From: Thermoproteota archaeon
GTDB lineage: Archaea > Thermoproteota > Methanomethylicia > Methanomethylicales > Methanomethylicaceae
Length of the DNA stretch: 64,000 nucleotides
Assembly: GCA_030055575.1 (NCBI GenBank)
Contig: JASFYL010000002.1
Coordinates: forward strand, 1,780-65,779
Reading direction: 5' to 3'
The notes under the pieces were generated by a model. That model saw only the letters and a program-made list of their open reading frames with translations. It had not been told where the DNA came from and did not search any database. Position numbers and translations under genes: made by a program. This document shows, one piece after another, positions 1 to 64,000 of the stretch. Position 1 is the first letter of the stretch; each line of letters starts with the position of its first letter.

Positions 1-61
1 ATTCTCGGGCAGTTGATATATAACTTTGGGGGACTCGCATGGGTGTTCGCTGAGTGCAGGG

Positions 62-895
62 TCATCCCAACCTAGCGTACGAGGCGATCAACAGGTAAAT
101 CCCTACCATAGTGAAGACTATGACCCCGCTAGTCGCCACGTTGTAGAATGAGGAGATGATTATCCCTACCACGGTGCTTAATACACCTATCGTCACTGTT
201 GCCAAGACTGTCTCTCTGAAAGGAAGACGAAGCTGGAGGGCTGCGAGCGCGGGGAGTACTATGAGCGCTACCACGAGTATGATTCCGATTATCCTGATGG
301 ACAGTATAATCGTCACTGCCACTATCAGGTTGAAGACGGCAGAGAGCGGTTTCACCGGGATGCCCATCATCCTCGATGACTCCTCGTCGAAGGTTATCGC
401 GAGGAGCTCCTTGTGGAATAGCGTGAGGAAAGCTAGAACCGCGACTGCTAGGGCGGAGACAAGGGCCAAGTCCTGCCTACTGATAGAGAGTATCGAGCCG
501 AAGAGGTAGCTGAAGAGGTCAACGCTGAACCCACCCGCTAGGCTGACCACGATAAGACCGGCAGAGAACCCGAGCGCCAGCATCACCGCAGTGGCGGAGT
601 CGGACTGGGCAAGACCCTTATTCCGCAAGTAGCTGATGCCGAAGACGCCGATTATCGAGACTGCGAGGGCGCTCAGCACCGGGTCTATGCCGAAGAAGAG
701 GCCCAGCGCGATTCCCCCGAAGGCGGTGTGTGCCACACCGTCAACTATCATCGCTTCCCTGCGGAGGACAAGGAAGAGACCGATCCATCCACATGCGAAG
801 GCAGCTAGAACGCCCCCAAGGATCGCATGCTGGAAGAACTGGTACCCCAATAGATCGATGAATGAAACAGAAGGACTAATCATGGCTGAACTCAC
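62..895 (-). CDS. znuB: Metal (Zn/Mn-type) ABC transporter permease
   Basis: 277-aa polytopic membrane protein. Its start overlaps the end of the upstream ATPase gene, and it is the last gene of an SBP-ATPase-permease operon. The overall pattern is typical of the ZnuB/MntB/TroC family. Confidence 0.8.
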   Translation of the reverse strand: MSSAMISPSVSFIDLLGYQFFQHAILGGVLAAFACGWIGLFLVLRREAMIVDGVAHTAFGGIALGLFFGIDPVLSALAVSIIGVFGISYLRNKGLAQSDSATAVMLALGFSAGLIVVSLAGGFSVDLFSYLFGSILSISRQDLALVSALAVAVLAFLTLFHKELLAITFDEESSRMMGIPVKPLSAVFNLIVAVTIILSIRIIGIILVVALIVLPALAALQLRLPFRETVLATVTIGVLSTVVGIIISSFYNVATSGVIVFTMVGIYLLIASYARLG

Positions 896-1655
896 CCCTG
901 CACTCGTGCCTATGGAAGACGAAGTGGAAGTGATCCCCGTATGCCTTCCTCAGTATCTCGTTCGGGTCGGTGTCCGGTCTGATCTCGGCGACATTGACCT
1001 CACGGTTGACGCATATGAGCCTCGACATCCTGCAGAAGACAGCGGTGAGGTCGTGGGAGACCATCAGGATGGTGATCCCCTTCCTCTGGTTCAGGTCGCT
1101 CATCTTCTGGTAGAACTTCTCCTGAGTCGCGGCATCCACTCCGGCTACTGGCTCATCAAGGATGATCAATTCAGGATCCCTGACGAGAGCCATTGCGACG
1201 AACATCCTCTGCTTCTGCCCCCCGGAAAGCTCGCCTATGCGCTTAGCCGAGGCATCTGAGATGCCCATGAACTCGAGCGCGGAGTCGACCTTGCTCCAGT
1301 CATCTCGCCTGAGCGGTCTCCCGAGGTTCCTCTTGCCGAGCCTGCCAAGGGAGACGAGCTCACGAACTGAGAGGGGGAAGCCAGGGTCGAAGTTTATTGC
1401 GTCCTGGGACACGTACGCTACCTTCTCCCACTCCGAGAACCTCTCGAGATCTTTGCCGAAGATCCTGATTGTGCCGCTCTGCCTAGGCAGGAGCCCGAGC
1501 ATTGCCAAGAGGAGCGTAGTCTTCCCCCCTCCGTTGGGGCCGACTACACCAACATAGTCCCCCCTGAATATCTCGAACTTCGCGTCATGTATCACAAGGG
1601 AGCCTGATCTAGCTACGTTGAGTCCCTTGACCTCAATCAACGCTTCTTTTCCCAA
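876..1655 (-). CDS. znuC: Metal ABC transporter ATP-binding protein
   Basis: Walker A GPNGGGKTTLL, ABC signature LSGGQKQR, Walker B IILDEP. TTG start with GAGGTG 9 nt upstream. Confidence 0.85.
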   Translation of the reverse strand: MGKEALIEVKGLNVARSGSLVIHDAKFEIFRGDYVGVVGPNGGGKTTLLLAMLGLLPRQSGTIRIFGKDLERFSEWEKVAYVSQDAINFDPGFPLSVRELVSLGRLGKRNLGRPLRRDDWSKVDSALEFMGISDASAKRIGELSGGQKQRMFVAMALVRDPELIILDEPVAGVDAATQEKFYQKMSDLNQRKGITILMVSHDLTAVFCRMSRLICVNREVNVAEIRPDTDPNEILRKAYGDHFHFVFHRHECRGEFSHD

Positions 1656-1716
1656 GGGATGACCACCTCGTCGGCATTCATGAGCGATATGCCGCGCGTA
1701 TTATAAAAATGGTTGG

Positions 1717-2667
1717 TCAGCCTTTGACCAACCCATCCTTCAGGCTCTCAAGGTTAGACTCTAGCTGCCCGATATAGTCCTTCCCGTCAGAAGGTCCGAG
1801 ACCGAGGTAGAGCTTCAGGATCTTCACATCCATTCCGGTCTGCCTCTCCAGCTCGCTCCTGAGGGTCACGATGTAGGCATCCGAATATGCAGGATCCACG
1901 TAAAGTACAGATATGTTGCTCTCAATCATCTTAGAGACCAAGGATGTCAGGTCCTGGACGCTAGGCTGCCTGTCGGCGGAGATGCCGATCACGCTGTACT
2001 GCTCAAAGCCGTACCTGTGGGCTAGGTACCCAAAGGCACCGTGTGAGACGATAATCCCTGGCTTTGTCTTGTTTGCAAGCCCAGACTGATAGGCGTTGTC
2101 AAGCGAAGAGAGCCTATCCCTGAGGGACTCCCACCTCTGCCGGTAGTAAGCGGCGTTGGTAGGATCAAGGTCGACGAGCACCAAATACACCCTTTCAGCC
2201 TGCCTCTCGGCCATGTAAGGCGAAACCCAAGTGTGGGGGTCTAAATCTCCTTCGTGTGCGTGGCCATGGTCATCGCCCTCGCTTTCCTCGATGTGGAGGA
2301 GGTCGAGTCCAGCCGTCGTATCTACAAGAACCTTGCCTGTCACGTTCACGGAGCCCAAGAGATTATTTAGCCAAGACTCGAGTCCCGCACCGTTGAAGAC
2401 CACCGCATCAGCCTCTTCGATAGCCAGCATATCCGCCACGGAAGGTTGCCAGGAATGGACCTCTGAATTGTAGGGTATGAGGGATCTCACCGAGACGCGG
2501 TCTCCGCCTATCTCCTGGGTAATGTAAGCAAGGGGGTAGAAGGTCGCCACAACCTTGAGTTTTCCTTCGCCTGAATTGGGTACTCCCCCCATTGCGTAAG
2601 CCCCTATCGCGATTATAACTATTGTAATTGATACCGCGACCAAAAAAAGTGCCTGGCGCTGCTTCAT
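1717..2667 (-). CDS. znuA: Metal ABC transporter substrate-binding protein with His-rich loop (ZnuA-like)
   Basis: N-terminal signal/anchor helix (LFLVAVSITIVIIAIGAYA). Acidic, His-rich loop EGDDHGHAHEGDLDPH as in zinc-binding ZnuA proteins. First gene of the operon. Confidence 0.8.
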   Translation of the reverse strand: MKQRQALFLVAVSITIVIIAIGAYAMGGVPNSGEGKLKVVATFYPLAYITQEIGGDRVSVRSLIPYNSEVHSWQPSVADMLAIEEADAVVFNGAGLESWLNNLLGSVNVTGKVLVDTTAGLDLLHIEESEGDDHGHAHEGDLDPHTWVSPYMAERQAERVYLVLVDLDPTNAAYYRQRWESLRDRLSSLDNAYQSGLANKTKPGIIVSHGAFGYLAHRYGFEQYSVIGISADRQPSVQDLTSLVSKMIESNISVLYVDPAYSDAYIVTLRSELERQTGMDVKILKLYLGLGPSDGKDYIGQLESNLESLKDGLVKG

Positions 2668-2813
2668 ACCGCTACCACGAAAATATATCGCGGGCGCTTG
2701 CTTATTAAGATTTTCGTGTAAATTTAATAATAAATATTAAAAATTATTTCTTATATTAATAAGATGTGGGACAGCATGGCATTATTTAATTGTGGGGAAA
2801 GTGGTTTTAGATT

Positions 2814-3620
2814 ATGCTCGAGCCGCTGAAGTCTAAGTTGAGGGAGAAGAAGGGTTTCATATTCGACCTTGACGGATGCATCTATCGCGGAGATAGGCCG
2901 ATCGATGGGGCGCCTGAGGCGATCCTCGCCCTTAGGGGGGGAGGGAAGAGGATACTCTTCCTCACCAACAACTCGACCAAGACCCCAAGCGAGTACGTGG
3001 AGAAGCTGAGGCGGATGGGGCTCTGCGTCGAGGAGAGGGAGGTTCTCACTTCATCCGTAGCGACGGCGATCTACATGAGGGATCTCGGAATTGGGGGATG
3101 CTTCGTGGTAGGCGAGCAGGGGCTGATCTCGGCGCTTGAGGGCGGCGGTTTCAGGATCTTAGGTGCCGACGAAGCCAAGATGGCTAAGTACGTTGTGTGC
3201 GGGCTCGACACCAGGCTCACGTACGAGAAGTTGGCAGCCGCCTGCAGGGCGATCCAATGCGGGGCAACGTTCATCGCAACGAATCTAGACCCTAACATGC
3301 CCGTGGAAGAGGGATACATACCCGGAGCGGGCGCCATCGTCAGCGCTTTGGTCACAGCGACGCGCGTGAAGCCTATTGTGATCGGAAAGCCCTCTAGGAT
3401 CATAATGAAGATCGCGCTTGAGAAGATCGGGCTGGACAAAAGGGACGTAGTGATGGTGGGGGACACGCTCAACATTGACATAGCTGCAGCCAAGAACGCG
3501 AGGATTACCTCTTTGCTCGTGCTCTCCGGGTCGACTAGTGTGAAGGACTTGGCTGGGAGTCGAGTAAAGCCCGACGAGGTGATCCAGAGCGTTGCTGAGC
3601 TCAAGGGGCTCTTCTATTGA
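2814..3620 (+). CDS. HAD-superfamily hydrolase, subfamily IIA (NagD-like sugar phosphatase)
   Basis: Motif I FIFDLDGCIYRG, LTNNS motif, C-terminal GDTLNIDI motif. ATG start. Confidence 0.75.
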   Translation: MLEPLKSKLREKKGFIFDLDGCIYRGDRPIDGAPEAILALRGGGKRILFLTNNSTKTPSEYVEKLRRMGLCVEEREVLTSSVATAIYMRDLGIGGCFVVGEQGLISALEGGGFRILGADEAKMAKYVVCGLDTRLTYEKLAAACRAIQCGATFIATNLDPNMPVEEGYIPGAGAIVSALVTATRVKPIVIGKPSRIIMKIALEKIGLDKRDVVMVGDTLNIDIAAAKNARITSLLVLSGSTSVKDLAGSRVKPDEVIQSVAELKGLFY

Positions 3621-3684
3621 GGTGAGACGGGTCAATAAATTGAGACATAAAGAGGGTGGTGAGGGGATGCACTATGCGGTAAGC

Positions 3685-4344
3685 TCACCCGACGACCCTC
3701 CCTCCACAGTATGCGAGGACGATCCCTTGGCATACTTCCTTGGCTCCTTCCAGCACCCCATCCTCAACTCCAGGCACCCCACAGATCAGGAGCACTGCGT
3801 TTTTAGTCGAGAGGGTCACCTTGGTCCTCTCTGCATCTCTGTATGGGTAGACCGCAATGATTTCGCAACCGTCGTCCAGAACGACCTCCACTCCGCGAAG
3901 GCGCATCTCCTTCTCCATGCCTATCCCTAGGAAAGACTCGCCTGCCCTAGCGAACCGCATCTTGATGGATCCTCCAATTCGGTCGGCGTCGAACGCCGCA
4001 ATAGGCACCCCTGACCTTACGGAGGCGATGTTGTAGGCGTCCACGAGGGTGTTGACCGTTGGTATTGACCTCCCGGAGAGGATACGCCTTATCAGGGCTT
4101 CGCTGGCTGGTCTAGTCTTGGTGGGATCGACGCCCACTTCCCAGAAAAAGTCCCTATATTTCCTCACCAGCGGCTGTTCTTTCAGGGACTCGAGCGTATA
4201 CTTTGATCTGACCTCTGATGCAACCTTCAGCTTCTCTTCCTCGAGGGATGGGGCGGCATCCACCACACGCAACCCTTCGATCTGCAACTCGACTACCCTG
4301 AGCCCTGGGAAGGATCGCCTGACCTGGTCGTCGATTAGAACCAT
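3685..4344 (-). CDS. B3/B4 domain-containing protein (PheT B3/B4-like, tRNA-binding/editing fold)
   Basis: 219 aa. The segment NTLVDAYNIASVRSGVPIAAFD resembles stand-alone B3/B4 domain proteins. Confidence 0.55.
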   Translation of the reverse strand: MVLIDDQVRRSFPGLRVVELQIEGLRVVDAAPSLEEEKLKVASEVRSKYTLESLKEQPLVRKYRDFFWEVGVDPTKTRPASEALIRRILSGRSIPTVNTLVDAYNIASVRSGVPIAAFDADRIGGSIKMRFARAGESFLGIGMEKEMRLRGVEVVLDDGCEIIAVYPYRDAERTKVTLSTKNAVLLICGVPGVEDGVLEGAKEVCQGIVLAYCGGRVVG

Positions 4345-4747
4345 GACATACTTTTGAGCGTACTCATTTTTAGGCTTCTCTGCAGGACAGTCTTGTGCTG
4401 ATTTGATTGTTGTCTATGCCTAGCCAATTTGGCAACGGAATAGCAGCCACTCGTGGATGGTGCCCCATCATGATGGCAACATCATTGCCGAAATGGAGCC
4501 TTTGGCTAATGGATCAGATTGTTCATCCTCCCATCTAGAGTCAAAGAGAAAGAAGCTCATGACGGGACGCGACCAAGGACCGATCAGTTACATTATCCGT
4601 TCTGGATCCAAGAGCCGCTAACCAACTGTCGCTACCTAGACCAATCCAGCCTAAATTGGATCTCCCAAAACATTTCCCGTAAGCGCTCACTGAAGCTATT
4701 TCGTCCCCCGTGCCTGTGGTCTGTCCGAGAAACTGATCAGCTTCATG

Positions 4748-4954
4748 CTAATGGGTAACTCGCTCGACCAAGACTCTCCCTTGGCTGACTCCGGCTAATG
4801 GGGGGAGAATGTGTGATAGAAGCTGTTCCGCTGTACAATGCCTAATTATCCCCTTAGAGCTGATCTGGATCCACCCTTCCTTCTCCCTGCGATACGTTTG
4901 GTACAAACGTCCGTGCTTGCTTACGATCTTGATAACGCATTCGCAGTTCTTCAT
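4748..4954 (-). CDS. Small hypothetical protein (68 aa)
   Basis: ATG start preceded by GGTGAT about 6 nt upstream. Lies in the lower-GC gap. No recognisable family. Confidence 0.3.
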   Translation of the reverse strand: MKNCECVIKIVSKHGRLYQTYRREKEGWIQISSKGIIRHCTAEQLLSHILPPLAGVSQGRVLVERVTH

Positions 4955-5314
4955 TAAATATCACCAACCGGATTAAGGAACGGTGATCCTCTGCCTCTTA
5001 ACACATATAAGTACACTTTTCTCGCTAACAGTCTGCAAATTAATTGGCAGATTTCAAAAACGAGCACGTATCGTCACCAAGAAAGCCAACCACCGCTGAA
5101 ATGCCTAATAGGGAGATTGAACTTGGATTCGTATGGATTCCAACATTCCGCTTAGGTAGCACATCCAAAACCTGCAGGGCGATTAGGAACTGGCAACAGG
5201 CTGCGGACTGCACATCCTGCAATGTCAGCTAACCAGTAGGCGCCGAAGCAGCGGGTTCGATGGCTACCATGATTGGACCTCCAAGAAGGGTTGAAAAACG
5301 AAAAATGATGAAAT

Positions 5315-5820
5315 ATGTCCCCCTCCTCGATAACCGCCCTTCGCCTTGGATTAGTCCTGCTGCTCGTCCTTCTGGTGGAGAAAGGAATGATGCTTCATGG
5401 CGCAACTTTTTTTCTCTTCCTTTTACTCACGGATTTTGACGGACATCTGGCAAGGAGGTGGAAGGCAACAATCAAGTTTGAGCCTATTTTTATGCAACGG
5501 CAGACTTTCCTCATTTTTTTGCTTTTTTTGACATTGGTCCGGAAGGCTTCTACGAATGGTAAATACCGATCTTGGTGACTTCAGTCTTCGTATGGTCCGT
5601 TTTGACGGGCATTTCGTTTAGTAAGGTCAACGATCCTGTCGGGAAGTACTACGGTACCGGACTCTACATTACGGCTCTCTCCAGGTTCATCTATTCTGGG
5701 CAGGTCCTGTGCGACATGGTTACGGCAGGAATCCTGGCGCTGTCCGTGGCTTCGATCTTAAGCCGAACAATTCCATCTCTTAAGAAGGCAGATCTAGGCA
5801 AAAACACACAACTCGAGTAA
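5315..5820 (+). pseudogene. Possible degenerate, frameshifted CDP-alcohol phosphatidyltransferase-like remnant
   Basis: Two abutting hydrophobic ORFs in different frames (5315-5578 and 5572-5820). The first contains TDFDGHLARRWK, which resembles the D-x-x-D-G-x-x-A-R motif. The spacing is off, and the downstream G-x3-D-x3-D part reads FEPIFMQRQT, so it is lost. Confidence 0.3.
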
Positions 5821-5886
5821 GCGTGTATGTAACCCTAACAGATTCGTCAAATGCCAATCCCATAAATGGAAAAATGGTGGAAAAAA

Positions 5887-6819
5887 TTACTTGGTAAGTA
5901 GCCTCCAGGAGAGGACTATCCCCACCGCAGAGAAGACCGCCGCAAAGGCCGCCAGGTATGCAAAGTCGAATGCAAGGCTCGCCATCCCGCCCGACCCGAG
6001 CAGCAACTGCCTCCCTATGTCTGTCGCGTAGCTGATCGGGTTCACCTTGACGAACGCCTGGAGCCACTCCGGCATGAAGCTGGCGGGGAATAGTGCGTTG
6101 CTCCCGAAGAGGAGCGGCAGGTTCAGGAGGTTGACTATCGCCATCTGGGTGTTCTGGTTAGTCGACCTGAGCGCCAGCATCAGGAATATCGAGGAGAACC
6201 CGAAGGAGAGCAGCGCCAGCGAGAAGAATGCCCCTAGCACCCCCAGCACAGTCATGCTGGACGTGCTCATCCCGAAGAGCACCGCCAGTAATAGGATAAT
6301 CGCAGCCTGGACAACCGAACGGATGACGCTGGAGAGTATCTTCGACATCACTATCGAGCCGCGTGCCACCGGTGTGCTCATCACCTTGTTGAGAGTCCCC
6401 AACCTCCTGTCCCATACGATAGACATCCCACTGAACATGGCGGTGAATATAACGATGAATGAGAGCATCCCTACTGCCAAGAACGAGAAGTAGTCAGAGG
6501 TGCCGAAGACATTCAGCATCAGCATATTCCCCAGCTGGTTAATGATCTCCTTTGGTATGTTCAGCCCAGGGATGTTGAAAGCACCGTCGGTGAAGACAGC
6601 CCCGAAGTTCATCGCCTTGCCGAAGAGCCCGAGCCAGAGCACGGGCTGTATGAGCGATAGGAGCAATATAACCGGGTTCTTGTACCACTTCTTCAGCTCC
6701 CGGTTGGTCAGCGCCCAAAGTCCGTGGTACGGGCTGCTGCTTATGATCGTCGAGTTAGAACGATCCTGACCCGCCGGAACGGTTCCCGGTGAGATTGTCT
6801 CTGCGGTCAAATCGCTCAC
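5887..6819 (-). CDS. ABC-2 type exporter permease
   Basis: 310-aa six-helix membrane protein. GTGA start/stop overlap with the upstream ATPase gene. ABC-2 (DrrB-like) architecture. Confidence 0.8.
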   Translation of the reverse strand: MSDLTAETISPGTVPAGQDRSNSTIISSSPYHGLWALTNRELKKWYKNPVILLLSLIQPVLWLGLFGKAMNFGAVFTDGAFNIPGLNIPKEIINQLGNMLMLNVFGTSDYFSFLAVGMLSFIVIFTAMFSGMSIVWDRRLGTLNKVMSTPVARGSIVMSKILSSVIRSVVQAAIILLLAVLFGMSTSSMTVLGVLGAFFSLALLSFGFSSIFLMLALRSTNQNTQMAIVNLLNLPLLFGSNALFPASFMPEWLQAFVKVNPISYATDIGRQLLLGSGGMASLAFDFAYLAAFAAVFSAVGIVLSWRLLTK

Positions 6820-7874
6820 CTCCTCGCCCTCCTCATAGTCATCCTCTGCCTCATCACTTGCGCCCGGTCCCCGTTCTCCTCCCGGATAGACTTGCCCGTC
6901 AGCTCAAGATAGACCTGGTCCAGCGAGGGGCGTGTCAGCGAGATCCTGCTGACCCTGTATCCCTTCGACCTGAGCGCGTCGATGACCATGGGAGCCGTCA
7001 CATCGCCCAGCTCAGACTTTATCCGGTACTCCGAAGACGACACCCTCTTCACATCTTTGACATGCTGCACTTCGGCGATGAGGGGGACCAGATCATCGTC
7101 GCCCCCTTGGACGCCAAGCTCGATGATGTCACCGCCGAGGCTGTCCTTCAGTTCCTTCGGGCTCCCTATCTTGACGATCTTGCCGTGGTCTATGATCGCT
7201 ATCCTGTCACAGAGCGAGTCCGCCTCCTCAAGGTAGTGTGTGGTAAGGAAAAGAGTCATCCCGTACTCATCCTTTAGTCGCCTTATGTACTGCCACACTG
7301 CCGCCCTCGTCTGGACATCCAGTCCCAGCGTTGGCTCGTCCAGGAAGAGAACCCGGGGGTGGTTTATCAGGCCGCACGCGAGCTCCAGCCTCCTGCGCAT
7401 CCCACCCGAGTACGTCTCCACCTTCCGATCCTTTGCTGCCTCAAGCTCAACGAGCTTCAGCAGCTCATCCGCCCTCTCCCTGGAGATCTTCCGGGGGATG
7501 CCGTAGAGGTCTGCGCAGAACATGATGTTCTCGTAACCCGTCAGGTCCTCGTCGGCGGTGTACTCCTGCGGCACGACACCTATTCTCTTCCTAACTTCGT
7601 TAGGCTCTTTCATGATGTCGAAGCCGCAGACGGTCGCGCTCCCTGAGGTTGGCCTAAGGAGCGTGGTGAGCATGCTTATCGTCGTCGTCTTTCCCGCCCC
7701 GTTCGGGCCAAGGAACCCGAAGATCTCCCCCTCGTAGACATCGAAGGCAACCCCGTCTACCGCGACTACCGTCCCGTTGAAGACCTTCTTGAGGCTCCGG
7801 ATCTGCATTATTGTCTGCTTCTCGATTTTTCCTTCACTCTTTTCCTTGTTGTTCATTTCCACTTCAACGACCAT
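6816..7874 (-). CDS. ABC-2 type exporter ATP-binding protein (DrrA-like)
   Basis: Walker A GPNGAGKTTT, signature YSGGMRRRLELA, Walker B LFLDEP, and a C-terminal accessory domain. Confidence 0.85.
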   Translation of the reverse strand: MVVEVEMNNKEKSEGKIEKQTIMQIRSLKKVFNGTVVAVDGVAFDVYEGEIFGFLGPNGAGKTTTISMLTTLLRPTSGSATVCGFDIMKEPNEVRKRIGVVPQEYTADEDLTGYENIMFCADLYGIPRKISRERADELLKLVELEAAKDRKVETYSGGMRRRLELACGLINHPRVLFLDEPTLGLDVQTRAAVWQYIRRLKDEYGMTLFLTTHYLEEADSLCDRIAIIDHGKIVKIGSPKELKDSLGGDIIELGVQGGDDDLVPLIAEVQHVKDVKRVSSSEYRIKSELGDVTAPMVIDALRSKGYRVSRISLTRPSLDQVYLELTGKSIREENGDRAQVMRQRMTMRRARR

Positions 7875-7889
7875 TTTCAGATCACCTGA

Positions 7890-8471
7890 TCAACCAGATC
7901 GATATCTCTCACCGGCCAGATCCTTCAGCACCGAATTCACCCACCTCAACTCATTGTCTAGAAGGAGCGAGTACTGTCTGAGGTGGTATACCAGATCTTC
8001 TCCCGGATGTTCTCCAGGCTGGAGCCGGCATGCTGCCCTCACCATCTCAAAATGACCCTTTGTGGATTCCACCAGAAACCCCAGCGCATCGCGATCGCCC
8101 ATCATCTCGAGGAAGATCCCTCGGAGCGAGTCCATCCGCTTACCCGACGAACGGATTGTCCTCTTCATCTTCTCAAGCAGGTCCCTCCCCTTAGGGGTCA
8201 GCGAGTAGACCTTCTGATCCGACTCCTCCTCCTGGCGCTGGCACTCAATGAAGCCAGCGGCTACCATCTTCTTCAGCATTGGGTAGAGCGCGCCCGGCTT
8301 GGGGCGCCATGCCCCGCCCGTCCTCATCTCGACATCGTGGAGTATCTCGTATCCGTGCGATGGTTTCATGCTGAGCCGGTGGAGTATGTAAAGGAAGAGG
8401 AGACCCCTCGGGGCTGACTGCTTCGCGAACTCAAGACCGGCACCGGGATCGCAGCTGGACTGATCTGGCAT
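7890..8471 (-). CDS. PadR family transcriptional regulator
   Basis: Winged-helix segment HGYEILHDVEMRTGGAWRPKPGALYPMLKKMVAAGFI. Lies upstream of, and on the same strand as, the ABC-2 exporter genes. Confidence 0.8.
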   Translation of the reverse strand: MPDQSSCDPGAGLEFAKQSAPRGLLFLYILHRLSMKPSHGYEILHDVEMRTGGAWRPKPGALYPMLKKMVAAGFIECQRQEEESDQKVYSLTPKGRDLLEKMKRTIRSSGKRMDSLRGIFLEMMGDRDALGFLVESTKGHFEMVRAACRLQPGEHPGEDLVYHLRQYSLLLDNELRWVNSVLKDLAGERYRSG

Positions 8472-8559
8472 ACGTCAACGGATGCCCTCGCATGTATTTA
8501 AATGTATCTTATAAGAAATATTCAGTGATACACTCGATCCGGTTATACTTGCGGCTTCC

Positions 8560-9549
8560 TTGTGTGCGAGGCGAAAAGATTTAATCTTTAGCCGAGAACT
8601 TCCTTCGGTGTCCTTTTTGGAGATTGTAACAGATCCGATCACTGGGAAGCAGGTCGAAGTTGTGAGGAATTCCGATCTAAAGTTCGGTACCCCGAGGCGG
8701 GGGAAGGTGAGGGATGTCTACGACTTGGGGCAGGAGCTGCTGATCTACCACACTGACAGGATCTCGGCTTTCGATGTCGTTATGCCGACCCTGATCCCCC
8801 ACAAGGGCGAGTCGCTCCTGAAGCTCTCGGTCTACTGGATGGAGAGGAGCAGGAAGGTCTTTCCGAACCACTTTATAGAGGCATTGGACAGTAGGACGAT
8901 CCGGGTGAGGAAGGCAAAGAGGATCGATGTGGAGTGGGTCGTCAGGAAGTACCTCTACGGGTCTCTCTGGAGGGCATATAGGGATGGGAGGAGGGAGATG
9001 TACGGGCTGAGGTTCCCGGACGGGCTTAGGATGGCGGAGGAACTGCCGGAGCCCGTGCTGACCCCGACTACGAAGGCAGATGTGGGGCACGACGAGGAGA
9101 TCTCCAAGGAGGAAGCAATCGCCAAGGGGCTGGTCGACCGAGAAACATGGAAAATCCTAGAGGAAGCCACGCTCAAGCTCTACGAGTTCTATCAGTCCGA
9201 AGCCAAGAGGAGGGGCATAATCATCCCGGACTTCAAGATAGAGTTCGGAATAGCCGGCGGCGAGCTCATACAGATAGACGAGCCCCCGACGCATGACTCC
9301 GCCAGGATGTGGTCTTTGAAGCACTACCGCCCGGGAGAGCCCCAGGAGAGCCACTGCCTAGACAAGGAGTTCCTCAGGGAGTGCCTGAGGAGGATGTGCT
9401 TTTCTGGAGACGGGAAACCTCCCGAGCTGCCAGTGGAGGTGGTGAGGGAGATCTCCAAGAGGTGCATTGGAGCATACAAAGTCATATCTGGAGAGTCCAC
9501 TTTGGAGGACTTGGCGCTGGCAAGCGTAGATGACCTATTCAAAAAATAG
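8560..9549 (+). CDS. purC: Phosphoribosylaminoimidazole-succinocarboxamide (SAICAR) synthase
   Basis: RGKVRDVYDL and HTDRISAFD motifs. The ORF begins at an alternative start codon, so the true start may be slightly downstream. Confidence 0.9.
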   Translation: MCARRKDLIFSRELPSVSFLEIVTDPITGKQVEVVRNSDLKFGTPRRGKVRDVYDLGQELLIYHTDRISAFDVVMPTLIPHKGESLLKLSVYWMERSRKVFPNHFIEALDSRTIRVRKAKRIDVEWVVRKYLYGSLWRAYRDGRREMYGLRFPDGLRMAEELPEPVLTPTTKADVGHDEEISKEEAIAKGLVDRETWKILEEATLKLYEFYQSEAKRRGIIIPDFKIEFGIAGGELIQIDEPPTHDSARMWSLKHYRPGEPQESHCLDKEFLRECLRRMCFSGDGKPPELPVEVVREISKRCIGAYKVISGESTLEDLALASVDDLFKK

Positions 9550-9835
9550 GCTGGATCTACAAACACGATCTTTACTTTTTGAAGTGATTTTCCATCGGAG
9601 TTGTCCCATTTCTCTATTTGAATGTCTTCATAAAACCCTTGAACTGCAGGGCCTTCGAGCATCAGCCTTAAGCCAAGGATTTTCCACATCCATAGGAAAT
9701 TGTACGGAATTGCTCCAATTCAATCAGCGGATTCCTTGAACTTCTCACCCCTTGAATGAGGTTGCTACTCACTCCATTGAGCGAACTCTGCTTTTGATAA
9801 ACTAAAATGGAAGTAAGAGAGGGACGCCACGAGCG

Positions 9836-10651
9836 TCAAGTGCCACCCCTTCTCACTCTAGCAGCCATCAGCGCGCTGTAAAGCCACCACGGGTCATTAT
9901 AAATCGCTGGCTTGAGAATGTCTACACCATCCACCACTACTTCTTCGAGATCCCACCCTGCGCTTCCGAGGGCCTCTGCATACTCTGAGAACGAGTGCAG
10001 ACGATACTCCTGCTCTATCCTAGTGATGAACTCAAAGTTGTTTCCCAGCCGCCCGTAGAACTCTTTTTTGGTCTTTACCTTTGATTCCAAAGGATCGTAA
10101 TCCCAAGTATGCAGGGAGAGCATGTCGCCATCTATTCTGAACCAGTTCTGGACAGAAGGCGCTGCATAAAGAGACGCCAAAAAGCGCTCCTTTAGAGTTT
10201 CCCTCACGATCAAGATTCCATTGTCATTCATATGCTGAGCCAAATTCCTGAATATTGAAGCAAATTCCTCTGTTGACTTCCAAGCGGGGGCCAATATGCA
10301 GAGTGCGGCATCAAACTTCTTTCCGGAGATGGGCACGAGATCCCTGTAATCTCCTACGATGTATGTAACGCTCCCAGAGACACCGAGCCCTTCCGCAATC
10401 TTCCTTGCCTCATCGATGCACCTTCTTGATAGGTCTATACCTGTCACAGAGTACCCAGTCGTAGCCAACCTGTTGGAGATCCTCCCAGTGCCGCACCCCA
10501 AATCCAAGATCTCCTTGCCAGGGCTTAGCCTACGAAGGAGGCGATCTATCTCCTTGACATCCCTGTCGCCACTCCAATACTGGCTACGCAGGACTCTGTA
10601 CCAGAGCTCCTCATCATATCCGTAGATCTTTTCCTTATTCGATTCAGGCAT
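9836..10651 (-). CDS. Class I SAM-dependent methyltransferase
   Basis: SAM motif I ILDLGCGTGRIS and acidic post-I residue (GID). The start overlaps the stop of the upstream ABC ATPase gene by 8 nt. Confidence 0.75.
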   Translation of the reverse strand: MPESNKEKIYGYDEELWYRVLRSQYWSGDRDVKEIDRLLRRLSPGKEILDLGCGTGRISNRLATTGYSVTGIDLSRRCIDEARKIAEGLGVSGSVTYIVGDYRDLVPISGKKFDAALCILAPAWKSTEEFASIFRNLAQHMNDNGILIVRETLKERFLASLYAAPSVQNWFRIDGDMLSLHTWDYDPLESKVKTKKEFYGRLGNNFEFITRIEQEYRLHSFSEYAEALGSAGWDLEEVVVDGVDILKPAIYNDPWWLYSALMAARVRRGGT

Positions 10652-11579
10652 ATTTGAAGCACCTCACCATGACATCGTCTACAGCTTTCATGGGCGGTCT
10701 TTTATTCGCGCACCTCGCGTCCCTTTGCCTGCAGCGCGGGCTGAACCTGCACCCATCAGGCGGGGAGACCATGCTCGGGATCTCCCCCTCGATCGGCTTA
10801 AGACCTCTCGACGGCAGCGAATTGAGGAGCGCAGAGGAGTAAGGATGTCTTGGAGACACGAAGAACTCTCGCACCTTTGAAACCTCCAGAATGTCCCCGC
10901 AGTACATTACGCAGATTCTGTCTGACACCTCTTCAAGGAATCCGAGATCATGGGAAACAACCATCATTGCGTCAGACCGTTCCCTTGCTTTTTTTAGGAG
11001 GCTGACTACTAGGCGCTTCATCCCTTCATCGAGCCCCTTCGTAGGTTCGTCCAAGAAGACAACTTGGGAAGGTCCGGAGGCGCCCATGGCAACTAGCACG
11101 CGCTGAAGCATCCCACCGCTCAGCTGGTGCCTATAGCTATTGGCAGTCCTACTCGGTTGGTTGATGCCCATGGTCCCAAGCAGGAACTCCGCCCTCCTGT
11201 GCCCTTCTTCTTTCCCAACCCCGAAATGCTCCATCGGGCGCTCGGATATCTGCAACCAAGATTTTAGAAAAGGGTTCAATGCGCCAAAACCCTGCGGTAT
11301 GAGCGAGAAGTTCTGCCCTATCAGTCTCATCGCCCTCCTCCGGTCCATGGAAAGCAGGTCTTTTCCCTGGTACAGTATCTTTCCACTCACCTTGGCATTC
11401 TCAGGCAGTAGGCGGAAGGCGGCGTGGATGAGCACCGTCTTCCCGCTTCCAGACTCTCCCAGTACTCCAAGCACTTCACCTCTGCGAAGGTCGAGGTCTA
11501 CTCCCCGTAGCGCCACAACCTGCATTCCTCCCATGTGGAATATCACTTTCAGATCCACGAACTCAATGAGGCTGCCCAA
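10644..11579 (-). CDS. Peptide/nickel (Opp/Dpp/Nik-type) ABC transporter ATP-binding protein
   Basis: GESGSGKT, LSGGMLQRV, and a C-terminal oligopeptide-type Cys-containing extension (PDGCRFSPRC). Confidence 0.85.
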   Translation of the reverse strand: MGSLIEFVDLKVIFHMGGMQVVALRGVDLDLRRGEVLGVLGESGSGKTVLIHAAFRLLPENAKVSGKILYQGKDLLSMDRRRAMRLIGQNFSLIPQGFGALNPFLKSWLQISERPMEHFGVGKEEGHRRAEFLLGTMGINQPSRTANSYRHQLSGGMLQRVLVAMGASGPSQVVFLDEPTKGLDEGMKRLVVSLLKKARERSDAMMVVSHDLGFLEEVSDRICVMYCGDILEVSKVREFFVSPRHPYSSALLNSLPSRGLKPIEGEIPSMVSPPDGCRFSPRCRQRDARCANKRPPMKAVDDVMVRCFKYA

Positions 11580-12528
11580 GATTCCAACACCTCACGCCCC
11601 TAAACCTCCCTATATTGAATTCAGGAGGGGTAGAGTTGCAACAGATCTCAGCGCGCAGATTACATTGGCTGTAAAAAGGGCATGCTGCGTTATCTTTGGT
11701 TTCGCCTGCAAATGTAGACCCGGAGAAGAGCGACGATGTGTATGGGTGGAGTGGGGACGAGAAGATTTCTTGTGCGCTTCCGAACTCAATGATCTTCCCT
11801 CCTAGCATTACGCAGACACTATCCGAGATTACCCTTGCCAACTGCAGATCATGTGTTACAAATAGGACGGCGAATCCTAGTTCTCTCTGCGCATCAAGGA
11901 TCAGGCGAACTATCCTTGCCTGCGTTGAAGGATCGAGCATTGATGTTGGCTCATCTGCTATAAGAACCTCGGGATTGAGCGCCATCGACCTCGCCAGCAC
12001 CGCCCTCTGCAGTTCGCCCCCGCTAACATCCCTCGGCTTGCGCCTCAGCTGGTCGAGACTGAGACCGAAACGCGCGGACACGGAGCGGACGATCTTCAGC
12101 TCCTCCTCGCGCGAGCTGGACATCCGATGTATCCTGAGGGGTTCGGCTATGCTATCATATATGTACCAAGACGGATCCAATGCCAAGTCAGGATACTGGG
12201 GGATGTACTGAACTTTCCTGCTGAAGTTCAGCCTCTCTCGTCTGTCCAACGAGGTTATTGGCTTGCCTTCAAAGAAGACCCTCCCTGAGGTGGGCTGAAT
12301 GAGACCGGCCATGATCTTTGCCAAAGTCGTCTTGCCGCTCCCTGATTCGCCGATCACTGCCAGTAGCTCACCTCTCTTAATCGAGAGGGAGACGCCGTCC
12401 ACTGCCAGAAAGCTGCCCTTGGTAGCGTACCTGAAACGCTTTTTCACTTCCCTGCACTCGATCAGGGTTTGACGCCCGGGAGAAGGTTGCACTTCCGTTA
12501 AATGCCCGCTCAGATCGGATCGCATCAT
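11563..12528 (-). CDS. Peptide/nickel (Opp/Dpp/Nik-type) ABC transporter ATP-binding protein
   Basis: GESGSGKTTLAK, VSGGELQRAVLAR, and C-terminal PLHPYT...CPF motif. Confidence 0.85.
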   Translation of the reverse strand: MMRSDLSGHLTEVQPSPGRQTLIECREVKKRFRYATKGSFLAVDGVSLSIKRGELLAVIGESGSGKTTLAKIMAGLIQPTSGRVFFEGKPITSLDRRERLNFSRKVQYIPQYPDLALDPSWYIYDSIAEPLRIHRMSSSREEELKIVRSVSARFGLSLDQLRRKPRDVSGGELQRAVLARSMALNPEVLIADEPTSMLDPSTQARIVRLILDAQRELGFAVLFVTHDLQLARVISDSVCVMLGGKIIEFGSAQEIFSSPLHPYTSSLFSGSTFAGETKDNAACPFYSQCNLRAEICCNSTPPEFNIGRFRGVRCWNLGQPH

Positions 12529-13364
12529 CCAATCTCACCAATTGACCTTGTCCTTGACCGGTATCGGGATTCCATCCCCATTCCAAGGAGGATGAAACCT
12601 AGGGAGGTTAACGAGATGCAAATGCCAGGCGGGACGAATGTCCACCAGGCTCCATGCAGCAGTGCCCCCCTTGTCATGGCAAAGTGAAGCATCATCCCCC
12701 AGCTAGGGTTCTGGGGATCTCCCAAGCCTATGAAGCTGAGCCCCGCCTCCAGCAGGATGGAGCTGGAGACGGCGAGCACAAACCTGGCGAGCACAACCCC
12801 CCAAACATTGGGAAGAACATGCCTTATCACCACGTAGAGCTTCCCAGCCCCTATGCCAAAAAGTCCCTCTACAAACTGGCTTCCCCTAATCTGGCGGGCT
12901 CTCGCCCTCACCAACCTCGCCGTCGTCGGCCACCAGAGCAGTCCTATGACCAAAACCACATTCAGGAACGACTGACCCAAATATGCAGCCATGACTATCA
13001 TCAAAGGAAGGGCAGGCACCACTAGGAATAGATCCGTAAATGAACCAAGCACCTCGTCTACAATGCCACCCATGAAACCCGCAAAAATGCCCACCAACGT
13101 GCCAATAACTGTGGAAACGATTGCCCCAAGAAAACCTATGAACAAGGAGACCCGGCTGCCCATTAGCAGGACGCGCAGGACATCGTCTCCGATGTCGTTT
13201 GTGCCTAGCAAGTTCGTTGAGGAAGGGGGGGAGTAGGGCATTGGAGACGAAGTGGACGCGAACCACCCCTCGGGAAAGAAAGAGATCGCGACCATCGTAA
13301 TTACCGCAAATACAGCTGTGATTCCAGCTGTCTCAAGCTTCGTGGGAGAGTAGACGGATTTCAC
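12525..13364 (-). CDS. Peptide/nickel ABC transporter permease (DppC/NikC-like)
   Basis: 279-aa polytopic protein. Overlaps neighbouring genes by 4 nt on each side. Typical binding-protein-dependent permease layout. Confidence 0.85.
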   Translation of the reverse strand: MKSVYSPTKLETAGITAVFAVITMVAISFFPEGWFASTSSPMPYSPPSSTNLLGTNDIGDDVLRVLLMGSRVSLFIGFLGAIVSTVIGTLVGIFAGFMGGIVDEVLGSFTDLFLVVPALPLMIVMAAYLGQSFLNVVLVIGLLWWPTTARLVRARARQIRGSQFVEGLFGIGAGKLYVVIRHVLPNVWGVVLARFVLAVSSSILLEAGLSFIGLGDPQNPSWGMMLHFAMTRGALLHGAWWTFVPPGICISLTSLGFILLGMGMESRYRSRTRSIGEIG

Positions 13365-14326
13365 GAGAGCCTCACCCGCGGGTCTAGAGCATAAGAGAGT
13401 ACGTCAGCCACTGCATTCGCGGTTATTACGATGAGCGCCACCATCGTGAATGCAGCCTGGAGGAGAGGATAATCCCTCTCCGTCACAGCCTGCCACATCG
13501 TGTACCCCATGCCAGGCCAGCTGAATGCAATCTCCACCAAGAGAGCACCCGAGAACGCGAAGCCCATCTCTATCGCGGCGAGCGAAAGGAAAGACGGAAG
13601 AGAGGGCCTTAGGAGGTGCCGGGTACTGAAATTGAAACGGCTAAGGCCCTTCGAGAGGGCTGTCGTCACGAATGGCTCCTCTGAGATCTCGAAGGTCAAA
13701 CCGCGCATAATTATTGCCACATAAGCCGAGTTGAAGAGTGTAAGGACCAAGACGGGGAGCCCCAAGTGCCTAACGAACTCAGCCGGAGGTGCCCCAGCAG
13801 GCGGCGCGCCACCAATCGGAGTCAGCCCGAGCCAAAGCGAGAATACCAAAAGAAGGAGCATTGCCAGCCAGTAAGTCGGGATGGAGTGGATAATCACGCA
13901 GGCGGCTGAAGTGATCCGCTTTGGAATGCTGTTCGGCTCCCATCCCAAGCTCAAGCCGAGAGCTGCACCTATAATCAGAGAGAGGACCGTGGACGGCACC
14001 GTCATCATCAATGTTAGAGGTAGCCTCTCGATTATTATTTCGGATATCTGCCGACCATAGCTGAACGAATAACCGAGGTCTCCCCTGAATAAATTTCCCA
14101 GATAGATCAGGAATTGTTCGTTCAGGGGGAGGTCCAGCCCGTACTTGGAACTTAGTGATTGGAATAGATCAGGGTTCCGGATAGCAGCACCGTAAACTTC
14201 CTCGCCGAATATGAAGAGCATCGGATCTCCCGGCATTAGTCGAGGGAGGAGGAAATTTACAGTCAGTATGGAAAAGACCAAAACAACATACCTTGAAAAC
14301 TTCGCGAAAAAAAGAAAAGTTTTCAA
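13361..14326 (-). CDS. Peptide/nickel ABC transporter permease (DppB/NikB-like)
   Basis: 321-aa polytopic protein in the operon position between the SBP gene and the second permease gene. Confidence 0.85.
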   Translation of the reverse strand: MKTFLFFAKFSRYVVLVFSILTVNFLLPRLMPGDPMLFIFGEEVYGAAIRNPDLFQSLSSKYGLDLPLNEQFLIYLGNLFRGDLGYSFSYGRQISEIIIERLPLTLMMTVPSTVLSLIIGAALGLSLGWEPNSIPKRITSAACVIIHSIPTYWLAMLLLLVFSLWLGLTPIGGAPPAGAPPAEFVRHLGLPVLVLTLFNSAYVAIIMRGLTFEISEEPFVTTALSKGLSRFNFSTRHLLRPSLPSFLSLAAIEMGFAFSGALLVEIAFSWPGMGYTMWQAVTERDYPLLQAAFTMVALIVITANAVADVLSYALDPRVRLS

Positions 14327-14346
14327 GTCGGACCCGTTCCTTGTTT

Positions 14347-15969
14347 CTACTTCAATATTATGGAAAACCAGGTATCCTTGCCTAAGATTCCATACATCGT
14401 ATTGTACACGAGTCCATCGACCATGTCAGACCTGTATGGCTGGATTATCTTGCCCCAGTAAAGTGGAATCGCGTACATCTTTGTGGCGTACAATTCTTGT
14501 AACGCCTCGTAGAGCTCCCTAGTACGGGTCTGGTTAGAGGTCCGCAGCAGCTCATCGACCACTTCGTGGTACTCCAGGTCATCAACATTGGCCCACCCCA
14601 TGTTCCGGTTGTCGAAGTAGAGCGTCCCCGCACCAGCGTACATGATCATGCCCCAGAATGTAGTTCTGGAAATGGCAGAATCAAAGTCCTTTGTGTTCTG
14701 CGTGATAGTCTGGAAGGTGCTGACATCAGCCGGGATGACCTGAACCCTGATTCTTATCGACTCGAGGTCCCTCTTCACCAGCTCGGCGAGCCTCATCGAC
14801 AGGGCAATATCCGACCTCGCCAGCACCTTCATTGTGAACGCTGTGCCGTTTGGGTAGTCCCTCCAGCCGTCTGAATCGTAGTCAATGAACCCAAGAGAGT
14901 CGAGCATTGAGGCAGCAAGGGAGGCGTTCTTGACAAGTTGCGGCTTCTGGACGTAATAGTCCCAGCTGTCTGGTATCCAACCCTTAGTCGGTACTTTTGC
15001 GTATCCTGATGCTATGTATGTAATGTATGCGCTATAGTCAAGCGCGTAGGAAATGGCATTCCTGAAATCTACCAGGTTGTACGGGTAACGCATCGAATTG
15101 AACCAGATGCTGTTGTCGACCCCGAAGTTTGGCAGGATCATGAAAGAGACATTCTTCTCCTCGAGGAGAGGCGGAACATAGATGGGGTCTATCCCTGAGG
15201 CGTAAGCGTAAGTCGCCGCGATGTCGCCCTTCTTGAGCGCCATGAGCATCGAGTCTGTGCTTGCATAGAACTTTATAGTCACTGTGTCTACTGCCGGGGA
15301 GCCCCTCCAGTAGCCTTTGTTAGCCCTGAATGTCATTGTACCCGACGCAGAATCGAAGCCACCGTAGATGAATGGACCACATCCAACGTTCCTGTTACTC
15401 CCGGAGTATGTCGCTGGATCAGTCACATTATACCAGATATGCTTTGGCATTAGGCGGGTTGCAGCGAGACCAATCGTGAAGGATGTCCATTCCTTGCTAA
15501 GTCTGACGATAACGGTCTTGTTGTCCACAGGTTCTGCTGAAACGACAAACTGGAAGTGGGTGGCATAGTTTGGGTCCTTCTCCTTCAGGTAGGTTATAGT
15601 GAAGGCGACATCATTTGCTGTCACTGGCACTCCGTCATGCCAAGTGGCATTCCTGATAAGAGTTAGCGTCCAGTCTTTCGAGTCTGTCGTCGACCAGTTT
15701 ACCAGGTAAGGCACGATGTTGCCCCCCTCGTCAACTGCAGCCAGCGGATCAAGAATAAAGCAGGCAGCGAAGATGCCCATATAGTAGTCTTTGACGAAGT
15801 TGTCGGTCTTGACGATATTAGTAGTCCCGATCGAGAGCGACTTTGTCACATTCAGGGAGCTATTAGAAGGAGAAGGGCTCAGAGAGGGCTGACCGCCGAA
15901 AACCACAAATGTCGCGACAGCTATCAAAACCAAGATACCAGCTATTCCGACAAAAGTCTTCCTATCCAT
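14347..15969 (-). CDS. ABC transporter substrate-binding protein, family 5 (peptide/nickel)
   Basis: 540 aa with an N-terminal anchor helix (FVGIAGILVLIAVATFVVF). Size and pattern match family-5 SBPs. First gene of the five-gene transporter operon. Confidence 0.8.
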   Translation of the reverse strand: MDRKTFVGIAGILVLIAVATFVVFGGQPSLSPSPSNSSLNVTKSLSIGTTNIVKTDNFVKDYYMGIFAACFILDPLAAVDEGGNIVPYLVNWSTTDSKDWTLTLIRNATWHDGVPVTANDVAFTITYLKEKDPNYATHFQFVVSAEPVDNKTVIVRLSKEWTSFTIGLAATRLMPKHIWYNVTDPATYSGSNRNVGCGPFIYGGFDSASGTMTFRANKGYWRGSPAVDTVTIKFYASTDSMLMALKKGDIAATYAYASGIDPIYVPPLLEEKNVSFMILPNFGVDNSIWFNSMRYPYNLVDFRNAISYALDYSAYITYIASGYAKVPTKGWIPDSWDYYVQKPQLVKNASLAASMLDSLGFIDYDSDGWRDYPNGTAFTMKVLARSDIALSMRLAELVKRDLESIRIRVQVIPADVSTFQTITQNTKDFDSAISRTTFWGMIMYAGAGTLYFDNRNMGWANVDDLEYHEVVDELLRTSNQTRTRELYEALQELYATKMYAIPLYWGKIIQPYRSDMVDGLVYNTMYGILGKDTWFSIILK

Positions 15970-15987
15970 AGCTTAGTCTGCTCCTCA

Positions 15988-16010
15988 TACTATTTTTTTA
16001 AAAAATAGTA
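15988..16010. promoter_or_regulatory. 23-nt AT-rich near-perfect palindrome in a divergent promoter region
   Basis: TACTATTTTTTTAAAAAATAGTA lies between the SBP gene start (15969, minus) and the sirC-like start (16109, plus). Confidence 0.35.
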
Positions 16011-16108
16011 ACACCTTAAATAAATTATGTTTCTTATGAAACAAGGACCTCCTAAAGATAGATGAGAAGCAATGCTCAAGCTTAAATTGCTTAATAAGGG
16101 CTTTTAGA

Positions 16109-16582
16109 TTGGAGGAAAGGCATCTGGTAAGGAAGGGCATGCTCGTTTACATCTCAACAGAAGGCTTTAGAGCGCTCGTGGTTGGCTCCGGTAGGGTTGG
16201 TAGGAGGAAGATCTATAAACTCATTGAAGCGGGAGCTGAGGTGACAGTGGTGACAAAGGAAGAGCCAGATGGGCTCGATGAGGATGTCAAAGTCGTGATT
16301 GGCGATGGGCTGGATTTTGCCGCAAAGAACATAGACCGTTTCGACCTCGTGGTAGCAGCCACCAATGATCCTCAGCTGAATTCCAAGATCTCCGAGCTAG
16401 CCAAGCAGAAGGGTAAGCTGGTGAACTCAGTGACCTCTCAAGAGGAGTGCAATGTAATGTTCCCTGCAATCCTCGATTACGGCAAGTTCCAGTTGGGGGT
16501 CACGACTCGCGGCGAGGATCCGTCGCTCTCTAAGAGGATCAAGAAGATCCTCCAGAAGGCGCTCCGCCAAGAAACCTTCTGA
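16109..16582 (+). CDS. sirC: Precorrin-2 dehydrogenase / sirohydrochlorin-forming enzyme (siroheme synthase N-terminal domain, SirC-like)
   Basis: Rossmann motif ALVVGSGRVGRRK. Short (157 aa) CysG-N-like protein next to the cfb genes. Confidence 0.7.
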   Translation: MEERHLVRKGMLVYISTEGFRALVVGSGRVGRRKIYKLIEAGAEVTVVTKEEPDGLDEDVKVVIGDGLDFAAKNIDRFDLVVAATNDPQLNSKISELAKQKGKLVNSVTSQEECNVMFPAILDYGKFQLGVTTRGEDPSLSKRIKKILQKALRQETF

Positions 16583-16585
16583 TCC

Positions 16586-17947
16586 TCAGCACCGGGAATA
16601 CGCCCTGCATGCGTCGAGGAATCTTGCAGGAACCGAAGGGCAGGAGAGGTAGTGGAGGTGCGTGTACATCCCGATTGCATTTTGGCACATGATCCCGTCA
16701 AGATGGTCCCTGATACCCTTGCCTCTGAGAACCCTGAAGGTAAACTCGCCCGACAAGCCCTCAACAGAGGAGTAGTGGAATTCATGCCCCCTCACAACCG
16801 TTCCTTCTCCGGCGACAATGCTAGAACGGAAGGACTCTAGCTCGACATAGCTCAGCGCCTTTGGTCTCGAATGCATTATGACATCGCCGTCGAAAACGCC
16901 CACCATTTGCCTCCTGATCCCATTATACTCGATTGTCCGGCACAAGTACATCAGCCCACCGCACTCCCCAATGGCAGGCATTCCCTCATAGATGCTGCTT
17001 TTCAGCGAATGGCGCATCGACTGGTTCCCCTCTAGCCCCTCTGAGAAGACTTCTGGATACCCACCTCCGATTATCACTCCCGACACTTCGGGATCCACTC
17101 CCCTGTCCGAGAGGCTGTCTATCACCGAGATCTCGGCTCCCATCATACGGAAAGCCTCGACATTCTCATGGTAGTAGAAGGAGAACGGTGCGTCGATGAA
17201 GAACCCTATCCTCAGCCCTGAGCTCTCCCGCTTGACTGCCATCATCGTTGACTCAAGAGGCGGAGCGCTAGCTGCCAGTTCGAGGAGACGATCCAGGTCC
17301 AGGCTCTTCTCGAGCGCTTCCGCCGCACGTTCAATTGCAGCCTCGGCACCAGGGAGCTCGTGGGAAGTTATGAGGCCCAAGTGGCGTTTCTTTATCTCCA
17401 GCTGCGGATCCCGGTATAGCACCCCCAAGACTGGCATTCCCGTGTAGTGGGATATAGCTCGCCTCAGCTTCTCCTCATGCCTCGCATCGCTGACCTTGTT
17501 CAGTATAACGCCCGCTATGAGAACCTCCCTGTCCAGCGCCTTGAGGCCTAGGATCTGGGCAGCAGCGCTCCTCGTGAGGCTGTGGCAATTGAGCACGAGG
17601 ACCACAGGAGACTTGAGGATCTTTGCAACGTGAACCGTGCTCCCAGGGTCGCCTACAGGGGACTCCCCTTCGTAGAGCCCCCTGACGCCCTCGATCACTG
17701 CGATGTCTTTTCCATTCGAGCCAGAGATGAAAGAAGAGAGGATAGTCCCCTCGTCCATTATCCATGAGTCAAGGTTCCTGCAAGGTCTCCCTGAGGCTAG
17801 CCTGTGGTACATGGGGTCGATGTAGTCTGGACCGACCTTGAACGGCTGCACCCGGATGCCTCTCCGCACGAGGATCCTGAGCAGTGCCGCTGTGACTAAG
17901 GTCTTCCCAGAGTCGCTCGCGGCAGCCGAGACGACGATCCTAGGAAT
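16586..17947 (-). CDS. cfbB: Ni-sirohydrochlorin a,c-diamide synthase (CbiA family amidotransferase)
   Basis: N-terminal P-loop region RIVVSAAASDSGKTLV and GATase Cys motif GECGGLMYL. Last gene of the cfb operon. The ORF-track start at 18286 is rejected because it overlaps cfbC. The start given here is a non-canonical ATT candidate (see findings). Confidence 0.75.
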   Translation of the reverse strand: MPRIVVSAAASDSGKTLVTAALLRILVRRGIRVQPFKVGPDYIDPMYHRLASGRPCRNLDSWIMDEGTILSSFISGSNGKDIAVIEGVRGLYEGESPVGDPGSTVHVAKILKSPVVLVLNCHSLTRSAAAQILGLKALDREVLIAGVILNKVSDARHEEKLRRAISHYTGMPVLGVLYRDPQLEIKKRHLGLITSHELPGAEAAIERAAEALEKSLDLDRLLELAASAPPLESTMMAVKRESSGLRIGFFIDAPFSFYYHENVEAFRMMGAEISVIDSLSDRGVDPEVSGVIIGGGYPEVFSEGLEGNQSMRHSLKSSIYEGMPAIGECGGLMYLCRTIEYNGIRRQMVGVFDGDVIMHSRPKALSYVELESFRSSIVAGEGTVVRGHEFHYSSVEGLSGEFTFRVLRGKGIRDHLDGIMCQNAIGMYTHLHYLSCPSVPARFLDACRAYSRC

Positions 17948-18725
17948 CTCCAGCGCACATCTCCTCCAATTCCTCGATCTGGATCCAGTTGGGCACGCAG
18001 CTGAAGGAGTTAAGGTAGACCGATTTTGCCACGCTGGAAATAATTCCAGAGAGGTTTGAGGCTGGACTGGACTCGATAATTGTCTTCCTTGCCCGATCCG
18101 CGCGGATGAGCTCCTCTGAAAGGGGCACATCCCCCAAGATCGGGACACCGACCCTTGAGGAGAAGCGCCCAACATACCTCCTGCCTCCCGTCGTGGAACG
18201 GTTGTATAGCACCCCTCCAACTCTCGCGCCCAAGGACCTAAACCCCCTGCAGAGGTTGTTGGCAGCGTAAAGTGACATGAATTCATCGGATGTGACTATT
18301 AGCGCGGATTCGGAATATCCCTCCTTCATGACTACAGCAAGTCCACCGCAGACGATGTCCGCTGGGACATCAAAGATGACCAGATCAAACCTGCGGATGT
18401 CAAACACCTCAGTCAGGTACCGGATCCCGACTATCAGCCCTCTGCCGGCGCACCCGACCCCGGGCTCAGGGCCCCCTATCTCCACGCAGGCTACCCCGGC
18501 GAAGCCCTCCTCAATGAACTTGCTGGGATCCGGCCGCTTCTCCTGCTTCATAAGTTCGAGGAGCTGCGGCGGCCTCCGCCCCAAGAGGTTGATTGTGGAG
18601 TCTGCCTTCGGATCGCACCCCACCAAAAGTATTTTCAGCCCGTCCGCCCCGAGCGCGGCAGCTATGTTCGATGCAAGTGTTGACTTGCCTATCCCCCCCT
18701 TCCCGTAGAAGGCAACAGACTTCAA
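17940..18725 (-). CDS. cfbC: Ni-sirohydrochlorin a,c-diamide reductive cyclase, NifH-like ATPase component
   Basis: YGKGGIGKST P-loop and CVEIGGPEPGVGCAGRG cluster-ligand region typical of the NifH/BchL family. Adjacent to the NifD-like cfbD. Confidence 0.85.
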   Translation of the reverse strand: MKSVAFYGKGGIGKSTLASNIAAALGADGLKILLVGCDPKADSTINLLGRRPPQLLELMKQEKRPDPSKFIEEGFAGVACVEIGGPEPGVGCAGRGLIVGIRYLTEVFDIRRFDLVIFDVPADIVCGGLAVVMKEGYSESALIVTSDEFMSLYAANNLCRGFRSLGARVGGVLYNRSTTGGRRYVGRFSSRVGVPILGDVPLSEELIRADRARKTIIESSPASNLSGIISSVAKSVYLNSFSCVPNWIQIEELEEMCAGDS

Positions 18726-19804
18726 TGCGCAGCCTCCTCCCTCAGCGCCTGACCGAGTATAGACCTGCGGATCTGCTTCTTCTCTCCGAGCGAGACCTGG
18801 TGTGCGTCCCTCTCCGCCACGACATAGTCGTAGCCCAGAGACTTCAGGTTGGAGACCGCCCTAGATCCAACGCTCACTGCAACGGTCTTCATGACCCCTT
18901 CGACCGCTACTGCGTGGGGGATGCCAGAGATTACTGCAAGATCGGGAGGATCCCGGACGAGAAGCTCCTTTGCTCGCTCCCCAGAAATGGGGTACTCGTC
19001 TATCCCGCCCGTGATTGAGTCGACCACAACACCCTCCGCCTCGAACTCCTCCAAGATCTTGACCGAGTAGGAGCGGACCCTCGGCAGACCTACCTTTGGA
19101 TCCAGGTTCGCCAGAACGCGGAGGCTTCCACCGAACCTCCTCCTGGCGGATGCTAGTGCGAGGGCTAGATCTGCGTAGAGGAAGGAAGTCTCCTTCTTTG
19201 CGTTGAGTACAAAGGCGACCTCACCCCCGGAGGCGAAGGTCTCGATAAGCTTCTTCGCGATCTCCTTCGGCCTGTCTCCGGGCCAGTTCTCTATGTACTC
19301 GGACCTTGCGGTCCCGCGCTCCCGCTCGAGGCGGGTAGCCCGCTCGAGCATAAACCTCTGCCTGTTGAACTCCTCGTCGGATATGAGGCCCATTTCCCGT
19401 GCCTCCCGGAGCACGGCAATCGCCCCCACGGTGTTGTCCCCTGAGCCGCCGTGGACATTGCAGCAGATCGTCTTGTTGAGGAGGCCGGCGTCCCTAGCTG
19501 CCTTCTTAAGATCCTCACCGATTATCATGCTAGCGCAGCTGCCCACGAGACCTATCAGCCTCGGGCTGAACATCTCATCGACCCTCTTCAAGACCTTCGA
19601 GAGCTTCCCCTCGCTACCGAAGACTAAGTCGTCCTCAAGGAGCGCGCTCGTCACCACGCGAACACCGTCCCTCTCGAGGAGCCTCGCGGGTCTAAAGCAG
19701 CACCCCGAGGGACCGTGCAGCACTATAGTGTCGGCATCCAAATCCCTTAGGGTGTACATGGCGGCGGCAACCGGGCTCGGCCTAGGGTGGATTATCACCG
19801 ACAT
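18722..19804 (-). CDS. cfbD: Ni-sirohydrochlorin a,c-diamide reductive cyclase, NifD/E-like component
   Basis: 360 aa. The N-terminus IIHPRPSPVAAAMYTLRDL...LHGPSGCC is typical of methanogen nitrogenase-component-1-like CfbD. Overlaps cfbC by 4 nt. Confidence 0.8.
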   Translation of the reverse strand: MSVIIHPRPSPVAAAMYTLRDLDADTIVLHGPSGCCFRPARLLERDGVRVVTSALLEDDLVFGSEGKLSKVLKRVDEMFSPRLIGLVGSCASMIIGEDLKKAARDAGLLNKTICCNVHGGSGDNTVGAIAVLREAREMGLISDEEFNRQRFMLERATRLERERGTARSEYIENWPGDRPKEIAKKLIETFASGGEVAFVLNAKKETSFLYADLALALASARRRFGGSLRVLANLDPKVGLPRVRSYSVKILEEFEAEGVVVDSITGGIDEYPISGERAKELLVRDPPDLAVISGIPHAVAVEGVMKTVAVSVGSRAVSNLKSLGYDYVVAERDAHQVSLGEKKQIRRSILGQALREEAAH

Positions 19805-19805
19805 A

Positions 19806-21089
19806 CTACATGCGCTCCAGCCTTAGGGTTGGCTCTAAATCACCAGGCACATTCCGATAAACTACCCCCCTCTGGATGAGTGGTGCGAGCGCATCGCCGA
19901 ATTCCCCAAAGAACGAAACCTTGGAGAAGGGGCTCGAGTTTATCTCCTCTGCGACTCCCCGAGGGTCTGCAGATCCGCAAGTAGTCTTCAGTCTCCCTCC
20001 GATCTCTAGCCTTGAGGCTGGGAAGATCTCAAGGTAGTCAGCGATGCTCGCCCTAGCCGCCTTGGCTCCGATGGACGCGCTCGAATTCACAACGAGCGGG
20101 GGGGACTCCCTCTCCAGAACCATCTTCCTCCCGAACACCTCTTTGGGTATGACCGCGCGAGTAGCGTCTAGCCCGAAATAAGCTGCGATCGAAGCCCCGA
20201 CCAGAAGGTTCTCGACGTGCTGCCTCCCGATCGGTCCGCGCTCCGTTTCGATCTTCACCTCGAACTCCACCGGACCGCGCATCGACCTGAATCCGGAGAA
20301 CTCTGCATCCATAGAGATCCCAGAGGGGGAGAGGCGCACATTCTTGGCCTTCACCTCCGCGGGTGAGCCCTTTGGAGAAAACCTCTGAGTGCCCGCTATG
20401 GAAGAGAGCTTTTCGTCGTCATAATTCACCAGAACCGTCGAGGATCCTTTCCTGTCATTCACCATGGATAACTTTGCCTTGAGCGCGGATGAGGTGCCCT
20501 TGGCGATCGGATAGTCATCGTAGACGTTTTTGATTATCCCCAAGTCCGCTAGCCCTGTGCCTCCGAGCGAAAGCTCGAATATTGCCAAGTCTGGCTTACC
20601 GGGCGCATGGTTAAGGGCCCTGATTATGTTTGCAGGGGCTGCGCTGACCCCGGTCTCCAGGATCTTGGTCTTGCCGGCCTCGGTGAATGTGGTGCCCCTG
20701 CTGGTTAGTGAAAGGATGGTGCGATCCTCGCCCAGCAAGGATATCGCGCAGAGCGCTGCAGTCGTCTTGCCGAAGCTCCCAGTTATCTCGACTACGGGGA
20801 AGTTTATCCTGCGCTCCACGAGCATCCTGACTGCCTGGTGATGCGTGATCGTCCTCTTTTCCATTCCAAGGAACTCGTGGAGCGGGTAGTGCACAGGTCG
20901 GACTATGAGGTCGAAGTCCGACGGATCGGGCATGGAACGCTCCACCCTGAACTTCTTTGAGTGCCTCTCGAGCTGCTCCCTTGTTAGCGTCCTGTGCACA
21001 TCCACGCAGGTGACCTCCTCACCTCTCTCCAAAAATGCCTCGGAGAGAGTTATGCCACCGTGGGTCGCGTCGACGACTAGAACCTTCAA
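19806..21089 (-). CDS. cfbE: Coenzyme F430 synthetase (MurD-like ligase)
   Basis: Mur-ligase P-loop ITGSFGKTT, 427 aa, operon context between cfbA and cfbD. Confidence 0.8.
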   Translation of the reverse strand: MKVLVVDATHGGITLSEAFLERGEEVTCVDVHRTLTREQLERHSKKFRVERSMPDPSDFDLIVRPVHYPLHEFLGMEKRTITHHQAVRMLVERRINFPVVEITGSFGKTTAALCAISLLGEDRTILSLTSRGTTFTEAGKTKILETGVSAAPANIIRALNHAPGKPDLAIFELSLGGTGLADLGIIKNVYDDYPIAKGTSSALKAKLSMVNDRKGSSTVLVNYDDEKLSSIAGTQRFSPKGSPAEVKAKNVRLSPSGISMDAEFSGFRSMRGPVEFEVKIETERGPIGRQHVENLLVGASIAAYFGLDATRAVIPKEVFGRKMVLERESPPLVVNSSASIGAKAARASIADYLEIFPASRLEIGGRLKTTCGSADPRGVAEEINSSPFSKVSFFGEFGDALAPLIQRGVVYRNVPGDLEPTLRLERM

Positions 21090-21496
21090 AGTCCAGCCCC
21101 CGATGCCTCGCGGATGCGATCCTTTATAATCTCGAGGATGCGATCATCCGTGCCGAGGGGCATGCCATAGAAGACCTTTATCTCCCGCCCCCCAGCCATG
21201 ATTGCGCCGCTCCTCGAGTCTGCAGGCAAACCTAGCAGCTCAGGTATGTCACGGTCGACATGTATCCCCCGCGTCAGGAAGACAGGCTGGACGACCAGCT
21301 CGTCGACCCCGGACCTCGAAGCGTCCTCCAATGCAGAGAGGATGTTGGGCTGGTCGATCTGTATGAAAGCATAGCCCACATATCCGTACTCCCCCCTGAG
21401 GCTCTCGGCAAAGCATCTCACGGCCTCTCTGTTGTAAGGCTCCTTGCTACCGTGCCCGACAAGCAGCACCCCTACATTTTTCTTTCCATCATTCAT
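21086..21496 (-). CDS. cfbA: Sirohydrochlorin nickel/cobalt chelatase, small CbiX type
   Basis: 136 aa, LLVGHGSKEPYN motif of CbiX(S). Overlaps cfbE by 4 nt. Confidence 0.8.
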   Translation of the reverse strand: MNDGKKNVGVLLVGHGSKEPYNREAVRCFAESLRGEYGYVGYAFIQIDQPNILSALEDASRSGVDELVVQPVFLTRGIHVDRDIPELLGLPADSRSGAIMAGGREIKVFYGMPLGTDDRILEIIKDRIREASGAGL

Positions 21497-21875
21497 TTTG
21501 GATCACCTTCAAGACTGGAGAATCCAGCGGCGCAGCGTATGCCATAATTTTCCCACCATCAATACTGTTAGATTCCTTGTTATCGATACTACCGAACGAC
21601 AAGGCGATGGAGCCAGCTCGCAAGGGGAGGCTTTGACACCTGAGGCGGCAGATCGGGCGCCATTCATTAACTCCAGCCTTCTCCCGCTCATTACCGGAGC
21701 GTAACTTTCGGGTCCTAGCCCCTCGCAAGTACCAAGACATGATCCTTCCAGAGCATCCATCCCCTTGCCGCGAAATAGGGAATAAGGACTGAGACACAGA
21801 CAGTTTGTCCAGACTCAGGATCATCGCCTTGAGATCCAAACAACCTACCATTCTAGCAACCACCGCCTTGCGCAT
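21489..21875 (-). CDS. Hypothetical protein (128 aa) filling the hemA-cfbA gap
   Basis: The ORF starts 1 nt after the hemA stop codon. Its stop codon overlaps the cfbA start region (ATGAATGA). Basic and Cys-containing, with no recognisable family. Competing ORFs exist in other frames. Confidence 0.35.
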   Translation of the reverse strand: MRKAVVARMVGCLDLKAMILSLDKLSVSQSLFPISRQGDGCSGRIMSWYLRGARTRKLRSGNEREKAGVNEWRPICRLRCQSLPLRAGSIALSFGSIDNKESNSIDGGKIMAYAAPLDSPVLKVIQNE

Positions 21876-21876
21876 G

Positions 21877-23055
21877 TCATTTTAACCTTATCTTCCCTTC
21901 CACTAATGGCATCAGGAGGTCTCGCATCAGCGCATAAGAGAACTCCTCTAAGACCCTCCTCTGGTTCTCAGTGAACTCGCCCCTCCTGAAGGCGATCTCC
22001 AGCGATTGCCGTCTCCTCACTTCTGCCCAACGCATAATTTCGGCAACCCGCACATTCCGCCCCACTGAGTCGAGCTTCTTGACCAAGGCGGAGAGGGAGG
22101 CCTCGGCAATCATCTTTGCCTTGTTGACTGCCTCCATCCTCGCCTCTTGGTTCTCCATTGCGATCTTTGTGAGCCTCTCCAGGTCCAAGAGACGGATATT
22201 TTGCAATTCTCCGATGCGCTCATCTACCCCTCTGGGGTTTGAGACATCCACGATCAAGAGGCTCCTTACGCATCCTGCAGACTCAAGGTCCTCCTTAGTG
22301 AGTACCAAGTGCGGCGAGGATGTCGCGCATATGATCGCGTCTGCCTCAGCGATTGTGCTCCTAAGCCTGTCGAAACGGACTGCTCTGCCACCCACATCTG
22401 CCGCGAGCTTCTCTGCGCGTTCAAAAGTCCTGTTGGCTATGAAGACGGTCGGAGTGCCCTTTTTCGGTAGCGACTTTGCGACGATAGAGCCGATCTTGCC
22501 TGCCCCGATAATCACGAGCTTCTTACCGTCGATGGTGCCGAGCTCTTCAATTATGGACTTGACGACCAGGTTCCCTATCGATACCGAACCCCGACAGATC
22601 TCGGTCTTGCTCCTGACCCTCCTCCCGGCGTTTAGTGCGGTCCTGAAGAGGAGCATCGTCGCTCTGCCTACAGAGCCGCATGCCTCAGCTATCCTTAGGC
22701 TTTCCTCGACTTGGTGTAGTATTTCGTTCTCTCCGAGGATGATTGACTCCAGCCCGCAGGCCAAGTAGATCAGATGCCTAGCGGCGTCCTCGCCGGCAAA
22801 TGTATCGGAATACATCTCAATTGGATAAGGGCTTCCCGTCGCAGCCTTCAGGAACTTCTTCAGGACGTCCCCATCCACGCGCTCCCCGAGGACATAAAGC
22901 TCGACCCTATGGCAGGTCTGTACGATCACGCACTCCAAGGCGCCGATCCTAGTGAGGGCGTCTAGCGAGGCGGGTATGTCCTTCAGCATCAGCGTCTCTA
23001 GAACCCTTACCGGCGCTTTCTTATGGCTCACCGATAGGCAGAGTATGGACGGCAT
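21877..23055 (-). CDS. hemA: Glutamyl-tRNA reductase
   Basis: Catalytic motif VQTCHRVELY and NADPH motif IIGAGKIGS. Start placed at MPSILCLSVSHKKAP, because the 24 codons upstream are an AT-rich promoter-like sequence. Confidence 0.9.
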   Translation of the reverse strand: MPSILCLSVSHKKAPVRVLETLMLKDIPASLDALTRIGALECVIVQTCHRVELYVLGERVDGDVLKKFLKAATGSPYPIEMYSDTFAGEDAARHLIYLACGLESIILGENEILHQVEESLRIAEACGSVGRATMLLFRTALNAGRRVRSKTEICRGSVSIGNLVVKSIIEELGTIDGKKLVIIGAGKIGSIVAKSLPKKGTPTVFIANRTFERAEKLAADVGGRAVRFDRLRSTIAEADAIICATSSPHLVLTKEDLESAGCVRSLLIVDVSNPRGVDERIGELQNIRLLDLERLTKIAMENQEARMEAVNKAKMIAEASLSALVKKLDSVGRNVRVAEIMRWAEVRRRQSLEIAFRRGEFTENQRRVLEEFSYALMRDLLMPLVEGKIRLK

Positions 23056-23240
23056 CAGGCTATCTTGACTGGGTTTTTTATTTATTACTTTGGTTTCATA
23101 TGAAAAGAGGGCGATTGAAGCCTCCAATGCGCCGATGCTGCGATCGTCATTCTCAGAAGCACCCCATATTTTACATGAAAGTGTAAAAAAGCCTTAAAAA
23201 GGGTCTGGCAAATATACGCATATATTGATAAGGGGTTCTC

Positions 23241-24713
23241 ATGCTCGGGGAGAAGTGTGGGGTCTACAGCGTAGTGTCAACGGGCGAAGGTGACGCATTT
23301 GTACCGCTCTACTGGGGGCTGGTCGCGCAGAACCATAGGGGACACGAGTCGTACGGTTTCCTGACATACTCGGACGGGCTGAAGAGATACGTTGACCTTG
23401 GTCTCGTCCCCAGGATCGAGAGGGAGGAGATCCTGAGGTGGCAGATGCTCCTGCCCGGGAAGCGGGGGGTAGCGCATGTCAGGTACGGAACCTCCGGTAA
23501 GAGGGATGTCTACTCGCACCTAAAGGACGCGCAGCCGATGGTGGTCTCACAGGGCAGGTCGAAGCTCGGACTGGCTTTCAACGGAAACCTCGTCAACATC
23601 GGCTGGCTGAGGGGGCTGCTCGCCGGGAAGGTCCCCAAGATGAAGGCAACATCGGACACAGAGCTCCTTTGCAGGTACATGGCATTAAAGGCAAACGGCG
23701 GCATTATGGAAGCCATAAGGTCCTGCATGGAGGAGGTGGAGGGGGCGTACTCTGTCGTCGGGCTCAGGTCCAACGGCGAGCTCTTCGTATTCCGGGACCC
23801 GCTTGGGATAAGACCGCTATGTATTGGGAGGAGTAAAGATGGCACCATCACGGCAGTCTCCTCCGAGACTGTCGGCCTGGACATCAACTCGTTCAGTCTG
23901 ATCGGCGAGGTGGAGCCGGGCGAGGCAATAGTCTTCGGAACAAACGGAAACGGCATGGTGGAGAGGGAGAGGCTCGCCAAGTGCCCAAGGCGTGCCCTCT
24001 GCGGCTTCGAGCTCTCTTACTTCAGCAGACCTGACTCGTTGATCAACGGCAAACCAGTCTACAAGACGAGGGAGGAGTTCGGCAGGAACCTCGGGAAGCG
24101 GTACCAAGAGTACGTCAGGAAGGCGGACCTTATTGTGAGCATACCAGAAACGGCAGAGGACGCGGCGTATGGGCTCCACGAGGAAACTGGGCTCAGGTGG
24201 GAGAGGGCGCTGAGGAGGCACAGGTTCGTCACCCACAGAGCATTCATACTCGAATCTGAGGATCGCAAGGTAACGATAGACAGGAAGATAAACATAGGAG
24301 ACGGGGAGCTCAGGGGGAAGAGGATCATCGTCGTCGAGGACAGCATCGTCAGGGGCGACACTACGAAGACGATAATCGGGAAGCTAAGAGAGAGAGGCGC
24401 CGAAGAGGTCTACATGTTCGTCACCTTCCCGAGGATAACGCATCCGTGCTTCTACGGAATCGACATGGCTACGTTCACAGAGCTGATAGGGTTCAGGAAT
24501 GACGAGGCGGCTATTGCGAAGCAGATCGGCGCCGACGCGGTCTGCTACCAGCCCCTCGAGGACTTTGTGAGGGCGACTGGGATCGGGGCCGAGAACCTCT
24601 GCATGGCCTGCGTCACTGGAAGATACCCGACCGAGTTAGCCCAGAGGATAGCGGACAGCGTGAAGCCCAAGGTCGGCAACGATGGTAAAAGGATCTATGA
24701 ACTTGAGGCATGA
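23241..24713 (+). CDS. purF: Amidophosphoribosyltransferase (short propeptide, N-terminal nucleophile Cys)
   Basis: MLGEK-CGVYSV N-terminus, GVAHVRY, NGNLVN, SDTE, PRTase motif VVEDSIVRGDT, and C-terminal Cys ligands (HPCFYGID...CMACVTGRYP). Confidence 0.9.
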   Translation: MLGEKCGVYSVVSTGEGDAFVPLYWGLVAQNHRGHESYGFLTYSDGLKRYVDLGLVPRIEREEILRWQMLLPGKRGVAHVRYGTSGKRDVYSHLKDAQPMVVSQGRSKLGLAFNGNLVNIGWLRGLLAGKVPKMKATSDTELLCRYMALKANGGIMEAIRSCMEEVEGAYSVVGLRSNGELFVFRDPLGIRPLCIGRSKDGTITAVSSETVGLDINSFSLIGEVEPGEAIVFGTNGNGMVERERLAKCPRRALCGFELSYFSRPDSLINGKPVYKTREEFGRNLGKRYQEYVRKADLIVSIPETAEDAAYGLHEETGLRWERALRRHRFVTHRAFILESEDRKVTIDRKINIGDGELRGKRIIVVEDSIVRGDTTKTIIGKLRERGAEEVYMFVTFPRITHPCFYGIDMATFTELIGFRNDEAAIAKQIGADAVCYQPLEDFVRATGIGAENLCMACVTGRYPTELAQRIADSVKPKVGNDGKRIYELEA

Positions 24714-24739
24714 TAAATGACGGAGTGGGGTATTAGAGG

Positions 24740-26053
24740 ATGGCAGGAATAATCGGCATATACCTCTTCGACAAGAGGTGGAACGCATACAACTTCGGGG
24801 TCTTCGGGCTCATGGCACTCCAGCACAGGGGTCAGGAGACCGCGGGGATCGAGATATTTAACGGGACCCGCCAGAAGATTACAGGGAACGGGCTGGCAGA
24901 ACAGGTCTTCAATTCTGTGAGCGGCAAGGGGAACATCCTGATCGGCGGAGTCTCGCCCTATCCGGCTGAGGAGGCGGAAGTGCTTCCCATTACACTGACG
25001 AGCAGGGTTTCGGCGTGCGTAGACGGAAGGATCACATCGATAGACGGATACAGCTGGGATCCAAGGATGAGGTACGAGGCAAACCTAAGGCGCGCTTACG
25101 AAATGCTCGAGTCTGGATCGGATGGTCTCGATGCGATGAAGGACTTCTTCGGAAGGTGCAAGGGGGGCTTCTCATACATATCAGCCAATGGGAGGGGCGA
25201 GGTGCTCGCCGGCAGGGGCAGCCTCGGCGTCAAGCCCCTCGTCCTCGGGAAGATGGGGTTCGATGGAGGCATAGTCGCCTCTGAAAGCTGCGTCATGGAC
25301 ATAATCGGCGAGAGGGTACCGATAAGCCCAGCGGAGAACATAGAGCCTGGCGATGCAATGTTATTTTCCCCGTTGTCGGCACACTCAGAGAGGATCCAAG
25401 AGGGCAACAGGCGGACCTACTGTATATTCGAGTACGTGTACTTGGCGCGCCCAGACTCCTACATAAACGACGTCCCAGTCTACAGGGTGAGGCGGGAGAT
25501 TGGGAAGAGGCTGGCCCATGAGGGCAGCGTCGACGCTGATGTGGTGATCGGGGTTCCTGAGACGGCGGTGCCTTTCGCGATGGCATATTCCAATGAAACA
25601 GGGATCCCTGTCGAGAAGGGTTTCGAGCTCACGGGGAGGAGGATAAGGAGCGCGATGAAGCCGAACCAAGTCGAGAGGCTGAAGGGAGTCCAGCTCAAAT
25701 TGAACGTAATAAGCGAGGCGGTGAGAGGGAAGCGCGTTGTGCTAATAGACGACAGCGTCGTCCGAGGTAACACCCTCGCCAACATCGTCTACCTGATGAA
25801 GGAGAAGGGGGCCAAGGAGATCCACGTGAGAATAGGCAGTCCCCACATCGTCTCGCACTGCCCCTTCGGAGTCGAGGTGCCGGGCGAGGACGAACTGATC
25901 GGCAGGCACCTCAGCGAGGAAAAGATAGCTGAGGTCGTAGGTGCTGACTCATTCAAGTACCTGAGCCTCGAGGGGCTAGTCGAGGCGACTGGGCTTGGAA
26001 AGGAGGAGTTCTGCACGGGCTGCTTCAGCGGGGTGTACCCGGAGGGGGTCTGA
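24740..26053 (+). CDS. Amidophosphoribosyltransferase paralog lacking the catalytic Cys1 (degenerate glutaminase domain, intact PRTase domain)
   Basis: N-terminus MAGIIGIY where MCG is expected. LMALQHRGQETAGI is retained, but the HVRY/NGNLVN/SDTE-type motifs are absent. PRTase motif VVLIDDSVVRGNT and the C-terminal Cys residues are present. Confidence 0.8.
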   Translation: MAGIIGIYLFDKRWNAYNFGVFGLMALQHRGQETAGIEIFNGTRQKITGNGLAEQVFNSVSGKGNILIGGVSPYPAEEAEVLPITLTSRVSACVDGRITSIDGYSWDPRMRYEANLRRAYEMLESGSDGLDAMKDFFGRCKGGFSYISANGRGEVLAGRGSLGVKPLVLGKMGFDGGIVASESCVMDIIGERVPISPAENIEPGDAMLFSPLSAHSERIQEGNRRTYCIFEYVYLARPDSYINDVPVYRVRREIGKRLAHEGSVDADVVIGVPETAVPFAMAYSNETGIPVEKGFELTGRRIRSAMKPNQVERLKGVQLKLNVISEAVRGKRVVLIDDSVVRGNTLANIVYLMKEKGAKEIHVRIGSPHIVSHCPFGVEVPGEDELIGRHLSEEKIAEVVGADSFKYLSLEGLVEATGLGKEEFCTGCFSGVYPEGV

Positions 26054-27532
26054 ATGAAGGTCTTGCTCGTGGGCGGGGGCGGTAGGGAACACGCAATCGC
26101 AAGGTCGCTAGCGAAGAGTTCACACTGTCCGAAGGTCTTCTGCATCTCCGAGCTGATCAACCCAGGGATAAAGAAGATCGTCACCGGAAGCGGGGGGGAG
26201 TACTTCAGGGGCGACACGAACGACCCGTCCTCTGTGCTGGGGGCAGCAAAGAAGTGCAGCCCGGACTTCGTCTTCGTTGGTCCAGAAGAGCCGAACTTCC
26301 ACGGAATACCCGACGCGCTCGAGGCACAGAGCATACCCTGCATAGGGGCTAGCAGGGAGGTGGCCGAGCTCGAGCTCTCCAAGGCAAGCATGAGGGACTT
26401 GCAGTGGAAGCACCGCATCCCAGGGAGACTATGGTACAAGAAATTCAAGACGTTTGAAGAGGCCATACCCTACATAGAGGAATACGCGGAGAGCGTTGCG
26501 CTCAAGCCGGCGAGGCAGGCGGGCGGAAAGGGGGTGAAGGTGATAGAGGACTTTCAAGTCTACCTCCAGAATGAGAAGAGGAAGGTCAAGAAGGAGCACG
26601 CTGAGTCCATAGTCAACGAGTACATGAAGGGCTACGATGACATCGAGTACAAGCTCCTCATCGAGGAGAGGGTCTGGGGCCCCGAGTACACAGTCCAGTG
26701 CTTCACGGACGGCAGGACTGTCGTACCGATGCCTGCGGTCCAAGACAACAAACACGCGTTTGACGGGGATCTCGGGCCAGAGACGGGTGGAATGGGCTCT
26801 ATATCCTGCTGCATGAACCTGCGATATGGCGTCGAGGACGATCGGGCGGTGATTACCGAGGAGGAGTTCGCCCGTTCTGCAGAGATCGTCAAGATGATGA
26901 TCGATGCCATACAGAAGGAGACCGGCAAGAGGTACCACGGCATCGCAGCGGGGCAGATGATGCTCACTTCGGTCTGGGGACCCACCGTGATCGAGATGTA
27001 CTCGAGGCTGGGGGATCCTGAGGCGGCGAACGTGCTGACTATGCTTAAGACCGACCTAGTGGACATATGCGAGGCCATAATCTGCGAGAGCCTGAACGCA
27101 ATGAAAGTCGAGTTCGAGGATGAGGCGGTGGTCGTCAAGGCAGTCTGTCCAGAGGGGTATCCCGACCAGAGGAACCTTGCCAAGGGTCACCCAGTCAGAG
27201 CCACGAGGGAGGACGGAGGGATACTCTGGGCCTCAGCTGAGGAGGCTGGAAGCAGCGCAGTTACGGGTGGATCCAGGGTGGTCGAGTGCATCGGAACTGG
27301 GGACACGCTCCCGGAGGCGAGCGCGAAGGCCGAGGAGCTCTGCAAGAGCATCTCATTGGAAGATGGATGGAAACTCTTCCACAGGAGTGACATCGGAACC
27401 GAGAAGTCTGTGCTGAGGAGGATCCAGCTAGGCAAAATGGCACGGGAGATATACCAGTACAGGGAGAGGAGGGGGCTGCTCGGGAAGAGGATGATCTGGA
27501 TACCGGGAAAGGGACTTATGGAGGTAGGTTAA
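26054..27532 (+). CDS. purD: Phosphoribosylamine-glycine ligase
   Basis: MKVLLVGGGGREHAIA N-terminus and ATP-grasp core. The start abuts the stop of the preceding gene. Confidence 0.9.
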   Translation: MKVLLVGGGGREHAIARSLAKSSHCPKVFCISELINPGIKKIVTGSGGEYFRGDTNDPSSVLGAAKKCSPDFVFVGPEEPNFHGIPDALEAQSIPCIGASREVAELELSKASMRDLQWKHRIPGRLWYKKFKTFEEAIPYIEEYAESVALKPARQAGGKGVKVIEDFQVYLQNEKRKVKKEHAESIVNEYMKGYDDIEYKLLIEERVWGPEYTVQCFTDGRTVVPMPAVQDNKHAFDGDLGPETGGMGSISCCMNLRYGVEDDRAVITEEEFARSAEIVKMMIDAIQKETGKRYHGIAAGQMMLTSVWGPTVIEMYSRLGDPEAANVLTMLKTDLVDICEAIICESLNAMKVEFEDEAVVVKAVCPEGYPDQRNLAKGHPVRATREDGGILWASAEEAGSSAVTGGSRVVECIGTGDTLPEASAKAEELCKSISLEDGWKLFHRSDIGTEKSVLRRIQLGKMAREIYQYRERRGLLGKRMIWIPGKGLMEVG

Positions 27533-27546
27533 CAGGAGGGGTAAAA

Positions 27547-28920
27547 ATGGGAATATTCAGGATGAACGAAAGGCAGAGGCTGCAGCTGATCAAGCAGATA
27601 GACTCTCTCAGGAAGGAGATTGAGGGGAGGCTGATCCCCCTCGATAGGATAAGCCCAGAGAACCCGGCAACGTTCATATCGGTGGGGGGAGGGGAGCTTG
27701 GCGACTTGGCGGTAACTGCCTCCGTGAGAAACTACGGCGGCGCGCGGGGCGGGATCGTATCGGTAGCATTCGACAAGTACCACGGCTTCCCCGCCCAGGA
27801 CACGGCAGACTACTCTGAGGTGTTCGACATGATGGACGGCGGGCGGTTGGAGGAGGCGATCAAGAGGTACGTGCCTGACCCGCGGGCGCCCCACGCAATA
27901 TACCTTGAGGTGGAGCGGATAGACACGCAAAGGGCGTACAAGCTCGGCATGGAGGAGGGGTATAGGATTATGTCCACCCCCTACGGACCGCTCGTCTGCA
28001 TGGACAGGCATGCCACAAAGCTCATGTTCGACAGGCTTGGGCTCAAGATGACACCCTGGGCATACGCAAGCTCCCAGAAGGGCGTGGAGGAGGCGGCGGA
28101 GGAGTTCGGTCTACCAGTCATCGTAAAGCCCGTGATGACCTCGAGCGGTCACGGCACATCCATAGCAAAGACCGAGAAGGAACTGAAGGAGAGCTATAGG
28201 CACTCGGTTGAGCATGCGAGGGGTGTAGGGGACGAGGTGATCGTCGAGAAGTATATGCCAGAGGTCAAGGATATAGGAACAGAGGTCACGCAGATCGTCG
28301 TCAGGCATTTCAATACCGAAGGTAGGATCGTCAGCACCTGTTTGCCGCCCATAGAGCACCGGAGGCCGGGCGCCACCTACCACGAGAGCTGGATGCCGGC
28401 AACGATCTCCAGCACGGCAGCCTCGAAGTGCAGGGACGGGGCGATGAAGATTGCAGACTTCATGGGGGGCATCGGGATCTACGCAGTGGAACAGTTCGTC
28501 ATAGGGGACGAAGTCTATAACAATGAGGTGGCGAACCGCCCGCACGACACAGGCCTCGTGACAAGGTGGATGCTGAACAAGGATGAGGGAGCCCTCCAGC
28601 TCGCCTCGACGCTTGGCATGCCCGTCAGCCCCTCCCAGGTGGACTTCTCCAGGCAAGGGGTCTACGGGGTCGCGCATGTCGTACTGGCTCCTGAAGGGAT
28701 CAAGGATGGCACATCGGTCCAAGAGTTCAGCCTCAGGGGGCTGCATGCCGAGATCCCTGAAGGGACCAGGTGGGATCTTTGGATCTTCGGCAAGCCCAAC
28801 GCCTACGCAGGCAGGAGGATGGGTCTCGCTTTCGCCTATGCCCCAGACCTGGAAAAGGCGAGGAAGGATGCTGAGGCTGTGGCTCACGCGGCAGAGAAGC
28901 GCTTCGTGTACAAGGGATGA
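27547..28920 (+). CDS. purT: Formate-dependent phosphoribosylglycinamide formyltransferase (PurT-like ATP-grasp)
   Basis: [13 protein letters not shown] matches PurT KPVMSSSGKGQ. Also ESWMP, RPHDTG and FGKP...RRMG blocks. About 30-40 extra N-terminal residues. Confidence 0.8.
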
Positions 28921-28927
28921 TTTCCGG

Positions 28928-29362
28928 ATGCCTAAGGTTTCAGTGGTAATCGGATCAAAGTCTGACTCTGAGCTGGGGGAGAAGATAGTAGAAAGCCTCA
29001 AGGAGCACGGTGTCGAAGCGGACTTCCAGACGATATCCGCCCACCGGGATCCCGACAGGCTCGACAGGTACGTGCGGGAATCGGATGCCGAGGTATTCAT
29101 CGCTGTGGCTGGGCTCTCCGCCGCACTCCCTGGAGTCATCGCCTCCAAGACGACCAGACCTGTCATCGGTGTACCGAAGGAGGTAAAGCTGGGTGGGCTC
29201 GATGCACTCCTCTCCATCGTCCAGATGCCCCCTGGAGTGCCAGTGGCGACGGTTGGGATCGACAACTGGAAGAACGCTGCGATCCTGGCTTTGGAGATCC
29301 TGGCGCTCAAATACCCCGAACTTGGGGGGAAGTTAAGCGCGGCAAGGGGGAAGGGCGCTTGA
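28928..29362 (+). CDS. purE: N5-carboxyaminoimidazole ribonucleotide mutase / AIR carboxylase catalytic subunit
   Basis: [16 protein letters not shown]-terminus and [10 protein letters not shown] motif. Start taken at the internal ATG (28928) of the longer ORF that overlaps purT. Confidence 0.9.
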
Positions 29363-29622
29363 TCTTCACCGTCAAAGCAGAGGTGAGCCTCAAGAGGGGG
29401 CACTTCGATCCAGAGGGAGATGTTGCAGCAAAGGCCCTCAGGGACCTCGGTTTCGGGGTAGCCTCCGTCAGGGTCGGCAAGACGTACACGATAAAGGTGG
29501 AGGCAGCGGACGCCTCGGAGGCGGAGGCTGCTGCAAAGGAGATGTGCAGGAGGCTGCTGTCGAATCCCACGAAGGACGACTTCAAGGTGGAGGTCCTAGG
29601 CTTTGAAGGAAGGTCTGGTTAG
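29359..29622 (+). CDS. purS: Phosphoribosylformylglycinamidine synthase subunit PurS
   Basis: 87 aa, [12 protein letters not shown] motif. TTG start overlaps the purE TGA stop. Confidence 0.85.
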
Positions 29623-31954
29623 GAGCATATGCAAGGATCCGCCGATACTCGCAGCCGATTTGAGGGAGGCGGCGGATAAGGACCTTGTCGAGATAAGCAG
29701 CGCAATGGGTCTGGCGCTGAGCCTCCAGGAGATGAAGGCAATCCAAGGGCACTTCGGGAGACCCCTCACGGATGTGGAGCTCCAGACCTTCGGGCAGACA
29801 TGGTCCGAGCATTGCATCCACAAGACCTTCAGGGGGGAAATCCAGACCGAGGGAGGGGTAGTGAATAGCCTCCTCAAGAGCTACATCGCTAGGGCAACCA
29901 TGGAGCTCTCAAAGCCCTGGTGCTTCTCTGTCTTCGAAGACAACGCCGGTCTGGTCGAATTCGATGAAGGTCATGTGATCGCCGCTAAGGTCGAGACCCA
30001 CAATCACCCCTCGGCGATAGAGCCTTTTGGGGGGGCGGCGACCGGTGTGGGCGGCGTCATAAGGGACATACTCGGGGTGTGGGGGGAGCCTATCGCACTC
30101 TCGGATGTCCTCTGCTTCGGCCCGCTCGACATTGACTACTCGGAGCTGGCTCCTGGGATCAAGCACCCGAGGTACATCTTCAATGGTGTGGTTGCGGGTG
30201 TGGGGAACTACGGGAACAACATGGGCATCCCGAACGTCTCTGGGGCAGTACTCTTTGACCGGAACTACGCCGGCAATGTGGTAGTGTACTGTGGTTGCTT
30301 CGGTATATTACCGAAATCTGGCTATGTGAAGGATACCAAGGATGGCGACCTCGCCATACTGGTCGGGGGGAGGACGGGCAGGGATGGGATACACGGGGTT
30401 ACATTCGCCTCTACCGATCTGCCGGAGGAGTCTGAGGGGCTAAGGTCTGCGGTCCAAATACCGAACCCGCTCGTCGAGGAGAGGCTCAGGAGGGCTGTTA
30501 TCAGGATCAGGGACGAGGGGCTGGCGACTGGAATCACCGACCTCGGAGGGGGCGGAATCTCTTGCGCCACTGGCGAGATGGCAAACAGATCCAAGTTAGG
30601 TCTCACGGTCGAGCTGGACGCTGTCATACTCAAGGAGCCGGACCTCGCGCCTTGGGAGATATGGGTATCGGAGAGCCAAGAGAGGATGCTCTTGTCAGCA
30701 CCAGAGAGGAACCTCGGCAGGATCACCGAGATCTTCAGGGAGGAGGAGCTCGAGTCGTGCGTGCTGGGCAGGTTCAACAAGACCGGGAGGATCAGGGCCT
30801 GCTTCAAGGGGGCAACGGTCTGTGACCTTGACCTTGATTTCCTGTACAACCCGCCCAGAACTACAAGGAGGGCTTCGAGGGCATCTGCCGTCCGCAAGCC
30901 GCTCATTCTTGAGAAGCCGAAGGACCTCAAGGTGGAGCTCCTCAGGGTGCTCTCCGACCCGAACATCAGGAGCAGGGAGGAGATCGTTAGGACCTATGAC
31001 CACGAGGTCAGGGGCGTCACTGTGGTCAAGCCGCTCCAAGGCTTCGAGGGCGGGCACAACGACGCTGCAGTACTGAAGCCGCTCAGGGGCTCATGGATGG
31101 GCGTTGTCATATCTTGCGGGATAACGCCCTTCTATCCTGACCCGTACTGGATGGCGGGGTGCTCCCTAGAGGAGGCGCTCAGGAACAACGTCGCTGTCGG
31201 TGGCAGGAGGATAGCCATACTCGACAACTTCGTCTGGGGGAACCCGGAGAAGGAGGATCGCATGGGATCTCTACTAAGGGCATGCGAGGCGTGCTACCAC
31301 TTCGCGAAGGCATTCGAGACGCCTTTCATCTCCGGTAAGGACTCGCTCTACAATGAGAGCCCGATGGGACCGGTGAGACCGACGCTCCTCATAACCGGGG
31401 TAGGGATCATTCCAGATGTGAGGAGGGCTGTCACTATGGAACTGAAGAGGGCGGAAGACCCAGTTTATCTGATAGGGGTCACCAAGGAGGAGTTGTGTGG
31501 TTCGGCTTACCTGAGAGTGAAGGGAGTTGAAGGGGGGGCATGGCCCGAAGTGGATGCCGCCTCCTCAAAGAGCCTGATGGATGCCCTGACCAAAGCCATC
31601 GATGCCGGCCATGTTGCAGCCTGCCACGATCTCTCGGAGGGCGGGGCAGGGGTGGCAGCAGCTGAGATGGTACTAGGGTCCTGTCTGGGGATGGAGCTTG
31701 ACTTCCGGCAGATGATCCATGAGACTACAAGGAGTGATTTCGTGCTCTTCTCGGAGTCCCAAGGAAGATTCCTTGTCGAGGTTAGGGAGGACCAGGAGGA
31801 GGAGTTCAAGAAAGTGTTTAAGGGGCTTCCTGCCCGGCGGATGGGGCGCGTCTTGGGTGAGAGGAAGCTGGAAATTACAGACCTGGAGGGAGGAAAGATC
31901 TCGGTCGATTTGGAGGAGCTCGCCTATGCCTGGAGGGGGATATCGTGGAATTGA
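29603..31954 (+). CDS. purL: Phosphoribosylformylglycinamidine synthase II
   Basis: WSEHCIHKTF and ETHNHPSAIEPF motifs, duplicated AIR-synthase-like domains. TTG start is tentative. Confidence 0.9.
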   Translation: MKEGLVRSICKDPPILAADLREAADKDLVEISSAMGLALSLQEMKAIQGHFGRPLTDVELQTFGQTWSEHCIHKTFRGEIQTEGGVVNSLLKSYIARATMELSKPWCFSVFEDNAGLVEFDEGHVIAAKVETHNHPSAIEPFGGAATGVGGVIRDILGVWGEPIALSDVLCFGPLDIDYSELAPGIKHPRYIFNGVVAGVGNYGNNMGIPNVSGAVLFDRNYAGNVVVYCGCFGILPKSGYVKDTKDGDLAILVGGRTGRDGIHGVTFASTDLPEESEGLRSAVQIPNPLVEERLRRAVIRIRDEGLATGITDLGGGGISCATGEMANRSKLGLTVELDAVILKEPDLAPWEIWVSESQERMLLSAPERNLGRITEIFREEELESCVLGRFNKTGRIRACFKGATVCDLDLDFLYNPPRTTRRASRASAVRKPLILEKPKDLKVELLRVLSDPNIRSREEIVRTYDHEVRGVTVVKPLQGFEGGHNDAAVLKPLRGSWMGVVISCGITPFYPDPYWMAGCSLEEALRNNVAVGGRRIAILDNFVWGNPEKEDRMGSLLRACEACYHFAKAFETPFISGKDSLYNESPMGPVRPTLLITGVGIIPDVRRAVTMELKRAEDPVYLIGVTKEELCGSAYLRVKGVEGGAWPEVDAASSKSLMDALTKAIDAGHVAACHDLSEGGAGVAAAEMVLGSCLGMELDFRQMIHETTRSDFVLFSESQGRFLVEVREDQEEEFKKVFKGLPARRMGRVLGERKLEITDLEGGKISVDLEELAYAWRGISWN

Positions 31955-32739
31955 AGAGGGCGAGGGCTTGTGTGCTCAGGGTCGGGGGGACGAACTGCGA
32001 TGAGGAGATCAAGGTCGCGCTGGAGGAGCTTGGGCTCAGGACGGATGTCGTCCATATGGACTGGCTTGAAAAGGGAGATGTGCACAAGTACCAGCTCCTA
32101 GTCTTCCCAGGAGGGTTCTCTTACGGCGACTATGTGAGGGCCGGGGCGGTCTGGGGTAAGCGGGTAGTCTCCAAGATAAGGCGCGACCTTGAGAGGTTCA
32201 TTGAGAGCGGCAGGCTCGTCATGGGCATATGCAACGGATTCCAAGTGCTGGTCGAGAGCGGGGCACTCCCAGGCGGGGACGGCGCGTTCTCCGAGACGCC
32301 CAAGGCAGTCCTTGCGAACAACAGCTCCGCCCGGTACGAGTGCAGGTGGACTTACCTGAGGTGCGAGAACGGTTCGACCCCATTTACCAGCAAGATCCCA
32401 GTAGGGGAGGTCCTGAAGATCCCGGTCGGGCACGGCGAGGGGCGCTTCATAGTGGAGTCAGAAGAGCTGTTGCGCGAACTGATCAAAGAGAACAGGGTGA
32501 CCTTCAGATATGCACTCCCCTCCGGGAAGGCTGCAGAAGGGGCATACCCATTCAACCCAAACGGCTCTGAGTACGACATTGCCGCGATCTGCAACAAGGA
32601 GGGGAATGTGATGGGGATGATGCCCCATCCTGAGAGGGCTTTCTTCGGTTGGCAGGCAGTCGGGTACGGCGGACCGGAGGGGGCTGGCGACGGCAGGAGG
32701 ATCTTTGAGAGTATTATTGAGCACATAGAAGGGCTCTGA
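31945..32739 (+). CDS. purQ: Phosphoribosylformylglycinamidine synthase I (glutaminase)
   Basis: FPGGFSYGDY, nucleophile GICNGFQ, HPER. Overlaps the purL stop. Confidence 0.9.
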   Translation: MELKRARACVLRVGGTNCDEEIKVALEELGLRTDVVHMDWLEKGDVHKYQLLVFPGGFSYGDYVRAGAVWGKRVVSKIRRDLERFIESGRLVMGICNGFQVLVESGALPGGDGAFSETPKAVLANNSSARYECRWTYLRCENGSTPFTSKIPVGEVLKIPVGHGEGRFIVESEELLRELIKENRVTFRYALPSGKAAEGAYPFNPNGSEYDIAAICNKEGNVMGMMPHPERAFFGWQAVGYGGPEGAGDGRRIFESIIEHIEGL

Positions 32740-32864
32740 CCCCCCCCCTTCTCTTCTCTGCTCGAGCCGCTGGCATTCCTGAACCAAAGGCTTTTGTCTG
32801 TTTCCTGCTCACGGGCGCAATGTTCGGCGAAACATACTTAGGTGGTTTAGGCATACTTCGGCAC

Positions 32865-33266
32865 CTAATCCCCTCCGCTTTCCGAGTAAATGTCAGGCTT
32901 TGGGTCCTCGGAGAGGTGGTTCGATACGATCTCCTCGAGCAACCTCAATGGCTTCACCCCTACTATCCTAGCCACCCTCTTCCCTTTCCTGAAGAGCAGA
33001 ACCGTGGGAACGGAGAGCACTCCCATGGATCCAGCTACAGAGCTCGTGCCGACATTCACCCTACCAAAGGAGACATCCCGACGGACTTTGGAAAGCTCGT
33101 CGAATACCAAGAGCATCATCCTGCACGGCATGCAGCTTCCGCTCCAGAAGATCACAGCTGCATACCTTGACCCCCTCACGAAGGGGTTGAAATTTTCATC
33201 GTTCAGGTCGATCACATGAGAGGTCACTGCACCATCTTCCGAAAACTCATTTTCATTGAAACTCAA
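32865..33266 (-). CDS. Thioredoxin-fold protein with CMPC active site
   Basis: WSGSCMPC at the CxxC position and the cis-Pro region VPTVLLF. Confidence 0.7.
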   Translation of the reverse strand: MSFNENEFSEDGAVTSHVIDLNDENFNPFVRGSRYAAVIFWSGSCMPCRMMLLVFDELSKVRRDVSFGRVNVGTSSVAGSMGVLSVPTVLLFRKGKRVARIVGVKPLRLLEEIVSNHLSEDPKPDIYSESGGD

Positions 33267-34182
33267 TACATGGGAACCTCCTGTCGAGATCCTTAGTCAT
33301 CCTCCTGATCTTGTTCAGGACCGAATAAACAAGCGGAACTATCATTAAGGAAAGAATTCCTGCCGCCAGATTCGGGCCAAAGAGTATCGATGATGATGAA
33401 AGAGAGTTGTATGTAGCGTGGAGGGCGATTGCTGCCCCCAAGTACGGCATTGCATTGAGCAGAGTCGCTCTCCCTCCGCTCAAGCCAGTCACTACCCACT
33501 TCGAGAGTCCTAGACCAGAAACTGCTGTTGCCGATGCGTGGAGGAAGGACGAGAGGGCAGAACGGAAGGCGACCAAGGCAAGACCAGAGAGCAGTCCTCC
33601 GTAGAGGAGTTCCTCCCACCCATAGATGATATTCTCGGTGAGCGCGAACCCAAATCCCGTTGCCATGCCGTACACTAAACCGTCCTCAAGTTCCCTTATC
33701 TTCCCCTTCATCAAGCCCAGACCGATTAGCTTGGCTGGCTCTTCCACGAGCGGTGCAACTAGAACGACGGAGATCAGTAGCCCCAGGTCGGCTTCCATCT
33801 CCATGGGCACAGGAATCACTATCCGGAAGAGACCATAGAAGAGCGTGTTGAAAACGGTAGACATCATTATTGCAAGGAGTACCGAAAAGGTGCCCCCGAT
33901 CGCGAGTGCCTTATATAGATCCTTGAGGGATTCCCTCCTGCACACCTCCCAGCCTCTCACCCATACCAAGTACAAGACCGGCGGCACCATAGACGCGCCG
34001 CCGACCAATGCGAGGGACAGGATCTCTGACACAAGCATCCCTCTTTGAAAGCGCGGATAAGTAGTTTGCGCAGCCGACAGGTCAGAAATGGGTGTAACGA
34101 CAGTGCCAGAATTTTTTTCAATAAGTGTAAGACAACCACTCCAATCGAAATGGGATCCAACGCGCCCCAAGTTCCGTTTCAT
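33253..34182 (-). CDS. PrsW-family intramembrane protease-like protein
   Basis: Polytopic protein with LVEEPAKLIGL (EExxK) and a downstream HASATAV/HATYN His pair. The start could instead be the internal MLVSEIL. Confidence 0.65.
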   Translation of the reverse strand: MKRNLGRVGSHFDWSGCLTLIEKNSGTVVTPISDLSAAQTTYPRFQRGMLVSEILSLALVGGASMVPPVLYLVWVRGWEVCRRESLKDLYKALAIGGTFSVLLAIMMSTVFNTLFYGLFRIVIPVPMEMEADLGLLISVVLVAPLVEEPAKLIGLGLMKGKIRELEDGLVYGMATGFGFALTENIIYGWEELLYGGLLSGLALVAFRSALSSFLHASATAVSGLGLSKWVVTGLSGGRATLLNAMPYLGAAIALHATYNSLSSSSILFGPNLAAGILSLMIVPLVYSVLNKIRRMTKDLDRRFPCIEFQ

Positions 34183-34533
34183 TAACTATGCCCACAACTT
34201 TGCTCTTTCTTTCATGTGAGGGATACTGACGGGGGGACGGTTCCATAATTCTGCCTGCTATCCCACTGTGGGCGGATGCAGTAGTTGTAGTCGGATTCTG
34301 GGAGGCGAATCTAGGCAATACCTTAGCCTTCCCCCGTTTTTGTATGTTGCATTGTGTATTAATCACGCGATTGTAGGCATATCCAAATGGGAATCTAGCG
34401 TTAACGGGACTTGACAAAAGCCGCGCCTGTATCCCACAACTCAGGCGGTAGCCATAAATGAGGCGCTTGGAAGCGACAAAATGCTGTTGGGGGAAACCCT
34501 CCATCTTGCTACGAAGGGTTACCCACAAATAAA

Positions 34534-35754
34534 CTAAGCCAAATGAGCCCTGATGGTATTGCCTAGCCTCCTGGTACCCTCAGAGATCTGCTCCATGGTA
34601 GGATAAGTGTAATTCAACCTCATTGTGTTCTTGCCTCTCCCGCTGGGGTGGAAAGATCCCCCCGGAACATAGGCTACGCCGTTTGCTAATGCCTCGGGCA
34701 GCATCTTCTGGGTGTCGTAAACCTCAGGCAAAGTCACCCAAATGAACATTCCACCGGTCGGGCGAGTCCACTCCGCTCCTCCAGGCATGTTTTCAGACAG
34801 GGCATTCAGCATTGCCTCCCGCTTGTTTTTGTAAGCCGGCTTTAGCTTGGCTATATAGCTTCCCAGGTATCCCCTGGCCATGAACTGGTAGGCTATGTGC
34901 TGCGAGAGCGTGTTGGTGCACAGGTCGAGCGCCTGCTTAAGCGTCGCGAACTTTGATGTGAGCATCTCAGGCGCGGCGATCCAGCCCAGCCTCAGACCCG
35001 GCGCCAGGATCTTGGAGAAGGTGCTAGTGTAGATCACGCGATCGTTGTCAAGAGCCTTGATAGCAGGAGGCGTCTTGCTGTCAGACAGGTAGCTGTAGGG
35101 ATCGTCCTCCATGATGAGGAAGCCGTATTCGTGAGCGAGATCTACTAATTCCTTCCGCCTAGCCTCGGTCATGGTAAGTCCGCTGGGGTTTTGACATGTT
35201 GGGATCGTGTAGATGAACTTTATTTTCGAATTCGACTCTGATGCTGGAGCCGAGCGGGATCTCCTGCCCTCGAGGATTCTCCTGAGGGCATCAGTGTCCA
35301 GACCTTCCGAGTCCATCGGCGCCAAGAGCAAGCGTGGCCAGTATGGCCTAAAGGCCATTAATGCAGTGAGATATGTTGGCTCCTCCAGTATTATTGTGTC
35401 CCCGGGATCGATGAACGCCCTCCCGAAGAGGTCGAGCGCCTGCTGCGAGCCGGTAGTTAGCATGATCTCGTCGGGAGAGGATATGCACATCCCCTCGGAG
35501 TTCATGAAACGGAGGAGCTCCTTCCTCAGTTTCTCATATCCCTCTGTTGTCTCGTACTGGAGGGCAACATCAGGGCACTCCCTTAAAACATCGTTAACGA
35601 TCTGCCTGATCTCCTCGACTGGGAAAAGCTTTGGGTCAGGCATTCCCCCTCCGAACGAGATTAGGTCGTTCGTCTTTATGGCTTTAAGTATCTCCCTGAT
35701 TTCGCTGGCCTTCGCTTCTAAGGCCAATTTTGAGAGTAAGCCATCAGTCGCCAT
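34534..35754 (-). CDS. PLP-dependent aminotransferase, class I/II (2-aminoadipate/aromatic aminotransferase-like)
   Basis: 406 aa, Schiff-base lysine region TFSKILAPGLRLGW, C-terminal R in GRGKNTMRLNY. Confidence 0.85.
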   Translation of the reverse strand: MATDGLLSKLALEAKASEIREILKAIKTNDLISFGGGMPDPKLFPVEEIRQIVNDVLRECPDVALQYETTEGYEKLRKELLRFMNSEGMCISSPDEIMLTTGSQQALDLFGRAFIDPGDTIILEEPTYLTALMAFRPYWPRLLLAPMDSEGLDTDALRRILEGRRSRSAPASESNSKIKFIYTIPTCQNPSGLTMTEARRKELVDLAHEYGFLIMEDDPYSYLSDSKTPPAIKALDNDRVIYTSTFSKILAPGLRLGWIAAPEMLTSKFATLKQALDLCTNTLSQHIAYQFMARGYLGSYIAKLKPAYKNKREAMLNALSENMPGGAEWTRPTGGMFIWVTLPEVYDTQKMLPEALANGVAYVPGGSFHPSGRGKNTMRLNYTYPTMEQISEGTRRLGNTIRAHLA

Positions 35755-35934
35755 CGGTCATCAACCTAACACATGTGGATTGTAATAAAGCACATCACGG
35801 GTATAAAAAGAGTTTGTTTCCACAGCAGCATCGGCTGATAGGTTTGGTTTTTGAACAAAAAAAATGAAAAAGATCCTGATACCGCCATGTATCTTCCCAT
35901 ACTTAGGGAAGACGATCCCTCTAATTGACTATGG

Positions 35935-37401
35935 ATGGTGGCGGGTCTCTTTCCATTAACGGGATGCGCGAAAGCCACTCAATCACACAAAGGCGCAGAG
36001 CATTCCCAAGATCTTGGAGGATTCCCGCCGACAGGGTTAAATCCAGAGAAAGAGACTCATGAGAAAGGTTTGGTCGAATTGGACTCTCAGCAGATAATCT
36101 CCTTCATAATTCTCGCAGCCACGATCGGTATCATAGTCTGGGGGAAGATAGACAGATCCGTGGTTGCCATCTTTGGTGCCATCTGCATGATCATGACAGG
36201 TTGCCTCACAGAGGTCGAGGCATTCCACTCGGTTGACTGGAATGTCATAACATTAATGGTCAGCTTCTGGATACTAGCAGGATATTTTGGGAAGAGCGGC
36301 ATCCCTGAAGTATTGGCAACACGCGCAGTCTCTGCCTCCGGGGGCGACATAAGCAAGTTCATTGTCATAATCGGTGCCCTTTCAGGCGTGCTCTCCCTCT
36401 TCGTCGACAACATCCTTGTCATACTGATCATGGCGCCCGTGGCGCTGCACATAACGAAGATGCTAAAGATAAACCCAGTACCGTTCCTCGTGTTCATCGG
36501 TCTGTGCGCCAACTTCACCGGATCGGCCCTCCTGATAGGGGACCTTCCGCCACAGATGCTACACAGTGTCTCGGGAATCGAGTTCCTCGGATTCATCTGG
36601 AAGGATGGCAGACCATCCTCTTTCATTATTCTGATGATCACATTTGCTGTCGTGTTGCATTATTTCAAATATGAGTTCTCTAAGAGTTTCAAAAACAAGG
36701 TGGAGGTCGCGAAGGTCTTCGCGCTGATAGACCCCAAGGAAGGTCGGAAGATAAAGGACGGGAGGGTCGCAGCCATAGTCGTATGCAGCTTCAGCGGAAC
36801 CATACTCGCCCTCTCGCTGAGGGAGTACATTGGCCTCGAGCTCGGGATTATAGCAGCCACAGGAGCGTCCTTGACAGTCCTCGTGATGGAGACGTACGGA
36901 AGGAAGTTGGAGCGCCCATCATTCGAGGAGGTCCTCACTTCCCTAGATTGGAGGTCAATCTTATTCTATGTCTCCCTGTTCGTACTTGTGGGAGGGATAA
37001 ACAGCCAAGGTTTGATCGAGATGGCGGCTAATTCGCTAGTCCCCCTCTTCTCTTCGAACACTCCATTGGGCGTGACCTCGCTCTACTGGGTGACCGTACC
37101 GATAGTCGGCTTCCTCGAGCATGACGCATACATTCTCGCCCTTCTCTATATGGTAAAGGACTTCAGCATGCAGTCAGGGGTATCCCCATGGCCCTACTGG
37201 TGGGCGATACTTTGGGCTGGGACGCTTGGATCCAACCTCTCTGTGGCAGGAGCCCCAGCGCTTTTGGCAGCCTTCAATCTGTGCGAGAACGAAGGGTGCA
37301 AGGTCTCGGTAAGAGAGTTCATGAGGTACAGCCTGCCTTTCGTATTGATATCGGTGCTCGTTTGCTATGCCCTTCTAATGGTATTCTGGGTCTTGTCTTA
37401 A
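35935..37401 (+). CDS. ArsB/NhaD-superfamily anion permease (CitMHS-like)
   Basis: Polytopic membrane protein with internally duplicated halves. The first ~45 codons are non-hydrophobic, so the real start may be a TTG near 36070. Confidence 0.65.
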   Translation: MVAGLFPLTGCAKATQSHKGAEHSQDLGGFPPTGLNPEKETHEKGLVELDSQQIISFIILAATIGIIVWGKIDRSVVAIFGAICMIMTGCLTEVEAFHSVDWNVITLMVSFWILAGYFGKSGIPEVLATRAVSASGGDISKFIVIIGALSGVLSLFVDNILVILIMAPVALHITKMLKINPVPFLVFIGLCANFTGSALLIGDLPPQMLHSVSGIEFLGFIWKDGRPSSFIILMITFAVVLHYFKYEFSKSFKNKVEVAKVFALIDPKEGRKIKDGRVAAIVVCSFSGTILALSLREYIGLELGIIAATGASLTVLVMETYGRKLERPSFEEVLTSLDWRSILFYVSLFVLVGGINSQGLIEMAANSLVPLFSSNTPLGVTSLYWVTVPIVGFLEHDAYILALLYMVKDFSMQSGVSPWPYWWAILWAGTLGSNLSVAGAPALLAAFNLCENEGCKVSVREFMRYSLPFVLISVLVCYALLMVFWVLS

Positions 37402-37486
37402 AAATCAAAGAAGGCAGCGAAGATGCGATAGAAAAGACTTGTATGTGGAATGCCGTTGCGGCATACAGTTCTATTCAGTAATGAGC

Positions 37487-38158
37487 TTATTGTGTTGGCT
37501 CTGAGGTTTTACTGGGGGGGCACTTTGGGGCCCTCACGCCGACCCTATTGCCCGTCACCATATAGATGGTCTCGGCAGAGATGTAGCACCCGTGGTCTGC
37601 CATGCGTTCGATTATCCTCGCCATCAATCCGTTTAGGAGTGCGCACCCCGCGCCCTCATTGGCTTCCTTGCACCTAAAGAGGGTCTGTCTGTATCCAGAG
37701 TCCACTAGGTTGTCCCTCGCCATCACAGACTCTGCTTTTAACGGATCCCTTGAGAGGTAAGAATCGACGCTGTCCCTGATCATCTCCCAGCCCAATTCCA
37801 AGAGCTGCATTACCTCAGGGAAGCACGCAGTACCAGAATCAACATCTGTGAGAACCTGGACTATGTTTGTAAGGTACCTAGAAACCCTTGCAAGGTCGTA
37901 GGAGACGCGCATTGCAGAGGTGACTGCTCTGAGGTCGCCCGCGAAAGGCTGGTGCCTTATCAGAGCCTCCACGCAGCTGTCAATGATCTCCTCCTCGCGA
38001 GCGACCACAGCCCGCCCCTTCTTACACAAAGCTTGGGCTAATTCCGGTTTCTGCTCCTTCAGAAAAGAGAGCAGATCCCCGTACATTTCAGATGTCATTC
38101 GGTACATATCGGATATTCCATCATTTATCTCCTTAAGATACTCTGCCTGTTCCATCAT
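37487..38158 (-). CDS. phoU: Phosphate transport system regulator PhoU
   Basis: 223 aa, two PhoU repeats. Overlaps the pstB stop by 4 nt. Confidence 0.85.
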   Translation of the reverse strand: MMEQAEYLKEINDGISDMYRMTSEMYGDLLSFLKEQKPELAQALCKKGRAVVAREEEIIDSCVEALIRHQPFAGDLRAVTSAMRVSYDLARVSRYLTNIVQVLTDVDSGTACFPEVMQLLELGWEMIRDSVDSYLSRDPLKAESVMARDNLVDSGYRQTLFRCKEANEGAGCALLNGLMARIIERMADHGCYISAETIYMVTGNRVGVRAPKCPPSKTSEPTQ

Positions 38159-38913
38159 CCGAACCTCCCTGTTATGTATCTCTCAGTTATTGGGCTTTTT
38201 GGGGATTCGAAAAACTCCTTCGTGTTTCCGTATTCTATCAACTCACCCAAATACAAGAAAGCAGTCTTGTCTGAGATCCTAGCCGCCTGGCTGACATTGT
38301 GCGTAATAATGATCACAGTGATTTCAGACTTCAGCTTTCTTATGAGCTCCTCGATCTTGCTCGTTGAAGCCGGGTCGAGTGCAGAGGTGGGCTCATCCAT
38401 CAGGATGACCTCTGGCTCCATAGCTAGTGCCCTGGCTATGCAGAGGCGCTGCTGCTGCCCCCCTGAGAGGCTTGCTCCAGATCTCCTGAGATCGTCCTTC
38501 ACCTCCTCGTAAAGACCTACAGACTTGAGCGCCCGCTCGGCAATCCCCTCAAGATCCGCCTTCTTCTTTTCGCCGGAAAGCTTGATGCCCGCCACTACGT
38601 TGTCTGAGATGGACATATTCGGGAATGGGTTAGGTTTCTGGAATACCATCCCTATCTTCCGGCGCACCTCCATGGGATCCATCCCGTATATGTCAGCTCC
38701 ATCGAGCAGTACCTTTCCATCGACCCTGCCCCCTGGGTTTAGCTCGTGCATCCTATTGAGGCACCTTATGAATGTCGACTTGCCGCACCCGGATGGTCCG
38801 ACCAGCGCAGTTACCTCTCTCTCCTCGAATGCGATCGATATTCCCTTGAGGACCTGCTTCCTTCCGAACCAGGCGCTAAGCGCCTTAGTCTCCAATTTTG
38901 TCGTCATCTTCAC
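38155..38913 (-). CDS. pstB: Phosphate ABC transporter ATP-binding protein
   Basis: GPSGCGKST, LSGGQQQRLCIARA, and the characteristic PstB N-terminal region. Confidence 0.95.
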   Translation of the reverse strand: MKMTTKLETKALSAWFGRKQVLKGISIAFEEREVTALVGPSGCGKSTFIRCLNRMHELNPGGRVDGKVLLDGADIYGMDPMEVRRKIGMVFQKPNPFPNMSISDNVVAGIKLSGEKKKADLEGIAERALKSVGLYEEVKDDLRRSGASLSGGQQQRLCIARALAMEPEVILMDEPTSALDPASTSKIEELIRKLKSEITVIIITHNVSQAARISDKTAFLYLGELIEYGNTKEFFESPKSPITERYITGRFG

Positions 38914-39752
38914 ACACCCACATATTTCTGCTTACCAAGCACCCTGACCACGAGATTTATGACTAGCACTATCAGGACTAGCAACAGAGATGCCCCCCAT
39001 GCTTTTGAGACCCAGTCTGCGAAGCCGCTGATCGCGTAGTTGTAAATGAGGACCTGGAGGGTGGCGATGGGCTGGTCTATGCCAGTTGGCCAGTAGAAGC
39101 TGAAGAGGGAGGTGAATAGCAAGGGAGCGGTCTCCCCGCTAATCCTAGCAAAAGCTAAAAGTGATCCTGAGATAACGCCGCTCTTTGCCATACTTAGGAC
39201 GACTCTTATAGCTACGTTGTACTTGGGAATGCCCAGAGCTATAGCCGCCTCCCTTAGGTCATTCGAGACAACCCTCATGGACTCTTCGGTCGCCTTAGCC
39301 ACCAAAGGTATCATCATCAGCCCTAACGCGAGCGTTGCGGCGATCCCGGTATAGTGCCTTACAGTCATGACGATTAGCGTGAATGCAAACAACCCGATTA
39401 CTATGGAGGGGACACCTGATAGCGACTCAACCACGATCCTAACCAGGGATCCTAGCCTGCCTTTCGAGGAATATTCCGACAGGTATATGCCCGTAAGGAT
39501 TCCAACCGGTATCCCAAAGATACTGGCAGAGCAGTTGATCAAGAGCGTTCCCAAAATAGCATTCCCTATTCCACCGCCTGAGGATCCAAATGGGGCGGGC
39601 AGGGAGGTGAGGAACTCTAGGCTTATCGCCGAGAAACCGTTCCAAATGATGCTGCCAACTATCCAGAAAAGAGGGACAATGGCAACACCGGTGAGTAAGA
39701 CCAGGACAGACAGTATGAGCCTCTCCTTTGTACGCCTGCCGAATATCCTCAT
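38910..39752 (-). CDS. pstA: Phosphate ABC transporter permease PstA
   Basis: 280-aa permease in the operon position after pstC. 4-nt overlaps with neighbours. Confidence 0.9.
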   Translation of the reverse strand: MRIFGRRTKERLILSVLVLLTGVAIVPLFWIVGSIIWNGFSAISLEFLTSLPAPFGSSGGGIGNAILGTLLINCSASIFGIPVGILTGIYLSEYSSKGRLGSLVRIVVESLSGVPSIVIGLFAFTLIVMTVRHYTGIAATLALGLMMIPLVAKATEESMRVVSNDLREAAIALGIPKYNVAIRVVLSMAKSGVISGSLLAFARISGETAPLLFTSLFSFYWPTGIDQPIATLQVLIYNYAISGFADWVSKAWGASLLLVLIVLVINLVVRVLGKQKYVGV

Positions 39753-40687
39753 GTGCCATACCTCCGCTGTGAGTAGCGCGAAACTATCAACCTAGCCAAT
39801 GAGTTGACTGATAGCGTGATCATGAGCAGGAGAAAGCCCAGCTCAATAAGCGATGAGACGTGGAATGGGTCTATCGCCTCGTAAAGTTCGCTTGCTATTT
39901 TACTTGTAAGAGTCGAAGCGGGCGAGAAGATCGAAATGGAAGAGAAGGGCCACATGAAGCTGTTACCGATCACCATAGTGACAGCCATGGTCTCACCCAG
40001 AGCCCTCCCCAAGGCCAACATCACGGCTGCGAATATGCCCAGTTTTGAGAAAGGCAACGCCACGTGCCTCACGACTTCCCAGCGGGTAGCCCCGAGCGAT
40101 ATCATTGCCTCCCTCAACTCTACGGGCGTGGACGAAAGGAGCGAGATCGATATGGACGTGATGATCGGGACGATCATGAATGTGAGGATCACGGAAGCGA
40201 GCAAGAGGCTCAACCCATATGCTGGTCCAGAGAAGATTGGTATGAAGCCTAGCGAACCCGAGATCGGCTCCTGGACGAAGGTCTTCATTAAAGGGGCCAC
40301 GATCCAAAGGCCCCATATGCCGAATATTACGCTCGGGATTGTCGCCAGCATGTCGATAACTACCGACAAACCTGTTCTAATCTGACTAGGAGCGTACTCT
40401 GTGAAGAAAACTGCAATCGCCAGGCTGATAGGGACTGCGAAGAGGATTGCTATGGACGAGGAGACCAGCGTGCCTATTATCGCAGGTGCCGCCCCAAATA
40501 TCCCGGCTTCAACATCCCAAGTGCTCCCGAATATCATCAAGGGATCCCTAGCCATTGCTGGAAAGGACCTAATAAGCAGCATACCAAATATCATTATAAA
40601 GAAGAATACAACTACCAAAGAACTCGCAAGAAATAAGTATTTAAAAATAGATTCTTTATTAAAAAAATTTGGTTTTTTGTTCATCAA
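39749..40687 (-). CDS. pstC: Phosphate ABC transporter permease PstC
   Basis: 312-aa permease in the operon position after pstS. Confidence 0.9.
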   Translation of the reverse strand: MMNKKPNFFNKESIFKYLFLASSLVVVFFFIMIFGMLLIRSFPAMARDPLMIFGSTWDVEAGIFGAAPAIIGTLVSSSIAILFAVPISLAIAVFFTEYAPSQIRTGLSVVIDMLATIPSVIFGIWGLWIVAPLMKTFVQEPISGSLGFIPIFSGPAYGLSLLLASVILTFMIVPIITSISISLLSSTPVELREAMISLGATRWEVVRHVALPFSKLGIFAAVMLALGRALGETMAVTMVIGNSFMWPFSSISIFSPASTLTSKIASELYEAIDPFHVSSLIELGFLLLMITLSVNSLARLIVSRYSQRRYGT

Positions 40688-40698
40688 GAAATATCAAC

Positions 40699-41781
40699 TC
40701 ACAGCAAGGGTCTCCCGTTGTACGTAAGTTGCCTGAGGTTCTGCTCGGCTATCGTGACTATGCTGCTCGGTAGTCTAGGGTAGAGCAATTCCTCCGAGTA
40801 TTTCTGACCGTCGTGCACAATCCACCAGAGGAAATTAGCCACGGCTTTTGCCTTGGCCTCGTCCATGTACGACAGATCCTTGTAGACAAGGATGTATGTA
40901 AATATCGAGATAGGGTAGACATCATCTCCAGGCATATTTACTACTGATGCCCTAATGTCAGAAGCAAGCAATGGAGCTGCGGCGCCTAGTGCCGCCGAGA
41001 TCGAAGAGAGCGTTGGTTCTACGAATTTGCCTGCCCTGTTCATGACCTTAGCGTATGGTATAGAGTTGTTCTTAGCGTAGAAGAACTCCAGATAACCGAC
41101 ACCTCCAGGGGTCTGTTGCAGAGTGCTCGCGACACCGCTGTTACCTGATGCACCGAGTCCTACAGGCCAGTTAACAGTTGTCCCTGAGCCGAGTACCCAC
41201 AGAGTGCTAGCATTCTTCAGGTAGGAAGTGAACCCGTTCGTAGTACCGCTCGAGTCAGACCTCCTGACAACCACGATGTCGAGATCAGGCAGTGCCAAAG
41301 CAGGGTTCACTGCAGCGATCTCAGGGTGGTTCCACTTTGTTATGTTTCCCTGGAAGATCTTTGCGATTAGGTCTGCGGTGAGGTTCATCCCTGTTCCGAT
41401 GCCTGGGATGTTGTATGCGACGACTATACCACCTCCCGTCTCTGGGATGTGGAGGATACCGGGATTCTCGGCAATCTGCGAGTCCTTCAAGGGTGCGTCA
41501 GATCCAGCGAAGTCGAATGTCTTTGCGAAGAGCCCGTTCTGTCCAGCCCCGCTGCCAACCGACTGGTATGTGATTTGAACGACCGGATGAAGCTTATTGT
41601 ACTCCGAAGCCCACTTCGATATCAACGGGTATGGGAATGAAGCCCCTCCGGCAGTAATTGTAGCGGGTTGTTCCGAGCCCATGAATTGGGTATAGTAAAC
41701 CACCACAGCTGCAGCGAGCACCAGAACCAAGATGCCTGCTACCAAGAGTTTAGACAAACCCTTCCTGTCATTGCTTAACAC
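40699..41781 (-). CDS. pstS: Phosphate ABC transporter substrate-binding protein
   Basis: GASFPYPL and GSGAG motifs of PstS. Start moved to the in-frame GTG at 41781, because the upstream 27 codons are an AT-rich TATA-like sequence. Confidence 0.85.
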   Translation of the reverse strand: MLSNDRKGLSKLLVAGILVLVLAAAVVVYYTQFMGSEQPATITAGGASFPYPLISKWASEYNKLHPVVQITYQSVGSGAGQNGLFAKTFDFAGSDAPLKDSQIAENPGILHIPETGGGIVVAYNIPGIGTGMNLTADLIAKIFQGNITKWNHPEIAAVNPALALPDLDIVVVRRSDSSGTTNGFTSYLKNASTLWVLGSGTTVNWPVGLGASGNSGVASTLQQTPGGVGYLEFFYAKNNSIPYAKVMNRAGKFVEPTLSSISAALGAAAPLLASDIRASVVNMPGDDVYPISIFTYILVYKDLSYMDEAKAKAVANFLWWIVHDGQKYSEELLYPRLPSSIVTIAEQNLRQLTYNGRPLL

Positions 41782-42044
41782 ATTTATCTCCCAGCACTCT
41801 GGAAGCAAACCTATGGATATAAACAAAACCCATATTTTATATATCTTAATATTAATAGGCAATAGTTATCACATTAGTATATAAAGTATATTCTTGGTAT
41901 CCGTGAATAAATAGGCACATATCCTTGCCCAGCATTGGTAAAAATTCATTTGTAAAACAAAAATACAAATCTTTATAAATAATATATCAAAATATATGTA
42001 GCTGCCATAAGTATATACATATCAATTACACGGGTGAAGGGAAG

Positions 42045-43070
42045 GTGGGTGTGCGGAGAGTCCAGAAAGTCGGAAAGTCGACATATACTGTATCGCTCCC
42101 GCACGAGTGGGTCAAGCAAAACAGGATAGCCCCGAAAACTGAGGTAAGCATCGTAACGCTCCCAAACGGCAGCCTCAAGATCTCTACTGTTGACAACCAA
42201 AGAGATGAAAAGACGAAAGAGTTGACAATAGAGGCGAAAGAGCCAGATGCGGGAGACATCATCAGGAGGACCCTTGCCGCATACATAGCGAATTATGATG
42301 TTATCAAGATCGACTTCTCCAAGGTAGGATTCGACTCCCAAGCCAGGGATAAGATAAGAAAGATGATCAAGTTCAAAATGGCCGGTGGAGAGATCATTGA
42401 GGAAACTTCTAACTACATGACCGTCCAAGTCCTCTTGAAGCCACACGAATTCCCGCTCGACAGGCTGCTCCTCCGTATGGCGGTCATGGCAAGGGACATG
42501 ATCTCAGACATACTCAAGGCGGAAAAGTCGAGCGACAAAGAATTCGGCAGGAGCCTACTCCTCGATGTCGTTGGAAGGGATGATGATGTAGACAAAATGT
42601 ACTTCATGGCTACGAGGTGGCTCTCTAGCATAATGGAAGACCAGAGCCTTGCACAGAATCTTAACGCAAACGATTTCAGGAAAGCGCTCGATTACAGGCT
42701 GGCGTTCAGGAACACCGAGAGGGTAGCCGACCACATCGTAAGAATAGCCTCGAGGCTCCTTGAAGGAGCGTCAGGAACTCCAGCAATCTGGGAGATGCTC
42801 CTGAAACAGCTAGCAGACTCGGCCGAGATATTCGTCCGGGCAATCAATGCCTTCAATAACGGGAGCATTCAAGAGGCCAATAGGGTAGTACATGAGGCCA
42901 GGAAGGTCGTGGCTAAGGAAGAGGATGCCATAAAACAAGTAGTGAGCGGCGGCTATCCTGCCAAAACAGTTGCCTCCGCGATTTTGATCATAGAAAGCAT
43001 AAAAAGGATCTCAGAATACGGGATCGGGATATCGGAACTCACTTTCAACAAGTGCATAGAAATATGCTAA
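42045..43070 (+). CDS. Phosphate uptake regulator: AbrB/SpoVT-type DNA-binding domain fused to PhoU repeats
   Basis: N-terminus VRRVQKVGKSTYTVSLPHEWVKQNRI (swapped-hairpin AbrB/MazE-like) followed by two PhoU-like helical repeats. Divergent from pstS. Confidence 0.8.
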   Translation: MGVRRVQKVGKSTYTVSLPHEWVKQNRIAPKTEVSIVTLPNGSLKISTVDNQRDEKTKELTIEAKEPDAGDIIRRTLAAYIANYDVIKIDFSKVGFDSQARDKIRKMIKFKMAGGEIIEETSNYMTVQVLLKPHEFPLDRLLLRMAVMARDMISDILKAEKSSDKEFGRSLLLDVVGRDDDVDKMYFMATRWLSSIMEDQSLAQNLNANDFRKALDYRLAFRNTERVADHIVRIASRLLEGASGTPAIWEMLLKQLADSAEIFVRAINAFNNGSIQEANRVVHEARKVVAKEEDAIKQVVSGGYPAKTVASAILIIESIKRISEYGIGISELTFNKCIEIC

Positions 43071-43495
43071 AACCGTCATTAATGTCAACAGAACGAGGAG
43101 GTTTGTATCACCCTTTACCATGGAATCATCATAGGCGATCCTTGCGGAACTTCAAGCGGAGCTCGGCTTACGTATATCTGCACTCGCCTTTACTAGGCGA
43201 CTGGTAAGGAGGGACGGTGCACCGGCGGAAACATGCCTATGCGGTGAGGCGAAAGGTCAGCGGTGCATCGGACTGTTCTTTTAAGCTTCGTTTTAAAATC
43301 CCGTTGAGGTTTGGAATATCAGTGAATAGCGGTGAGTTCATCAGGGCCCTTGATCCTTGTTAAGTCAATTCCATGACTCGTGGCGAAATTTCTTTGTCGG
43401 TATCCAGCATGATGCCCAAAGAACGTCCCTTGGCGCATCCTACGAGATCATTGTTCAATCAGGGTGTATGAGTTCAGCCAAGTGGGCTCTGCCTC

Positions 43496-44695
43496 CTATC
43501 CTTTGTGGTTGAAGTCGCCTTTTCTGGAGTCTTCGAAAAATTTCTCGAGTCGATCCATCGCCACCTCAAGCTTTTCGATAGGCAGGGTATAAGCAAGCCT
43601 GAGGTGCCCCCTACCAGCAGAACCGAATGTCGAACCCGGGACAACCGCTACCTGCGCCTCTGTGAGGAGCCTCTCGGACAATGCCAAATCGTCCCCCCCA
43701 ACCGATGGGAAGATGTAGAAAGCTCCGCCAGGCTTTGCGACCTGGATATTCGGCATCCTTTTCAGCCTCCCATATATGAAGTCCCTACGACGCCTGTATT
43801 CACACCGCATGGCTTCGGTCGACTGCTTGCTCCTCGGGTCTGAGAGAGCCAATGCAGCCGCATACTGTGCGAAGGAGGTCGGGCAAGCTGAAAGGTACAT
43901 CTGGAACTTTACCATCTTAGATATGAATGGTGCTGGTCCAGCGGCGTATCCGATGCGCCATCCAGTCATGGCGTAAGTCTTGGAAAAGCTGTTCACAGTT
44001 ATGACGCTGCCCGATGCCCCATTTATCGAAGCAGGGCTTACGTGGCGAGTATCGTCGTAGACCAGCGACTCATATACCTCGTCTGAGATTATCAGTAATC
44101 CGTGACTGAGGGCGACATCCACTATGGACCTGATCTCTTTATCGCTCAATACAGCGCCTGTGGGATTATTGGGCGAATTTATGACCACTGCCCTGGTCCT
44201 TGGCGTGATGTACCGCTCCAAGTCCTCTCCACTGAACCTGAAGCCCCCTTCAGACGAAAGTGGAATCTCTACAGGAATCCCTCCTGCCAACCTCACAGTA
44301 GCGCTGTAAGTGACGAAGTGGGGAGATGGGATCAGGACCTCCTCCCCATGATCGAGGAAAGACGACCAGACCAAGAGAAATGCTTGGTTGCCGCCGGTAG
44401 TGACTATGATTTCATCTTCCGGGTCTGCTTGGACAGAGTTTTCCTCCTTCAGCTTCCTCGAGATAGCCTCTCGCAGTTCCTTGAGACCGCTGTTCGGCGT
44501 GTAGTGGGTGACACCCCGGTCGAGCGCCTCCCTTGCATAACTCTTGATGTGTTCAGGGGTGTCAAAGTCAGGTTCCCCGATACCGAGAGAGATCACGTTG
44601 TGAGACCTGCTGGCCAGGTCGAATAGTCTTCTAATCCCCGAGGGGGGTATTTCGTTGAGGCGTTCGTGCAGAGACACAAAAATCACGACAAACAT
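43496..44695 (-). CDS. Aspartate/aromatic aminotransferase, class I
   Basis: IPPSGIRR N-terminal motif, SFSKTYAMTGWRIGY lysine region, GRGHLRLAY. Confidence 0.85.
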   Translation of the reverse strand: MFVVIFVSLHERLNEIPPSGIRRLFDLASRSHNVISLGIGEPDFDTPEHIKSYAREALDRGVTHYTPNSGLKELREAISRKLKEENSVQADPEDEIIVTTGGNQAFLLVWSSFLDHGEEVLIPSPHFVTYSATVRLAGGIPVEIPLSSEGGFRFSGEDLERYITPRTRAVVINSPNNPTGAVLSDKEIRSIVDVALSHGLLIISDEVYESLVYDDTRHVSPASINGASGSVITVNSFSKTYAMTGWRIGYAAGPAPFISKMVKFQMYLSACPTSFAQYAAALALSDPRSKQSTEAMRCEYRRRRDFIYGRLKRMPNIQVAKPGGAFYIFPSVGGDDLALSERLLTEAQVAVVPGSTFGSAGRGHLRLAYTLPIEKLEVAMDRLEKFFEDSRKGDFNHKG

Positions 44696-44895
44696 GTAGA
44701 GGTACAGGTGCTTAAAAGAATAACCACAGAAGAAACACCATGCATAATCATGAGATAAGCTTTCAAGCTCATCGGTATAAACAATATAAATGTACGTAGG
44801 GGAAAGGCGCTCAGCTCGTTTATCTATGAATAGATTTCCTAATCACGGCATTCCAACTCCCCTAACCTAATTGCGGGCGCTTGCTCAGGCAGTGT

Positions 44896-46065
44896 TTATG
44901 TTGCCTGGAAGAGATACTCCCCGGACGTGTCCTTGATCAGGACAGCATTCCTCCCGTTTGACCTCTCGCACCTCCCGATCACCTGTACCCCTACACCAAA
45001 TCTCTCGCATGAACCGATGACCGCTTCTACGTCCTCCTTCCTCACGATGACCTCCATACCGACGCCCATGTTATAGTTCCTGTACATCTCCCTTTTCGAT
45101 TCCCCGCTAGCCAGACCTATGAGGTGGAAGATCGGGTCAGGTTCAGGCAGCGCATCCTTTATGTAGAGGATGTTCCTACCAAGGCGAAGGGACTTTGTGA
45201 GGCCTCCACCGGTATTGTGTACGAGGGCCTTTACGCTCACCTGCTTTAGTATGTCCAGGATAATCGGAAGGAATATCCTCGTCGGGCTCAATATTGCCTC
45301 ACCTACAGTTTGCCCGAGTTCGGGCAAAAAGTCGTCTACCCGGAACTTGCCGTAATACCCGCCTTCGAGGTCATGTCCTACTTCAGGGTATTTTCTTAGG
45401 TGCTCCCTGCTCAGCAGGGCGTGCCTGGCTAGCGAGATCCCGTTGCACATCATCCCGCTGTTCTCTTTCTCCTCGTACCTGCATCTCCCGCCGCTCCTAA
45501 TCCCGACTATCGCATCCCCTGGCGCGATGGAACTTCCAGTGATCACCCTTCTTAACTGAACCCTACCAAATACAGTGCCTGAAACATCGATAGTCCTTAT
45601 GATGTCTGGGAGATCCGCGGTCTCCCCTCCGCAGAACAGCACGCCGCAACCTAGATCCTTCAGTAATTGGAATACCTTGGAGAAACCAGACCCCAGCGCG
45701 GAAAGCAAGAGCTCCCTCTCTAGAAGCCTTGTGTTGAAGGCCACATAGTCAGAGAACGCCTCTGGGGTGCCTCCTACGCAGGCAATATCGTCCAGGTTCA
45801 TAGCGATTATGTCCTGCGCTAGACCCGAGAACCAAGAATAATCCCCAGTCTCCTTGCAGTATATGTAAGAGACTATCGGCTTCGTCCCAGCACCATCCGC
45901 GTGGAGTATCAGACCGGATTCCGGATCACGCGGATCCTTGACTACGCTGCAAAATGCCTCAGGGTAGAGGTCGTCGGTCACCCGCTTTAGTGACTCTATC
46001 CCTCTCTTCTCGACATCGACTCCCAATTCAGAGTACCTGGATCTGGTCAAGGCATTACCAACCAC
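44896..46065 (-). CDS. purM: Phosphoribosylformylglycinamidine cyclo-ligase (AIR synthase), archaeal type
   Basis: YSELGVDVEKRG N-terminal region and LHADGAGTK motif. PurM-like two-domain size. GTG start. Confidence 0.75.
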   Translation of the reverse strand: MVGNALTRSRYSELGVDVEKRGIESLKRVTDDLYPEAFCSVVKDPRDPESGLILHADGAGTKPIVSYIYCKETGDYSWFSGLAQDIIAMNLDDIACVGGTPEAFSDYVAFNTRLLERELLLSALGSGFSKVFQLLKDLGCGVLFCGGETADLPDIIRTIDVSGTVFGRVQLRRVITGSSIAPGDAIVGIRSGGRCRYEEKENSGMMCNGISLARHALLSREHLRKYPEVGHDLEGGYYGKFRVDDFLPELGQTVGEAILSPTRIFLPIILDILKQVSVKALVHNTGGGLTKSLRLGRNILYIKDALPEPDPIFHLIGLASGESKREMYRNYNMGVGMEVIVRKEDVEAVIGSCERFGVGVQVIGRCERSNGRNAVLIKDTSGEYLFQAT

Positions 46066-46159
46066 ACACTTCTTGACTATCCCATCTTGATAAACATTCT
46101 CAAGGGAAAAACCCTATTTTTTTATAGTACGAGGGCGCAATACACCCCAGTGGAGTCCG

Positions 46160-46432
46160 ATGAGCGAGGAACTTAAGCGTCAAATCGAGGAACTCGTCTA
46201 CAGCTGGGTGAAGAAGCAGCTCGAGGACGGCAACTGCACAATGAACCTGAGGATTGAGGTTGACGCGCCCCTAGAACTCAAGGGGATGAGGGGGAGGGTA
46301 TGCGGAGAGATCCTCTTAGGGGGCACCCAAAGCGTAGCAGTGCCGCCAAAAGCAGATTCGGAAAGTAAAGCTCAATGCGGCGAGATGAGCCTCCAAGAGG
46401 TAGAAAAGCTTCTCAAATCGCTCGGCGTTTAG
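46160..46432 (+). CDS. Small hypothetical protein (90 aa)
   Basis: ATG start with GGAG 5 nt upstream. Acidic helical ends. No recognisable family. Confidence 0.45.
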   Translation: MSEELKRQIEELVYSWVKKQLEDGNCTMNLRIEVDAPLELKGMRGRVCGEILLGGTQSVAVPPKADSESKAQCGEMSLQEVEKLLKSLGV

Positions 46433-46541
46433 GTAAAAACTGATAGAGAACCTTGTCAATCGCTTCGTTGCCTGTAGACAAGACAAACAATAAAGATAAA
46501 AAAGAAGGATTATCAGGACGCATAGACACAGAACGGAACGG

Positions 46542-47081
46542 CTAGGGTTTTTTGATCCTGAAGACTAAGCTAAGGTTCGAGACATACTTGAACTCTGGCT
46601 TTATCCCAAGTGTGGATTCCAATGCTGACTCGATGTAGCTCCTGACAAATATGGACCACTTCTCTCCCATGTTGTGGGCAGCCCTTATCTCGATGTGCTC
46701 CTCGTTCTCGACCTCGTAGCATGTCGTCCAGTTTGCATACCCGCAGAGGAAGGTCAGGAAATACTGCTTGAACGAGCTGACCGACAGCTCTCCGAAGAGG
46801 AGGAGCATGATCTCCTTCGCCGTCGTCCCGCCCATCTTAGACCCGATCTTGACTATGGTCTCCTCGTCGAGCGCGTTTATCAGCTCGACGAGATCGCTCT
46901 TCGGCAGCGAGACGATCCCCATCTGCTCGACTTTTGCACCTACCCTCACGTATCTCCTCAGTATTCTGCAGGTCAGTCCGTTCACCGTAGCACCCTGCTT
47001 CTTAGCTTCCTCCTCTAGACCTCTCATTACGTCTGCATCCAGCCTGAAGGTTCGCGGTGCAGATGTAGTCTCTTCTGACAT
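46542..47081 (-). CDS. Putative ribbon-helix-helix (Arc/MetJ/CopG-like) DNA-binding protein with C-terminal domain of unknown function
   Basis: The N-terminal segment PRTFRLDADVMRGLEEEAKKQGATVNGLTCRILRRYV has a beta-helix-helix pattern. Start set at the internal ATG 47081, which is preceded by AAAGGGGAAAAG. Confidence 0.5.
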   Translation of the reverse strand: MSEETTSAPRTFRLDADVMRGLEEEAKKQGATVNGLTCRILRRYVRVGAKVEQMGIVSLPKSDLVELINALDEETIVKIGSKMGGTTAKEIMLLLFGELSVSSFKQYFLTFLCGYANWTTCYEVENEEHIEIRAAHNMGEKWSIFVRSYIESALESTLGIKPEFKYVSNLSLVFRIKKP

Positions 47082-47245
47082 GAACTTTTCCCCTTTGTAA
47101 CTGTTTGACCTTTGCGGGTTAAACAAGACCAGTACACTCCTCTCATTCCCTTTCACATGAGGGCGCCGAGAGCGCTTTTCGCTCCCTCAGCACCACGTCT
47201 GAGGCTGCAAGGGAGCACATCCCAAGCAGCCCTCATGGTATTTGC

Positions 47246-47713
47246 TTATTCCTTCTTTGAGGCCTTCTCGGCTAGTTTCAGTATGCCCTGGACGACTCCG
47301 TTTATTATGGCCTCAGGTTTGGGCGCACAACCCGGCACATAGACATCTACGGGAATCAAAAGGTCAGGAGAGCCTAGTATGGCATAGTTCTCGGGGGCAT
47401 CGTCATAAAAGAGGCTTCCCCCGCAGGCACAGCTACCGACAGCCACGACAACCTTCGGATCAGGCACCTGCTCGTATATCCTCTTCACCATAGGTATGAA
47501 CTGCTTCGGAACGCAGCCTGTGGTCAGCAGTATGTCCGCGTGCCTGGGCGATGGGACTAGCTGTATCCCAAATCGTTCGACATCGAACCTCGGCGCTAGT
47601 GCTGCCAAGGTCTCGATGTCACAGCCGTTGCATCCCCCACAATGAAGGTGGTAAAGCCATGGCGAGTATATTCTAGCCTTGTCGATGATCCCCATCATGC
47701 TCCCTCCAGCCAT
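47246..47713 (-). CDS. Group-4 [NiFe] hydrogenase small subunit (HycG/EchC/NuoB-like)
   Basis: Proximal-cluster Cys motifs HCGGCNGCDIE, GSCACGG, YVPGCAPKPE. Last gene of the operon. Confidence 0.85.
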   Translation of the reverse strand: MAGGSMMGIIDKARIYSPWLYHLHCGGCNGCDIETLAALAPRFDVERFGIQLVPSPRHADILLTTGCVPKQFIPMVKRIYEQVPDPKVVVAVGSCACGGSLFYDDAPENYAILGSPDLLIPVDVYVPGCAPKPEAIINGVVQGILKLAEKASKKE

Positions 47714-48282
47714 ACATGCTTCTTAGTATGAGTGTCAAAGCCAACGCCGTTAGCCCTCCTGCAGTCCGGGCAATACCCGTCCACCTTCTTGAAATCACTT
47801 GACACAGTCTCCTTCACCTTCTGGTCGATCTTCTCCATCAGCCGCTCGTAAGCCCGGTCAACGAACTTCTTAGATGCGTACGGCGTACCACAGATCTTGC
47901 ATTTGAGGAGATCCAACTCAGTCACAACACGGGCACTGGGATCCTCGCGCTTTGCAACTGCAATCTCAAACTTGTCGGTCATCTTGATCGCCTCCTCTGG
48001 GCAGGCTTCCTGGCAGTGAGCGCAGAAGGTGCACCTGAAGAGGAAGATCTCAACCTTCCTCTTCGCGTCGCTGTCGTATATGCTTGTGGCCCTCCCAGAG
48101 CAGACGAAGTAACAGGCACGGCACCCTATGCACTTGTCGTTGTCGCGTTCAGGTATCCCCCTCAGACCCGCCGGTATCTGGCTGTACTTCCTGTCTGGCG
48201 ACACCGCCGACGGATAGTTCAGCGTCATTGGCTTGCTGTAGTTTGAGAGGACTTGTTTCAGTATCTTTATCTCAGTAGACAT
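47695..48282 (-). CDS. Group-4 hydrogenase 2x[4Fe-4S] subunit (HycF/NuoI-like)
   Basis: CIGCRACYFVC and CTFCAHCQEACP, plus a C-terminal CKIC...CPDC pair as in E. coli HycF. Confidence 0.8.
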   Translation of the reverse strand: MSTEIKILKQVLSNYSKPMTLNYPSAVSPDRKYSQIPAGLRGIPERDNDKCIGCRACYFVCSGRATSIYDSDAKRKVEIFLFRCTFCAHCQEACPEEAIKMTDKFEIAVAKREDPSARVVTELDLLKCKICGTPYASKKFVDRAYERLMEKIDQKVKETVSSDFKKVDGYCPDCRRANGVGFDTHTKKHVWLEGA

Positions 48283-48283
48283 T

Positions 48284-49258
48284 TCACAACACCAACCAGA
48301 TGTAGACTGCTATAACAAAATTCACGACCGCGAGAATCGCCAGTACCTTCAGGTACCAGTTTATCGCGTTCTTTATCCTGTACCTCGGATTCAGGACCTG
48401 CACAGCAGTGAGCAGGAAGAGTATAAGAAGCGCTGCTACAATGTACAGCGGAAGCCAAAGTATGCTGGAAGCGAGGGGCGGCAGGAACACCGAGATGAAG
48501 AGACCCACCAGCGCGTAGAGCATGAACACTTTGGTCAGGTAGTATGTGCCCAAGAGCTTCCCGGAGTACTCTGTGTAGGGACCCGCGACAATCTCCGCCT
48601 CTGCCTCTGGCATGTCAAACGGCTTGATGTGAAGCTTCCCCATCATTGCTGCAAGCATCAAGGCTCCTGCAGTCACCGAGAGGAGAGCCAGGTATAGCGT
48701 CTGCTCCCCCTTGGATATCTCCCAGATAACAAGCGTCTGCCTGGCGATTGCCACGGAGAAGACGCTTAGGACGAAGCCAAGCTCCGAGACAAGGAAGAGC
48801 TCCACTTCCCTCCTCGCGCCGATGGCTGCCCATGGGGAGCCGCTGGCGACGGGTCCAAGTATAGTGAAGAGTATGGAAGCGATGAGCAGGTACGAGGCGA
48901 TTATCAGGCTGTATGGGGCTTCTGAGAGTAGAGGCATGCCTGGGAACGGTATGAAGAGCACCGCAAGTATGGCAAACAGCAGTGAAAGGTAAGGAGATGA
49001 GACGAAAAGTTTCTTCCTCGAGACCTCTGGGACGACGGTCTTCTTGCCGAAGAGCTTCAGTATGTCATAGAGCGGCTGTAGGAGCCTAGTTGTGCCAAGG
49101 AGCGGCTTCAGGTCGCCGTACATCCTCAGCATCGGCCCCACCCTCCACTGAAACCTAGCGGAAAGCTTCCTGAAGAAGTACTGGTATATGACGCCCAAGA
49201 ACAGGGCGATCGGTATAATCAGCACTAAGCTTACAATAGTGAATATTGGGTCAATCAT
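48284..49258 (-). CDS. Group-4 hydrogenase integral membrane subunit (HycD/EchB/NuoH-like)
   Basis: 324-aa polytopic protein with EAEIVAGPYTEYSG, the NuoH-family signature region. Confidence 0.85.
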   Translation of the reverse strand: MIDPIFTIVSLVLIIPIALFLGVIYQYFFRKLSARFQWRVGPMLRMYGDLKPLLGTTRLLQPLYDILKLFGKKTVVPEVSRKKLFVSSPYLSLLFAILAVLFIPFPGMPLLSEAPYSLIIASYLLIASILFTILGPVASGSPWAAIGARREVELFLVSELGFVLSVFSVAIARQTLVIWEISKGEQTLYLALLSVTAGALMLAAMMGKLHIKPFDMPEAEAEIVAGPYTEYSGKLLGTYYLTKVFMLYALVGLFISVFLPPLASSILWLPLYIVAALLILFLLTAVQVLNPRYRIKNAINWYLKVLAILAVVNFVIAVYIWLVL

Positions 49259-50964
49259 TGTTTACTCAACCTCCTGCTTAAATTCACTAGCATATCCCAC
49301 GTCAGGCTCTTCCTAGAGCCGGTCTTCTCGTCGATTATCTCGACTCTGTCTGTGCAGGCGAGGCACTGGTCTGTACTCCCCATCACAACAGGCACGTCCG
49401 CCAAGTTGGACCCGACCAGCATCAGAGGTATTATGGCGTTGTTGCGATAGCTCGGGGTCCTGATCCTGATCGCGTGCGGCAGGTTCGAGTCTTTCTCCGA
49501 GGCCCTCATGTAGTACGCTAACTCCCCTCTCGGCGCCTCGTTGAGCCCTACGGCTTCCGCTCCTGCAGGCACCGTCTTCGGCTTGATCCTCACTTCTCCA
49601 GTGGTCTTTGCCAAGTAATCTAGACACTGCGAGACAATTCCACATGACACAAGTAGTTCCTTGACCCTCACGAGTGTTCTTCCATATGTGTCGCAATTGT
49701 CGTCGGTGATCACCTCCCATGAGATCACCTTGGGGTCGTACATCGCATGTGGCGGGTTGTCTGCCCTTACGTCGATCTTCCAGTTGCTCGCTCTCGCCAC
49801 GGGACCCACGGCACCGCCGTCGAACGCCTGCGCTTTTGTCAGCGGACCGACTCCGATCAGCCTGGACTTCACTACCGGGTGTTCAGCCACCAGAGTCAAT
49901 AGCTTCCCGCACTCCTCCTTAAGTGCGTCTACTGTCCTCCTTGCCTTCGCCGCTAACTCCTGGGAAACGTCTCTGCTGACCCCTCCCATCCTCCAAATCC
50001 CGTAGTTAACCCTGTTGCCAGTTATTGCTTCGATTATGTCCATGACGCGTTCTCTGAGCCCCCACGTGAGCATGAATCCCGTCTTCCAGCCAATGACATC
50101 TGCGACAACGCCTACCCACAGCAGGTGGCTGTGCATCCTGTTCAGCTCCACGAGCAGGGTGCGGATGTACATAGCCCTATCAGGCACCTCGGCATCGTAT
50201 AGGTTCTCAGCACATGTGACATAGGTTAAACCGTGGGCTGCAGAGCAGATGCCGCAGACGCGCTCGGCTACGAAGACACCCTTGTTGTAACCCCTGCGTT
50301 CGATCAGCTTCATTATGCCTCGGTGGTGGAACCCAGTCTTGATGTCGGCTGCGACAACCTGCTCACCCTCAACCTTGACGTACACGATCTGCCCTTCGAT
50401 GACTCCCGGGTGGTATGGACCTATCGGTATTAAGCTCTGGTAGGATTCTTCGATAGGCATCTTTAGGGGCAAGTACATCTCTTTCGTTTGGGAGCCGGAC
50501 TCGAATTTGTATTGACCGCCCGTCAATCCGCTCTCCACTGCATTGGGCCACTCGTGTGGAAGGAACTGGTGCCTCGGATCTGGGATCCCCACTGGATTGA
50601 GTCCCAGGAGCTCCTTGATCTCCCTTTCTGCCCATGTTGCTTGCCAAGTTACCTTTGCCACCGAGGGGAAGGACGGGTTGTCCTTGTCTACTTTGGCTTT
50701 GAGTATAACCACGAGCCTCTCCTTGACCTTGGAGAAGTCGTAGATGTTTAGAACCTCAAACCCCTGGACCTCGAGGTCCACCGCGGTCGCATGTATGAGC
50801 CTGGCCTCGAACTTTTTCATGAACAGCTCTGCTAGCTTGTCCAGCTCTTCGGGCTTTACCTTTATCGCTACGCGGTTCTCCCTCAGCGGGGTATACTCGA
50901 GTCCATCGGCGTATATCTCCTTCTTTACGAAATCCACTATATTAGGGTCTGCTGAAAACTTCAA
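49255..50964 (-). CDS. Group-4 [NiFe] hydrogenase large subunit fused to NuoC-like domain (HycE-like)
   Basis: 569 aa. N-terminal NuoC-like block WAEREIKELLGLNPVGIPDPRHQF. Ni-Fe ligand motifs ERVCGICSAAH and DQCLACTDR, followed by a 29-aa C-terminal tail. TTG start with AAGGAGGGT upstream. Confidence 0.9.
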   Translation of the reverse strand: MKFSADPNIVDFVKKEIYADGLEYTPLRENRVAIKVKPEELDKLAELFMKKFEARLIHATAVDLEVQGFEVLNIYDFSKVKERLVVILKAKVDKDNPSFPSVAKVTWQATWAEREIKELLGLNPVGIPDPRHQFLPHEWPNAVESGLTGGQYKFESGSQTKEMYLPLKMPIEESYQSLIPIGPYHPGVIEGQIVYVKVEGEQVVAADIKTGFHHRGIMKLIERRGYNKGVFVAERVCGICSAAHGLTYVTCAENLYDAEVPDRAMYIRTLLVELNRMHSHLLWVGVVADVIGWKTGFMLTWGLRERVMDIIEAITGNRVNYGIWRMGGVSRDVSQELAAKARRTVDALKEECGKLLTLVAEHPVVKSRLIGVGPLTKAQAFDGGAVGPVARASNWKIDVRADNPPHAMYDPKVISWEVITDDNCDTYGRTLVRVKELLVSCGIVSQCLDYLAKTTGEVRIKPKTVPAGAEAVGLNEAPRGELAYYMRASEKDSNLPHAIRIRTPSYRNNAIIPLMLVGSNLADVPVVMGSTDQCLACTDRVEIIDEKTGSRKSLTWDMLVNLSRRLSKQ

Positions 50965-51876
50965 TCACTTACCCTCCTTGAGTTTCTGAATCAGCTTGGT
51001 AGGCGGAATTGGGCGGCAGTACATCATGCCAAAGTCCTCTGGCTTGTATCCAAAAGCGAGTGCCAAGAGCTCTGAGAAGTGCACAATAGGAGTCTCGAAG
51101 ACAATCCCTTTCTCCTCCTTGTATATCTTAACTGCCCTCTCGAACTGGTCATAGCATCCAGAGCAGATGAGCGCGTATGCATCAATGTTCAATTCTTTAG
51201 CAGTCTGCATCTTTGCTCCTATCCTATGGAATATCGAAGAGTTAGGATCAGAGAAGTAGAGAAGCAGCCCGCAGCAAGTCTTGTCGTATGGTGTGTCCAC
51301 AATCTCGACTCCGGTAGCCTTCAAGATCTCGTCGAAGTAATTCGGGAAACGCTCGTCATGCTTCCTTGCATGGCATCCGATGTGGCGCATGATCCTTATG
51401 TTGAGCGGGTTGACGACTGCCTTCTTGATACGCGCTATACCGACGTCTTCGTAGAGGACCTGGAGGAAGTGCTTTACGTCGGTCTTAAGTGCCAACTTCA
51501 TCCCTGCCTTTTCCAGGTTCCTGTTCACCATCTCCAGCTTCTCCGGGTCCTCCTTGAGCTCTTGCAAGCACTCATAATGGGAAATGTAACAGCCGTTGCA
51601 CGAGTCCACTATAACGACATTCTGCTTCTCAGCGTTCGCAAGGTTCTGGCTTGTCAGGGTCAGCCACCAGTCTGGGTTAATCGCCTTCCAGACGCCTGGT
51701 CTCACGCAGCAAAGAGACTCCTTCAGGTAGTCAAAGTCGAGCCCCAGATGCTTCGACACCAAGAACGTTGCCTTTTCTGCCCAAGGCATCTTGGCTGGCA
51801 TCACGCAACCCAGAAAATACCCGTATTTCGTACTTGAACTTTTAGTATTAGTTTTTGTGCCCATTCTCATCGCCAC
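50965..51876 (-). CDS. hdrB: Heterodisulfide reductase subunit B-like protein (two complete CCG motifs)
   Basis: YFLGC...(31 aa)...CC...(35 aa)...CNGC and HIGC...(32 aa)...CC...(35 aa)...CSGC, both fitting C-X31-39-CC-X35-36-C-X2-C. Blocks DVKHFLQVLYEDVG and TPIVHFSELLALAFG match my recollection of methanogen HdrB sequences. Confidence 0.85.
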   Translation of the reverse strand: MAMRMGTKTNTKSSSTKYGYFLGCVMPAKMPWAEKATFLVSKHLGLDFDYLKESLCCVRPGVWKAINPDWWLTLTSQNLANAEKQNVVIVDSCNGCYISHYECLQELKEDPEKLEMVNRNLEKAGMKLALKTDVKHFLQVLYEDVGIARIKKAVVNPLNIRIMRHIGCHARKHDERFPNYFDEILKATGVEIVDTPYDKTCCGLLLYFSDPNSSIFHRIGAKMQTAKELNIDAYALICSGCYDQFERAVKIYKEEKGIVFETPIVHFSELLALAFGYKPEDFGMMYCRPIPPTKLIQKLKEGK

Positions 51877-52230
51877 TCAGTACTTGAATTTACCCTTATC
51901 TTTTTCAAACCCGAGAGTGCCCATTATGCCGGCTTCCTCGAGGATCTTGCGCTTCTTTTCCAATGCCTCCTTGAAGACGTGAGCGGTAGGAGGTTTCCGG
52001 TCTAGCCCGCATAGCGCTCTGTCCTGTTCGACATCGTCGCCCACGTAGTAGACGAGACCTACCTCGAAATCCCTTTTCAGCGAAGCCTTGGCAATATCTG
52101 GGGCTACTGGCCTGAACTCCTTTCTTAGAGGATACTTCTTAACGTCTTCCGCCTGGTTGTGCTCAGTGACTTTTATTCCAGCGTCGAGGAGTTTCTCCCA
52201 GCTCTTTATCTTCTCTTGGTTCGACATCAC
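51877..52230 (-). CDS. Hypothetical 117-aa protein, operon-embedded (possible novel subunit)
   Basis: GTG start overlaps the TGA of the upstream Fe-S gene, with GAGGTGGG upstream. Its stop codon abuts the hdrB-like GTG start. Soluble and charged, with a single Cys. No recognisable family. Confidence 0.55.
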   Translation of the reverse strand: MMSNQEKIKSWEKLLDAGIKVTEHNQAEDVKKYPLRKEFRPVAPDIAKASLKRDFEVGLVYYVGDDVEQDRALCGLDRKPPTAHVFKEALEKKRKILEEAGIMGTLGFEKDKGKFKY

Positions 52231-52754
52231 TTCCCACCTCTCAAGTTCTTGACGTATTCATATGCTTCCTTCCTTGGGAGGAGCCTAAGCGCGTTCGCGC
52301 TACACATCTGGACGCACATCGGCCAGTCCCCGTCGCAGAAGTCGCACTTCACGTACACCTTCCGCTCCTCGTCCAACCTCGGGATCCCTATCGGGCACGC
52401 CTGGTTGCAGGTTCCGCACCCGATGCATATCAACGGGGAGATCCTGACTATCCCTTTTTCGTCCTTGTATATCGCCTCTTTCGGGCAGGAGGCCAGGCAC
52501 ATCGGGAAGACGCAGTGAGAGCAGTTTGCATTCACATACATGCCCTTCTTGTTAGGGTCCTCATTGACGTATAGGAGGGCGAACCTCTTGTCAAAGGTCC
52601 TGTAGTGTTTGTAGGCACAGCCGATCATGCACTGCCCGCATCCCGTACATTTGCCCGGGTCATGTATGACCACTAGGTCAGTTACCTTCTCCTTCGTGCC
52701 GGGGACAATGATGGGCTCCTTCAGTTTCTTTTGGGTTGAAATAGCTGTGGTCAT
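52227..52754 (-). CDS. Four-cluster [4Fe-4S] electron-transfer subunit (HycB/DmsB/NrfC-like)
   Basis: 16 Cys in four groups: CTGCGQCMIGC, CSHCVFPMCLASCP, CIGCGTCNQACP, CDFCDGDWPMCVQMC. Confidence 0.8.
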   Translation of the reverse strand: MTTAISTQKKLKEPIIVPGTKEKVTDLVVIHDPGKCTGCGQCMIGCAYKHYRTFDKRFALLYVNEDPNKKGMYVNANCSHCVFPMCLASCPKEAIYKDEKGIVRISPLICIGCGTCNQACPIGIPRLDEERKVYVKCDFCDGDWPMCVQMCSANALRLLPRKEAYEYVKNLRGGK

Positions 52755-54325
52755 CAGAACGCACCTACCTTAGTGATCGTTTCAGCGGCTAGTTCAAACC
52801 ACTCCTTAAACACTTGGTAATACTCCCCCAGTGCAATCCCGCTCGCGCCGAACAGAACCACCAAGCCCAGTGCGACTAGGAAGACCCCCAATACAACCCC
52901 AGGGATCCTTAGCACAGCGTGCCCGTGGGGCGGCTTGAGGTATTCCACCTTTGCCTTCGGCTTCCCTGAGATTATTGCCCTGAGCGAGTACAATGTGGTG
53001 AAGAAGATGAATGCAGCAGCTGTGAGGATCAGGGCAGTTACCTCAATGCCCATGTGACCGCTGGTAAACTCGAGGAACGTGTTGTAGCCGAGAGTCCCCG
53101 GGATCAGAGCGAGTGAGAATCCGCCTATGAGGTAGCTAAGACCGTTGACGCCCACTTTACCTCCTAGACCCTTGAGCACTGAGAGGTCTGCGGTTCTGCT
53201 CGTTTCGATTACGAACCCGCTGTCGAAGAAGAGGAGCGCCTTCGCCAGACCGTGGTTCAGGAAGTGCAGCAGTATCCCAGCGAAGAATAGCGGAGAGTAA
53301 GCTGGCTCCATGAGCGCGAGACCGATGAGTAGGTAGAAGACGCCCACCTCAGAAGAGGTCGAGAATGCCCATATCCTCTTTATCCCCCTTATGTGGATAG
53401 AACCCACATGGAACCTAGAATATTTGCTTCCCGAGGTCGCTTCAACTGCAGCCAGTACTGCTCCGGTAATCACGCTCAGCGCCCCCAAAATTGCGAGTGC
53501 CGCGCCCAGCTGGGTGCTTGCGGGGTTTATCACGCCGACCACCCTGCTGACAGCAAAAGCCGCAATCTGTACCATGACGCCGCTGAGTATAGCGCTTACA
53601 GGAGTTGGCGCCTCGCTGTGGGCAGCAGGCAGCCAGAGCAGTCCGAAGGGGAATATTCCGACTTTGATGCTGAAACCTATAGCGTAGAGTGTCGAGAGCA
53701 GCACCAGGTCACTGTTAGCAATCCCAGAGAACGCGGAGAGCTTTGTCACCGGGTCTATCAGCATGAAGCCGCCTGTTAGTTGGTTCTGGTACAGTATCCC
53801 GACCAGTATTATAACCGCACCTATCACGCTAAGGAGGAAGAACCTAACCGCAGCCTTTGTGGCGCTGCGCCTCCTGGTGAAGAGTATGAGTATTCCACCC
53901 GCGATTGTGCTAGCCTCGAAAGCTATGTAGATGATCAGCATGTTGAATGAGGTTGCCATCAGAACTAGGGTGGCTATGAAGAACGAGAAGAGCAGGTAGA
54001 ATGGACTAAGTATCTTCTCCTCTTCGAAGTACCGGTAGCTGTAGATTACGCCCAGGAGACCCAAAATCAGGGTAAGCTCGACTACAAATGCCGAGGCAGG
54101 ATTGAGAACCAGACCCTCGATGGTCGGATAGTAGTAGAACGAGCCATGCTGCATTCCGAGCAGCATCCAAGTGTTAACGGCGAGGGCCACCAAGAAAAAC
54201 AGCCCTGTAGAAGCTGCCACGCCCTTACCCCGTTTAAAGACAAGGGGGGACACAATCCCTCCGACAACCAAAAGGGCAGGCGTGAGCGCTGTCAAAAATG
54301 TTTCAGGAGGTATTGCAGAACTCAT
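52754..54325 (-). CDS. Antiporter-like membrane subunit (HycC/NuoL/M/N family)
   Basis: 523-aa polytopic protein with WLPAAHSEAPTPVSAILSG signature. 1-nt TGATG overlap with the next gene. Confidence 0.85.
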   Translation of the reverse strand: MSSAIPPETFLTALTPALLVVGGIVSPLVFKRGKGVAASTGLFFLVALAVNTWMLLGMQHGSFYYYPTIEGLVLNPASAFVVELTLILGLLGVIYSYRYFEEEKILSPFYLLFSFFIATLVLMATSFNMLIIYIAFEASTIAGGILILFTRRRSATKAAVRFFLLSVIGAVIILVGILYQNQLTGGFMLIDPVTKLSAFSGIANSDLVLLSTLYAIGFSIKVGIFPFGLLWLPAAHSEAPTPVSAILSGVMVQIAAFAVSRVVGVINPASTQLGAALAILGALSVITGAVLAAVEATSGSKYSRFHVGSIHIRGIKRIWAFSTSSEVGVFYLLIGLALMEPAYSPLFFAGILLHFLNHGLAKALLFFDSGFVIETSRTADLSVLKGLGGKVGVNGLSYLIGGFSLALIPGTLGYNTFLEFTSGHMGIEVTALILTAAAFIFFTTLYSLRAIISGKPKAKVEYLKPPHGHAVLRIPGVVLGVFLVALGLVVLFGASGIALGEYYQVFKEWFELAAETITKVGAF

Positions 54326-54687
54326 GCTCTTTCCACCTTCAAAGAAGATTTGTCATAATATCCATCCCAATTCAAGTCATACGGCATGTTCAGAAGCGGT
54401 ACATTTGTCCTGTAGACACTCTCGTCGCTTATGTACGGCTCCTTGGCGAGACCGCAGTAGAAAATGGAGCCCGCCTTTATTCTGTCTGGGAAGTAGGCAG
54501 GGATAAAGCTAAGAAGCAGTATAAAAAACATGGAGACCGAGGTGATCTCAACGAAAGTCAATAGCAGAATAAAGTTGGACATCAAAGAAGCAATTAAACA
54601 CCCCGATATCCCTATCACTATGAATGATAAGGATACGAGAAGAGAAATCCTCTCCGAGGATCTTTCTATGGATTTAACCTCTGTCAT
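54322..54687 (-). CDS. Small membrane protein (about 121 aa, two predicted helices plus soluble tail), first gene of the hydrogenase operon
   Basis: Start set at ATG 54687, preceded by GGAGGGT 4-5 nt upstream. ATGA overlap with the antiporter-like gene. Confidence 0.5.
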   Translation of the reverse strand: MTEVKSIERSSERISLLVSLSFIVIGISGCLIASLMSNFILLLTFVEITSVSMFFILLLSFIPAYFPDRIKAGSIFYCGLAKEPYISDESVYRTNVPLLNMPYDLNWDGYYDKSSLKVERA

Positions 54688-54727
54688 ATCGACCCTCCAA
54701 AGTACACTATTGAATTGAAACATCCAC

Positions 54728-54736
54728 TTATATAAA
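54728..54736 (-). promoter_or_regulatory. Archaeal TATA box (TTTATATAA) for the hydrogenase/HdrB operon
   Basis: Matches the archaeal TATA consensus on the minus strand about 45 nt upstream of ATG 54687. The spacing is compatible with a short leader containing the GGAGGG ribosome-binding site. Confidence 0.5.
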
Positions 54737-55174
54737 GTCACCTAAAGTGTACATCCAATTACAAAGTTATAATATGTGCTTATTGCACTTTTTATATTTG
54801 TCATTTATAGTCGGAGAGGCGCTGATCATTCTTGGATTGGATTTGATCAGGCTGAAAAAAGTACACCATACCTTTCATCGGCTAAACGAGGGTTGGGAGG
54901 CGCATTTGATAATGAGTCCAAAACGACATCATTAGTCCAGCAAAGTCCATTCCATTAAAGACCTTTGCTTTCATCTCCCAAACCTAAATTTGCTAAGTCC
55001 TGACGATGAAAGGAAAGCCCCTACCACATATTCCATTGATCTTAGCTCAATTTGTTTTACAATGACCACTCCTCGTATCGGAAAGAGAAGTCGATCTGCA
55101 AAAAGAGAGGACATAAGCCAAACAATACACAAAAATTGAGCTTGTAGAATTAGGTGTGAGCGTTTGTCGTCTTA

Positions 55175-55186
55175 GTAACACGCTCT
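55175..55186. promoter_or_regulatory. Perfect 12-nt palindrome TTTTGTACAAAA
   Basis: Read directly from the sequence. Lies in the 780-nt divergent region between the hydrogenase operon and mtaB. Confidence 0.3.
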
Positions 55187-55297
55187 TTTGTACAAAAAGA
55201 TACGAGTTAGTCCTAGAAGGTGCTAACCTGAACTGTCTAGCGTATAATCTCAATTGGATGGATTATCCATCCTAATAATTGTCTTAAAGTAATGATT

Positions 55298-55312
55298 TGT
55301 GTACAAATGTAT
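55298..55312. promoter_or_regulatory. 15-mer TGTGTACAAATGTAT (copy 1), candidate operator upstream of mtaB
   Basis: Exact reverse complement of 63570-63584. Preceded by AATGATTT in both copies. Confidence 0.4.
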
Positions 55313-55467
55313 TATCATTTTTTTAAATAATATCCAATTATTCGGAAGTTTATTCCGAGCATCACATAGCTGTCCTTCAATACAGGCGTATTTTCTGATA
55401 AAATACTTTAAAAAATTAAGAATAGTGCTTAATAACTCTACTTGTTAAATATAGGGTGGGGAAAAAT

Positions 55468-56856
55468 ATGGGAGTTAGAAGATATACCAAAATGGCATAC
55501 AAGGATCCCGACGAGATGGTCTTCGGCCATGCCAAGTTCCCAGTGCTAGAGCACTGGAACGTGCAGTTCGGTGCTGGATACGTAGTCCCAGAGGTAAAGG
55601 TTGCCCCTGAACCGGGGACGGAGCGGAGCAAGGAAACACTAGTGAAGGAAATGGCATCCATCGCTGAGCAAGCAGCAGCAAGGGCAGTGGACATAGGTCT
55701 TCCGGCCTTCATGGTTGAGCAGGAGCACGTCTTCCAGCAGACATATCATGCTGACTGGGGATATGCGTGCACCCTCGCCCAGGCTGAGGTCTTGAAGAAA
55801 TACTACGACGAGTATGGCGTATGTGCAGCTCTGAGGCAGACCGTAGGAGACCTCAGAATTGAGGAGAAGGGCGGTCTCAGAGGCTCTGAGTACGACAATG
55901 CGATCGCACAGTGTGTCGAGGAGTGCTGCAAGGCCGGTGCTTCGGACATCTGTGCCGAGACCATGGGTGGAAAGTCGGTCCTTGACTATGGTGTAATGAG
56001 AGGAGATATCAGGGCAATCCTGTTCGGGATTGGATACCTAGGTAGCATAGACATGGAGTACTTCTGGAAGAGGACAGTCGCCCAGTGCGCCAAGTACGAC
56101 ACAAGACCCGCAGGCGACACCAACTGCTCAGGAGCGAACACATGCATGTACGTTGCCGGTGGGCTGCTGGGCAAGGATATGTCGCACACTGGTGCAGCGC
56201 TCGCGAGGGCAATATCAGCTGCGAGGAGCCTTGTGGCAGTAGAGTGTGGAGCGACAGGTCCTCTGAAGGACTGTGGCTACGAGAACACCATAATTAAGGC
56301 AATCACGGGTGTCCCGATCTGCCAGGAAGGCAAGAACGCAGTCTGTGCGCATGCAGATGTCATGGGCAACCTGACCTGCCAGGTGGTTGACTGCTGGAGC
56401 AACGAGTCAGTCTTCCACAGGGAGGAGATGGGTGGACCCACACCAGCAGTATGGCTGCAGGCGACAGGCTACGAGGCAGCGCTGATGAACACAGCCATCC
56501 AGACAGGAAACGCCAAGACCCTTAGAGACCTGTACACCTTCACGGATATGTTCAGGGACCCGCAAGGCACGCTGCTTGCGTATCCGAATGCATACAGGGT
56601 TGGTAAGGCAATCGTCGAGTATGGGAAGGACATATACCTGAGGGCAAGGGCAGCTGCACTCGAGGCTTCCAAGATAATGATGGAGGCATATGAGGCCAAG
56701 CTGCTGCAGATGACGAGGTTTGAGCTAGACACACTCAGGAAGTACACGAGCATACTCGAGAGTCTGCCGATGGAAGCAGAGATCTTCGTTGACCAGTGCA
56801 TGAGGGAATACCCGAGGAAGATACCGACATTTGACCCGAAGAGCTATGGATTGTGA
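55468..56856 (+). CDS. mtaB: Methanol:corrinoid protein Co-methyltransferase
   Basis: Appears collinear, from memory, with Methanosarcina MtaB (VRRYTKMAY..DEMVFG.., CGYENTIIKAITG, CAHADVMGNL, WSNESV). ATG 55468 is preceded by GGTGGGG. Confidence 0.95.
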   Translation: MGVRRYTKMAYKDPDEMVFGHAKFPVLEHWNVQFGAGYVVPEVKVAPEPGTERSKETLVKEMASIAEQAAARAVDIGLPAFMVEQEHVFQQTYHADWGYACTLAQAEVLKKYYDEYGVCAALRQTVGDLRIEEKGGLRGSEYDNAIAQCVEECCKAGASDICAETMGGKSVLDYGVMRGDIRAILFGIGYLGSIDMEYFWKRTVAQCAKYDTRPAGDTNCSGANTCMYVAGGLLGKDMSHTGAALARAISAARSLVAVECGATGPLKDCGYENTIIKAITGVPICQEGKNAVCAHADVMGNLTCQVVDCWSNESVFHREEMGGPTPAVWLQATGYEAALMNTAIQTGNAKTLRDLYTFTDMFRDPQGTLLAYPNAYRVGKAIVEYGKDIYLRARAAALEASKIMMEAYEAKLLQMTRFELDTLRKYTSILESLPMEAEIFVDQCMREYPRKIPTFDPKSYGL

Positions 56857-56867
56857 GGTGTGACAAA

Positions 56868-57698
56868 ATGGCATTGTTAGATTGGGCAAAGAAAGCAGAC
56901 TTTGACATGATCTTCAAGAGGTACAACGTCATCATCGAAGGTCCTGCGATCAAGCCAGAGGACGACCCGGATGTAAAGAAGGTCCTACCGACCGCCGAGC
57001 CGTTCAAGTCACTGGCGATGGCAGTGATCTTTGGTGACTCGGAAAAGGCAGTGCAGGCTGCGAAATCAGCTCTCGACAGGGGTACTGCTCCGCTAGACGT
57101 GATCGAGAAGGGTCTCGCAAAGGGCATGGATGCGGTCAGCGCGCTCTACGCGAAGGGTGCATACTTCCTGCCTGACATCATGCTCTCCGCCGACGCCATG
57201 ACTGCGGCAATGCAGGTTGCAGAGCAGAAGCTTGGCAGGGCGAGGGAGAAGAAGGGCACAGTCGTCTCGTTCGTCGCCGAGGGTGACCCGCACGACATCG
57301 GCAAGAACCTTGTCGTGATGTTCCTCAAGGCGAACGGCTTCGAGGCGATAGACCTGGGCAGGGATGTCCCGAACAGCCAAGTGGTCGACGCGGTAAAGAA
57401 GTACAAGCCAGTAATGCTGACTGGTACTGCGCTGATGACCACGACGATGACCGCGTTCCCCAAGGTCGCAGAGATGCTGAAGGAGCAGGGTCTCTCAGTC
57501 CCAGTATTCGGATGCGGTGGTGGTGCAGTCAAGAGGGACTTCGTTGAGTCCTATGATATGGGAGTCTACGGAGTCAAGGCATTCCACGCTCCGAAACTCG
57601 CAGAAGCTGCGCTTGCCGGCAAGAGCTTCAAGGATATCCGCAAGGAATATCCGAAGATCGTCGGGGAATTCGTTGCAGAGTATGCAGACAGGATGTAA
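56868..57698 (+). CDS. mtaC: Methanol-specific corrinoid protein
   Basis: B12-binding DxHxxG motif (GDPHDIGKN) and an N-terminal helical cap domain. ATG 56868 is preceded by GAGGTG. Immediately downstream of mtaB. Confidence 0.9.
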   Translation: MALLDWAKKADFDMIFKRYNVIIEGPAIKPEDDPDVKKVLPTAEPFKSLAMAVIFGDSEKAVQAAKSALDRGTAPLDVIEKGLAKGMDAVSALYAKGAYFLPDIMLSADAMTAAMQVAEQKLGRAREKKGTVVSFVAEGDPHDIGKNLVVMFLKANGFEAIDLGRDVPNSQVVDAVKKYKPVMLTGTALMTTTMTAFPKVAEMLKEQGLSVPVFGCGGGAVKRDFVESYDMGVYGVKAFHAPKLAEAALAGKSFKDIRKEYPKIVGEFVAEYADRM

Positions 57699-57721
57699 AC
57701 AACATCCCATTTTTTATTTTT
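57691..57721 (+). terminator. Hairpin plus oligo-T tract downstream of mtaC
   Basis: GGATGT-AAACA-ACATCC hairpin spanning the stop codon, followed by TTTTTTATTTTT. Confidence 0.5.
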
Positions 57722-57847
57722 ATCTTATAGTTCCCTATCTGCCAATTGTTTGTTTTTTGTAAAAATAAGTCTATTGCAAGCACGATTTTGTTTTACATTC
57801 TGTAATCATTTAGGTATGTTACAGGGGAAAAAGTATGAAAAGAAGAT

Positions 57848-59488
57848 CTAAATAGCTTTACCCTTAAGTAGCTCGGAGAATTTGAATGCCTGGTTGGGGC
57901 AGACTTGCTGGCACCTCAGGCATGCCATTCCGTTGCAGAGCTCGGACTTTATAACTATCCTGAATTTGTCGCCTACAGGCTCCACAGTTATCGCTTTCTC
58001 CGGGCACTCCGCCATGCAGTTCCCGCACCCCGTGCACTCATCGAAATCGCCAACCAGAGTCACACCTATTTCCCTTAGAACTTTCAGACCCTTCTTGCCC
58101 AACTCAGGGATGTCCCTCATGAAGATCCTCTTTATCTCGACGCTGGAGGATCTTTTTGGCAACGGCTCGAACCCGTATCTCCGCAAGTACTCGTTGTATA
58201 TCGTGATCGGCATCCCTTCTTCCCAGTATGAGAGCTCGAGCGTATACACCTTTTCGAATACCTTTGAGGTGGCCAGCATTATGTGCTTCCCCCTGATGCT
58301 GTCAGCCATCGACTGCAGCTTGTCAAGCATCTCAGGATTCAAGACGATATCCTTTGCCATACCCAGCGAAGTGTTGCCGATCTGCATCACCCTCCTAGAG
58401 CAGGCAGGTATCTGTCCGACATCCATCGACTTGTTCGCGTCTACGTAGAAGCCTGAGGCTCCAGCCATGTAGGAGGTGTCAATGTCCATCATGCTTATAC
58501 CAGCCTCCTCGCAAAGCGATATGTGCCCCGCGCGGAAAGCCCCGATTGCCTTGCCTGCCTCAACGAGATCCCTCCTGGTGAAGTAGATTCCGTCCTGCAG
58601 GTAAAGCTTCCTGTCTTGCGTAGCTATATTCGGCAGCTTGATCAGACCCGTGTTCATCCCGACGGCAAGGACTGCGATCACGCCGGTGCCGGTGATTCCG
58701 AGCGCCTTACCGCTCATAGGACCATTATCGACCACCTCGCCCGAGTGTGGAAGTATCAGATCGCCCTTGTCAGCGAGCAGCTGTTCGTTTAGGACGGTGG
58801 TCCTCCAGCCGTTGGACTCTTGGTTCACATCGCAGATAGCTCCTGGCGAAGCCAGCATCCCCTTCTCGATCCTCTGACCCTCTATCGCAGGGCCCGCGGC
58901 AGCTGAGCAGGTATAGACCTCGCCGTCGATCACCAAAGCGATCTCCGCATTCGTTCCAAAGTCCGTCACGAGGGAGATGCCCCGCTTCTCGAGTACCCCT
59001 GATTTGACAAGCATCGCAAGAGCATCGGCTCCGATCTCGTGCTTCACGCCAGGCGGCACGTATACGTCCGCCTCCGGATTGACTTCAAGACCCACGGAAC
59101 CGGCCTTGATCACGCATGCGTTCCTCTCCGGCGGGGTGATGTTGAAGTCATGCATGGCGTGCTCTCCCCAGTATGCAAGATCCCGGACCTCAATATTTTG
59201 GAAGAGTGAAAGTTGCGTTGGGTTGCCGTCGACCGCAACTCTCTCGACCTTGGAGAGGTCTATTTCAAGCAGCCTAAGCAGAGAGTTTATCGTGTCGATT
59301 ATGAGCTTATGGGCGACCTCCTCGCCGACTTCCACCGCGAAGTGGAGATGGTCTATCACGTTTGCCCCGGGGAGGGGGTGTCTCAGGGTGATTGCGGTCC
59401 CCACGACTTCCTTTGTGTCTAGATCCAGCGCCTGAACCCTAATCCCGCTCGTACCAATGTCTATTGCGAGTCCGTACAAGGAATTCAA
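57848..59488 (-). CDS. ramA: Corrinoid protein reductive activase (RamA-like: ASKHA ATPase fold plus C-terminal 2x[4Fe-4S])
   Basis: N-terminus YGLAIDIGTSGIR (actin-like ATPase phosphate-1). C-terminal CTGCGNCMAECP and CLRCQQVCP. TTG start is uncertain by a few codons. Confidence 0.85.
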   Translation of the reverse strand: MNSLYGLAIDIGTSGIRVQALDLDTKEVVGTAITLRHPLPGANVIDHLHFAVEVGEEVAHKLIIDTINSLLRLLEIDLSKVERVAVDGNPTQLSLFQNIEVRDLAYWGEHAMHDFNITPPERNACVIKAGSVGLEVNPEADVYVPPGVKHEIGADALAMLVKSGVLEKRGISLVTDFGTNAEIALVIDGEVYTCSAAAGPAIEGQRIEKGMLASPGAICDVNQESNGWRTTVLNEQLLADKGDLILPHSGEVVDNGPMSGKALGITGTGVIAVLAVGMNTGLIKLPNIATQDRKLYLQDGIYFTRRDLVEAGKAIGAFRAGHISLCEEAGISMMDIDTSYMAGASGFYVDANKSMDVGQIPACSRRVMQIGNTSLGMAKDIVLNPEMLDKLQSMADSIRGKHIMLATSKVFEKVYTLELSYWEEGMPITIYNEYLRRYGFEPLPKRSSSVEIKRIFMRDIPELGKKGLKVLREIGVTLVGDFDECTGCGNCMAECPEKAITVEPVGDKFRIVIKSELCNGMACLRCQQVCPNQAFKFSELLKGKAI

Positions 59489-59569
59489 TCTCCATTCAGG
59501 ATTTTTATATCTACGATCTTAATGAATAGATATAAATGTATGTCATAAGTACTCTTTATCGTAAAAACT

Positions 59570-60166
59570 ATGTCGTCTTTTGAGCTGATCGTCGCGGATC
59601 TGATGGAGAGGATTGTAAACATAAAGGGCATGATAGACGCCACCCTCCTTCCGACGGAGCTGAAGAGGGAGATAATGGCATCAGAGATGTGTGAGGAGTC
59701 TAATTCGCAGGGCTTCTTCCTGAAGTACAATGCGGGTGTGAGGGAGGCGCTGAAGAGGGACAACCTGCTCGCTGTCCTCACAGACGAGAACTACACGTAT
59801 CCGCCGGAGCCTGTGGAGCTGATATACCTAGGGGACACCGTTGGAATGGAGATCAGGGACAAATCACTCCTGGATGTGTACAAGAGCGACAAGAACGCCA
59901 TGCTACTTGGAGACAGCTTCGTCATCTTCAAGGACAGATTGCCCCCGAACAGCATCAGGAAAGCCATGTCCGGAGAGATCAAGGTCTTCATACCCCCAAT
60001 GAGCGTGGGGATAGAGGCGGTCGACGGGGTCCACGGTCTCGTTCTCGCTATGCCCTCAACCGCCACGAATGAACTCCTCAAGGATTGGCTGAGGGAGAGA
60101 GGCTTCGATGTCTCAAACAAGAACCTGGGGGTAGTCCTTATAGGGTTCAACATTCACAAAGTATAA
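59570..60166 (+). CDS. Hypothetical protein (198 aa) in the methyltransferase island
   Basis: ATG start about 35 nt downstream of a TATA-like ATAGATATAAAT. 7 nt upstream of the next gene. No recognisable motif. Confidence 0.55.
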   Translation: MSSFELIVADLMERIVNIKGMIDATLLPTELKREIMASEMCEESNSQGFFLKYNAGVREALKRDNLLAVLTDENYTYPPEPVELIYLGDTVGMEIRDKSLLDVYKSDKNAMLLGDSFVIFKDRLPPNSIRKAMSGEIKVFIPPMSVGIEAVDGVHGLVLAMPSTATNELLKDWLRERGFDVSNKNLGVVLIGFNIHKV

Positions 60167-60173
60167 TTTGTGA

Positions 60174-61187
60174 ATGCATATGGGAATAGTTGAGGATGCT
60201 TTGTGCCTCAAAGAGACAAACAGGATCGCCGTGGCGCCTGTCATAACCGCGAGGAGAGAGCTCTTCGAAGAACTAGCAAGGGCTAACGAGAGCCGACTGA
60301 AACGGTTTGATGGATTTCTGCTGCACCCGGCGGTCTTCGACTCCGGATGGGTCTACCTGCCATCAAAGCCCTCGCTGCAGGAGCCCGTCCAAGTTATGAA
60401 GAATCTAGACGACTACGAGGAGCTGAGCGCGCTGGGTCCAGTGGAGTATGCACTGAAGGTACACAAAGAAAGAGACTTCATACAGGACCTGAAAGACAGG
60501 CTAAAGAGCGCCCCTGGGGTGGTCGCAAACTTCGTTGACGAGACCGCCAGCTGGGGCGTGGCAAACTACTGCGGCGCAATGGGCATCACCCCGATAGGAT
60601 TCATCTCATACTACAGAGGGTTCAACGACACGATGAAGGACATGGCGAGGGATCAGAGAGCCGTATTGAATGCGGCTATGGACCTTGCTGTTGAGTACCC
60701 CAAGTTCCTGGTCGAGTTCGCAAAGTCTTGCAAGGTCCCGAGGGTTTGGGTATCCTTCGCAAACGCGACCCCGGCGATGGTAGGTGACTACTACTTCGAA
60801 AGGATAGTGTGGCCTTCGGCGAAAACCATGATAGAGAGGATAATAAAGGAGGGGGCGATGCCAATAATACAGTTCGACGAGGAGGTAAAGAACCTGAAAT
60901 TCCTCGCCCAGCTCCCCCCCAAGGCGTTCGCGGTGCACGTCTCAGGAGATTCTGACCCCATAAGGGATGCTCAGTCGCTCTCCGGTCACGCGGCGGTGTT
61001 GGGTAACTTTAAGGTGCCAGCCGATCAGCCTGAGCAGGAAAGGATCAGGGCAGTAAAGGAGAAGCTCAGCATCAACAAGGTCAAGAACCTGATCGTGAGC
61101 ACCGAAGGCGGGAGCCCGTTCATAATGACGGAGCATAACCTGGAAAAAGTAGGCGTATTCGAACCGTTCTTCTCGGGCGCTCAGTGA
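60174..61187 (+). CDS. Uroporphyrinogen decarboxylase (URO-D/MtaA) family paralog lacking the zinc-ligand motif
   Basis: By-eye alignment to the in-window MtaA covers the N-terminal ..NRIAVAPV.., the central helices and C-terminal blocks. The MtaA HICG position reads QFDEE, and the APACGIAP position reads STEGGSPF. Confidence 0.6.
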   Translation: MHMGIVEDALCLKETNRIAVAPVITARRELFEELARANESRLKRFDGFLLHPAVFDSGWVYLPSKPSLQEPVQVMKNLDDYEELSALGPVEYALKVHKERDFIQDLKDRLKSAPGVVANFVDETASWGVANYCGAMGITPIGFISYYRGFNDTMKDMARDQRAVLNAAMDLAVEYPKFLVEFAKSCKVPRVWVSFANATPAMVGDYYFERIVWPSAKTMIERIIKEGAMPIIQFDEEVKNLKFLAQLPPKAFAVHVSGDSDPIRDAQSLSGHAAVLGNFKVPADQPEQERIRAVKEKLSINKVKNLIVSTEGGSPFIMTEHNLEKVGVFEPFFSGAQ

Positions 61188-62230
61188 TGGTGGTGGAGCT
61201 CGGCCACAGACATCCCATACCTGCCCGAGATCTCCTTTATCTTTTCCTCGAGGAACTCTCCCATTTTTTTGGAGTCTACATTCCTAACTGCCATGAATAA
61301 GGAAAGCTTTACCTCCTTCGATGCAGAAGGGAGGTCTCCGGAGAGTTCAACCCCAATTGAGGGATCAACTAGGCTAGCCTTGAACCCTCCTCCGTTGGTC
61401 TCAGCGTAAGCCTTGATGTGACCGACGAGCTTCCCTGCATCCTCGACGCACCTCTTGCCGACTTCTCCCAAGATCTCGGCAACTATCGACCTTACTTCGC
61501 TTGGGGGCACGGGGACCTCGGACTTCAGGATCCCTGAGAAGTCGGCTTTTCCTACCTCGGAAGCGACTACAGAATCCTCCCCCTCGCCAACGGGAGTGTC
61601 CAGCTCGATCTTCTCCTGCAGGAGGCACTCGAGGAGGTCCCTGATTCCCTCTCCCGTAACCGACGAGATCCCTATCACCCTGGCCTCTGGGCGCATCTCC
61701 TTAAGCGCTGAGAGTACCAACGGAAGCTCGAACTTCTTGTCGACCTTGTCAACCTTTGTCACGGCAAGGATCTCGGCGTCGCGCGCCTGCTTTGTCAGGA
61801 AGTCCTTGAACTCGGCGAGGAGCAGCTTGAAGCGATATCCATCAACTAGGGCGACCGTAGGGGAGTACTCTAGCCTAGGCACAATGTACGAGGCTTGGAC
61901 GAAGAACCTCTTGACCTGGTTTGGGAGAGCCACCCCCGTCGGCTCTACGAAGATGATGTCCGGATCGAACTCCTCTATGACCCCCTTTATTGTGGAGACG
62001 AGATCGCTGCCCAAGCTGCAGCATATGCATCCGCCAAGGATGCGCTTAGCCTTCAGCCCAGAGCCCTTCACGAATTCGCCATCAACATCAACATCCCCGA
62101 TCTCGTTAACAATTACTGCCGTCTTCTTGCCCGTCCTCTGCGCCTCCATAGCCATCTTTATGATGGAGCTCGTCTTGCCGCTGCCCAAGAAACCAGAGAT
62201 CTGGATCAATCTCGCCATTAGAATCGCCAT
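61181..62230 (-). CDS. CobW/COG0523-family G3E P-loop GTPase (putative metallochaperone) with C-terminal His4
   Basis: GFLGSGKT P-loop, GCICCS (CxCC) metal motif, TKVDK (NKxD-like), C-terminus ELHHHH. Only the C-terminal 349 codons of the 750-aa ORF are accepted. Confidence 0.8.
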   Translation of the reverse strand: MAILMARLIQISGFLGSGKTSSIIKMAMEAQRTGKKTAVIVNEIGDVDVDGEFVKGSGLKAKRILGGCICCSLGSDLVSTIKGVIEEFDPDIIFVEPTGVALPNQVKRFFVQASYIVPRLEYSPTVALVDGYRFKLLLAEFKDFLTKQARDAEILAVTKVDKVDKKFELPLVLSALKEMRPEARVIGISSVTGEGIRDLLECLLQEKIELDTPVGEGEDSVVASEVGKADFSGILKSEVPVPPSEVRSIVAEILGEVGKRCVEDAGKLVGHIKAYAETNGGGFKASLVDPSIGVELSGDLPSASKEVKLSLFMAVRNVDSKKMGEFLEEKIKEISGRYGMSVAELHHHH

Positions 62231-62315
62231 TTTTATAAATGGACCGACAGTATTATAAGTTATTCCAAAAGACCATGGTTTAGCGAACTGGGAACAAATA
62301 GGAAAGGGGAAAATT

Positions 62316-63437
62316 ATGAACGCGAAAGAAAGAGTCTTGAATGCACTTTCAAACGAGCCTGTCGACAAGACGCCGGTAACCTGTTTCACGCAGGTCGGCA
62401 CGGTCGAAGCAATGGAGAAGACTGGAGCCAAGTGGCCTGAGGCACACACAGACCCGAGCAAGATGGTAGCTCTGGGCACCTCGCTGTACAAGCTTGTGGG
62501 TCTTGAGGCGGCGAGGATACCGTTCTGCTTGACCGTCGAGGCGGAGGCAATGGGCTGCAAGGTCGACATGGGAACGGTCAACAGGCAGCCTTCTATCAGG
62601 GCGCCTGCATTCGAGTCCCCCTCTCTGGTTAACATCGACATGGGATTCCTAGACAAGGGGAGGGTGCCAGTCGTCCTTGAGGCGATCCGTCTGCTTAAGA
62701 AGGAGAACATAGACGCCCCACTGATCGTAGGAATCACAGGACCATTTACACTGAGCGGGCACCTAATCGAGACAGAGAGGCTAGTAAAGTTGATGAAAAC
62801 TAAGCCCGAGGAAGTGGAGAGCGTTGTCGACAAGGTGACGGACGCAAGCATAGCATATGTTGAGAGGATAGTTGAGGCAGGGGCAGATGCGATTACGGTT
62901 AACGAGCCCTCTGCTGCGCCGGAGCTGATCGACCCGTTATCATTCAAGTCTACGATCAAGCCGAGATTGCAGTACTTAGCCAACAACATAAAGATCAAGA
63001 AAGTCCTGCACATCTGCGGTGCCTCGCTGCCGATCGTAGGAGACATGGCCGAGTGCGGCTTCGACGGCATCAGTATTGAGGACAAAGTCGACCTCATCAA
63101 GGCGAGAGAAGTCTTGAAGGGCGGCGCTGGACCTAGAGCCGGCGGTGGAATGAGGATGGGTGGTGGATTCGGTGGTGGATTCGGTGGTGGATTCGGTGGT
63201 GGATTCGGTGGTGCAAGACCGGGCGCTACTGGAACTGCGAAGACCGTAAAGATCGTCGGCAATGTCTCCACTGCCAAGACGCTCTTCACCGGAAAGCCCG
63301 AGGAGGTCAAGGCGGAGGCGCTCGCAGCGCTGAAAAACGGGACGGACCTGCTCGCCCCTGCATGCGGCATAGCGCCAGGCAGCCCCCTTGCAAACATCCG
63401 CGCTATGGTGGAAGCAAGGGACGAGTACTGCAAGTAA
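62316..63437 (+). CDS. mtaA: Methylcobamide:coenzyme M methyltransferase (MT2) with Gly/Phe-rich insertion
   Basis: Appears collinear, from memory, with Methanosarcina MtaA. Zn ligands are present (VLHICGAS, APACGIAP). The C-terminus ends EARDEY. ATG is preceded by AAAGGGGA. Confidence 0.9.
   Translation: MNAKERVLNALSNEPVDKTPVTCFTQVGTVEAMEKTGAKWPEAHTDPSKMVALGTSLYKLVGLEAARIPFCLTVEAEAMGCKVDMGTVNRQPSIRAPAFESPSLVNIDMGFLDKGRVPVVLEAIRLLKKENIDAPLIVGITGPFTLSGHLIETERLVKLMKTKPEEVESVVDKVTDASIAYVERIVEAGADAITVNEPSAAPELIDPLSFKSTIKPRLQYLANNIKIKKVLHICGASLPIVGDMAECGFDGISIEDKVDLIKAREVLKGGAGPRAGGGMRMGGGFGGGFGGGFGGGFGGARPGATGTAKTVKIVGNVSTAKTLFTGKPEEVKAEALAALKNGTDLLAPACGIAPGSPLANIRAMVEARDEYCK
63159..63214 (+). 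repeat. Perfect tandem repeat, 12-nt unit GGTGGTGGATTC x4 plus a partial fifth copy, inside mtaA
   Basis: Read directly: units at 63159-63170, 63171-63182, 63183-63194 and 63195-63206, then GGTGGTGC. Encodes GGGFGGGFGGGFGGGFGG. Confidence 0.95.
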
Positions 63438-63470
63438 AAAATTTTTCTTTTCTTTTTTGAGGTTTTTCAT
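63438..63470 (+). terminator. Oligo-T rich terminator region downstream of mtaA
   Basis: AAAAATTTTTCTTTTCTTTTTTGAGGTTTTT directly after the TAA stop. Archaeal terminators are T-tracts. Confidence 0.45.
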
Positions 63471-63569
63471 AATAATTTTTCATTTCATGGTCATTTTTCA
63501 ATTATTGGGCAGGCTTTATGTACAATGATCTATGACAACTCCCACATGGCATTATTTCAAATGATTTTT

Positions 63570-63584
63570 ATACATTTGTACACA
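63570..63584. promoter_or_regulatory. 15-mer ATACATTTGTACACA (copy 2), candidate operator upstream of the last gene
   Basis: Exact reverse complement of 55298-55312. About 75 nt upstream of ATG 63657. Confidence 0.4.
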
Positions 63585-63656
63585 TTTAGCTACAAAGTAC
63601 CTAATTGTAAAAATAAATCTTAAATAAGTTAAATAAATACTAAGCTTGGGGATAAT

Positions 63657-64000
63657 ATGTCCTTCGTGATCTACGCAGCATTGGGCCTTCTAGGACTGTG
63701 CACTGGACTGGCAATACTCATCTTCTGCAACTTCGGCATGATAAAACCAAAAGAAGGGGCGCTCTTGGGCAACGGACAGGCAGCATGGTTCATCTGGGTC
63801 GCAGGTGTGGCTGAGCTCTTAGCCAGCTACTACTTCATGATCCATGCGGACTACCTGGATGCCGCGACATTCGGTGGCTTCGGTCTCTTCTGGATGGCGC
63901 TAGGCACAATGATCTACTGGAACGGTGATGGCAGGGTCCTCGGTCCGATGGCAGTAGCATATACCATCTTCTCTGTGCCGTTGATGTTCGCCTATGCGAC
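63657..64000 (+). CDS. Partial (5' end only) membrane protein, GPR1/FUN34/YaaH (acetate/succinate channel SatP/AceP-like) family candidate
   Basis: ATG preceded by GGGGATAAT. The translation MSFVIYAALGLLGL...ATFGGFGLFWMALG resembles the family F-x-x-Y/F-G-x-F-W block. The ORF runs off the window end. Confidence 0.45.
   Translation, partial: MSFVIYAALGLLGLCTGLAILIFCNFGMIKPKEGALLGNGQAAWFIWVAGVAELLASYYFMIHADYLDAATFGGFGLFWMALGTMIYWNGDGRVLGPMAVAYTIFSVPLMFAYA

Follow-up and report, generated by a model that had tools for sequence, protein, structure and literature searches.

The nine minus-strand genes at positions 47,246 to 54,687 of the 64-kb stretch of Methanomethylicaceae DNA analysed here (the window) are the operon for the Ehd complex of a Methanosuratincola species, the window being part of a MAG of that genus. 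The architecture and proposed mechanism of Ehd have already been published, so that the find is not new. Read from its sequence, the gene set specifies a complete group-4 [NiFe] hydrogenase equipped with HdrB, an HdrC arm and a membrane arm. We think it probable (roughly 0.6) that the Ehd of Methanosuratincola species is an H2:CoM-S-S-CoB oxidoreductase driving H+ or Na+ export. If so, Ehd would be a candidate for the site, possibly the principal one, at which a lineage without MvhADG-HdrABC couples H2-dependent methanol reduction to energy conservation.

Ehd was predicted and named in 2019 for methanol-reducing Methanomethylicia/Verstraetearchaeota (Borrel et al. 2019, Nat Microbiol 4:603, as cited in PMC9723716). 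It is depicted in Fig. 4B,F of PMC9723716, where its relatives Drh, Ehe and Ehg are also treated, and it has been modelled as coupling H2 oxidation to CoM-S-S-CoB reduction and ion translocation (PMC9723716; 10.1101/2022.08.18.504445). The original prediction for this DNA, an ion-translocating H2:heterodisulfide oxidoreductase, thus coincides with a published hypothesis; the novelty it implied did not survive, the architecture being already catalogued, as far as naming goes, under Ehd. The accessible literature yielded no data on Ehd from enzyme assays, proteomics or structural work.

Organization and conservation of the operon

All nine ORFs are intact (Table 1). In transcription order the intergenic distances are -4, -1, -4, 0, 0, -4, +1 and -19 nt, in line with the overlapping or abutting arrangement first described. 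The archaeal TATA consensus TTTAWATA occurs six times in the window (1.09 expected); near the operon its only minus-strand copy is the upstream one, as predicted, with none inside the operon, and this box is also kept in three other Methanosuratincola species. A GGAGG lies ~6 nt 5' of the ATG at 54687. Because a longer alternative ORF for the first gene, beginning at a GTG at 54741, would enclose the TATA box, the real start is the ATG at 54687 (121 aa), which matches the gene calls in relatives. With one TATA box and such tight junctions, the nine genes form a predicted single transcription unit.

Table 1. Coordinates of the Ehd operon genes and adjoining features in the window
Feature	Position	Strand	Basis or remark
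TATA box TTTATATA	54729..54736	-	41 nt 5' of ATG at 54687
Small 2-TM membrane subunit, 121 aa	54322..54687	-	predicted helices, conserved residues
Antiporter-like subunit (NuoL/HyfB/MbhH type), 523 aa	52754..54325	-	PF00361 Proton_antipo_M 6.6e-30
HycB/DmsB-type ferredoxin, 175 aa	52227..52754	-	PF13247 Fer4_11 2.1e-18
117-aa Cys-free HdrC arm	51877..52230	-	homology to HdrC C-terminal ~60 residues
HdrB-like, two CCG domains, 303 aa	50965..51876	-	PF02754 x2; TIGR03288
Fused NuoC + [NiFe] large subunit (HycE-like), 569 aa	49255..50964	-	domains, PDB matches
NuoH/HycD-like membrane subunit, 324 aa	48284..49258	-	PF00146 (NADHdh) 4.5e-54
HycF/HyfH-like 2x[4Fe-4S] subunit, 195 aa	47695..48282	-	NF009053 6.8e-32; NF006076 3.1e-30; Fer4 families
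NuoB/HycG-like small subunit, 155 aa	47246..47713	-	PF01058 (Oxidored_q6) 2.5e-29
Conserved neighbour gene	46542..47156	-	homologues near cluster; candidate regulator, outside nine-gene set
mtaB + mtaC	55456..57698	+	PF12176 1.6e-186; B12-binding domains
Palindrome GGATGGATTATCCATCC	55256..55272	.	perfect; Ehd/mtaBC divergent intergenic region

The full nine-gene order recurs in every complete Methanomethylicia locus with an HdrB at least 68% identical to that of the window, among them the loci of both cultured strains, LCB70 and LWZ-6, which are H2+methanol methanogens. The core order Fer4_11/HdrC arm/HdrB/large subunit/NuoH/HycF/NuoB extends from Methanomethylicia to Methanocellales and Methanomicrobiales, and this conservation across two archaeal phyla rules out chance juxtaposition. 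The antiporter gene is absent from loci L003, L025 and L026 and from Methanocellales.

The operon adjoins, as originally noted, divergently transcribed genes for a methanol:corrinoid methyltransferase (mtaB, 55456-56856) and its corrinoid protein (mtaC, 56853-57698), which have their own TATA box at 55322-55329. This adjacency is kept in all Methanosuratincola loci, and the divergent pairing of a RACo-type activase and mtaBC with Ehd is genus-wide. The intergenic palindrome, which occurs once in the window and is kept in four Methanosuratincola species, is a candidate operator. The conserved neighbour gene, which may encode a regulator, has homologues adjoining the cluster in Methanosuratincola and Methanomethylicus (divergent in L025) and no match in Pfam; its translation probably begins at an ATG near 47081, giving ~179 aa. 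By eye, its N-terminus looks ribbon-helix-helix-like. Genes of the F430-biosynthesis type elsewhere in the window fit a methanogen.

Hydrogenase, heterodisulfide reductase and membrane subunits

Each gene identity that had been proposed was upheld by the analysis. The large subunit combines Complex1_30kDa, NiFeSe_Hases and Complex1_49kDa domains; its closest PDB entry is E. coli HycE (7z0s_E, 276 bits), followed by MbhL (6cfw_L, 239 bits). Both Ni-Fe ligand motifs, RVCGICSAAH (L1) and DQCLACTDR (L2), and the 29-aa C-terminal tail after them were found as first quoted, and all are kept in relatives. The tail, thought from the outset to look HycE-like, can indeed be aligned with that of HycE and is predicted to be of the cleavable type. 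At the L2 position for which the published consensus (quoted in PMC7886697) gives P or L, the window protein carries Q.

The small subunit matches NF005012 at 135.7 bits, above the cutoff of 116 bits, and its sequence supplies C25, C28, C95 and C129 for the proximal cluster. The 195-aa protein matches the iron-sulfur subunit family of FHL/Hyf and carries an additional CxxC...CxxC at its C-terminus. Four Cys4 motifs (16 Cys) are present in the sequence of the 175-aa ferredoxin, which matches 8c0z_C, 9mqx_E, HycB3 of HDCR (7qv7_A) and HycB of FHL (7z0s_B), and is presumed to be the electron wire from the hydrogenase module to HdrB.

Among solved structures, the large, HycF-like and HycB-like subunits are closest to FHL components, as would suit a formate hydrogenlyase-type complex in which HdrB is an accessory and a formate or CO dehydrogenase encoded elsewhere is the partner. 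We regard this as very improbable. No formate dehydrogenase (FdhF), CO dehydrogenase (CooS) or hyp/hycI family was found among 49 scanned ORFs of the window (the nine operon genes and 40 others of at least ~150 aa), in line with the earlier remark that the window holds no formate dehydrogenase. Neither FdhF nor CooS shows up among the listed genes of related loci with neighbours examined, and in every lineage the partner position is invariably filled by HdrB and the HdrC arm. M. petrocarbonis, moreover, cannot use formate as an energy source or substitute electron donor (PMC12244365).

The HdrB-like protein, 299 aa long as called by NCBI, has HdrB TIGR03288 as its top NCBIfam match, at 202.8 bits, below the 345-bit equivalog cutoff; GlpC, LutA, SdhE and TfrB reach at most 73.6 bits, which argues against membership of a non-Hdr CCG family. 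All five of its PDB matches are methanogen HdrB, among them 9sfi_C (7e-49) and 5odc_B (6.5e-47). Its ten Cys (C24, C56, C57, C93, C96, C168, C201, C202, C238 and C241) make up both sets of noncubane-cluster Cys, are invariant in a 17-sequence alignment and have the predicted spacings of 31/35 and 32/35; the claim of two canonical CCG motifs fails at the first CC pair, which reads CCV and is CCP in genuine HdrB.

The 117-aa protein had been listed as unknown. Its family profile matches residues 125-183 of the 185 in HdrC 8rvu_c (E 1.5e-9) as well as 5odc_C (2.7e-5), and the protein itself weakly matches TIGR03290; some sources annotate the family as 'hdrC-like protein' or 'heterodisulfide reductase subunit C'. 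These profile matches identify it as a homologue of the C-terminal part of HdrC that exists as a protein of its own, and its gene position is kept in Ehd and Drh clusters.

In the membrane arm, the antiporter-like subunit is closest in the PDB to MbhH (6cfw_H). It retains the Glu of TM5 and the Lys of TM7 and TM11, has an invariant acidic residue close to TM12, and shows E137, K221, H354, K362 and E419 without variation among Methanomethylicia copies; in place of the canonical Lys, TM8 has Gln and TM12 has Thr. The NuoH/HycD-like subunit has ~8 hydrophobic segments. The 2-TM subunit is a two-helix hairpin (helices 9-36 and 39-65, pLDDT >90) followed by a ~55-aa tail. Across 15 sequences from Methanomethylicia, Methanocellales and Methanomicrobiales Glu47 of the second helix is invariant, as are G29, F45, P67, G79, Y85, Y92 and P97. 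The subunit is common to Ehd, Drh and a related Methanomicrobiales cluster, and with no match in Pfam, PDB or fold searches it lies outside any described family.

Proposed reaction and energy coupling

In the mechanism we favour, H2 would be oxidised at the Ni-Fe site of the large subunit, and electrons would pass through the proximal cluster, the HycF-like subunit and the four-cluster ferredoxin to HdrB, which would reduce the CoM-S-S-CoB released by methyl-CoM reductase to HS-CoM and HS-CoB. In HdrABC structures, the C-terminal segment of HdrC docks the ferredoxin part onto HdrB; the 117-aa arm would do the same for the four-cluster ferredoxin. Reduction of the heterodisulfide by H2 yields roughly -53 kJ/mol (E0' -414 mV versus about -140 mV), and this energy would drive H+ or Na+ outward through the membrane arm.

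Several observations count against this reading. In known family members (complex I, MBH, Ech), ions are pumped outward when a substrate is reduced at the membrane-interface site; enzymes that oxidise H2 there (Eha, Ehb, uptake-mode Ech) consume the gradient. Ehd as proposed therefore needs the opposite polarity, and we know of no demonstrated precedent in the family for outward pumping with substrate oxidation there. The two substituted antiporter Lys and the missing antiporter gene in some relatives weigh against it as well. Of six Methanomethylicia MAGs in one study, moreover, only four were found to have Ehd, one of them just part of it; HdrD, GlcD and an Fpo-like complex are found in all six (10.1101/2022.08.18.504445).

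Polarity, the Lys substitutions and the antiporter-less clusters (Drh of Methanocellales, L003, L025, L026) would all suit a complex of the same composition and reaction that conserves no energy: ion flow would be uncoupled or inward, H2 uptake of high affinity and kinetically pulled, and energy conserved elsewhere, for example by the Fpo-like complex plus HdrD. Drh has been interpreted as non-conserving (PMC9723716), and its transcription rises in M. conradii during syntrophic co-culture (PMC6046458). Even so, we consider this account unlikely. The heterodisulfide step is the only one open to coupling in H2-dependent methyl reduction. Both hdrABC and mvhADG are reported absent from the six MAGs, and the lineage would then have no Mvh-HdrABC to feed the Fpo-like complex reduced ferredoxin (10.1101/2022.08.18.504445). 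In every complete Methanomethylicia locus with an HdrB identity of 68% or more, selection has conserved the antiporter-like subunit together with its charged residues. By our own estimate H2-dependent heterodisulfide reduction is exergonic even at low H2, and a gradient-driven mode is therefore without obvious use.

The identity of the acceptor is a separate matter. The sub-cutoff HdrB score counts against CoM-S-S-CoB and would be compatible with another disulfide, a protein-bound dithiol or polysulfide. Alternatively, the four-cluster ferredoxin could be a hub that trades electrons with ferredoxin or a further dehydrogenase too, which would make the complex a broader redox valve, possibly H2-evolving. 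HycB-type ferredoxins work with many partner enzymes, and partner use among relatives is modular: Ehe of the non-methanogenic Culexarchaeia is linked with SdhA, CdhA and GcvH (PMC9723716), and Ehg of Nezhaarchaeia with FdhA and HdrA. Culexarchaeia with related clusters are without full CoM/CoB biosynthesis (PMC9723716), and homology alone therefore does not fix the substrate. For the window operon, we nevertheless judge a different acceptor or a hub quite doubtful: mtaBC adjoin it and F430-type genes lie in the window, each of the closest structures is a methanogen HdrB and no cluster ligand is lost, and no partner dehydrogenase gene lies in or beside the operon in any Methanomethylicia locus examined. 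Methanogenesis in the cultured congeners is obligately methyl-reducing and requires CoM-S-S-CoB to be recycled, M. petrocarbonis growing only on methanol or monomethylamine with H2 (PMC12244365).

Comparison with known systems

E. coli formate hydrogenlyase-1 (HycBCDEFG + FdhF; 7Z0S) provides the closest solved large-subunit structure, HycE, with a shared NuoC fusion and tail, and the same minimal membrane arm of one NuoL-like and one NuoH-like subunit. In NCBIfam, the HycF-like and antiporter-like subunits have Hyc/Hyf families as best or near-best matches; the ferredoxin scores only 42 bits against HycB, a weak match, and the small subunit has NuoB as its top family. The window operon is without FdhF, has HdrB and the HdrC arm in the partner position and an additional 2-TM subunit, and presumably takes up H2 rather than evolving it. 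Pyrococcus furiosus MBH (6CFW), to which ion translocation in other group-4 hydrogenases is referred, is second-closest for the large subunit and closest for the antiporter-like subunit; it differs in its much larger Mrp-type membrane arm, oxidises ferredoxin and evolves H2, and is without an Hdr module.

MvhADG-HdrABC (5ODC, 8RVU) has a homologous HdrB with all ten cluster Cys kept. In the window operon, the HdrC C-terminal region is a separate protein, a HycB-type ferredoxin replaces the missing HdrC ferredoxin domain, and the hydrogenase is membrane-bound group 4, whereas Mvh is soluble group 3c. There is no HdrA in the operon, hence no flavin and no electron bifurcation.

Drh of Methanocellales, the 'disulfide-reducing hydrogenase' (Lyu & Lu 2015; PMC6046458), shares Fer4_11, HdrC arm, HdrB, 2-TM, fused large subunit, NuoH, HycF and NuoB genes, at 36-55% identity to the window subunits. 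It is without the antiporter-like gene, places the 2-TM gene between hdrB and the large subunit, has DPC in L2 (DQC in the window) and a shorter C-terminal tail; its methanogen host reduces CO2 and has Mvh-Hdr as well. Ehe and Ehg, compared only from PMC9723716 and PMC12700198, likewise join HdrB to a membrane-bound group-4 hydrogenase with an antiporter subunit; Ehe has extra SdhA, CdhA, GcvH and HdrA2B2C2 modules, and Ehg, which groups near 4g hydrogenases, has FdhA, HdrA and MvhD.

The Ehd of LCB70 (Ca. Methanosuratincola verstraetei) and LWZ-6 (M. petrocarbonis) has the same gene order and 77-96% identity per subunit. Lineage and proposed function are also those of published Ehd, with no substantive difference, and the window operon is another species' copy. 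To the published accounts consulted, the present analysis adds that the 'HdrC' of Ehd corresponds to the C-terminal region only, and that the operon encodes a 2-TM subunit with an invariant Glu.

An Ehd cluster of nine genes

The nine-gene operon is an Ehd cluster, encoding the membrane-bound complex of a group-4 [NiFe] hydrogenase and HdrB that, according to PMC9723716, was predicted and named by Borrel et al. Both its architecture and its proposed mechanism are already published, and novelty is absent at the level of discovery. The H2:heterodisulfide interpretation of the original prediction matches the published Ehd model and stands as a hypothesis, but the novelty it implied does not.

Nine consecutive ORFs run on the minus strand from 47246 to 54741, and the junctions between them, in transcription order, measure -4, -1, -4, 0, 0, -4, +1 and -19 nt. 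Six matches to the archaeal TATA consensus TTTAWATA were counted in the 64-kb window, where shuffles predict 1.09; one of them, on the minus strand, precedes the operon, and none falls within it. The close packing (overlaps of 0-19 nt or abutting genes) and the single TATA box first claimed for these genes were thus both recovered. Because this TATA box falls within the longer, GTG-started first ORF, the true start is taken to be the ATG at 54687, yielding a protein of 121 aa; GGAGG precedes this codon, and the gene calls of a close relative agree with it. Scans for bacterial-type (sigma-70) promoters and intrinsic terminators, which are unsuited to archaea, found no more sites than in shuffled controls, and Rfam had no match anywhere in the window.

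Gene identities were derived from Pfam, NCBIfam and solved-structure searches and from direct reading of the sequence. As in Ehd, genes for the large and small hydrogenase subunits, a NuoH-like protein and a two-cluster Fe-S protein are clustered together. The large subunit (gene 6, 569 aa) is a fusion of NuoC with a [NiFe] large subunit, 82-85% identical to its counterparts in other Methanosuratincola genomes; among solved structures E. coli HycE scores highest against it (276 bits), followed by MbhL (239 bits). Its metal-binding motifs were compared with the consensus C[GS][ILV]C[AGNS]xxH (L1) and [DE][PL]Cx[AGST]Cx[DE][RL] (L2), as quoted in PMC7886697. L1 (RVCGICSAAH) fits through CGICSAAH, as in group-4 [NiFe] hydrogenases, and L2 (DQCLACTDR) has every Cys, with a Q in place of P/L that is conserved in Methanomethylicia. 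A 29-aa tail follows L2 and aligns with that of HycE; motifs and tail are kept in relatives, in line with the initial description of both. Gene 7 encodes a NuoH/HycD-like membrane protein, gene 8 a HycF/HyfH-like two-cluster protein and gene 9 a NuoB/HycG-like small subunit, in which C25, C28, C95 and C129 can be read as candidate proximal-cluster ligands. This NuoB-type subunit with four Cys, together with the NuoH-type membrane subunit, agrees with group 4.

The antiporter-like subunit of Ehd clusters is represented by gene 2 (523 aa; PF00361 at 6.6e-30), whose top solved relative is P. furiosus MbhH. It retains the TM5 Glu (E137), the TM7 Lys (K221), His354 and the TM11 Lys (K362), and Glu419, near TM12, is invariant in all Methanomethylicia copies. 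The canonical TM8 Lys is replaced by Gln and the TM12 Lys by Thr; both lysines are intact in the Methanomicrobiales version. The ferredoxin encoded by gene 3 (175 aa, Fer4_11) has four Cys4 motifs with 16 Cys, and among solved structures it comes closest to polyferredoxin/HycB-type subunits, HDCR HycB3 among them and, weakly, FHL HycB.

Gene 1 (121 aa) specifies two hydrophobic helices (2-TM) and lies outside any described family. The protein is common to Ehd, Drh (the Methanocellales relative) and Methanomicrobiales clusters, with Glu47 in the second helix, G29, F45, P67, G79, Y85, Y92 and P97 invariant, and AlphaFold modeled it as a confident helical hairpin. Kinship to NuoK, NuoA or Mbh small subunits could not be shown by sequence, family or fold searches: a profile against PDB sequences and Pfam to E 10 returned only noise, and a Foldseek search of PDB with the hairpin model gave no match at E up to 0.001. 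In two Methanomethylicota MAGs (loci L025 and L026, HdrB 63% identical) the small membrane protein extends to 148-150 aa, with extra hydrophobic C-terminal segments.

The HdrB-like protein and the detached HdrC arm

By its profile scores, the 303-aa product of gene 5 is a divergent member of the HdrB family. It has two CCG domains, providing 2 x 5 Cys for two noncubane [4Fe-4S] clusters, and the ten residues (Cys 24, 56, 57, 93, 96, 168, 201, 202, 238 and 241), all noted at the outset, do not vary among 17 homologues with identities as low as 34%. Its top family is HdrB TIGR03288 at 202.8 bits, which is short of the equivalog cutoff of 345.15 bits but still best by 130 bits. In the comparison with non-Hdr CCG families that had been proposed as a check, HdrB prevailed: SdhE, the highest of these, scored 73.6 bits, and LdhH, GlpC, TfrB and GlcF were also far below. 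The protein's only PDB hits were five methanogen HdrB chains (E 7e-49 to 1e-38).

The 117-aa protein of gene 4, originally listed as unknown, can now be placed: its profile match identifies it as a detached homologue of the HdrC C-terminal region. It is Cys-free, and its homologues, which sit between ferredoxin and hdrB in Methanomethylicia and Methanocella loci, are 32-50% identical with zero conserved Cys. A profile built from four of them matched the end of HdrC (8rvu_c, E 1.5e-9; 5odc_C, 2.7e-5), aligning positions 57-115 with HdrC 125-183 of 185, the last ~60 residues in solved Mvh-Hdr complexes. An AlphaFold2 model of the protein alone (17-sequence alignment) reached a mean pLDDT of only 49, too poor for a fold search, so we relied on the profile match; such a value might be expected of a segment that folds on a partner, and we count it as no evidence.

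The cluster thus embeds hdrB and an hdrC-like gene, as described for Ehd, the latter corresponding to the C-terminal region only. A full HdrC partner would combine this region with a two-cluster ferredoxin domain, which is missing here; a Fer4_11 ferredoxin gene lies immediately upstream of the 117-aa gene, and this HycB-type four-cluster protein presumably supplies the wire in place of the HdrC domain. Some databases label members of the 117-aa family 'hdrC-like' or 'heterodisulfide reductase subunit C', which probably accounts for the 'HdrBC' wording in the literature.

Distribution and genomic setting

An HdrB profile was run against a single genome from each GTDB species, and the 87 loci fetched were searched with the nine proteins by tblastn. 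This archaeal screen for hydrogenases beside hdrB-like genes, which the original prediction had called for, showed the arrangement recurring in Methanomethylicia, Methanocellales and Methanomicrobiales. An NCBI MAG labelled 'Candidatus Verstraetearchaeota archaeon' encodes proteins that match three from the window at 100% identity, HdrB and the 117-aa protein over 99% of their length and the 121-aa protein over its full length. Every complete Methanomethylicia locus with HdrB identity of at least 68% has the full nine-gene order, among them those in the complete genomes of the cultured strains Ca. Methanosuratincola verstraetei LCB70 and M. petrocarbonis LWZ-6 (77-96% identity per subunit); this collinearity and identity indicate that the window belongs to another Methanosuratincola species. 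Host and gene order therefore agree with Ehd: the host is one of the Methanomethylicia and the cluster is collinear with described members.

Methanocellales loci share a core of ferredoxin, HdrC arm, HdrB, 2-TM protein, large subunit, NuoH, HycF and NuoB, without an antiporter gene. Methanomicrobiales (Methanospirillum, Methanoregula and Methanoculleus palmolei) have the same core with a canonical antiporter-like gene downstream. Same-core loci (L034, L035, L041 and L043-L048) include one from a termite-gut 'Methanobacteriota' MAG; among them, the HdrC arm was undetected in L044 and L047, and searches picked up the 2-TM gene in L034, L043, L046 and L047. A 2018 paper described Drh as 'not found in other methanogens' (PMC6046458). 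The more divergent Methanomethylicota loci L025 and L026 keep the 2-TM gene and lack the antiporter gene, and a further relative (L003) has neither an antiporter nor a detectable 2-TM gene. In 37 distant loci (L051-L087, mostly Asgard-labelled, with HdrB homologues of ~33% identity), a hydrogenase was nearby in none.

The methanol methyltransferase genes stated to lie directly beside the operon do so, and throughout Methanosuratincola Ehd keeps its divergent pairing with mtaB, mtaC and a RACo-type activase. The activase and CobW-family GTPase neighbours also recur in other genomes of the genus; the 750-aa GTPase ORF is probably over-extended, since relatives have ~348 aa. The palindrome GGATGGATTATCCATCC between the two promoters occurs just once in the window and is conserved across four Methanosuratincola species, and each of the two TATA boxes has a TGTACAC motif close by. 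These sites suggest that methanol activation and Ehd are regulated together. An intergenic stretch of about 350 bp (~54865-55210) is absent from the corresponding region in LCB70, LWZ-6 and GD_bin90; Rfam gave no match to it, and its ORFs are all short.

The gene directly downstream of the operon may encode a dedicated regulator of the Ehd cluster. Its homologues lie by Ehd clusters in Methanosuratincola (76-78% identity) and Methanomethylicus (52-58%); in one Methanomethylicus locus (L016) an inserted DNA methyltransferase gene separates the two, and in L025 the homologue is divergently upstream. By eye, the N-terminus of the window's protein resembles a ribbon-helix-helix.

Elsewhere in the window, the F430-type cluster is consistent with a methanogen host. 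The purine operon coincides with marked positive GC and AT skew, and two further genes of AIRS and SAICAR synthetase type are scattered outside it. We did not adopt HypE as a name for the AIRS-family gene, which has generic AIRS domains only and lies in a region with pur genes.

Coordinates of the Ehd cluster and other features in the window
Feature	Coordinates	Strand	Remarks
SAICAR synthetase	8560-9549		
Tetrapyrrole/coenzyme F430-type cluster	16109-23127	both	named by family only: SirC-like NAD_binding_7, CobB/CobQ-type amidotransferase (CfbB-like), Oxidored_nitro nitrogenase-like (CfbD-like), glutamyl-tRNA reductase
Purine biosynthesis operon	23241-32739	+	purF-like GATase/PRTase, purD, ATP-grasp purT/purK-like, purL, purQ
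AIRS-family gene	44896-46065		
Neighbour protein, ~180 aa	46542-47156 (probable start ~47081)	-	directly downstream of operon; no Pfam family
Ehd operon	47246-54687	-	nine genes
TATA box, Ehd promoter	54729-54736	-	flanks palindrome
Palindrome, perfect, 17 nt	55256-55272		between Ehd and mtaBC promoters
TATA box, mtaBC promoter	55322-55329	+	flanks palindrome
mtaB/mtaC	55456-57698	+	methanol methyltransferase genes
RACo/RamA-type corrinoid reductive activase	57848-59488	-	C-terminal 2x[4Fe-4S] domain; flanks mtaBC
CobW-family GTPase	61181-63433	-	flanks mtaBC

Proposed mechanism and relation to known systems

Cofactor-binding motifs for a continuous electron path are all present and conserved in the sequence. 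Electrons would pass from the Ni-Fe site to the proximal cluster, on through two clusters of the HycF-like protein and four of the ferredoxin, and finally to the two noncubane clusters of HdrB. The donor would be H2 and the acceptor CoM-S-S-CoB, because the host appears to be a methyl-reducing methanogen (mtaBC adjoin the operon, and F430-type genes lie at 16-20 kb), because cultured congeners grow only on methanol or monomethylamine plus H2 (PMC12244365), and because the lineage is without Mvh-HdrABC (10.1101/2022.08.18.504445). We regard another disulfide as substrate, or a function as a hub, as improbable.

Reduction of the heterodisulfide with H2 releases ~53 kJ/mol at textbook potentials, part of which could be conserved by ion export through the membrane arm. 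Export is supported by the residues that the antiporter-like subunit keeps (E137, K221, His354, K362 and Glu419), but weakened by the Gln and Thr at its TM8 and TM12 Lys positions. Gene content thus supports, as a hypothesis, a role of Ehd as an H2:CoM-S-S-CoB oxidoreductase coupled to ion translocation.

Drawn from gene content alone, the model also calls for coupling of an unusual polarity. Complex I, MBH and FHL-type enzymes pump outward as the substrate is reduced where the large and small subunits meet NuoH, and group-4 hydrogenases that oxidise H2 at this interface site (Eha, Ehb, and Ech in uptake mode) consume the gradient. In the proposed Ehd model, H2 would be oxidised at the interface and the large free-energy drop would come at the far end of the wire, so that energy conservation would need a polarity for which we know of no demonstrated precedent in this family. 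This problem, together with the antiporter-less relatives, keeps alive the alternative that the complex is non-conserving, which we consider unlikely but to be reckoned with, the retained antiporter residues speaking for export.

More speculatively, and with considerable doubt on our part, the eight-gene core (ferredoxin, HdrC arm, HdrB, 2-TM protein, large subunit, NuoH, HycF and NuoB) could be one ancient module common to Methanomethylicia, Methanocellales and several Methanomicrobiales, in which the 2-TM protein, with its invariant membrane Glu, and the NuoH-like protein form the obligatory ion path, for which the antiporter-like subunit is not needed. If so, even 'antiporter-less' Drh-type complexes would conserve energy, and this would be the first complex-I relative to pump outward while oxidising its substrate at the interface site.

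H2-dependent methyl-reducing methanogens outside Euryarchaeota are without the classical Mvh-HdrABC and Vht-HdrDE, so that heterodisulfide reduction and energy conservation in these organisms are an open bioenergetic question, to which Ehd is the leading candidate answer. The window contributes one more intact copy. With a collinear, 77-96% identical copy in two cultured strains, from which it could be purified, Ehd is an attractive and now tractable biochemical target.

PMC9723716 describes Ehd alongside Ehe (Culexarchaeia), Drh (Methanocellales; Lyu & Lu 2015) and Ehg (Nezhaarchaeia), and places the large subunits in an Ehd/Ehe/Drh clade distinct from subgroups 4a-4i; by its 82-85% identity to other Methanosuratincola copies, the window's large subunit would belong there too. 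A Yellowstone study listed Ehd among proposed routes of heterodisulfide reduction and found it in four of six Methanomethylicia MAGs, one of these partial; all six were without hdrABC and mvhADG and had hdrD, glcD and an Fpo-like complex (10.1101/2022.08.18.504445). In M. conradii, Drh transcript levels rose in syntrophic co-culture (PMC6046458). Hydrogenases go unmentioned in the IJSEM description of M. petrocarbonis (PMC12244365), as does Hdr in a preprint on Thermoproteota ecology, and we found no enzymology or structure of Ehd in the accessible literature.

With formate hydrogenlyase (group 4a) the window shares the HycE-type NuoC fusion with its C-terminal tail and homologues of HycB, C, D, F and G. 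The electron-input partner of that enzyme is FdhF, and the molybdopterin/FdhF family was found neither among the scanned window ORFs, as the reported lack of a formate dehydrogenase had it, nor, apparently, among the genes listed for those related loci whose surroundings were inspected. A formate hydrogenlyase working with a distant partner is, despite these shared subunits, very improbable. The closer comparison is with Drh of Methanocellales, likewise an HdrB-linked group-4 hydrogenase; Drh is without an antiporter subunit, whereas the window encodes an antiporter-like one.

Follow-up and report, generated by a model that had tools for sequence, protein, structure and literature searches.

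The methanol methyltransferase island of a Methanosuratincola-like archaeon (Methanomethylicia) contains two adjacent genes, both real and conserved, for which our literature search found no description of the protein product. Judged by profile comparison, the larger one encodes a shortened, zinc-free relative of the MT1-type substrate:corrinoid methyltransferases (337 aa, hereafter F337), while the smaller encodes a 198-aa protein (F198a) which belongs to an undescribed protein family. We tentatively favour a reading, plausible but held well short of confidence, in which F337 acts on the corrinoid protein MtaC, either as an MT1-type enzyme that needs no zinc or as a docking barrel, with F198a assisting the activase RamA. 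Methanomethylicia were the first cultured methanogens outside Euryarchaeota, and they reduce methyl compounds with H2. If F337 were an active MT1, an unrecognised methyl donor would feed their methanol pathway and their substrate range would be wider; were it inert and used only for docking, it would illustrate how a methyltransferase can become a chaperone. The MT1 class itself is already known, so what is new here is the shortened zinc-free variant and the F198 family.

In the window, i.e., the whole 64,000-nt stretch of DNA that was analysed, the island runs in the order mtaB-mtaC / ramA / F198a / F337 / cobW / mtaA. The mtaB-mtaC pair (55456..57698, plus strand; mtaB 55456-56856, mtaC 56853-57698) encodes the methanol:corrinoid methyltransferase and its corrinoid protein (PF12176, E 1.6e-186; PF02607 and PF02310), and MtaC is the sole corrinoid protein of the island. 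On the minus strand, ramA (57848..59488) encodes a RACo-family, ATP-dependent reductive activase of corrinoid proteins, which scores 783 bits against TIGR04270 (cut-off 500), matches PF14574 and PF17651, and has two [4Fe-4S] clusters at its C-terminus. The first-pass annotation had placed two plus-strand ORFs 7 nt apart between ramA and a CobW-like gene, and their coordinates were confirmed: F198a at 59570..60166 and F337 at 60174..61187. Homologs of F337 start with MGI, which suggests that its start is at 60180 (335 aa, as in P0001), making the gap 13 nt. The CobW-like gene (61181..62230, minus strand), an ORF whose orthologs match PF02492, encodes a CobW/COG0523-type G3E GTPase; it is convergent with F337 and overlaps its stop by 7 nt. 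Last comes mtaA (62316..63437, plus strand; NF040654, 433 bits with a cut-off of 400), the methylcobamide:CoM methyltransferase gene, and its product has an intact HxC...C zinc site and a Gly/Phe-rich insertion. The 81 nt between the divergent ramA and F198a (59489..59569, no strand assigned) are AT-rich, contain TATA-like runs (TTTTTATAT and ATATAAAT), and are a putative promoter region common to both genes.

F337 has a URO-D-type (beta/alpha)8 TIM barrel in its AlphaFold2 model (pLDDT 93.5), with human UROD (E 1.3e-7, TM 0.60-0.63) as the top Foldseek matches and Methanosarcina mazei MtaA (4ay7/4ay8) at E ~1e-7 and TM 0.62-0.64. This relationship is visible only at the fold or profile level: the window's F337 does not match Pfam URO-D (PF01208) even at E<=1, and 9 of the 17 members of its family do (best E 2.2e-17). 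It also has no NCBIfam match at E<=1, including TIGR01463, NF040654, and hemE (TIGR01464), which leaves the decarboxylase-type enzyme that had been proposed without support. An alignment with the in-window MtaA had been made by eye along the whole length; the superfamily fold behind it is borne out by Foldseek, but the pairwise similarity is not significant (BLASTP E 0.27), and a profile search with F337 does not detect the MtaA of its own genome. F337 had accordingly been called a MtaA paralog, a label that does not hold, since its nearest relatives are zinc-free MT1s. The only significant PDB sequence match of its profile (hmmsearch) is the zinc-free MT1 CdmB (E 7.6e-10), with no MtaA or UroD chains matched. 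Likewise, hhalign gives a probability of 99.5% (E 1e-22, 326 columns) against four archaeal MT1-like proteins of 397-444 aa, versus 3% against the MtaA family.

The replacement of the zinc ligands in F337, which had been noticed by eye, is supported by profile alignment. The MtaA-family alignment has H232, C234, and C350 as invariant residues. A direct hhalign alignment sets F337 PIIQFD opposite MtaA VLHICG, with I231/Q233 at the ligand positions, and a transitive alignment via the MT1-like proteins sets the three MtaA ligands opposite Q233, D235, and E311-G312. Either way, all three are replaced and the His-x-Cys...Cys site is absent, so MtaA-style thiol activation is unlikely, and with it CoM methylation in the manner of MtaA, as had been expected. 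A BLASTP pairing of F337 H255 with the MtaA zinc His was rejected: judged by the transitive alignment and by how hhalign orders the strands, it is displaced by one strand. F337 has other invariant His/Cys residues (H51, H97, C133, and H255), so an alternative metal site is possible. In total, 36 columns are invariant in the F337 family, and the polar ones at strand ends (T25, H51, Y132-C133, Q233, H255, N278, and S309) argue for a maintained pocket.

Zinc-free MT1s with a URO-D fold also include the O-demethylase enzymes MtoB, OdmB, and MtvB. In this class, the cobalamin domain of the corrinoid protein docks atop the barrel and the methyl group is handed to Co(I). F337 shares the URO-D TIM barrel of CdmB, the chloromethane:corrinoid MT1 of Acetobacterium dehalogenans (PDB 9rui), along with the lack of a His-x-Cys...Cys site, and the CdmB strand-5 motif TPLLSFQGE aligns with F337 PIIQFDEE. 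However, CdmB is 429 aa long, and F337 is ~60-100 residues shorter than CdmB and the archaeal relatives, the latter having long insertions between F337 residues ~55 and ~110 (hhalign). Missing from F337 are the first-strand extensions which form the dimer interface and substrate tunnels in CdmB (PMC13222342). The pockets differ too: the CdmB cavity is described as aromatic and hydrophobic, whereas the conserved pocket residues of F337 are polar (His, Cys, Gln, Asp). Finally, all four archaeal MT1-like relatives abut a gene for a 210-221-aa corrinoid protein (two also adjoin RACo), but F337 has no dedicated corrinoid-protein gene beside it at any locus examined. It is instead embedded in the mtaBC/mtaA island, where the nearest such gene is mtaC in the mtaBC operon.

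These relationships bear on what F337 might do, for which the first-pass annotation had suggested a methyltransferase with a different acceptor or donor. A different acceptor would make F337 an MT2-like enzyme which passes the methyl group of methyl-MtaC to a non-thiol compound, e.g., for biosynthetic C1 supply. Such a role would explain the loss of the zinc ligands, the host island makes methyl-MtaC, and F337 has the size of MtaA/MtbA-type MT2s, with which it shares the fold, the island, and a strand-7 GN motif. We nonetheless consider it improbable, as the profile relationships of F337 are of the MT1 type and not the MT2 type, and Pfam and NCBIfam searches found neither an acceptor-binding domain nor pterin-binding homology. 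The MT1 relationship favours a different donor over a different acceptor.

Both genes are under purifying selection, with dN far below dS. F198a orthologs are 81% identical in a sister species and 61% in a more distant one, compared to 64% and 45% for F337 and 96% and 80% for MtaB, and no gene of the island evolves faster than F337. The order ramA | F198a -> F337 | cobW | mtaA / mtaCB is kept in five loci (L001, L005, L006, L007, and L061), in all of which cobW adjoins F337. In a rearranged locus (L003), F198a and F337 still adjoin mtaCB and ramA, with F198a opening the mtaBC operon, and ramA is divergent from F198a in every locus which shows both (L001, L003, L005, L006, and L061). The proposed association with corrinoid methyltransferase genes thus holds across rearranged loci, and linkage to ramA/mtaCB persists down to 33-47% identity. 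The tight F198a-F337 spacing (7 nt or overlap) is also conserved among loci. F337 orthologs occur in 11 of the 32 genomes of the archaeon's family, exactly those which carry mtaB, and in none of the 21 others, though these genomes are related and hence not independent observations. Some genomes (G104, G072, P0016, and P0017) carry a split or truncated F337, a finding which fits a dispensable or non-catalytic role. Homolog searches found no close relatives of F337 or F198a outside Methanomethylicia-type contigs.

F198a is confidently modelled (AlphaFold2 pLDDT 94.1), but it has no match in Pfam, NCBIfam, PDB sequences, PDB folds, or BFVD folds. It was correctly seen to lack any recognisable motif, including DxHxxG, and it matches neither PF02310 nor PF02607. 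Across 51 F198 family members there is no conserved Cys or His, and no Fe-S, nucleotide, or B12 motif was found. Its best fold match, a nitroreductase (E 0.28, TM 0.36), is below threshold, and we rejected a nitroreductase-like fold for the family: all such Foldseek matches have E of at least 0.28, TM 0.31-0.39, and rmsd >12 Å, and the beta-strand content of F198 is higher. Any link to CblC, a B12 chaperone with the nitroreductase fold, would therefore be speculation. A relationship to Mmp17 was also rejected (hhalign probability 0.1%).

Where F198 genes sit is a point absent from the first-pass annotation, as was the wider family. Homologs of F198a at 53-86% identity form a clade (support 100/100) in which every member is inside an mta island. 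In 29 related genomes, its paralog F198b follows a RACo/AcsV-like activase gene on the same strand at a distance of 32-84 nt, and in two loci (L058 and L010) its start overlaps the RACo stop. Both Methanomethylicia clades therefore have a RACo-family neighbour: F198a has ramA, and F198b has the AcsV-like gene. Counted across genomes, again related ones, 54 of the 55 which are F198-positive have a RACo-family gene, versus 155 of 401 overall. We found no annotation for the F198 family anywhere, and its repeated placement beside ATP-dependent reductive activases offers a first idea of its role that is concrete enough to test. We know of no described accessory subunit of RamA or RACo.

Under our preferred reading, F198a and F337 would together be a module, specific to this lineage, which assists the methanol:coenzyme-M methyltransferase system in Methanomethylicia. 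In it, F337 would dock on MtaC and methylate its Co(I) form with a methyl group that does not come from methanol, after which MtaA would transfer the methyl group from MtaC to CoM. RamA would repair oxidised Co(II), and F198a would serve as its partner, e.g., as an adaptor between activase and target, and not as a cofactor-carrying enzyme. A catalytic role for F337, its partnership with MtaC, and the cooperation of F198a with RamA are all inferences. Several points count against this. In Methanosarcina, MtaC is tightly bound to MtaB, and it would be out of the ordinary for it to serve another MT1 as well. Every MT1-like relative examined has a corrinoid-protein gene to itself, which F337 lacks. 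F337 has also lost the MT1 extensions and shows the fastest evolution in the island. The cultured relative Methanosuratincola petrocarbonis is also reported to use only methanol and monomethylamine (PMC12244365).

There is a second explanation, which we regard as possible but doubtful: F337 would be an inert, MT1-derived docking barrel (a pseudoenzyme) which holds the cobalamin domain of MtaC, while F198a would aid Co(II) reduction by RamA or, with the CobW-type GTPase, cofactor loading. The module would then serve MtaBC assembly/reactivation and bring in no new substrate. A scaffold for MtaC had been among the roles first suggested, and as a role for F337 it is possible. This explanation draws on the strict co-occurrence of F337 with mtaB, its lack of a dedicated corrinoid protein, the lost extensions, the rapid evolution and occasional truncation, the activases beside both F198 paralogs, the position of F198a at the head of the mtaBC operon and divergent from ramA in L003, and the conserved G3E GTPase gene beside F337. 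However, the many invariant polar residues at the strand ends of the F337 barrel suggest a maintained ligand pocket, and the CobW-type GTPase may do no more than provide MtaA and MtaB with zinc. Since our homolog searches found close relatives only on Methanomethylicia-type contigs, other methanol users appear to manage without the module; to our knowledge, Methanosarcina is among those which appear to run MtaBC/RamA without anything like F198a/F337.

A bolder version, which we think unlikely, joins F198a, F337, RamA, and the CobW-type GTPase into a dedicated machine for corrinoid-protein maturation/reactivation, with F337 as a MtaC-capturing pseudoenzyme and F198 proteins as hitherto unnoticed partner subunits of RACo-family activases. 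F198b and its RACo-type activase sit within the MCR-activation operon (mmp3-mmp6-mmp17-mmp7-A2), which hints at an accessory factor common to the reductive activation of cobalt and nickel tetrapyrrole enzymes.

Beyond Methanomethylicia, the F198 family is broad, with ~170 clusters at 50% identity in several archaeal phyla and in three separate lineages of methyl-reducing methanogens. Relatives from Nitrososphaerales, Asgard archaea, and Bathyarchaeia have unrelated genes beside them. Outside Methanomethylicia, the neighbours include genes for LeuRS, an aminotransferase, and a P-type ATPase; in Methanosphaera, they include flavoprotein/ferredoxin genes. A related-locus search with the Methanonatronarchaeum member found nothing. 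No RACo genes lie beside F198 relatives outside Methanomethylicia, which counts against F198a as a RamA accessory in our preferred reading. The unrelated neighbours, together with the broken copies of F337, would also suit a view of the two genes as mere passengers, F198a having a general housekeeping or redox-related role unconnected with corrinoid proteins, and F337 being a decaying MT1 remnant. We give that view little credence: selection maintains both genes, their ramA/mtaCB linkage survives rearrangement, no member of the F198a clade lies outside an mta island, and the tight spacing of the pair is conserved. As minor observations on the family, one F198 cluster is labelled 'Eubacterium sp.' and most likely comes from a mis-binned Methanosphaera contig, and several F198b matches contain in-frame TAG/TAA/TGA codons, which we judged to be match-boundary effects.

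F337, a 337-aa ORF (60174-61187, plus strand), is very probably a URO-D-fold protein without zinc ligands, derived from substrate:corrinoid methyltransferases (MT1) and tied to the methanol methyltransferase island, and F198a, the 198-aa ORF before it (59570-60166, plus strand), very probably represents an island-specific clade of an undescribed family. The two are 7 nt apart; homologs of F337 (P0001) begin MGI..., which suggests an alternative start at 60180 that would give a 13-nt gap and a 335-aa protein. Curated models assigned the flanking genes: ramA (TIGR04270, 783 bits) and F198a diverge from an AT-rich spacer of 81 nt, a CobW-type GTPase gene is convergent to F337 and overlaps its stop by 7 nt, and the window also holds MtaA (NF040654, 433 bits), MtaB (PF12176, E 1.6e-186) and MtaC (B12-binding domains). 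Close homologs of the pair are named Candidatus Methanosuratincola or Methanomethylicia, so the host is a methyl-reducing methanogen of the Thermoproteota.

Orthologs of F198a and F337 are 81% and 64% identical, respectively, where they lie on M. petrocarbonis-type contigs; in another, more distant lineage the values drop to 61% and 45%. For both genes, dN falls far below dS. The order ramA / F198a -> F337 / cobW / mtaA / mtaC-mtaB is kept at related loci L001/L002, L005, L006, L007 and L061, and persists at F337 identity as low as 33%. Loci L003/L004 are rearranged: F198a heads an F198a-78aa-mtaB-mtaC operon with ramA still divergent from it, and F337 is convergent to mtaC, so both genes stay in the island despite the changed order. 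F337 orthologs occur in 11 of 32 genomes of the host's taxonomic family, exactly the 11 with mtaB; these span four genera, with presence and absence both found within genera. As the genes are physically linked, this co-occurrence means that the island comes and goes as a unit. It is improbable that F198a and F337 are simply passenger genes.

Elsewhere in these islands, the window MtaA has a Gly/Phe-rich insertion (GGGFGGGF..., 63117-63245); MtaA of M. petrocarbonis has the same length (373 aa), and 350-aa orthologs from more distant lineages lack the insertion. Small DUF6951 genes recur in corrinoid methyltransferase neighbourhoods (L003 3950-4273, L003 7453-7779, L006 16913-17005), one of those in L003 lying directly upstream of the F337 ortholog.

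The window F337 sequence matched nothing in Pfam or NCBIfam, and BLASTP against the in-window MtaA was not significant (E 0.27); PF01208 was matched by 9 of 17 F337 family members (best E 2.2e-17). The AlphaFold2 model (pLDDT 93.5) has UROD and M. mazei MtaA as its closest PDB folds, with moderate TM-scores (0.60-0.64), and by this prediction F337 is a divergent URO-D barrel. At the sequence level, the only solved structure matched by the family profile was CdmB (E 7.6e-10), a recently described zinc-free chloromethane:corrinoid MT1 from Acetobacterium (PMC13222342); the profile matched no MtaA or UROD chains among solved structures, nor the MtaA of its own genome. In other Thermoproteota it matched 397-513-aa ORFs (E 1e-14 to 1e-6). 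All four of these MT1-like ORFs that were fetched directly adjoin a 210-221-aa corrinoid-protein gene, which is the canonical MT1 arrangement, and two also adjoin a gene for RACo, an ATP-dependent corrinoid activase.

Profile-profile comparison gave 99.5% for the F337 family against MT1-like proteins (E 1e-22, 326 columns) but 3% against the MtaA family (E 0.015), with MT1-like against MtaA at 98.6%. These values make F337 an offshoot of the MT1 clade that has been shortened, rather than the MtaA paralog proposed in the first-pass annotation, and we give little credence to an MT2-like (MtaA-type) role with a non-thiol acceptor. That annotation had also paired QFDEE with HICG and STEGG with APACG of MtaA, and here direct and transitive alignments agree with it: opposite MtaA H232/C234/C350, F337 has Q233/D235/E311-G312 (or I231/Q233). 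The MT1-like relatives lack the zinc ligands too. The decarboxylase role suggested in the annotation found no support. Thirty-six columns are invariant in F337, many at strand ends (T25, H51, Y132-C133, Q233, H255, N278, S309), as would fit a conserved pocket. Compared with CdmB, F337 lacks 60-100 residues between early strands, where CdmB has its dimer and substrate tunnels (PMC13222342). We tentatively prefer a role in which F337 would act on MtaC as a zinc-independent MT1-type protein and F198a would assist RamA.

A doubtful alternative, nearly as likely as this preferred one, is that the module is non-catalytic and serves maturation or repair. It is favoured by F337 having no corrinoid protein of its own, by its loss of the MT1 extensions, by its rapid evolution (the fastest among island genes) and by its occasional breakage. 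The gene is split in genome G104 (G104:C14:258641-259632; two frames) and broken in G072 (G072:C49:4551-5303), and orthologs P0016 and P0017 are truncated, broken orthologs of relatives being ~210 aa where truncated; these could be pseudogenes or assembly errors. Separately, in G179, a Methanomethylicaceae genome without mtaB, a 397-aa MT1-like URO-D protein adjoins a 210-aa corrinoid protein (L062 1211-3015), which suggests methyl substrates beyond methanol in this family.

F198a had no match in Pfam, NCBIfam, PDB sequences, PDB folds or BFVD (model pLDDT 94.1). Searched with a profile, 1.84 billion representatives yielded 172 clusters of ~190-aa proteins as the F198 family; all are labelled hypothetical, and named members belong to Methanomethylicota, Bathyarchaeia, Asgard lineages, Nitrososphaerales, Methanonatronarchaeum and Methanosphaera. 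E39 and G92 are the sole invariant residues and the family has no conserved Cys or His, so a metal or Fe-S cofactor is unlikely. In a maximum-likelihood tree, all mta-island copies form one clade (100/100), separate from a RACo-linked clade. None of the papers searched describes F198a or F337; F337 would extend a known kind of enzyme, and the gene context of F198, an uncharacterised family, now allows ideas on its role to be tested.

The host genome carries a second paralog, F198b, which is cut by contig ends (C97 = L010 1-1750; C79 = L009 1-366); a RACo-type activase gene precedes it, and the two genes overlap, stop to start. In the complete relative G008 (L058 6998-14531), F198b ends the operon Mmp3-Mmp6-Mmp17-Mmp7-A2-like ABC ATPase-RACo/AcsV-like-F198b, i.e., Methanosuratincola MCR-activation genes share an operon with a RACo/AcsV-type [2Fe-2S] ATP-dependent activase and F198b. 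A 2025 structure paper makes no mention of a corrinoid-type activase within the Ni-F430 activation operon (PMC12176620). At L045, ORFs upstream of the RACo-F198 pair resemble the G008 operon by size and order alone. In 29 genomes, coordinate comparison places the RACo C-terminal domain and F198b on one strand, with F198b 32-84 nt downstream. A cluster of RACo, corrinoid protein and MtaA-like genes in a sister family (L044, L003) includes a b-type copy. A RACo-family gene is present in 54 of 55 F198-positive genomes versus 155 of 401 overall, and outside the home family in 22 of 23 versus 123 of 369; these counts span non-independent kin, so the link is suggestive only. In-frame TAG codons flagged inside F198b matches of pyrrolysine-using lineages (G032, G284, G024, G144, G290, G218) are provisionally taken as match-boundary effects.

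Outside Methanomethylicia, F198 neighbours are unrelated: LeuRS, an aminotransferase, a P-type ATPase, a GFO/IDH oxidoreductase and one B12-radical-SAM gene. Judged from gene neighbourhoods, a theme of low-potential electron transfer and reductive activation recurs without being universal. In Methanosphaera, two to three tandem F198 copies lie within an operon of FMN-reductase-like (Isf-like) and 4Fe-4S proteins (L071 7691-11503; also L070, L072-L077), and the public label 'Eubacterium sp.' on one cluster probably stems from mis-binning of a Methanosphaera contig. In G388 (L056 5655-7486), a B12-binding radical-SAM gene is directly upstream of an F198-family gene, co-directional and with a 36-nt gap.

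Follow-up and report, generated by a model that had tools for sequence, protein, structure and literature searches.

The stretch analysed here (64,000 nucleotides, referred to as the window) carries a cluster of methanol-pathway genes in the conserved order mtaB-mtaC-ramA-x-x-cobW-mtaA. The genes mtaB (55456–56856, plus strand) and mtaC (56853–57698, plus strand) were recognized as open reading frames, with PF12176 MtaB and PF02607/PF02310, respectively, found at the same positions in the orthologous loci L008 and L011. The corrinoid reductive activase gene ramA lies on the minus strand (57848–59488) and is supported by a TIGR04270 score of 782.9 bits as well as by Pfam RACo domains. The open reading frame at 61181–62230 (minus strand, end approximate) encodes a CobW/COG0523-type GTPase (PF02492 cobW in the L008 and L011 orthologues), and such a cobW-like gene divergently adjoins mtaA in all syntenic loci. 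The linkage of mtaA to mtaB, mtaC and the activase, seen within 55456–59488 of the window, is preserved in L008–L011, L088 and L089.

The gene mtaA (62316–63437, plus strand) encodes a methylcobamide:CoM methyltransferase (MT2) of 373 residues. MtaA is a core enzyme of the methane pathway; in methanogens that reduce methanol, it transfers the methyl group to coenzyme M. The NCBIfam model NF040654 (MtaA_Meth) identifies the window protein as an equivalog (433.3 bits, the cutoff being 400), protein residues 1–373 being aligned with positions 1–337 of the 337 in the model, and the score with the MtbA model NF041608 is below the cutoff (231.6 against 600). Pfam PF01208 (URO-D) covers residues 3–371 with E = 1.9e-79, and PDB 4AY7 is matched with E = 2.3e-87. 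The AF2 model compared with 4AY7 by Foldseek gives a target-normalised TM of 0.95 and an rmsd of 1.6 Å at 41% identity; together with PF01208 this establishes the URO-D-type (β/α)8 fold, collinear with the solved MtaA. The zinc ligands H232 and C234 belong to the HICG sequence (63009–63017, plus strand) at the C-terminal end of strand 228–232, and C350 lies at 63363–63365 (plus strand). H232, C234, G235 and C350 are invariant across 121 homologues, in full agreement with the view of the earlier note that this is an MtaA with intact HxCG and C-terminal Cys, otherwise collinear with the canonical enzyme. The gene, which comes from a Ca. Methanosuratincola MAG, is thus shown to encode an MtaA of the methanol pathway that is ordinary and looks functional, its methyl-transfer activity being predicted from sequence. 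An exact look-up of the protein in a collection of 15 billion proteins found it absent, and a literature search returned no paper mentioning both Methanosuratincola and MtaA. Methanosuratincola is among the first methanogens cultured outside Euryarchaeota (PMC12244365).

The window protein differs from canonical MtaA by an extra loop formed by residues 268–310 (KGGAGPRAGGGMRMGGGFGGGFGGGFGGGFGGARPGATGTAKT; 63117–63245, plus strand), which was delimited by alignments, loop lengths and the AF2 model and is flanked by ...DKVDLIKAREVL on the left and VKIVGNVS on the right. The structurally characterised methylcobalamin:CoM methyltransferase of Methanosarcina mazei (PDB 4AY7/4AY8) shares with it the fold, the zinc ligands and the logic of the mtaBC neighbourhood, but has a 3–4-residue turn (…KEVIGTRARLVGNVS) instead of the 43 residues of the window protein. 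The net extra length is 39–40 residues relative to canonical MtaA (a segment of 56 residues against 16–17) and only about 22 relative to the nearest loop-bearing relatives. The tryptic peptide predicted to span the loop of the window allele is MGGGFGGGFGGGFGGGFGGAR.

Comparison of the 121 homologues shows that the loop consists of two layers. The segment contains 15–19 residues in 35 of these proteins and 23–37 residues in 83, and a length of 47–56 residues is found only in the window protein, P0001 and P0002. The middle-length group shares the conserved motif KGGGKxIRVGGRTMSMGGG. The first layer is an old Gly/Arg/Met-rich loop of ~18 residues common to a large MtaA clade and carried by some 70% of the 121 closest homologues, including Methanobacterium-type MtaA; the second is a (GGGF)n minisatellite nested in it, which is confined to Ca. 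Methanosuratincola and a sister genus. A remnant of the older loop can be seen in the left part, KGGAGPRAGGGMRM (63117–63158, plus strand), whose counterparts in the alignments are KGGGKTIRVGGRTM in Methanobacterium-type MtaA and KGGAGAKPAGGFRT in other Methanosuratincola. The right part, ARPGATGTAKT (63213–63245, plus strand), aligns with PRLGASEPAKA of other Methanosuratincola and with GARPAMGPTK of P0009. The Methanobacterium/Methanobrevibacter-type enzymes (~353 residues) and other Methanomethylicia MtaA (346–354 residues) carry the loop of ~18 residues where the same helix passes into the strand, with either the above motif or KGGxRSMxVAGRM, and the same mtaBC-ramA linkage, but they are devoid of the GGGF minisatellite and the DNA of their loops is non-repetitive. 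The AF2 model of Methanobacterium MtaA presents this loop as a low-confidence β-hairpin. Hence the insertion of ~40 residues, presumed in the earlier note to be lineage-specific, is so only in its (GGGF)n part, its other ~18 residues being the old loop. The (GGGF)n tract has probably grown from a pre-existing GGF motif.

The minisatellite is built of the 12-nt unit GGTGGTGGATTC, occupies 63159–63213 (plus strand) in frame within the 373-residue reading frame and encodes (GGGF)4GG. TRF assigns to it a period of 12, 4.6 copies, 100% matches, 0 indels and a score of 110; the raw sequence agrees, and the four perfect copies with a partial fifth described earlier are reproduced exactly. Of the 27 TRF rows with a score of at least 50 in the entire assembly, this one ranks first, and in 1.36 Mb a run of 43 bases that match at period 12 is beyond the reach of chance. 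Although the source genome is a MAG of 97 contigs, the probability that the array was created during assembly is negligible: an array of 55 bp is shorter than one short read, and homologous arrays are found at the same codon position in ~10 independent assemblies (ENA, JGI and NCBI-derived), including two single-contig 1.5-Mb genomes. GGT is the rarest Gly codon genome-wide (16%), yet it dominates in the unit of the window, which points to hitch-hiking with the expanding unit and not to codon optimisation.

The same genome has a second site of this kind, the C-terminal Gly/Phe tail GGGFGGGGFGGGGGFGGGG of a DUF2207-like membrane protein (G000:C16). This tail holds one copy of GGTGGTGGATTC, the 12-mer of the MtaA tract; unlike the MtaA array, it is imperfect and non-tandem in DNA, C-terminal and part of an unrelated protein. 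A genome-wide tendency to GGGF insertions was rejected, as this tail is the only other tract; a third "hit", on C51, proved to be a wrong-frame reading frame. Two minus-strand reading frames over the repeat (62976–63470 and 61181–63433) were treated as artefacts of Gly codons read backwards (PPNPPPN…) and of a cobW frame that remains open upstream.

The arrays of relatives differ both in the unit and in its number. Four copies are found in the window genome (GGTGGTGGATTC), in G004 and G005 (GGAGGAGGCTTC) and in G008 (GGAGGAGGATTC); there are three copies of GGAGGAGGGTTC in G001 and two of the same unit in ENA contigs (L008–L010), three copies of GGTGGAGGGTTC in G007 and three of an imperfect unit in G003. 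The sister genus has a degenerate array (GGGFGGFGGGGF) and keeps the pure Gly/Phe composition despite its decay. The tract is retained in this genus and in 7/7 Methanosuratincola species where mtaA was found. Identity within the array is 100% in 7 of the 8 genus alleles, whereas between most species the units differ at 1–3 sites, all of them synonymous third positions of Gly codons (shared units occur in G004/G005 and in G001/ENA). Four-fold sites elsewhere in mtaA are 31–72% different between species and those inside each array are identical; thus the units are more alike inside an array than between orthologous arrays, as is characteristic of concerted evolution. The alleles of G001 and the ENA contigs are 99.6% identical in DNA (2/161 four-fold sites differ) and their lengths differ by exactly one unit, i.e., three units against two. 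Copy number is therefore polymorphic between close alleles, and the variation among related strains predicted earlier is real, species of Methanosuratincola having 2, 3 or 4 units.

The close relatives P0003 and P0004 have the same gene cluster and no GGGF. The gene tree is compatible both with a single gain followed by a loss in the P0003/P0004 lineage and with two gains (UFBoot 83). A metagenome scan for further alleles turned up MtaA sequences of at most 49% identity, all of them distant, and added no GGGF allele; a homology search with residues 236–335, in which candidates were swamped by Gly-rich words, gave only P0001, P0002, P0004 and P0005, again with no new alleles.

This pattern suggests concerted evolution of the array with the peptide held constant: replication slippage or unequal exchange would produce the 12-nt frame-preserving array and constantly restore its uniformity. 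The species-specific homogenised units and the one-unit difference between near-identical alleles favour the earlier assumption of a slippage product. The accompanying assumption, that perfect identity means recent expansion, is correct as far as copy-number change between near-identical alleles is concerned, but not in the sense of a young one-off expansion, since GGGF is kept genus-wide although each species encodes it with synonymous codons of its own. Conservation with divergent codons in characterised MtaA enzymes was to be taken as a sign of an old, ordinary loop; such conservation is indeed observed, though only in uncharacterised enzymes.

When the units are mapped on trees, at least 6 unit-wide substitutions can be deduced, all of them synonymous. 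As ~28% of random single-base changes of the unit are synonymous, we estimate p roughly 5e-4 for this outcome, with the events being few and not fully independent. When the window is compared with G004, identity is ~55% in the non-repeat flanks of the loop, ~83% over the entire protein and 100% in GGGF. We infer from these sequences that the GGGF peptide is under purifying selection, because the differences between units are only synonymous while the non-repeat flanks diverge faster than the enzyme core. For the same reason it is improbable that the tract is strictly neutral junk produced by unconstrained slippage in a loop where anything goes. Such neutrality would be consistent with the predicted disorder of the tract far from the active site, with copy number varying freely from 2 to 4, with the non-optimal codons and with the existence of related lineages lacking the tract; it is at variance with the purely synonymous variation of the units, with the strict conservation of GGGF beside the diverging flanks and with the pure Gly/Phe composition that outlived the array in the sister genus.

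The same codon data bear on a possible role at the level of nucleic acid or translation, i.e., a G-rich RNA/DNA structure or a ribosome pause between the two halves of the zinc site (H232/C234 and C350), for instance for metal loading by the CobW-type GTPase. The location of the repeat between the zinc ligands, the divergent cobW-like neighbour in all syntenic loci and the rare GGT codon would fit this role. It is nevertheless very unlikely: the predicted RNA fold of 63130–63240 is no better than that of shuffled sequences (z = -0.96), units of other species use the common GGA and GGG codons, and the runs of GG are forced by Gly coding and hence are not independent evidence. The idea of a contingency (phase-variable) locus switching MtaA on and off, put forward in the earlier note, has to be abandoned as highly improbable. 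A perfect short intragenic tandem repeat with copy-number differences between near-identical alleles would speak for such a locus, but the 12-nt unit keeps the frame at every gain or loss and therefore cannot make an on/off switch; the array is situated inside the coding sequence and not in the promoter, and 10/10 alleles are intact reading frames. The tract would thus not serve as an expression switch.

In the AF2 model of the window MtaA (mean pLDDT 88.8) the loop is placed between helix 260–268 and strand 312–314. Residues 271–306 have pLDDT below 50 and are predicted to be disordered, as expected for the surface loop suggested earlier. In this model the catalytic residues H232/C234, G315/N316 and C350 each come after the end of a strand, so the loop most probably departs from the barrel where a strand has its N-terminus, on the side facing away from the Zn/CoM/corrinoid site. 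This placement relative to the MtaC-docking surface is deduced from secondary structure and the general topology of TIM barrels rather than from atomic coordinates or the structure of a complex, and a flexible chain of 40 residues could reach the other face of the barrel. Because of the opposite-face position the predicted-disordered tract would take no part in methyl transfer.

It is conceivable, though rather unlikely, that selection maintains the tract as a functional flexible arm, be it a docking tether, as the earlier note considered for MtaC, or a "tuning knob". Its Phe residues would then contact MtaC, MtaB or RamA, or make MtaA molecules associate with one another in a methanol-methyltransferase assembly, and changes in copy number would tune the interaction. 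The genus-wide conservation of the peptide despite codon turnover and faster divergence of the flanks, its retention in all seven species and the sister genus, the constant company of mtaBC and ramA, and the conserved motif of the base loop in ~80 homologues, which suggests a used surface, speak for it. On the other hand, emergence of the loop on the non-catalytic face makes MtaC docking topologically unfavoured according to the model, P0003 and P0004 with the same cluster manage without GGGF, and canonical MtaA works with a 3–4-residue turn at this site. The more definite version, in which (GGGF)n is a selected, length-tunable sticker-and-spacer arm recruiting MtaA to MtaBC/RamA or clustering MtaA in thermophilic Methanosuratincola, seems doubtful. 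If it were true, slippage-driven change of copy number would be a heritable dial on the flux from methanol to methyl-CoM, and a low-complexity "tuning knob" would exist inside an archaeal core methanogenesis enzyme.

On balance, the whole set of observations is probably best explained by an ordinary MtaA with a two-layer loop, whose slippage-made, composition-constrained and length-polymorphic appendage has no catalytic role. The tract would lengthen an older surface element by a flexible stretch of glycine spacer in which phenylalanine "stickers" recur at regular intervals; it would be tolerated under a constraint on composition and contribute at most weak contacts or solubility effects. It should be kept in mind that the strict conservation of GGGF could also reflect a specific function, which this explanation perhaps under-rates. 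If the tract is inert, the finding is an annotation footnote. It nevertheless provides a clean case, found in nature, of a coding repeat evolving in concert inside an archaeal core enzyme; the array can serve directly to tell strains apart, and it lends itself to a simple deletion test of how far low-complexity loops on the "back" of TIM-barrel methyltransferases affect stability or the binding of partners. A known enzyme with an unusual loop, it is a genuine curiosity but does not amount to a new kind of system.

In composition the tract resembles FG repeats and glycine loops, as (GGGF)4 places aromatics between Gly runs in a segment with pLDDT <50; this likeness implies no homology. The glycine loops of keratin and loricrin, FG-type repeats and the C-terminal (GGM)n tail of GroEL are likewise disordered, length-variable Gly runs with a single aromatic or hydrophobic residue, but these are terminal domains or tails with known roles in assembly or in a cavity, whereas the MtaA tract is a non-homologous internal loop of an enzyme. 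In a literature search on the GGGF glycine-rich repeat, everything returned dealt with eukaryotic peptides or with unrelated subjects. Another comparison is with the so-called "evolutionary tuning knobs", coding mini- and microsatellites that undergo concerted evolution through slippage; most known cases come from surface proteins of bacteria and low-complexity regions of eukaryotes. The MtaA array has in common with them perfect head-to-tail units, species-specific homogenised variants and copy-number polymorphism, and differs from them in its setting, a cytoplasmic TIM-barrel enzyme of core catabolism in an archaeon whose genome is small and poor in repeats.

The array at 63159-63213 consists of 4.6 copies of the unit GGTGGTGGATTC with 100% matches and no indels, as found by TRF and by direct reading of the sequence. 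It is in frame within a 373-aa ORF (62316-63437, plus strand) and lies inside the loop peptide KGGAGPRAGGGMRMGGGFGGGFGGGFGGGFGGARPGATGTAKT (residues 268-310, nucleotides 63117-63245), which is extra as compared to canonical MtaA. The perfect in-frame 12-nt repeat and the segment coordinates proposed in the earlier note are thus correct. The array is far beyond chance: its score of 110 is the highest of the whole 1.36-Mb assembly, where merely 27 TRF rows reach a score of 50 or more. That it could be an assembly artefact is virtually out of the question, given its length of only 55 bp and its recurrence in ~10 independent assemblies, of which two are single-contig genomes. Next in rank among the tandem repeats of the assembly is a perfect (TGAA)x10.2 (contig C19, 438-478, outside the window). 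The genome has only one further copy of GGTGGTGGATTC. It is imperfect and non-tandem at the DNA level and belongs to a gene outside the window for a DUF2207-like membrane protein (contig C16, 6048-7866, plus strand) with the C-terminal end GGGFGGGGFGGGGGFGGGGAGAR. A 750-aa minus-strand 'ORF' (61181-63433), in which the array reads PPNPPPNPPPN, is a cobW-type GTPase gene (~348 aa) joined to the open antisense of mtaA upstream, and was rejected as an artefact.

On all criteria that could be tested, the protein belongs to the MtaA family. It passes the MtaA equivalog model NF040654 (433.3 bits vs the cutoff of 400), scores far under the cutoff of the MtbA model, matches Pfam URO-D over residues 3-371 and finds Methanosarcina mazei MtaA (4AY7) with E = 2.3e-87. 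The zinc ligands H232, C234 and C350 are invariant across 121 homologues, and the AlphaFold2 model (mean pLDDT 88.8) superimposes on 4AY7 with TM 0.95 and rmsd 1.6 Å, which confirms the expected collinearity with canonical MtaA and retention of its zinc ligands. The genes mtaB, mtaC and ramA are found upstream of mtaA in the window, which is part of contig C24 of a genome 88% complete in 97 contigs. The order mtaB-mtaC-ramA-198aa-334aa-cobW-mtaA is kept in related contigs. The two genes between ramA and cobW (59570-61187, plus strand; 198 and 337 aa in the window) have no Pfam or NCBIfam match; both are syntenic in the related contigs L008-L010 (198 and 334 aa), and L011 has the second alone (320 aa). 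The genome has three further MtaA/MtbA-family paralogues. In one of them (contig C31, 11531-12196, minus strand, outside the window) the match is interrupted by a TGA and the open frame reaches only 245 aa; possible explanations are a pseudogene, a gene split in two or an effect of the contig end. The source archaeon belongs to Methanosuratincola, a thermophilic genus of H2-dependent methanol and methylamine reducers, now cultured (PMC12244365).

Segment length, taken between the EDKV and GN[IV]S motifs (both conserved), was compared across 121 sequences: the window protein plus the 120 homologues nearest to it. It is 15-19 aa in 35 sequences (canonical 329-340-aa enzymes, Methanosuratincola paralogues among them), 23-37 aa in the 83 sequences of a loop-bearing clade and 47-56 aa in three: the window protein, P0001 and P0002. 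Since segments of 31-37 aa occur in MtaA of Methanobacterium and Methanobrevibacter (well-conserved motif KGGGKxIRVGGRTMSMGGG) as well as of other Methanomethylicia (KGGxRSMxVAGRMxTTQ), ~18 of the 40 extra residues are an old clade-wide loop, a widespread yet undescribed feature. The lineage specificity suggested for the whole insertion therefore does not hold for these ~18 residues; it does hold for GGGF, restricted to the genus and its sister genus g10 among genomes with an orthologue. In Methanobacterium MtaA the base loop is modelled by AlphaFold2 as a low-confidence β-hairpin (strands 275-278 and 281-284, pLDDT <50). A GGF motif is present in a repeat-less loop (…MGGFGARP… in P0009 vs …GGFGGARP… in the window) and is a plausible seed of the expansion. 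Some Methanobrevibacter-like MtaA (P0065, P0074, P0088, P0083, P0054) carry at the matching helix-to-strand site a Cys/His-rich loop, e.g. GGCCTIEGHNHGSK or KKGGCCTIDGHEHK, which could form an additional metal-binding site at the back of the barrel.

Whole-genome searches located the mtaA orthologue in 7 of the 9 species genomes of the genus, the window's own counted (the two without a match are 73% and 79% complete), in g10 and in one genome each of the genera g3 and g5. Four copies are found in the window (GGT GGT GGA TTC), in G004 and G005 (GGA GGA GGC TTC) and in G008 (GGA GGA GGA TTC). The unit GGA GGA GGG TTC occurs in three copies in G001 and in two in three ENA contigs (P0001). G007 has three copies of GGT GGA GGG TTC, G003 one variant unit and two identical ones (three copies), and g10 a degenerate GGGF GGF GGGGF to which no copy number is assigned. 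Outside the array, species differ from one another at 31-72% of four-fold degenerate sites, but inside each array these sites are identical; the arrays have thus apparently been re-homogenised after speciation, the hallmark of slippage that repeatedly shortens and lengthens them. The G001 and ENA alleles (DNA 99.6% identical, 2 of 161 four-fold sites different) are exactly one unit apart, a recent copy-number change, and the gene tree needs at least three copy-number changes. The prediction that slippage makes copy number vary between strains is thereby supported in a sample of ~10 alleles (2-4 units). The contingency locus also considered in the earlier note fared worse: the 12-nt unit preserves the frame and every allele is intact, so such a switch is extremely improbable.

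Unit variants differ solely at third positions of Gly codons (at least 6 substitutions). By our own count ~28% of random single-base changes of the unit are synonymous, giving p ~5e-4, a rough value from few events. These synonymous-only differences contradict the tract being purely neutral junk, which is quite improbable. Between the window and G004 the non-repeat loop flanks share only ~55% identity and the whole protein ~83%; the GGGF peptide is thus the best-conserved part of the loop. A role at the RNA or translation level is very unlikely given the RNA fold z = -0.96 and the variation of unit codons between species. GGT, the rarest Gly codon genome-wide (16%), takes 2/3 of the Gly positions of the window unit; this fits hitch-hiking with whichever unit expanded and not codon optimisation.

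An ML tree built with the loop masked places the window gene as the first branch and the GGGF-less P0003 and P0004 as sister to the remaining GGGF-bearing genes (UFBoot 83-96); the tract would have been either lost once or gained twice. Loop-bearing Methanosuratincola mtaA are 53-57% identical to Methanobacterium MtaA but 41-51% to the canonical 329-340-aa paralogues of their own family, and P0004 nests inside their clade in gene trees, a hint that the mta cluster may have been transferred horizontally long ago.

Residues 271-306 have pLDDT <50 in the AlphaFold2 model and join helix 260-268 to strand 312-314. All catalytic residues come after the C-terminal end of a strand (H232/C234 after 228-232, E255 after 251-253, G315/N316 after 312-314, C350 after 345-348), as is usual for (β/α)8 barrels. 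From this topology the loop should exit at the N-terminal face, opposite the catalytic one. Since it is on the catalytic face that barrels of this type bind corrinoid proteins, the loop is unlikely to take a direct part in methyl transfer or in the primary docking of MtaC, although a flexible chain of 40 residues could bend round to the other side. The same position, together with relatives that manage without the tract, makes a selected tether or tuning knob rather unlikely despite the conserved peptide. The tract is probably a product of slippage that lengthens an older surface loop, polymorphic in length but constrained in composition. In that case the enzyme would work as an ordinary MT2, and the tract would be a flexible spacer of Gly residues with Phe as stickers, contributing at most weak contacts or solubility.

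No report of a GGGF minisatellite in MtaA was found in the literature that could be searched. In composition the tract resembles eukaryotic glycine loops, FG repeats and the GGM tail of GroEL, with homology to none of the three.
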